From the NCBI GenBank assembly GCA_965644495.1, contig CBFFSA010000081.1:1-22000 (forward strand): a stretch of DNA of 22,000 bases, given 5' to 3'. Below, in pieces: positions 1-22,000 of this stretch. The notes beneath the pieces are model-generated. The model searched no databases, had not been told where the DNA came from, and saw only the letters and a program-made list of their open reading frames with translations. Origin of the DNA: Perkinsela sp. CCAP 1560/9 (taxonomy: Eukaryota > Protista > Euglenozoa: Kinetoplastea). Both the position numbers and the translations under genes were made by a program. Position 1 is the stretch's first letter. Each line of letters starts with the position of its first letter.

Positions 1-526
1 AGTAGATTATCAGGAATGTTTTTTCCTCGTCGCAGAGCCCCGGTCCGGCGAGGAAACTCTTCAAACCGGCTAGATCCATGGGACACGCTCTTATTGCTGG
101 ACTCGCCCTCCGGTGCATCGCTCCTTTGAGGGCTTCTATTTTCTTTAATGGGAGCGGCGATCCTCGCAAAGCGTATTCGTTCCCCAAATGGCAAAGGTAT
201 TGAGCAACGGTTTGTCCCTTTAAACCTTCTGTTTCGTTCAGATGCACCGCAAATGCGGCTAGGTATATCTCCTCCTCGAGGTAATGTACGTAGTCTCGGA
301 GCCGCCCCACATAACTTTGATACCGTCGCCATATGCGACGCATAATGTCCCTTGTTCCTTCCGCGAACTTCTCGCGAAAGACATTTTCGGCTTTCAAAAC
401 TTCTTGGCAGACTGTTTCTTCTGATAATTGCTGTATAACTATATTTTTTGGTATTTTTGTTTGTAATAATGACCCCTCTTTTGGGAAAGATCGGCCGGCG
501 CCGAGGAAACTTTGCATTAGGTGCAC
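1..526 (-). CDS. Tyrosine recombinase ORF, N-terminal part (copy 1, cut by window edge)
   Basis: Same sequence as 3758-4283, the 5' part of the YR ORF. Confidence 0.75.
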   Translation of the reverse strand, partial: MHLMQSFLGAGRSFPKEGSLLQTKIPKNIVIQQLSEETVCQEVLKAENVFREKFAEGTRDIMRRIWRRYQSYVGRLRDYVHYLEEEIYLAAFAVHLNETEGLKGQTVAQYLCHLGNEYALRGSPLPLKKIEALKGAMHRRASPAIRACPMDLAGLKSFLAGPGLCDEEKTFLIIY

Positions 527-583
527 TGTACGGTCTTCTCCCTCCCCGTACAGTTTGATGGGGCGTCCGGCCCCGGGGCCGAG

Positions 584-1369
584 TCACTGAGACCCGGCGA
601 TGTTGTGGCCGTTTCGGGAGGCCATTCCCCGTCCGCCTCGGGCGCGCCCTACGCCTCGGAAAGGTCCTCGAAAACGCTCTCCGTACCCGCGCCCTCCTCC
701 GTTTTTTGCGTTCATAGCGGCTCCTTGCGCGATCGACATATTTTGGTAATACGACATGGTCGCCTCGTGCGCCTGGGTATATTGATCGTCCATCGGGGCG
801 CTCCGCGCAGTTTCTTTCCAATAGCGGCCGTATTCTCGACCAAACTTATGTTTGTAACGAAGATAGTGCAAATTCTCAAACGCGGGCTCCACTGAAACCA
901 TCGAAAACGGACGTCCTGCTCGCGCGTGCAACCCGCAATCTTGGAGGTGTTTCGAGATCGTGTCGAGACTTTCTCTCAAACTTATGGCATCCCCCGCAAC
1001 CGCACCAGGATCTTTTGAGTTTCCAAATTGTTTGCGAATTTCATGCTCCAATCGTCCAATTAAATTGTCCCGGTATAGATCACTGCAGAAATGTCGGTAT
1101 TCCCATTCTTTTGGGCGGAAAAGCTTTTCGTGGGGGAGGTCATGGGCCGCAGGATCATACCCGCCCGGCGCCGACACACTCTTTGCTGCCATTCCCAGAG
1201 CTTCCCGAATTTGCGCGGATTGCCGCTCCACCGTAGCTTCCAACATACCGATGCGCTCTTGATCAATCTTCGTTGACGCCATGAGTTCCTCCATACGCTG
1301 CATCATTCTGGTATTATCCCCCAACTGCTGGATCACATCTCTCGGAGAGGGTGGCTGACCTTCGGCCAT
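584..1369 (-). CDS. Gag-like ORF1 of YR element (261 aa)
   Basis: ATG-started ORF with an N-terminal coiled-coil-like stretch and an RG/RGG-rich C-terminus. It lies directly upstream of the YR frame, as gag does in VIPER/TATE/DIRS. The gag call is positional, not homology-tested. Confidence 0.6.
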   Translation of the reverse strand: MAEGQPPSPRDVIQQLGDNTRMMQRMEELMASTKIDQERIGMLEATVERQSAQIREALGMAAKSVSAPGGYDPAAHDLPHEKLFRPKEWEYRHFCSDLYRDNLIGRLEHEIRKQFGNSKDPGAVAGDAISLRESLDTISKHLQDCGLHARAGRPFSMVSVEPAFENLHYLRYKHKFGREYGRYWKETARSAPMDDQYTQAHEATMSYYQNMSIAQGAAMNAKNGGGRGYGERFRGPFRGVGRARGGRGMASRNGHNIAGSQ

Positions 1370-1384
1370 GGGAATGGACGATTA

Positions 1385-1723
1385 GTTAGTAGTTTTCCGA
1401 AAACGAAAGCGTTCTAAAATATATATATATATCTTTCGGAAAACCCCAACAGAAATACTCTGATTTTTTTATGCTATAAAAAATCCATTTATACTAAATT
1501 ATCTTTTTTTATATCGGATCCAATCTCCATGCGAAGCGATCATATACAGAAGTAACAAAAATGAAATTCAACTAGTAGTAGATATTTCTGTTGGTGTTTC
1601 AATACTACATAAGAAGTGTACAAAAGCTATCACTATAAATTCCTTTTCGAAAGAATCGTAGATTGATATATCTTTTTGACTAGCCTATATTGCGTTAGTA
1701 GTTTTCCGAAAACGAAAGCGTTC
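1385..1723. repeat. Junction of YR tandem units: 30-bp direct repeat (1385-1414, 1694-1723; third copy 5142-5171) and 12-bp inverted repeat (1446-1457 / 1583-1594)
   Basis: GTTAGTAGTTTTCCGAAAACGAAAGCGTTC occurs three times. CCAACAGAAATA / TATTTCTGTTGG form an inverted pair inside the AT-rich spacer. Confidence 0.85.
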
Positions 1724-4578
1724 GTTTGGAGCATCTCGCGGAGCACGGGTCCTAATTTTTTTGATTCGCCCCGATAACGCAGATCACGGAACTTTTTCAA
1801 CAATTGCATAAACTTTTCCGGATTAATAATATAATCAAACAGTTCTGCCTCTTCACTCATATCTTCTTCCTTAGCCATTCTGACTAACTCGGTCAGATTG
1901 ATTCTGGCGGACGAGACGGCGTCCAGCGGCCAATCTCGTTCACAGGGACGGGTTCTCTCTCCACGCTGGATTCGTCGATTGTCAGGGAAGTGTATATTGA
2001 CGTAGGTGGGGTAGGCGACGAATTCATACAGTATTTCCCACGGAGAGGTGCTCGCACCGACAGGTGCGGCGACGCAGGCTCGCCCATTACGGTGCTGAGC
2101 CTCGTCTTCTTTAAGTGACGCGCGTTTAGCGCTGTCTGAACTTCGTACTGGTCCTCTAGCGATGTTCCCTCCCCCACTGCGTTCACGTAGTCCGCAAGTT
2201 CTTTCTCCATCGCTCGCTTCCTTTTTCTGGTTTGTAACGGGGCGGTTAAGTCGGCTTTCAGCGGGTCTACTAGGTATCTCGGGACCCGGGACTTCGGAGG
2301 ACTTGCGTCCGTGATAGAACCCTTCGGAAGCATGTGAACTACTCCTCGAGAGAAATCTTTTCGACACCATGTGGGGTTTTCGCCTTCGCCCATTTCGCGT
2401 AGCACCTCGCGCTCTGTGGTCAGGTACGGATAAGGTAGCGTCTGTTGAGGGATATGCCGATGAGGAGTGTAATAAGGGGTGGGAAGGTGGTGAGAGTCGA
2501 ATTTCTGAAGTCGAGAAACGGGAGTTCGTGGATGATCTTCGTCCATCGGGATGGGGGGTAGCATTGCTCCTGCCTCGCGTGGTTGTTGTTGTTGTTGTTG
2601 GAATGCCTCGAGTGGTGTGGGGAGGGATGGCGGGATTGATTCGCGAGGATCGGGAGTTTCTGAATGATCTTCCATCATCACGGGGGTTAACAAAGGTTCT
2701 TCCTCGCGTGACGTGGGGAGGGACGGCGGGATCGTGTTTGTTGGCTCGGGAAACCGTGATTCGAGAGGTGTCTGCAGCCGATGACTCACGCCTGTTGGTA
2801 CGGGGAGTATTGGTGGGTCTGTACGAGGGGTTCGGCTGGGGGAGAGCGGAGTGGAAATTACTCGTATGTTTTTTACACAGCTTGAAAAGCTTAGGCGTCT
2901 GGGGAGGCTCGCCCTCTGCAGGATTCCCCACCGATCTTTTGGTGTTGAGCAATTCGATTGAGTGACCACTCCCATCGTTTGATCGACGGATAGAATTGAG
3001 CTGGGTCCGTTCGTCGGTCTTACCTCTTTCCTCAATGACTCGGGAGTACTTTCCTGCTGTATTTGAATGCTTCCCGTCTCCACGATAGTTTCGAGCGGCA
3101 GGAGTGTCTCTTCGGCTGGTGTGAATCCTCTTTTCTCTGCCGACAGGGTAGTTCTTGGCTCGTCGAGATCTGGCTTTTCTTCTCTCCGGGATGTCGTGGC
3201 TTGATTGTGACAAATTTCCCGGGTCTGCGTCGTAGGATGCTCGAAAGGCACGGCTACGTATTGTCCTAGTTTTCGAGACACCTCTAATCCCGCTATCGCT
3301 CTTGGGTCTAGAAACGAGCCGAGATACGCCCGCAGGGAAGCTTCGGAAACGTGCCGAGTCAGTTGCTGTATCGCTACTGCATCTTCCCCAGCCGCCGCGA
3401 GATGCTGGAGCGCGCCGCGTCTGATGGAGTACAAGGTGTGTTTTTCTTTTAGAAGAGGGTGACGAGTAACAACTGGGATTTTTCTCAATCGCTGATCGAT
3501 TTGGTGTAGCTTCACCCCGGGGAATAATTGCTGTTCGTTTGCCTCTCGTCTCCGCCATATCTGATTCACCACAAGGTCGCTCCAAAATGCCGGAACGTAT
3601 ATTCTTACACAACGCGGACTTAAGCGTTCCGTGGTCGTGGTGTTTTTGCACATTTGGTACATCCATATACTTAATTGCAATTCGTGGTTGTTCTCCATCA
3701 TCGCTATATCGCATACTTTCTGGTTTATCAGGTCTCCTGGTCGCTGGCCCGAAAGCCAGTAGATTATCAGGAATGTTTTTTCCTCGTCGCAGAGCCCCGG
3801 TCCGGCGAGGAAACTCTTCAAACCGGCTAGATCCATGGGACACGCTCTTATTGCTGGACTCGCCCTCCGGTGCATCGCTCCTTTGAGGGCTTCTATTTTC
3901 TTTAATGGGAGCGGCGATCCTCGCAAAGCGTATTCGTTCCCCAAATGGCAAAAGTATTGAGCAACGGTTTGTCCCTTTAAACCTTCTGTTTCGTTCAGAT
4001 GCACCGCAAATGCGGCTAGGTATATCTCCTCCTCGAGGTAATGTCCGTAGTCTCGGAGCCGCCCCACATAACTTTGATACCGTCGCCATATGCGACGCAT
4101 AATGTCCCTTGTTCCTTCCGCGAACTTCTCGCGAAAGACATTTTCGGCTTTCAAAACTTCTTGGCAGACTGTTTCTTCTGATAATTGCTGTATAACTATA
4201 TTTTTTGGTATTTTTGTTTGTAATAATGACCCCTCTTTTGGGAAAGATCGGCCGGCGCCGAGGAAACTTTGCATTAGGTGCACTGTACGGTCTTCTCCCT
4301 CCCCGTACAGTTTGATGGGGCGTCCGGCCCCGGGGCCGAGTCACTGAGACCCGGCGATGTTGTGGCCGTTTCGGGAGGCCATTCCCCGTCCACCTCGGGC
4401 GCGCCCTACGCCTCGGAAAGGTCCTCGAAAACGCTCTCCGTACCCGCGCCCTCCTCCGTTTTTTGCGTTCATAGCGGCTCCTTGCGCGATCGACATATTT
4501 TGGTAATACGACATGGTCGCCTCGTGCGCCTGGGTATATTGATCGTCCATCGGGGCGCTCCGCGCAGTTTCTTTCCAA
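1633..4578 (-). CDS. Overlapping ORF3 (981 codons); possibly the remnant of an RT-RH frame with RT deleted
   Basis: Stop-free for 2.9 kb while overlapping the YR ORF. The non-overlapped last ~100 aa (RDWPLDAVSSARINLTELVRM...) look like ordinary protein. No RT motifs present. Confidence 0.35.
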   Translation of the reverse strand: MERNCAERPDGRSIYPGARGDHVVLPKYVDRARSRYERKKRRRARVRRAFSRTFPRRRARPRWTGNGLPKRPQHRRVSVTRPRGRTPHQTVRGGRRPYSAPNAKFPRRRPIFPKRGVIITNKNTKKYSYTAIIRRNSLPRSFESRKCLSREVRGRNKGHYASHMATVSKLCGAAPRLRTLPRGGDIPSRICGASERNRRFKGTNRCSILLPFGERIRFARIAAPIKENRSPQRSDAPEGESSNKSVSHGSSRFEEFPRRTGALRRGKNIPDNLLAFGPATRRPDKPESMRYSDDGEQPRIAIKYMDVPNVQKHHDHGTLKSALCKNIRSGILERPCGESDMAETRGKRTAIIPRGEATPNRSAIEKNPSCYSSPSSKRKTHLVLHQTRRAPASRGGWGRCSSDTATDSARFRSFPAGVSRLVSRPKSDSGIRGVSKTRTIRSRAFRASYDADPGNLSQSSHDIPERRKARSRRAKNYPVGREKRIHTSRRDTPAARNYRGDGKHSNTAGKYSRVIEERGKTDERTQLNSIRRSNDGSGHSIELLNTKRSVGNPAEGEPPQTPKLFKLCKKHTSNFHSALPQPNPSYRPTNTPRTNRRESSAADTSRITVSRANKHDPAVPPHVTRGRTFVNPRDDGRSFRNSRSSRINPAIPPHTTRGIPTTTTTTTRGRSNATPHPDGRRSSTNSRFSTSEIRLSPPSHPLLHSSSAYPSTDATLSVPDHRARGATRNGRRRKPHMVSKRFLSRSSSHASEGFYHGRKSSEVPGPEIPSRPAESRLNRPVTNQKKEASDGERTCGLRERSGGGNIARGPVRSSDSAKRASLKEDEAQHRNGRACVAAPVGASTSPWEILYEFVAYPTYVNIHFPDNRRIQRGERTRPCERDWPLDAVSSARINLTELVRMAKEEDMSEEAELFDYIINPEKFMQLLKKFRDLRYRGESKKLGPVLREMLQTNAFVFGKLLTQYRLVKKIYQSTILSKRNL
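1893..4283 (-). CDS. Tyrosine recombinase with long low-complexity C-terminal extension
   Basis: YR catalytic motifs in the correct order: WLSGQRPGDL (R), CKN (K), HTLYSIRRGALQ (HxxR-equivalent box), LTRHVSEASLRAYL (H...Y). The frame stays open upstream to the gag stop at 4341-4343. Confidence 0.85.
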   Translation of the reverse strand: MHLMQSFLGAGRSFPKEGSLLQTKIPKNIVIQQLSEETVCQEVLKAENVFREKFAEGTRDIMRRIWRRYQSYVGRLRDYGHYLEEEIYLAAFAVHLNETEGLKGQTVAQYFCHLGNEYALRGSPLPLKKIEALKGAMHRRASPAIRACPMDLAGLKSFLAGPGLCDEEKTFLIIYWLSGQRPGDLINQKVCDIAMMENNHELQLSIWMYQMCKNTTTTERLSPRCVRIYVPAFWSDLVVNQIWRRREANEQQLFPGVKLHQIDQRLRKIPVVTRHPLLKEKHTLYSIRRGALQHLAAAGEDAVAIQQLTRHVSEASLRAYLGSFLDPRAIAGLEVSRKLGQYVAVPFEHPTTQTREICHNQATTSRREEKPDLDEPRTTLSAEKRGFTPAEETLLPLETIVETGSIQIQQESTPESLRKEVRPTNGPSSILSVDQTMGVVTQSNCSTPKDRWGILQRASLPRRLSFSSCVKNIRVISTPLSPSRTPRTDPPILPVPTGVSHRLQTPLESRFPEPTNTIPPSLPTSREEEPLLTPVMMEDHSETPDPRESIPPSLPTPLEAFQQQQQQPREAGAMLPPIPMDEDHPRTPVSRLQKFDSHHLPTPYYTPHRHIPQQTLPYPYLTTEREVLREMGEGENPTWCRKDFSRGVVHMLPKGSITDASPPKSRVPRYLVDPLKADLTAPLQTRKRKRAMEKELADYVNAVGEGTSLEDQYEVQTALNARHLKKTRLSTVMGEPASPHLSVRAPLRGKYCMNSSPTPPTSIYTSLTIDESSVEREPVPVNEIGRWTPSRPPESI

Positions 4579-5126
4579 TAGCGGCCGTATTCTCGACCAA
4601 ACTTATGTTTGTAACGAAGATAGTGCAAATTCTCAAACGCGGGCTCCACTGAAACCATCGAAAACGGACGTCCTGCTCGCGCGTGCAACCCGCAATCTTG
4701 GAGGTGTTTCGAGATCGTGTCGAGACTTTCTCTCAAACTTATGGCATCCCCCGCAACCGCACCAGGATCTTTTGAGTTTCCAAATTGTTTGCGAATTTCA
4801 TGCTCCAATCGTCCAATTAAATTGTCCCGGTATAGATCACTGCAGAAATGTCGGTATTCCCATTCTTTTGGGCGGAAAAGCTTTTCGTGGGGGAGGTCAT
4901 GGGCCGCAGGATCATACCCGCCAGGCGCCGACACACTCTTTGCTGCCATTCCCAGAGCTTCCCGAATTTGCGCGGATTGCCGCTCCACCGTAGCTTCCAA
5001 CATACCGATGCGCTCTTGATCAATCTTCGTTGACGCCATGAGTTCCTCCATACGCTGCATCATTCTGGTATTATCCCCCAACTGCTGGATCACATCTCTC
5101 GGAGAGGGTGGCTGACCTTCGGCCAT
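4341..5126 (-). CDS. Gag-like ORF1 of YR element (261 aa, copy 2)
   Basis: Protein identical to 584-1369. ATG at 5126; the track's longer start is not an ATG. Confidence 0.6.
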   Translation of the reverse strand: MAEGQPPSPRDVIQQLGDNTRMMQRMEELMASTKIDQERIGMLEATVERQSAQIREALGMAAKSVSAPGGYDPAAHDLPHEKLFRPKEWEYRHFCSDLYRDNLIGRLEHEIRKQFGNSKDPGAVAGDAISLRESLDTISKHLQDCGLHARAGRPFSMVSVEPAFENLHYLRYKHKFGREYGRYWKETARSAPMDDQYTQAHEATMSYYQNMSIAQGAAMNAKNGGGRGYGERFRGPFRGVGRARGGRGMASRNGHNIAGSQ

Positions 5127-5363
5127 GGGAATGGACGATTGGTTAGTAGTTTTCCGAAAACGAAAGCGTTCTAAAATATATATATATCTTTCGGAAAACC
5201 CCAACAGAAATACTCTGATTTTTTTATGCTATAAAAAATCCATTTATACTAAATTATCTTTTTTTTTTATGGGGTGGAATAAGTCTTGCATTTGAAAGTA
5301 CCCATTGTGAGTCTGCGGTGTAGATTGTGGTTGCGCAGGTGTAAGGGCAGCGGGAGGAGAAAA

Positions 5364-5859
5364 TTTTTTTTTTTTTTTTTTTTCGTACATGGAGGTAGAA
5401 CTTTCAACCCATTCATATCATGATGTACATTATCAGATATCTTACTCCTGTGATTCACATTCAGATTCATATTACACATTCATATCTCGTTTTCCAATCC
5501 ACCGACATCACATCCACCGACATCCACCGACATCACATCAGATTCTTCGCCTGTGGTATCATCGGAGGCGCCTTCGCAATCTTCAGGATGTTTGGATGAA
5601 TCTCTCTCCTCATCGGAATCATTCTCGGACTCTTGTGAGGTCGGCCTTGCATCAGAAAATTTTATCCTTGGCCGTCGGTAGTTGCTATGTACCTCGTGGT
5701 CGGCCCAGTTCGGCGATAATTCCTTTGCACTCATAATAACTCTCACACGGGGGGTTTTCTTTGGCTTATCGAGCGTTGATCCCCTCTTCATAATTTGTTC
5801 GGCGTTTTGCGTGTTCATACGAGTAAAAATAAAAATAAAAACAACAACAAGGTACAGAA
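5364..5859 (-). other. Retrocopy of a trans-spliced, polyadenylated transcript (partial SL + 5'UTR + ORF + A20)
   Basis: Minus strand reads TTCTGTACCTTGTTG (5859-5845), a 26-nt U-rich UTR, ATG at 5818, stop at 5480, then poly(A) = T20 at 5364-5383. Confidence 0.7.
5480..5818 (-). CDS. Hypothetical 112-aa basic/acidic low-complexity protein (MNTQNAEQ...)
   Basis: First ATG after the SL fragment. No recognisable domain. Confidence 0.4.
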   Translation of the reverse strand: MNTQNAEQIMKRGSTLDKPKKTPRVRVIMSAKELSPNWADHEVHSNYRRPRIKFSDARPTSQESENDSDEERDSSKHPEDCEGASDDTTGEESDVMSVDVGGCDVGGLENEI

Positions 5860-5903
5860 CCCTCTTTCTCCCACCAAACACTGGAAATTGCTCCCCCATG
5901 CCT

Positions 5904-6230
5904 GTAGGCCACGTGGTGGTAATAGTACTGCTAACCTAACTCCTCTCCAAGCGGAGGTCAGCCGTAGCTTGCTATGGCTGGCTCTCCGGATACGTCGCAA
6001 GACGTATTCGGACTGCCCGTTTGGGGAGTTGAGGGGCCATAACTTTTCGGAGTCAAAAGGCCCAATACATCATCATCAATAGTACTGCCACTGCCCTCCG
6101 TGGGCTTGCGTCTTCCAGGTACACCCATCTGCAGGGCACTCTCGTTGCGGCGGATCTTCCTCAGAAATGGGCGGGGTCGCAGGAACCTGGTCACTTGCCA
6201 GGGTCGGGGCCTGAGGAGTGGTCACTCGTG
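5904..6230 (+). ncRNA. Unidentified highly structured RNA-like segment
   Basis: Nested stems with G-U pairs that work only on +, and stable tetraloops: GTCAGCCGTAG-CTTG-CTATGGCTGGC, TCCGGATACGTC-GCAA-GACGTATTCGGA, ACTT-TTCG-GAGT, CCAAGCGG/CCGTTTGG, AACTCC/GGAGTT. Confidence 0.5.
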
Positions 6231-6260
6231 ATACGTTTTCCGTAGGTCTGATACGTTTTC

Positions 6261-6350
6261 TTTTGTTAAGACCCTTTCTTTTGTTAAGACCCTTTCTTTT
6301 GTTAAGACCCTTTCTTTTGTTAAGACCCTTTCTTTTGTTAAGACCCTTTC
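6261..6350. repeat. Perfect 18-bp tandem array (TTTTGTTAAGACCCTTTC)x5
   Basis: Read directly from the sequence. Confidence 0.97.
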
Positions 6351-6383
6351 TTACGTTATCCCTCCGGGTGTAGATCCTTAAGC

Positions 6384-9098
6384 TTTTTTTTTTTTTCGTA
6401 TTCCTAATTTATCCTCCTACCTTTTCCACTTCTTCCTATTACTACCTTATCCACCAAATAAGTCCAGACTCGGACTCGACTCTAATAAGCATACTCATCT
6501 TTCGGATCCGGTAAGTAGCTACGCAATTGCGCCTGAACTATCGCTCCATTCAATTCCTGTTGAAGAAGCACAAAATCATTCAGAATCGCCTTGGGTTCGC
6601 GGTAGACCTTTTCCGCCAGGAGCTGTAGTAGAGATTTTGTGTTATTGTGGAGAGCCCCGCAGGACAATATAGGGAGGCATTGAAATTGATCATTTCGCAA
6701 CATAGTTGATTTTACATATTTCGCATGCTTCCGAGCGATGGCGTCCTGCAACGCCTTTTGTGCTGATACCCTTTCATAAGAAGGTGATAGCTCATGTACC
6801 ACGGTTAGGTCATAGTACGTCGCGCCAGAAGCCCAATATATCACAAGGTCAGGGCCTGATCGGTGCAATGCTGCACCCCGACATAATTTCGCGTGTTCGA
6901 TCTTGTTTTCTTCGCTTAACACTTGTGAACATGCAGAGCAAGTGTAAGAGGTAAATTCTCTGGGCTCACGGGCGCATGGCAGACCTGCTTTCAGACATAA
7001 CTCATAAATATATCTCGTCAGAGAATTATGTTTGGTTGTCGCGTTAATTCCAGAACAGCGTACGCATCCAGGTATGTGGGTCATAGCGCTAGCTGCATCT
7101 AATAGAGTCCTGCAACCTGGGCACAGTAGAGAGTCGGGAAGTTTGGGATGACGAATACCAAGCCTTGGCATCACAGAAAGCGTAAATTGCATTGGAGGGA
7201 TGTATCTTTCGGTGGCGTGTATCCATTGGTAGCTTCCTTTTCTGGACGTCGCTGATATAATTCTACCGATTTTGGGATCTTTACACAGCTCTTCTTTCAC
7301 TTGTTTGTGCAACTTGAGATCTACTGCCCCTTCTTCGTCCGGCACTACCCTCGAGATCGACATCCCCAAGTGTCTCCCATCCTGAGCTGAATATACTTTT
7401 CGGCGCTCTAAGGATGCGTGACGAGAAGCTGCATATGAATTTTCCCGTAGTGCATAAGTTGATGAAAGGCCGAAACCTCCCATTTTCAGCGGCATTCTGG
7501 CCCACTTCAGTTGCATATCCGATAGTTTGCCAAACCACGACTTTAAGACTCTATCGACCTCCGTGTCGAATTCCGACGCAATTTTTTCGGTAGCTTGAGG
7601 CTTGTGGACTCTAATGTGAAACCTATGACGAACGTTAACGCTCTTGGACAAAATCAGGGATGAAAAATTGCTCGCCCCCATTTTTTGGAGCCGGCGAAAT
7701 ATATTTTTGTGCTTCTCCAGCTTTTGTATCAAAAGTTCGCTCACAGGCATATCTTCTCCGATAAAGGCACCTAATATTTTTATTGCAATCGTTTCCTTCT
7801 TCACTCCCGCTTGCAATAAATCTTCAGGTATGTCAGATCCGCTCTTTCCTTGAAAAAATATACATTTGTTGCGCGCCAGTTGGACCTTTCTTTGTTCTAG
7901 CAGTCCCTGCAGTCGGAAAAACGCTTTGGATAGCGCTTCACTATCATCTGACGCCATACTAATGTCGTCTATGTATGCCAACACTTTAATATTTGGGAAT
8001 TCATTAGCAATTGTGGCCAGAATCGGCTGTATGAAAGCACAGAAAAGAAGTGTTGACATTGGCGACCCTTGACGAACTCCTGTTGCGCTACTCACGGTGC
8101 CGCACATCCTTCCATGTACTCCATAGTATAGTAATTCTGAGGGCTCTGAATATTCGGCTGCAAAGAGACGTTGGAACGGGCGTAATGTTGCGTAGCCGAA
8201 AACGCACTTTGCAATTTCGTCTCGATTCGGAGAATTAAAAGCATTTCTCAGATCAATAGTTACTATGGCGTTGCCTTTATTGTAAAGATCGTGAAGATTA
8301 TGCACTACCTGTTCGCATCCGGATCTCGCCAGCACTCCGAACTGCCATGGCTCGAAAAGAGTGGCCAATGAATGCTCGTAACGCTGAAGAAGTACCACTT
8401 CCGCTAGCTTTAAGAAGATTTCTCCCACAGCTACCGGACGAACCCCTCCGTCAACTTTGGGAATCGCTATTAGCCTGGCCCTCTTCAGACGTACCATGAC
8501 TGACTTTTCAAGACGTCCATTTATGAGGTCCGCCATCATGTGGCATAGTGCAGTGCAAGAAATCTCGTCGTCTAATAATAACCTCACAATGCAATCAGTC
8601 GTGCCTGTCGGCCCCGGCGCTGCACCCTTGGCCAAATTACGACCTGCTGCCCGTAGTTCCTCGGTAGTTAATGCTGCTATGCATGGTGCATCTGATGGTA
8701 AATTGAAAGTGCAATCAGCGGTGGGGTGCAAATCTCTAAGCTTTGATAGCACTTCCTCATCGGAAAGTTTTGTCGGGCACGTCTGCTGATCAAGAACTTT
8801 TGTTGCTTTCGTTGTGCACCCTTCAAGCATAAGGCGCGTCGCCTTTTTAATAGCTCGCGCATCGATCGATTCCTCACTCATTTGATCCTCGTGTTCCATG
8901 TTTTCATTGAAAGGACGCCGCCGTCTGCGCTTAAGACTCGCTTCTCGAACCGCTGTCAACGAGAACTTCATAGCCGACAGGACTTTGTGCCAGATAATCC
9001 GTCGATACTCGTAGGTGCTGTCTGAGTATTCTCTCATTATGTCACGGTAAATCGCGACCGCGCAGGGGGCGAATTCTGGTTCTATCGTTTTGGCTTTC
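6384..9098 (-). mobile_element. 5'-truncated CRE-like non-LTR retrotransposon, family A
   Basis: T13 tail at 6384-6396, ~85-nt 3'UTR, and an RT-RLE frame that stays open right up to the 18-mer array at 9099. Confidence 0.88.
6482..9037 (-). CDS. Reverse transcriptase + Zn knuckle + restriction-like endonuclease (N-truncated)
   Basis: GGVRPVAVGE, IDLRNAFN, GVRQGSPMS, AYIDDI, ILGAFIG, GGFGL, CPGC..HIPGC, KHN, PD..DLTV (PD-D/ExK type). Confidence 0.92.
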   Translation of the reverse strand: MREYSDSTYEYRRIIWHKVLSAMKFSLTAVREASLKRRRRRPFNENMEHEDQMSEESIDARAIKKATRLMLEGCTTKATKVLDQQTCPTKLSDEEVLSKLRDLHPTADCTFNLPSDAPCIAALTTEELRAAGRNLAKGAAPGPTGTTDCIVRLLLDDEISCTALCHMMADLINGRLEKSVMVRLKRARLIAIPKVDGGVRPVAVGEIFLKLAEVVLLQRYEHSLATLFEPWQFGVLARSGCEQVVHNLHDLYNKGNAIVTIDLRNAFNSPNRDEIAKCVFGYATLRPFQRLFAAEYSEPSELLYYGVHGRMCGTVSSATGVRQGSPMSTLLFCAFIQPILATIANEFPNIKVLAYIDDISMASDDSEALSKAFFRLQGLLEQRKVQLARNKCIFFQGKSGSDIPEDLLQAGVKKETIAIKILGAFIGEDMPVSELLIQKLEKHKNIFRRLQKMGASNFSSLILSKSVNVRHRFHIRVHKPQATEKIASEFDTEVDRVLKSWFGKLSDMQLKWARMPLKMGGFGLSSTYALRENSYAASRHASLERRKVYSAQDGRHLGMSISRVVPDEEGAVDLKLHKQVKEELCKDPKIGRIISATSRKGSYQWIHATERYIPPMQFTLSVMPRLGIRHPKLPDSLLCPGCRTLLDAASAMTHIPGCVRCSGINATTKHNSLTRYIYELCLKAGLPCAREPREFTSYTCSACSQVLSEENKIEHAKLCRGAALHRSGPDLVIYWASGATYYDLTVVHELSPSYERVSAQKALQDAIARKHAKYVKSTMLRNDQFQCLPILSCGALHNNTKSLLQLLAEKVYREPKAILNDFVLLQQELNGAIVQAQLRSYLPDPKDEYAY

Positions 9099-9321
9099 TT
9101 TTGTTAAGACCCTTTCTTTTGTTAAGACCCTTTCTTTTGTTAAGACCCTTTCTTTTGTTAAGACCCTTTCTTTTGTTAAGACCCTTTCTTTTGTTAAGAC
9201 CCTTTCTTTTGTTAAGACCCTTTCTTTTGTTAAGACCCTTTCTTTTGTTAAGACCCTTTCTTTTGTTAAGACCCTTTCTTTTGTTAAGACCCTTTCTTTT
9301 GTTAAGACCCTTTCTTTTGTT
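9099..9321. repeat. Perfect 18-bp tandem array (TTTTGTTAAGACCCTTTC)x12 plus a partial unit
   Basis: Read directly from the sequence; same unit as 6261-6350. Confidence 0.97.
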
Positions 9322-10048
9322 TTGTGTCCCTTGCCAGACTGTGAAATCCAGCGAGTTCGGGTCTTAATGTCTGCGTTGTAAAATGCTTGCCCGAATTCGT
9401 GTGATCTTTGTTGCTATTACAATAGATTTCAAAATATCTGCATAATCATCGAGTATGATGCGCGCTGTCTAAACTAAAAACACCATGAACTAACGACTGG
9501 GAAGTCTCCATTCGCATAATCCGCGGTTTGGCCTATTCGTGATGTGGATAGATGTTTCAGTGCGCTAAGGAGAAATCTGATAGTGATCTTAGTAATGATA
9601 AAATCTTGTAATAATAACATCTTGTAATATGAGATGACCTGTTTTATTGCATTGTCTTTCGCAGTTGCGAAGCCAGGAGAGCTCCGTTCAATTCTTGAAG
9701 AAGCAACTTGAAGTCCTCAAGAATATGACGGCGTTCGAATCCGTTTGCATCCGCGAGGCTATGGAGGAAATTTATAGTGCTCTTGTTCATGGCACCACCT
9801 GTCAAAAGCGGTAGGCATACGAATTGCTCGCGCGGAATTAAATTGGAGTCCACATATGTTGCGACTTTCTTTTTTTGAGCCTCTTGTAATAGGTGACTCG
9901 CTTTTTTTCCCAAGTGTGATTTCGCAAGTTCGTTGACTACTGTGAGATCGTAATAAACTTCGCCCGTCGCCCAGAACACAACTAAGTCAGGTCCACTGCG
10001 GTGAAACGAATGTGTGCCACATTTCCTCTGATGATGTAGTGAAAGTTG
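9315..10048 (-). mobile_element. 3' fragment of an A-related element (family D): RLE end plus 3'UTR ending in the 18-mer repeat
   Basis: ORF 9644-~10048 HRSGPDLVVFWATGEVYYDLTVVNEL aligns with family A HRSGPDLVIYWASGATYYDLTVVHEL. There is no poly(A) tail; it ends in the array. Right boundary approximate. Confidence 0.8.
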
Positions 10049-11123
10049 AAAGGGCAACTTGCGGGTCTTCTAGGCTTTGTATTGCCAGGAGAGTGTCTAC
10101 AGCGGGGTCGATTGCATGTTCCTCTAGGTAGGTACGACAAAATTCGGAAGAACCTATGGGGCTCCCAAGAATAGAAAAATTGCCTTGGAAATTCTTTTGT
10201 TCGCGAGGGATTTGATAAAAAATGTCTGTCTGCATTGCTGAAGCAGGGTGGGTGATAATTTCGCACTTCTCCGGGTTGAGAAACATACCCCACTTAGGCC
10301 CCACTTCCGCTATCACGCGCAGAGCATTTTGTACTTCGTATGATGGACCTGCCAAGACTCCGTCGTCAAGGTACCACATGTGGAGCTGAAGTCCTCCGGA
10401 CGAAATTTTAATTTCTTCCGAAACTTGGAGCATGACGAGGGAAAAAAGTAGTGGCCCTAAGGGGTCGCCTTGTTGCGCGCCTTCCTCGGATGAAATTCGG
10501 ATTTGGCCATAGGTCAGAGCACTTGTAGTACCGTAGCACCACTCCACCCAGCGTGAAAGCTCTGGAAAGTAATGTCGTGTCAACGCAATGAAGGCGGCAC
10601 GAGAAACATTGTTGAACGCGTTCTTCAGATCTACTTTACAGAGGACGAAATCGGAGTTCTCAGAATTTTCGTGCATTGTTTTTCGACAAAGGTGAATTAG
10701 ACGCTCAGCTCCAGCAGGTGTGGCTACCCCAAATTGTGTTCCGGCGAAAAGTTCACGTGCCTTAGTTCGTACTGCTAGACATGCTGCTTTGCTAGTCAAA
10801 CGGCGTAATGTCTCCCCGGCAGCTATCGGTCGTACACCACTCTCCCCTTTTCTGAGTGCACACAGTCGCGCGCCAGCAAACGCTTCTTGCACGTCCAACG
10901 GTGCTTTGCCTTCGAGGAGGTGATTCGTGAGAGCTGTTAGTGCAGAGAGCGGTGTGACGTCGAGATCTTCATTGACGAGTAGTGCAGCTTGAAGGTGTTC
11001 TGCCCGCAGCCCCATAGTCCCGCTGGATGACCCTCGGTGAAAACCTTTTAGTGCGTTTCGTACATCCGTTTCTCCTAGTGTAAGCACCCCCGGGCCTAGG
11101 GGAGGCATATCTACGGGCGGCTC
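10049..11123 (-). pseudogene. Internal RT fragment of a CRE-like element (family E, related to B/C), truncated at both ends
   Basis: GVRPIAAGE, KVDLKNAFN, GAQQGDPLGPLLF, WYLDDG. Homology to B/C stops after DPQVAL(S), where it is fused to D. The 5' side abuts the T23 run. Confidence 0.85.
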
Positions 11124-11275
11124 TTTTTTTTTTTTTTTTTTTTTTTATATGATTTTAAAACAAGCAATCAAATTAGCAATTTCATATTTTGGAGCCCAAA
11201 ACTAGAAATTCGATCTCCCGTAAGTATAAGAACATTAAAAACAATAACAATAAAAACAAGCAATATATGCCCAAT

Positions 11276-11515
11276 CCATTCGCGCGTTCCGGACCGGGTC
11301 TTTCGACCTCTCCACGGCCTGACTTGTGAACCCTTCCCTTGTTATATGGGAGGGCGCAGGCGCGGGCCTGTGTCGACAGCGACACGGTCGCGAAACAGGA
11401 TGCTGGCCGACGGGGAGGAAGTTTTAGTTCCCGACCCATGTCCTACCTCACTTGGAGTACCTAGCCCTTGAGGGCTAGGCGTGAGCATAGACCCTGTCGG
11501 CATCGACCAGCATCC
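11276..11515. ncRNA. Conserved ~240-nt structured module in the 3'UTR (B type)
   Basis: Several stems. Near-identical to 16792-17024, 21312-21551, 15339-15521 and 21898-22000. The functional strand is unresolved. Confidence 0.6.
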
Positions 11516-11579
11516 AGACCAGCCATCTATGAGGGCGCAAACGTGGGTCTGTGCTGACTGCCGTCCGGTCAGGAAACGT

Positions 11580-14500
11580 TTACTCCCCCAAGCAAGAAAA
11601 CGGGTCATCAGGGAGAAGGCGATTAACCATCATGCGGGCCTGAAGGCGCATGAGGGTCACGTTTAACTCCGTGAAGATTCTGCTCGTCGCCCCCCCTTCT
11701 GTCAATAACCCGCACGAGGCGTGCGAAAGCCGTTCTCCAACTTTACGGAGTACTGCGGATGCACCGCTGCTCCACGCACCGTAGCTCTCCACCACCATGG
11801 CGGTGAAGGCACAGCCGGCTTCTTCAGATTCGTGTCTCTGCTGGCCCTTTTGCGTTGATGAATATTGTTCAGCAAATGACCCCGCGGTTACCCAGCTAGC
11901 ATTCCGGACTTTGTCCGTATATTTTAGTTGCTGAGCATGGGTGACCGCGAAGTCAAGTACAATCGGATTCCCCAACTGGAGACCGGGCAAATAGACATCA
12001 CCGGGTCTGGTGAGGGCGCCCCCTGGACCTCTGTTGCCAAGACTTTTTTCTCGTTGTGGGGCCAGTTTGGCTCTGCTGCAAAGGTCGGCGAACTGATCTG
12101 CCACGGCATTATGCCTCGTGATAATTCCATTGCCGTGTTTGCAGGACAATACGTGGTCCCCTTTGGTGTCCAGTGGGAGAGAACATTTCGGCATAGGGCA
12201 TTTCCCTTCTTCAGGGTAGACGTCGATCCCTAACCACCAGCGGGCCAAGGTTCGAAACTCTGTAGGAGTAAAGGAATACCCCATGTCCTTAGACGGGGTT
12301 ACAAAAGCCCAACTGCTTGCCCCTTTCCCGCATTGAGATATCCATCTTGTTCGTGTTCGCACATCTGACATCTCGTACGAATGAGAGAAATCATAGGCCG
12401 CGATCGCGTAGCTGATGTCTCGTTGGCGTGGAATCTTCCCTTTCCTCCATTGTGGGGGATCTGTATCAGTACAATCCTCCGAGGCATATAATGGTGTAGA
12501 TAAGTGGATATCTTCAGGGATGTGCATGGTGCGGGAAGTTGTACGGAGCGCGGGTGGTAGGGAGTTCTCTGAGGGAGGGTTATCGTTGACACTTAGGGTA
12601 CGTTTCCTTTTTCGGTAAAAGAAGGGACTACTAACTGCTTTTTCGCAAGGGGCGTTCGGCGTTGTAAGGATCCGACCTCGGGGATCAAGTAAAGATGTTC
12701 CAGCTTTCTGGTTGATGTCCCTGACAGCTTCCACAAATCCATCCGCATCAGAGGGGTTCCATGAATCTTTGTCCGCAGAGAAGGCGACGGAAGATACGTA
12801 TGCGGCAGTGGCGTGTAACGCTGCGGATCTTAACCCAAAACCGCCGTGCCGCTTCAAACGTTGTGCCTGAGATCGGGCGTAGGGGTCCAGGGGGCAAATT
12901 ATAGCTTCGGTGGCGGTCATAAGAAAATCGTCGAGTCGGGCGCAGAGATGGGCTATGGTTTGGGGTGGTGTGCTTCTCAGGGCGTAGACCATCTGGCAGA
13001 AACCGGCACACTGCCTGATAAGAGCGAGTGCAACCTGTGGGTCCCGAATGGTGGCGATCGCGTCGAGCGTATCCTCAGCGGGGCCTATGGCGTGGATCGC
13101 GAGATACTCTGAGCAGTGTTCGGGCGATCCCACCGGGCTTCCAAGGATGTCGAAATTGCCATGGACGTTGATCTTATTGACGGGTATGTCTGGAAATTCA
13201 GAGGCGTGGTGTGACGAGGTCGGGGGTGTAATGATCTCGCATTTAGACATGTTAAGGAATAAGCCCCATTGCGGACCTACTCTGGCAATCGTGTCGAGGG
13301 CGTTCCTGACGTCTTGCGCCTGGCCAATGAGGACACCGTCGTCGAGGTACCACAGCTGGGCGAAGAGGTCCGCCTGAAGATCGATTGCTTCTGAGAGCGC
13401 TAAGGACACTAATGAGAAGAGTAGTGGTCCTAAAGGGTCGCCCTGCTGCACTCCTTCTTCGGAAGAAAGTGATCGGAGTCCGTAGGTAAGGGAGCTGGGA
13501 TTTGCGTAGCACCAGTTTATCCATGGGAATAGCTCAGGGAAATGTTCCTGGACTAGAGGTAGAAAGCAAGCTCTGCTCACGTTGTTGAACGCGTTCCGGA
13601 TGTCAACTTTGCATAGTACAAAATTGGGGCAATCCATGTTCGATGAAATAGCCAAGCGGCACATGTGGATTATGCGCTCAGCCCCTGCTGGTGTAGCTAC
13701 ACCATATTGCCGACCAGCGAAAAGAGTACTAGCTTTGGACCGAACCGCGTTGCACGCAGCCTTGCTCACCAACCGTCTCACAGTTTCTCCTGCGGCAATT
13801 GGGCGGACGTCGTTTTCGCCTTTCTCTAAAGCGCACAGCCGGGCTCCAGCAAAGTGACTCTGTACTTCCACTGGTGCTTTTCCCGCTAGGAGGTGATTCG
13901 CCAGCTTCGTTAGAGACTGGAGTTAATTAATGTTCTTGCCTCCGTGGGTAAGTATCGCCGCTTGTAAGTGCTCGGGGCGCAGTCCCATTGTGCCCGCGGA
14001 GGAGCCTCGGTGAAAACCCCTTACCGCCTTCTCAATTTCGGATTCGTCCAACTCCAGGGGTGCTGCAGCGGGGAAGTGGTTGACGCTCCCAGGGATGAGC
14101 AGACGGCAGGGGTGTTTTTCTTGTAGCTTAGAGAACGTGTCATCATCGTCCGGAGCCATTGGATCCGACGTTAGAGCAGCCAAGCCTCTGGAATATTCCC
14201 CCTGCCGGACGAGGAGTTCTGCCCTTAGTGTGGCTTTCTCTTCTTCATCACTAACCTCGGTAGGGGTTGCTTCCTTTTTGCGGTAGGTCGTCACGGCCTC
14301 TTTCCAGAGGAGGGAATAATCCAACGCAAGCCAACGCTGCATGCAACTGTAGGCGTGGGAAGCATATGCCATGTGGCCTTTGCCGCCTCCACGGCGTGGG
14401 GCGGGGAGGACACATTTGGGTAGCATGGCCAGCAAGGTCCACGACTGCAGTGAATTGTCTTTGACGGCGTTATCCATGGTCTCCGTAAGAATTTCACCCC

Positions 14501-14909
14501 ACAGCTGGCGGCATCGATGTGGTACGTCCTTGCATGTACTAAGCGGTAGCGAGCAGATAGTTGATAATGATGGAAGCTCAAACTGAGTGATTCCGGCTCT
14601 CCGTCCTGGGCTCTCCGCGTCAGGAAGGGTTTGCGCATGAAGCTCGGATGGCGGAGAGGCCATTGTTGCTTTGCAGCTATGGGAGTGATATGAACGTTTG
14701 TTTTTGTCGTAGTTTCGCCCGCAAGAAGAACAAAGGAAGCGACCTTCTACATCCCACCACTCTGCGGGAATGCTGCTTCCGTGCCGGCAAGCGACGTGGT
14801 TGTAAAAAGCTTGCCACGACCCGCCGTGTGGCAAGCTCCGCCATGAACATCCCTGAGCCGGGCACTGTCGAGAATCGTCTCCGTTGAGGGGAAAAGATGC
14901 GCCTTGTGA
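11580..14909 (-). pseudogene. ZnF-RT-RLE polyprotein with one in-frame TAA (13923-13925)
   Basis: Track ORFs 13923-14834 and 11580-13871 share a frame (KNIN*LQSLTKLANHLLAGKAPVEVQ). Motifs: CPAQGC..HVACRH, GVQQGDPLGPLLF, WYLDDG, CPMPKC..HVLSC, RHN, RPGD, LDFAVTH, VESYGAW. Confidence 0.88.
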
Positions 14910-15051
14910 TTTTTTTTTTTTTTTTTTTTTTTTTAGTAAAAAAATATAGTTTTAATATACAATGTATAGTGTTTCAAAGTTTATAGTACTATAATAGTAC
15001 TATAAAATAGTTTTTATAGTTTTATGGACCTCTGCTATAAATCAGTATCAA

Positions 15052-15521
15052 TTTTTTTTTTTTTTTTTTTTTTGGTTTGCAATTAATAAGGGGGGAGAAG
15101 TATGAATCGCGGCATTGCCTCTATATTTTGACCCAGTAGACGAACCAAGTACATAGTAGGTCCATTAGGGGGGTATATGAATTTGAAACAAGCAATCAAA
15201 TTAGCAATTCTTTTCTTTTCCACAGAAGTATATTTTCTTTTTCTTTTTTCTCAGCCCAAAACTAGCAATTCAATCTCCCCTAAGTATATACGACAAATAA
15301 GACACAGTAAAAATAAAAACAAGCAATCCAGACCCAATCCATTCGCGCGTTCCGGACCGGGTCTTTCGACCACTCCACGGCCTGACTTGTGAACCCTTCC
15401 CTTGCTATACGGGAGGGCGCAGGCGCGGGCCTGTGTCGACAGCGACACGGTCACGAAACAGGATGCTGGCCGACGGGGAGGAGATTCACTACCCGTGTAC
15501 TACCTCACTTGGGGTACCTAG
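15052..15521 (-). mobile_element. 3'-end-only fragment of a B/C-family element with the most distal poly(A) site
   Basis: T22, then 3'UTR sequence, then a mostly C-like structured module broken off at GGGGTACCTAG where the array starts. Confidence 0.8.
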
Positions 15522-15953
15522 TTTTTTATTAAGACAACGTTTTTTATTAAGACAACGTTTTTTATTAAGACAACGTTTTTTATTAAGACAACGTTTTTTA
15601 TTAAGACAACGTTTTTTATTAAGACAACGTTTTTTATTAAGACAACGTTTTTTATTAAGACAACGTTTTTTATTAAGACAACGTTTTTTATTAAGACAAC
15701 GTTTTTTATTAAGACAACGTTTTTTATTAAGACAACGTTTTTTATTAAGACAACGTTTTTTATTAAGACAACGTTTTTTATTAAGACAACGTTTTTTATT
15801 AAGACAACGTTTTTTATTAAGACAACGTTTTTTATTAAGACAACGTTTTTTATTAAGACAACGTTTTTTATTAAGACAACGTTTTTTATTAAGACAACGT
15901 TTTTTATTAAGACAACGTTTTTTATTAAGACAACGTTTTTTATTAAGACAACG
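15522..15953. repeat. Perfect 18-bp tandem array (TTTTTTATTAAGACAACG)x24
   Basis: Read directly from the sequence; runs straight into T25. Confidence 0.97.
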
Positions 15954-16595
15954 TTTTTTTTTTTTTTTTTTTTTTTTTCCAACTTTTCCACAATTTCCAC
16001 ACTTACGGCCCTTCACTTTCCCTTACTCCCCATACTTTCCACACCTACTCCTCTTAGCCCTCTCGTACTTCCCTTCCCTCACTCCCTACCCCACTCACCG
16101 ATCCGCATGCACCCAGGCCCGTATGGTCCTGCACCTCCGCCCCCACCCCGTTAGCAGTAATAAATACTTTTGGTTGCCGTACGAGGGTGGGAGACGTGGA
16201 GGCCACGAAACACAAAGACGTCGTCACGCCGAGGGAGAAGAGCGCGGAGAGAGACACGGGGCGACTGACGCAGGGGCGAGAGGAGGCGAAGCACGGGCCC
16301 ATCTGCCAGGAACTCTGCCCCCACCCCGTGAGCAAGTATTGTATACTTTTGGCTGCTGACACGGGGGTGGGGGACGCGAGAGAGAAACACAACAGGGGGG
16401 CAAGCGCACTGCGGAGGGAGGGTGAGGTGGGGGGATGCGGCGCAGGGGGGTGATGGGACGAGACGGGGAAGGGGGATGCCGACAAAAAGGAGTGTATTTG
16501 AGGGGGGTGCCCTCCCATGGTCTGGAAGATGGTGTATGGAAGAAAAGGGGAAATAATTCAACAAGGTACAGAAACTGTATCTTTATCGTTAAAGA
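15954..16595 (-). mobile_element. ~620-nt SL-headed, poly(A)-tailed non-autonomous (SINE-like) unit or retrocopied ncRNA
   Basis: SL-like sequence at 16559-16595, T25 tail, and a GC-skewed body with a duplicated hairpin. No convincing ORF. Confidence 0.6.
16559..16595 (-). other. Spliced-leader (mini-exon)-like sequence TCTTTAACGATAAAGATACAGTTTCTGTACCTTGTTG
   Basis: Contains the kinetoplastid/diplonemid SL core ACAGTTTCTGTAC, has TAACG near the 5' end and ends in TTG. Not followed by the GT of an SL intron. Confidence 0.85.
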
Positions 16596-16791
16596 CAACG
16601 TTTTTTTTTTTTTTTTTTTTGCTCTTCATGGGCTCAAACGTGTTCCCCGCAAACGTGTTTTTTTTTTTTTTTTTTTTAAGCAATAAAATTAGCAATTTCA
16701 TATTTTGGAGCCCAAAACTAGCAATTCGATCTCCCGTAAGTATAATAACAATAATAACAATAATAATAAAAACAAGCAATCCACGCCCAAT

Positions 16792-17024
16792 CCATTCGCG
16801 CGTTCCGGACCGGGTCTTTCGACCTCTCCACGGCCTGACTTGTGAACCCTTCCCTTGCTATATGGGAGGGCGCAGGCGCGGGCCTGTGTCGACAGCGACA
16901 CGGTCGCGAAACAGGATGCTGGTCGACGGGGAGGAGATTCACTTCCCGTGTACTACCTCACTTGGGGTACCTAGCCCTCGCGGGCTAGGCGTGAGCATAG
17001 ACTCTGTCGACTCGACCAACATCC
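16792..17024. ncRNA. Conserved structured 3'UTR module (C type)
   Basis: Homologous to 11276-11515 with compensatory and wobble-preserving changes. Confidence 0.6.
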
Positions 17025-17040
17025 AGGCCAGAAGTTTTCC

Positions 17041-20000
17041 TTACTCTTCTTTGCCATACCCCACAAGTGCAGGGCCTGTGTTCGCCGAGGGGAGGCGAAG
17101 AACGAGCATACGCGCCTGGGAGCGCATGAGGGTGACGTTCAGACTTGTTAGTATTTGCTGTAACGCCCCCCCTTGCGAAAGTGTTCCACCTGAGGTCGCA
17201 GCTTGGCCTTTCGAGACTTCCCGCAAGACCGACATAGCGGCCGGACTCCAGCATCCGTATGTTTCGACAGCCATAGCTGTGAACTTGGTCTTCGCTTCTT
17301 CAGCTTCCTCCCGTTGCTTCCGCTTGTGTTCGACGGCGTACCTCTCGGCGAATGACCCGGCTGCCACCATGTTAGCATCACGGACCAGGTCCGTATACTT
17401 TTGTTGCTGAACATGTGTGACAGCGAAATCAAGGACGAGGGCCTGACCGAGACCACCGTTCCGGACATAGACATCTGCGGGTCGCGTGAGGGCGCCGCCC
17501 GGACCCCTGTTTCCCAGAGAGACTTCTCTCTGTGGGCTCAACCCGGCCTTGCTGCATTCAGCGGAGAACTGTTCCGCTAGGGCGTTGTGCCTTGTAATGA
17601 TTCCGTGGCCGCACTTGCAGGCTAGCGCATGGTCCCCCCCAGGGCCGAGTGGGAGGCGACAATTCGGAATCGGGCAGTTGTGACCTTGAGGGTATATACT
17701 CTCCCCGAGCCACCAACGAATCAGAGTCCGAAATTCAGTAGGGGTGTAGGCATGACCGCAGAGAGTTGAGGGAACCGTGAAGGCCCAGTTGGATGCCCCG
17801 TCGCCCGTTTGTGAGAGCCACCTAGCCCGAGTGCGGGGATCCGCTCTTGCGTAATCTTCCTCAAAGTCTCTCGCTGAAATCGCATGACTGAGATCGCGTT
17901 GTCGAGGAATCGTCAAATCTTGAGAAAGGTCAATATCGGGGGAGGGCGAGAAGGGGCATCTCTTTATGACGGAGTCCTTGTGGATTTTCCCGGTAGATTT
18001 GTCCACCATACACCCCCCTACACGCCGGTTAATGTCCTCCACGGCGTAAGAAAAGCCCTCAGCCTCATTTGCATCCCATCGATCCTTGTCGGAAGCGAAA
18101 GCTACTGAAGCTACGTACGCTGAGGTGGCATGCATTTCCGCTGAGCGAAGGCCGAGACCGCCGAACTGTTTATTTCTTTGTGCTTGTCGTCGAGCCATGT
18201 CACTCAGTGGGCGACAAAACGTTTCAACCGTACGCTGAACGGCGTTGTCGAGTCTGCGACATAAGTCCAGTAGTTCGTCCGTCGGCGTCGTGCGAAGGGA
18301 GTAAACCATCTGGCAAAACCCTGTGCACTGTCGGATGAGAGAGAAAGCGACCTGAGGGTCCTCCAGTTTCTCGATCGCTTCAAGGGATTCCTCCGCCTGG
18401 GAAATCGCGCTGTCGAGGAGGAACTGACGGCTGTACGTCGTAGATCCGATGGGGCTTCCCAAGATGCTCAGATTACCTTCCATGTTGATGTTGAGCCCGG
18501 GAATGTCAGGAAAGTGGGTAGTTTGATGAGATGAGGAAGGGTGTGTGATTATTTCGCACTTGGACGGATTGAGGTTCAGACCCCACTTTGGCCCTCCAAT
18601 TTCGATGATATCTAGTGCGTGACGTACATCAGAAGCCTGGCCTGCAAGGACGCCATCATCAAGGTACCAGAGATTGAGATGAAGATCAGGAGCTCCGGCC
18701 TTAATTTCTGCGGCCATTTCTCTCATGACGAGCGAGAACAAAAGGGGTCCGAGCGGGTCTCCTTGTTGTACGCCTTCAGAGGATTGAACTACACGTGCGC
18801 CGAATGTCAGGTTACTGTCCGAACTGTAGCACCATTCCACGAACGGGCTCAACTCAGGGAAATGATGCCGTGTCAAGGCCATAAAGCTATTTCTTGAAAT
18901 GTGATTGAAAGCGTTGCGAAGGTCAACCTTGCATAGCACAAAATCCTCGTTATTGATGTGGTGCGCAACCAGGCGCCTGCAAATGTGGATAACACGTTCG
19001 GCTCCTGCGGGCGTCGCCACTCCATATTGTTGATCTTTGAAGAGCGTTCTGGATTTAGCCTTTGCAGACAGACATCCTATCTTGCTCGCTAGTCGGCGGA
19101 AGGTTTCCCCTGCGGCAATGGGGCGGACATCACCCTGACCCTTGTGTAAAGCACATAAGCGTCCGCCGGCGAAGCAGTGTTGGACTTCAAGTGGTACTTT
19201 GCCCGCTAGCATATGACTAATAAGTTTCGTGAGCGTACCGAGCGGATCTGTCCTGGCGTCGTGATGGAATTGCACTGCTACTTGTAGGTGCTCAGGCCGA
19301 AGTCCGAGAGCTCCCCCTGAGGAACCTCGGTGAAAGCTGGAAAGCGCCGTAATGATGTCCTCTTCGGTTGCGGTGATCGGTTTAATATCCAAAGAAGGCG
19401 TGGTAATCGGACTTGGACCCAGAAGTCGAGACGGGTGTTTCGCCTGGAGCTTTTGATAAGTCGTGTCATCGTTTGGGGCAAGTGGTTCGGATGTCAACGC
19501 AGTCATTGCGCGGGAAAGTTCACCATCTCGCACGAGGCGTACTGCTCGGAGCGCAGCTTTCTGATCCTCCTCTTCAATGCTCTGAGCCTGTGGAGAACTT
19601 TTCCGCTTACGCTTCAGGCTTGACAAGGCCTCGTTCCAAAGTGGTAGAAATTCCTTGTTCTTCCATCTGGAAAGGCATTTGCGGACGTGGGAGGTGTATG
19701 AGGCTTTACCCTTGTCCCCGCCGCGTCGTGGTGCTGGAATTACACATTTAGGTAACATAGCCAGCAGGGTCCAAGCCTCGATGGTGTTGTCACGTACGGC
19801 CGCCGCCATGCATTCGGTAAGTGTTTTCGCCCATTCAGGCTTACAGCTGTTTGGGATATTTTTGCAGGTATTGACGGACAAGGCGCATACTGATGATAGG
19901 GACGGCAGATCTTCCACTGTTGGGGCGCCTTGCATAGTGTTCTCGCTAAGCTGCTGCTCAGGGTGGTGCTCAGTAACGGAATTTGGGGGCGGGACGGGGT

Positions 20001-21057
20001 AATCTTTGGAGCCAGCGGAGGAACCATGCGAAGGTTTGGGTGACGGCGTGCGAAACCTGCAGTGCATCTTGTGTGTTGCTTGCTTGCGCATGGAGTAGTG
20101 CTTTTTGCAACCCGGGCATAGGAATCTTCCCTCCTCTGTCCACCATGATTCCGCCACTTCTTCCCCATGTCTGTTAGCCACATGGTTGTAAAAGGCTTGC
20201 CATTGATCGCCGTGCGGCCCTGTTTCCCAGGTACATGAATCCAAGGGGCATTTCCTGGGCCGACTTGGTGTGCTAATAATGGGGGCGGGCGTGCTTTTAG
20301 ATGACTCGGCGTTTCGGGAGGTTAATGGGCGTCGGTGTCGCTTGAGACTTACTGAAGTGTCCGCATGGGGCTTTATGTCCGGTTTTTTCAGAGATGATGC
20401 CGCAGACAGATTGCTGTCACTTTCAGCCTCAGGAGTGTATGGCCTAGGGGAGTTGGAACTTGATTGTGCGGTGTCACGGTCGTCGCTGTCGGCCCCGGAC
20501 TCAGCACACAATTGGGAAAGGGAGATGCTCTTGGGTCGCTTCTTCTTTTTCCGTCCTTTTCCGCATCCATTCACAGACACAGTAAGGTCTTCAGGAGTGA
20601 GATCGGGGAAGAGCAATTTATCTTTTTCGTAATTATATTCGTTGTCGTATGACCTCCGGATATGTCGTTCGCACCTCTCCTTCACAGCCTTATTTGTGGT
20701 TTTTGATAGGCTGAGTGAAGAAGATTCTGCTCCCGCAAACTGGAATTCGAAGTCCTCAGTTGGACGGACGCTGGAGAAAAGTTCCTCTTCCGTGCTTGTC
20801 TGCTGTTGCCCTGTATCTGGGGTCTCACCTTCCACAGAGTTCGTAATGCTGAGTGCAATCTCGTCCGCTCGCCGTAAAGATTCAGCTGAAGGATTAGGTG
20901 GGAGGGGTGTAGTGTATAAGTCTACATGGTACGTACTCTTGCCTTCAACAAGGTCCTTGTTTGCGTCGAATTGGTCCCAGCAGCCGAGTGTGTGTGCTTT
21001 CACCTCGCGCTCGAAGTTCGAGACCTGCTTCGCCTTAGATCGAGTTAAAACAACCAT
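17041..21057 (-). CDS. Intact CRE-clade polyprotein (1338 aa): Zn fingers, RT, CCHC knuckle, restriction-like endonuclease
   Basis: First ATG after the SL is at 21057. Motifs: CPLDSC..HVANRH, CPGC..HKMHC, VRPIAAGETFRRL, KVDLRNAFN, GVQQGDPLGPLLF, WYLDDG, GGLGL, CPIPNC..HALAC, RHN, RPAD, LDFAVTH, VETYGCW. Confidence 0.95.
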   Translation of the reverse strand: MVVLTRSKAKQVSNFEREVKAHTLGCWDQFDANKDLVEGKSTYHVDLYTTPLPPNPSAESLRRADEIALSITNSVEGETPDTGQQQTSTEEELFSSVRPTEDFEFQFAGAESSSLSLSKTTNKAVKERCERHIRRSYDNEYNYEKDKLLFPDLTPEDLTVSVNGCGKGRKKKKRPKSISLSQLCAESGADSDDRDTAQSSSNSPRPYTPEAESDSNLSAASSLKKPDIKPHADTSVSLKRHRRPLTSRNAESSKSTPAPIISTPSRPRKCPLDSCTWETGPHGDQWQAFYNHVANRHGEEVAESWWTEEGRFLCPGCKKHYSMRKQATHKMHCRFRTPSPKPSHGSSAGSKDYPVPPPNSVTEHHPEQQLSENTMQGAPTVEDLPSLSSVCALSVNTCKNIPNSCKPEWAKTLTECMAAAVRDNTIEAWTLLAMLPKCVIPAPRRGGDKGKASYTSHVRKCLSRWKNKEFLPLWNEALSSLKRKRKSSPQAQSIEEEDQKAALRAVRLVRDGELSRAMTALTSEPLAPNDDTTYQKLQAKHPSRLLGPSPITTPSLDIKPITATEEDIITALSSFHRGSSGGALGLRPEHLQVAVQFHHDARTDPLGTLTKLISHMLAGKVPLEVQHCFAGGRLCALHKGQGDVRPIAAGETFRRLASKIGCLSAKAKSRTLFKDQQYGVATPAGAERVIHICRRLVAHHINNEDFVLCKVDLRNAFNHISRNSFMALTRHHFPELSPFVEWCYSSDSNLTFGARVVQSSEGVQQGDPLGPLLFSLVMREMAAEIKAGAPDLHLNLWYLDDGVLAGQASDVRHALDIIEIGGPKWGLNLNPSKCEIITHPSSSHQTTHFPDIPGLNINMEGNLSILGSPIGSTTYSRQFLLDSAISQAEESLEAIEKLEDPQVAFSLIRQCTGFCQMVYSLRTTPTDELLDLCRRLDNAVQRTVETFCRPLSDMARRQAQRNKQFGGLGLRSAEMHATSAYVASVAFASDKDRWDANEAEGFSYAVEDINRRVGGCMVDKSTGKIHKDSVIKRCPFSPSPDIDLSQDLTIPRQRDLSHAISARDFEEDYARADPRTRARWLSQTGDGASNWAFTVPSTLCGHAYTPTEFRTLIRWWLGESIYPQGHNCPIPNCRLPLGPGGDHALACKCGHGIITRHNALAEQFSAECSKAGLSPQREVSLGNRGPGGALTRPADVYVRNGGLGQALVLDFAVTHVQQQKYTDLVRDANMVAAGSFAERYAVEHKRKQREEAEEAKTKFTAMAVETYGCWSPAAMSVLREVSKGQAATSGGTLSQGGALQQILTSLNVTLMRSQARMLVLRLPSANTGPALVGYGKEE

Positions 21058-21093
21058 GGGGCGTAAGAGTGAGATAAAGAAAAGAAAATAATT

Positions 21094-21130
21094 CAACAAG
21101 GTACAGAAACTGTATCTTTATCGTTAAAGA
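21094..21130 (-). other. Spliced-leader-like sequence (identical to 16559-16595)
   Basis: 37-nt exact match at the 5' end of element C, directly abutting the next T24 run. Confidence 0.85.
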
Positions 21131-21566
21131 TTTTTTTTTTTTTTTTTTTTTTTTACGAACCAAGTAGGTCCATTGGGGGTGTATATGATTTTAAAACAAG
21201 CAATCAAATTAGCAATTTCATATTTTGGAGCCCAAAACTAGCAATTCGATCTCCCGTAAGTATAAGAACAATAAAAACAATAACAATAAAAACTAGCAAT
21301 CTATGCCCAATCCATTCGCGCGTTCCGGACCGGGTCTTTCGACCTCTCCACGGCCTGACTTGTGAACCCTTCCCTTGTTATATGGGAGGGCGCAGGCGCG
21401 GGCCTGTGTCGACAGCGACACGGTCGCGAAACAGGATGCTGGCCGACGGGGAGGAAGTTTTAGTTCCCGACCCATGTCCTACCTCACTTGGAGTACCTAG
21501 CCCTTGAGGGCTAGGCGTGAGCATAGACCCTGTCGGCATCGACCAGCATCCAGGCCAGCCATCTAT
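21131..21566 (-). mobile_element. 3'-UTR-only fragment of family B
   Basis: T24 plus sequence nearly identical to 11147-11530, cut at CCAGCCATCTAT. Confidence 0.85.
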
Positions 21567-21567
21567 A

Positions 21568-22000
21568 TTTTTTTTTTTTTTTATTGGGGGGGGTATACGA
21601 GTTGAAAACAAGCAATCAAATTAGCAATTTGAAAATTTAGCTTTTTTTTTTTTTTTTTTACTAAAAACTAGCAAACAATTCTTTTTTGAAAACAAGCAAT
21701 CAAATTAGCAATTTTATATTGTTTTTATGCAAATAAAGAAAATTTTTCTCTCTCTTTCTCCTCTTTCTCACCTCTTGACATACTTTTCCCACCTTTCTCC
21801 CTACTTTCCTGCTTTCCCCTACCCAACTTTTCAACTTTTCAGGGGGGGTAAGGTCTCCCTCAGCTTCGCCTCACCCGGCCTGCAGGCGGCTCCTCAACCA
21901 TTCGCGCGTTCCGGACCGGGTCTTTCGACCTCTCCACGGCCTGACTTGTGGACCCTTCCCTTGTTATACGGGAGGGCGCAGGCGCGGGCCTGTGTCGACA
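21568..22000 (-). mobile_element. Further 3'-end fragment(s) of B/C-related elements (runs off the window)
   Basis: T15 and T18 runs, AAACAAGCAATCAAATTAGCAAT motifs, a different pyrimidine-rich spacer, and the structured module from 21898. Confidence 0.7.

What the first reader, a model, noticed from the sequence alone, without database searches (positions are those of the whole stretch)
5259..22000. Unidirectional head-to-tail cDNA chain: candidate retrotransposon-built chromosome end in a euglenozoan
Seen: about 17 units in one polarity, most starting on + with a T-run (5259, 5364, 6384, 11124, 14910, 15052, 15954, 16601, 16658, 21131, 21568, 21642). They end at an SL or at an arbitrary truncation joined straight to the next unit. 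I found no target-site duplications, no element resuming after an insertion, no host genes, and no SL-gene or TTAGGG target array. Known: Drosophila HeT-A/TART and Giardia telomeric elements form polarised terminal arrays, R2-type RTs jump templates end to end, and kinetoplastid CRE/SLACS/CZAR normally insert site-specifically in SL genes. Inference: the + strand was extended rightwards by successive RT events on a free 3' end, by several divergent CRE families plus passenger RNAs.
Basis: partly seen in the sequence, partly recalled or inferred. Interest (0 to 1): 0.92.

Follow-up and report, generated by a model that had tools for sequence, protein, structure and literature searches.

The report
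One-way pile of retro-copied RNAs
This 22-kb contig of a kinetoplastid-type protist is a real head-to-tail, single-direction stack of DNA copies of trans-spliced, poly(A)-tailed RNAs, mostly R2-like jumping genes, but identical stacks lie inside megabase contigs, so nothing shows it is a chromosome end.

Summary
All 12 T-runs sit at the stated coordinates. All poly(A) tails, spliced-leader (SL) copies and 18-mer arrays read in minus sense, with no A-run of 8 or more on the + strand.

The units are DNA copies of processed RNAs. Two begin with a near-complete copy of the cell's own SL exon, whose real genes lie on contig C1, and one with a partial copy. Tails sit at different poly(A) sites of one shared 3' module. 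At least three divergent reverse-transcriptase families carry an R2-type RT and a C-terminal CCHC + restriction-like endonuclease.

- The left 5.2 kb (element Y) has the same polarity.
- A 147-nt structured element sits in one unit with a 10-bp target duplication.
- Several junctions lack poly(A) and look like template switches.

The telomere reading is not supported. The same chains occur deep inside contigs of 1.1-4.1 Mb, and their orientation near contig ends is mixed. C81 has no unique flank and cannot be placed. TTAGGG and a TERT domain were not found, but only 21 Mb was searchable.

Best reading: T-run-primed reverse transcription, mostly on earlier tails, plus template jumping. Other agents of this scan reached the same verdict on other pieces of this genome.

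The parts
1..1503 (-). Element Y, partial copy cut by the contig start. No RT; weak tyrosine-recombinase-like match.
   Evidence: 3757-nt direct repeat with 3758-5258; PF00589 E=0.08 over most of the profile
1504..5258 (-). Element Y, complete copy, bounded by a T7 run (1504-1510) at its 3' end in sense
   Evidence: At least 5 other loci end or begin exactly at this T-run (query positions 294-300)
5259..5363 (-). Unit 1: T10 tail plus a 95-nt fragment
   Evidence: no other copy found in the searched contigs
5364..5859 (-). Unit 2: T20 tail plus a retro-copied multi-copy mRNA (139-aa ORF), 5' end cut inside the SL (5845-5859)
5860..6247 (-). Unit 3: internal ORF fragment of an SL-headed RT element, joined on both sides without poly(A)
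   Evidence: 100% match to C22 (L003 788-1018), which lies inside a full SL-headed element
5932..6078 (+). 147-nt structured mobile element inserted into unit 3, with a 10-bp TSD at 5922-5931 and 6079-6088
   Evidence: At least 25 near-identical copies; filled versus empty site; fold z-score -7.1
6257..6352 (-). 18-mer array 1 (5.3 copies), entered through an 11-nt re-copy (GATACGTTTTC)
6384..9093 (-). Unit 4: T13 tail plus an RT element with an intact 851-aa ORF (6482-9037), RT and CCHC/REL-endonuclease
9094..9321 (-). 18-mer array 2 (12.7 copies), same unit as array 1, at the 5' end of unit 4
9322..9573 (.). Three short tail-less pieces (about 76, 110 and 68 nt), each a separate multi-copy sequence, joined with 2-5 nt overlaps
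9574..11123 (-). Unit 5: 5'-truncated RT element of a third family. Its 3' end has no poly(A) here, and at least 10 other copies end at the same point.
11124..14909 (-). Unit 6: T23 tail plus shared 3' module plus RT element, 5'-truncated, ORF broken at about 13871-13923
14910..15051 (-). Unit 7: T25 tail plus a 117-nt AT-rich fragment
15052..15520 (-). Unit 8: T22 tail plus a fragment of the shared 3' module (variant)
15521..15953 (-). 18-mer array B (24.4 copies); it ends in its own T-run, which runs into the tail of unit 9
15954..16600 (-). Unit 9: T25 tail plus an SL-headed non-autonomous element of about 620 nt. The SL copy is followed by 5-6 nt of the array-B unit.
16601..16657 (-). Unit 10: T20 tail plus a 37-nt fragment
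16658..21130 (-). Unit 11: T20 tail plus a full-length SL-headed RT element (intact ORF of up to 1352 aa, 17041-21099; SL copy up to 21130)
   Evidence: 99-100% identical copy on C43
21131..21567 (-). Unit 12: T24 tail plus a 3' module fragment, 99-100% identical to that of unit 6 but with a different poly(A) site
21568..21641 (-). Unit 13: T15 tail plus a 59-nt 3'-module fragment
21642..22000 (-). Unit 14: T18 tail plus a unit that runs off the contig end inside the shared 3' module

Best explanation
The whole contig is a transposon pile-up. It is a one-direction, head-to-tail stack of DNA copies of mature (trans-spliced, polyadenylated) RNAs.

The copies were made by R2-superfamily non-LTR retrotransposons (RT plus C-terminal CCHC/restriction-like endonuclease) that are themselves expressed as SL-capped mRNAs. 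Reverse transcription is primed from a T-run in DNA. Most often that T-run is the tail of an earlier copy; it can also be a T-run inside an 18-mer unit.

Because each new copy brings a new T-run on the same strand, polarity propagates itself. Insertions also break nothing and leave no visible target duplication. The RT often stops early, giving 5'-truncated units of 37-450 nt. Sometimes it jumps to another RNA, giving partial SL re-copies, internal-to-internal joins and joins into 18-mer arrays.

Shown: the anatomy, the RNA origin, the enzyme architecture, the young age, and the interior position of sister chains. Inferred: T-run priming, and the share of single multi-template events versus separate insertions.
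For: - Polarity and junction anatomy.
- RNA origin. The real SL genes on C1 continue into a GT intron, whereas in the window the SL exon is fused to element 5' UTRs and preceded by poly(A). Tails sit at four or more different sites of one 3' module.
- Enzyme. RVT_1 domains, best solved relatives R2. C-terminal CCHC, (R/K)HN, E, PxD and D spacing fits the REL consensus quoted in PMC12857005.
- Sister chains inside large contigs. Local orientation agreement of module copies in clusters on C4, C9, C41, C48 and others.
- Array B ends in its T-run exactly where unit 9's tail starts, and 5-6 nt of the array unit plus a T-run follow unit 9's SL.
- Template-switch signatures.
- Units are 98-100% identical to copies elsewhere, so they are recent.
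- A later TSD-flanked insertion shows the chain is resident DNA.
- Other agents reached the same reading on other pieces. That is a lead, not independent proof.
Against: - No reads could be laid, so junctions are not verified in raw data.
- C81 has no unique flank, so a terminal position is not excluded for this copy.
- In the other loci local polarity is only a trend: 14 same versus 6 opposite adjacent tails, P=0.12.
- Tail lengths are rather uniform (13-25 nt here, 12-31 on C4), which fits serial jumping onto fresh RNAs at least as well as splitting of old tails.
- The target preference of the endonuclease is unknown.
Confidence: 0.7

Rival explanations
1. Multi-template trains. Most of the chain was written in one or a few events, in which an R2-like RT extended one DNA 3' end (a nick or a double-strand break) and jumped end to end across many RNAs before the end was rejoined.
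For: - Junctions without poly(A) and with 0-5 nt overlaps.
- Partial SL re-copies at 5' ends on C22, C10 and C43.
- Very short units of 37-117 nt, each with a full-size tail.
- Neighbouring units from the same source variant but with different poly(A) sites (units 6 and 12; two units on C4).
- SL copies flanked by a duplicated exon start of 12 or 34 nt on C10 and C1. This is the product expected if a broken DNA end was extended on its own mRNA.
- Another reader flagged an 11.4-kb train inside one 8-bp duplication (unchecked).
Against: - At least 16.7 kb and 20 or more templates in one event would be extreme.
- Element Y and the 147-nt element are separate later or earlier DNA events.
- Units of different families and states (intact versus broken ORFs) sit side by side.
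Confidence: 0.17
2. One reading: a chromosome end maintained by retrotransposition onto the free 3' end, as with Drosophila HeT-A/TART, with 5' ends distal.
For: - One polarity and no flank; the contig ends inside an element.
- No (TTAGGG)3 and no Telomerase_RBD match in the 21 Mb searchable.
- The C5 right end and C7 left end carry arrays in the orientation this model needs.
Against: - The same chains are interior.
- Clusters at the C2 and C3 right ends and the C10 left end have the wrong orientation.
- Two contig starts carry a 12/13-mer array and C8's right end carries at least 6 kb of a purine 10-mer, not retro-units.
- Only part of the assembly is searchable. The public record names reach ctg3700, so absence of TTAGGG or TERT proves little.
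Confidence: 0.08
3. Artefact: a cDNA or whole-transcriptome-amplification concatemer, or a mis-assembly of repeats.
For: - The contig is short, made only of repeats, has no unique flank and no read support was seen.
- A sister record in the public assembly looks like a circularised tandem.
Against: - The same junction style occurs inside contigs of 1-4 Mb.
- Diverged (84-93%) copies of chain fragments exist.
- A DNA-level insertion with a 10-bp TSD sits inside unit 3.
- Two copies of element Y, which has no RT, no SL copy and only a fixed T7/A7 terminus, are part of the contig.
Confidence: 0.05

Closest known systems
Drosophila HeT-A/TART/TAHRE telomere arrays; also Giardia GilM/GilT and rotifer Athena/terminons (from general knowledge)
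   Same: Head-to-tail, one polarity, variable 5' truncation, poly(A) joined directly to the next unit, no target duplications.
   Different: Here the same arrays are interior, occur on both strands and have mixed orientation near contig ends. A terminal position is not shown for any of them.
R2 retrotransposon RT: target-primed reverse transcription and end-to-end template jumping (solved R2 structures 8gh6, 9nl2; jumping from general knowledge)
   Same: Best solved relatives of the RTs. N-terminal zinc-finger-like motifs, a C-terminal CCHC and a PD-(D/E)XK-like nuclease. Junctions look like jumps from an RNA 5' end to another RNA.
   Different: No 28S or other single target. Templates are SL-capped, polyadenylated mRNAs. 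Sequence identity to R2 is low (E 1e-5 to 1e-10).
CRE1/CRE2/SLACS/CZAR of trypanosomatids and MoTeR/FoTeR of fungi (PMC12857005)
   Same: REL-endonuclease motif spacing fits the published consensus. There is a link to the spliced leader, and members of the clade build telomere-associated arrays in fungi.
   Different: CRE/SLACS/CZAR sit inside SL genes, splitting the exon. Here a near-complete SL exon is copied onto the element's 5' end from RNA and the SL genes are untouched. No named CRE-clade protein appeared among the homologues, so clade membership is untested.
L1-type insertion into A-tails and trans-mobilised processed pseudogenes; dinoflagellate SL-tagged retrogenes (PMC6050394, PMC5585692)
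   Same: T-run priming on poly(A), stacking in earlier tails, 5' truncation, cellular mRNAs as passengers, and the SL kept as a DNA tag of retroposition.
   Different: The enzyme is of the REL-endonuclease type and not APE/L1. The SL-tagged copies are mainly the retrotransposons themselves. Stacks reach 16-64 kb.

Membership tests
Telomeric retrotransposon array (HeT-A/TART type) | Array lies at the physical chromosome end | tested here: inconclusive
   C81 is 22,000 b with no unique flank. Sister arrays are interior.
Telomeric retrotransposon array (HeT-A/TART type) | Uniform polarity with 5' ends distal at every end | tested here: not met
   SL-headed units near contig ends: C2 and C3 right ends are plus sense and C10 left end is minus sense (wrong); C5 right, C7 and C8 left are right. 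Contig ends need not be chromosome ends.
Telomeric retrotransposon array (HeT-A/TART type) | Head-to-tail units, poly(A) proximal, variable 5' truncation, no TSD | tested here: met
Telomeric retrotransposon array (HeT-A/TART type) | Absence of telomerase and of simple telomeric repeats | tested here: inconclusive
   No (TTAGGG)3 and no PF12009 match in 21 Mb, but the searchable set is partial. Long simple arrays exist at some contig ends.
R2-superfamily (REL-endonuclease) non-LTR retrotransposon | RT domain most like R2 | tested here: met
   RVT_1 E 1e-15 to 1e-22; best PDB hits are R2 proteins
R2-superfamily (REL-endonuclease) non-LTR retrotransposon | C-terminal CCHC plus RHD/N, E, R/KPD, D/E nuclease motifs | tested here: met
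   Read by eye in the translations of units 11 and 4 against the consensus quoted in PMC12857005. No profile or structure test was run.
R2-superfamily (REL-endonuclease) non-LTR retrotransposon | Single sequence-specific target site | tested here: not met
   Copies sit next to many different neighbours. The only common context is a T-run.
CRE/SLACS/CZAR clade | Insertion inside SL RNA gene exons | tested here: not met
   The SL genes on C1 are intact with their intron. Elements carry a near-complete SL exon copy preceded by poly(A).
CRE/SLACS/CZAR clade | Phylogenetic grouping of RT/REL with CRE1/2, SLACS and CZAR | not tested
   No reference sequences were at hand. Homologue searches returned only unnamed proteins plus dinoflagellate, moth and Diplonema hits.
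Retro-copies of trans-spliced mRNA (SL-tagged retroposition) | DNA copy of the SL exon fused to the transcript body, without the SL intron | tested here: met
   window 16556-16600 and 21086-21130
Retro-copies of trans-spliced mRNA (SL-tagged retroposition) | Untemplated poly(A) at alternative 3' sites | tested here: met
   Four or more tail positions in one 3' module

The most novel reading that the evidence does not exclude
In this kinetoplastid, R2-like reverse transcriptases extend free DNA 3' ends (nicks, double-strand breaks, perhaps eroded chromosome ends) by serial end-to-end jumps over capped, trans-spliced mRNAs. They write kilobase 'trains' of unrelated cDNAs in single events. That would be an RNA-templated break-healing activity that could also cap ends where no canonical telomere repeat is seen.
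Probability: 0.15. Interest if true: 0.8.

Novelty: new variant of a known kind. Interest (0 to 1): 0.5.

Why it matters
It shows a kinetoplastid-type genome in which REL-endonuclease (R2-like) retrotransposons travel as ordinary trans-spliced, polyadenylated mRNAs. They keep a DNA copy of the spliced leader, mobilise other RNAs, and stack into long one-way arrays. Such arrays look like telomeric retrotransposon arrays, yet the sister chains that can be placed are interior.

This matters in two ways. It warns against reading polarity and missing target duplications as proof of a chromosome end. It also offers natural material for studying template jumping by R2-type enzymes, which are now used as genome-writing tools. 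Three literature searches found no description of SL-headed R2-like elements stacked at tails, so the phenomenon may be unpublished. Within this scan it has already been seen on other pieces of the same genome.

Tried and rejected
- One genome search for unit 7 gave no answer.
- Rfam at E up to 0.1 and ARAGORN found nothing in the window.
- The Atlas search of the 981-aa ORF of element Y gave nothing, and that ORF looks like a wrong frame.
- I first took 5259 for a break inside element Y at a T7 run. One search showed it is Y's natural end.
- I first took the (C7-9 TGGAY)n arrays at the C6 and C9 starts for telomeres. They have about 600 short interior copies on both strands, and an earlier agent judged them an expanded satellite.
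- I considered the 18-mer arrays as the insertion target, or as 3' tails of the neighbouring unit. Their orientation relative to the chain is not constant (C3), and earlier agents found them to be 5' head repeats of another element family. This stays unresolved here.
- The 403-nt extra segment in the C43 copy of unit 11 is not a GT-AG intron and has no TSD.


Full report
WHAT IS THERE

The window is the whole of piece C81 (22,000 b) of a set of 110 contigs totalling 21.0 Mb. Three copies of the SL 3' end and three arrays of an 18-nt unit have the same orientation.

Read in minus sense, each unit ends in poly(A). It is followed at once by the 5' end of the next unit, which is either an SL copy or an arbitrary truncation point. 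If orientations were independent, eleven further tails matching the first has P about 0.001.

THE UNITS ARE COPIES OF MATURE RNAs

The real SL RNA genes lie on C1 near 661 kb. There the 38-39-nt exon runs into a GT intron. In the window the same exon is fused to the 5' UTR of unit 11 (a full-length element, 16658-21130) and of unit 9 (a non-coding rider of about 620 nt). In both it is preceded directly by the poly(A) of the upstream unit. Unit 2 starts inside the SL.

About 400 SL copies are scattered over the searchable contigs. A 3' module of about 300-450 nt is shared by units 6, 8, 11, 12, 13 and 14 at 87-100% identity. It is tailed at four or more different positions, as expected of alternative polyadenylation.

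THE ENZYMES

Four ORFs carry RVT_1, and their best solved relatives are R2 proteins. The C-termini of the two intact ORFs (up to 1352 aa, 17041-21099; 851 aa, 6482-9037) show CCHC, (R/K)HN, E, PxD and D in the spacing published for the SLACS/CRE/MoTeR restriction-like endonuclease.

The families are far apart, at 24-60% amino-acid identity. I therefore call them R2-superfamily REL-endonuclease elements. The CRE-clade label is untested.

- The left 5.2 kb is not a flank. Element Y (unit 3757 nt, no RT, a weak tyrosine-recombinase-like match) has the same polarity. In at least five other loci it begins and ends exactly at the T7 run, so 5258/5259 is its natural end. The contig holds no unique DNA at all.
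- Unit 3 (5860-6247) is an internal ORF fragment of an SL-headed element. It carries a 147-nt, strongly folded element present in at least 25 near-identical copies. That insert has a 10-bp target duplication, and the empty site is preserved on C22. So a TSD-flanked insertion with the host unit resuming does exist. It is a DNA-level event that happened after the chain was in the genome, which argues against a cDNA-concatemer artefact.
- Several junctions have no poly(A). Unit 2 switches inside its SL to the middle of unit 3. Unit 3 passes into 18-mer array 1 through an 11-nt re-copy. 9322-9573 consists of three short multi-copy pieces joined with 2-5 nt overlaps. On other contigs, partial SL re-copies precede full SL heads. 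These are the marks of RT template switching.

IS IT A CHROMOSOME END?

Nothing shows it.

- Chains of the same style lie deep inside large contigs. C4 at 513-515 kb of 1.13 Mb has eight consecutive minus-sense tails of 12-31 nt on 5'-truncated module fragments, meeting a plus-sense chain tail to tail.
- SL and module clusters lie at 1.44-1.61, 2.28-2.49 and 3.10-3.27 Mb of the 4.1-Mb contig C1.
- Within clusters orientation is locally uniform. Relative to contig ends it is mixed: the C2 and C3 right-end clusters and the C10 left end have the orientation a HeT-A-like model forbids, while the C5 right end and the C7 and C8 left ends have the allowed one.
- (TTAGGG)3 and the Telomerase_RBD family were not found. 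But the public assembly has record names up to ctg3700, so only part of the genome was searchable.
- Some contig ends carry long simple arrays instead: a 12/13-mer on C6 and C9, which also has about 600 short interior copies, and at least 6 kb of a purine 10-mer at the C8 right end.
- The position of C81 itself cannot be told.

MECHANISM

The simplest account is target-primed reverse transcription from T-runs. Array B ends in its own T-run exactly where unit 9's tail begins. After unit 9's SL, 5-6 nt of the array unit and a T-run follow. All other tailed junctions fit priming on the tail of an earlier copy.

Such insertions break nothing, leave only A/T duplications and copy the polarity of the target, so a pile grows in one direction. 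The tail-less junctions, the very short units and the neighbours from one source variant (units 6 and 12; two units on C4) show that part of the chain was written by template jumping within single events. How large that part is remains open.

Two SL copies flanked by a duplicated exon start (12 nt on C10, 34 nt on C1) are what one expects if a broken DNA end is extended on its own mRNA. This keeps a free-end mechanism alive, though not a telomeric one.

Most units are 98-100% identical to copies elsewhere, so the pile is young.

LIMITS

No raw reads could be examined and no further genome sequence could be fetched. The endonuclease target is unknown and the REL motifs were read by eye.

Earlier agents of this scan judged other pieces of this genome in the same way: internal pile-ups, stacking at poly(A) tails, 18-mers as element head repeats. 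I used these as leads and tested the interior position, the polarity and the tail junctions myself.

Noticed in passing
window 5932-6078 (TSD at 5922-5931 and 6079-6088): A 147-nt mobile element with a very stable fold (z-score -7.1) and an (ATC)n-like end. It has at least 25 near-identical copies and a 10-bp target duplication, and lies in the opposite orientation to the chain. No Rfam or tRNA match.
   Followed up: partly
L002 (C1:2477.6 kb and 2482.7 kb) and L010 (C10:6640): Solitary SL exon copies inserted at the start of a transcript body and flanked by a duplication of the first 34 or 12 nt after the AG acceptor. This is the product expected if a DNA break in the 5' UTR was extended by an RT on the gene's own mRNA and rejoined.
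   Followed up: partly
window 21122-21130 and 16586-16600; L006, L007, L009, L010, L011 SL heads: Retro-copied SL heads read either (A)n-CTTTAACG or (A)n-T-CTTTAACG, whereas the gene reads AACTTTAACG. This could be a mis-read or untemplated base at the hypermodified cap-adjacent nucleotides, or an SL gene variant.
   Followed up: no
window 1-5258; C8:704.4-709.8 kb, C31:76.5-81.6 kb, C25:65.6-71.2 kb: Element Y has no RT, a weak tyrosine-recombinase-like match and 30-nt internal direct repeats. It is bounded by a T7 run at both ends and is tandem in the window. The other loci hold a form about 1.6 kb longer, mostly a 1.3-kb extra segment. It may integrate at T-runs.
   Followed up: partly
L011 3328-3730 (C43): The C43 copy of unit 11 is otherwise 99-100% identical but has a 403-nt AT-rich extra segment inside the ORF, without TSD or GT-AG ends.
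   Followed up: partly
window 9322-9573: Three short pieces (76, 110 and 68 nt) are each multi-copy at 97-100% identity. One of them occurs in 362-nt tandem spacing on C16 and C21, like a small-RNA gene cluster. C/D-box-like motifs are visible on the + strand near 9540-9590.
   Followed up: no
C6:1-620, C9:1-100, C14:150-200; C8:793.7-799.6 kb; C1 right end; C5 right end: Contig ends carry several different simple arrays: a C7-9TGGAY 12/13-mer, a purine 10-mer of at least 6 kb, a degenerate 19-mer, and an 18-mer TTAAGAC array. No TTAGGG was found in the 21 Mb searched, so the true telomere repeat of this organism is unsettled.
   Followed up: partly
L004 5123-5700 (C2:964 kb), L003 6630-8045 (C22), L011 6680-6770: Families of 17-18-nt arrays are perfectly homogeneous within an array but differ between arrays (core GTCTTAA or variants). 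On C2 two arrays face each other in opposite orientation.
   Followed up: no
L041/L042 (public record ctg3700c, 21,425 b): A sister chain with two copies of the unit-11 RT at a 10.55-kb period, in a record whose name suggests a circular contig. It is either a tandemly amplified chain segment or an assembler artefact.
   Followed up: no
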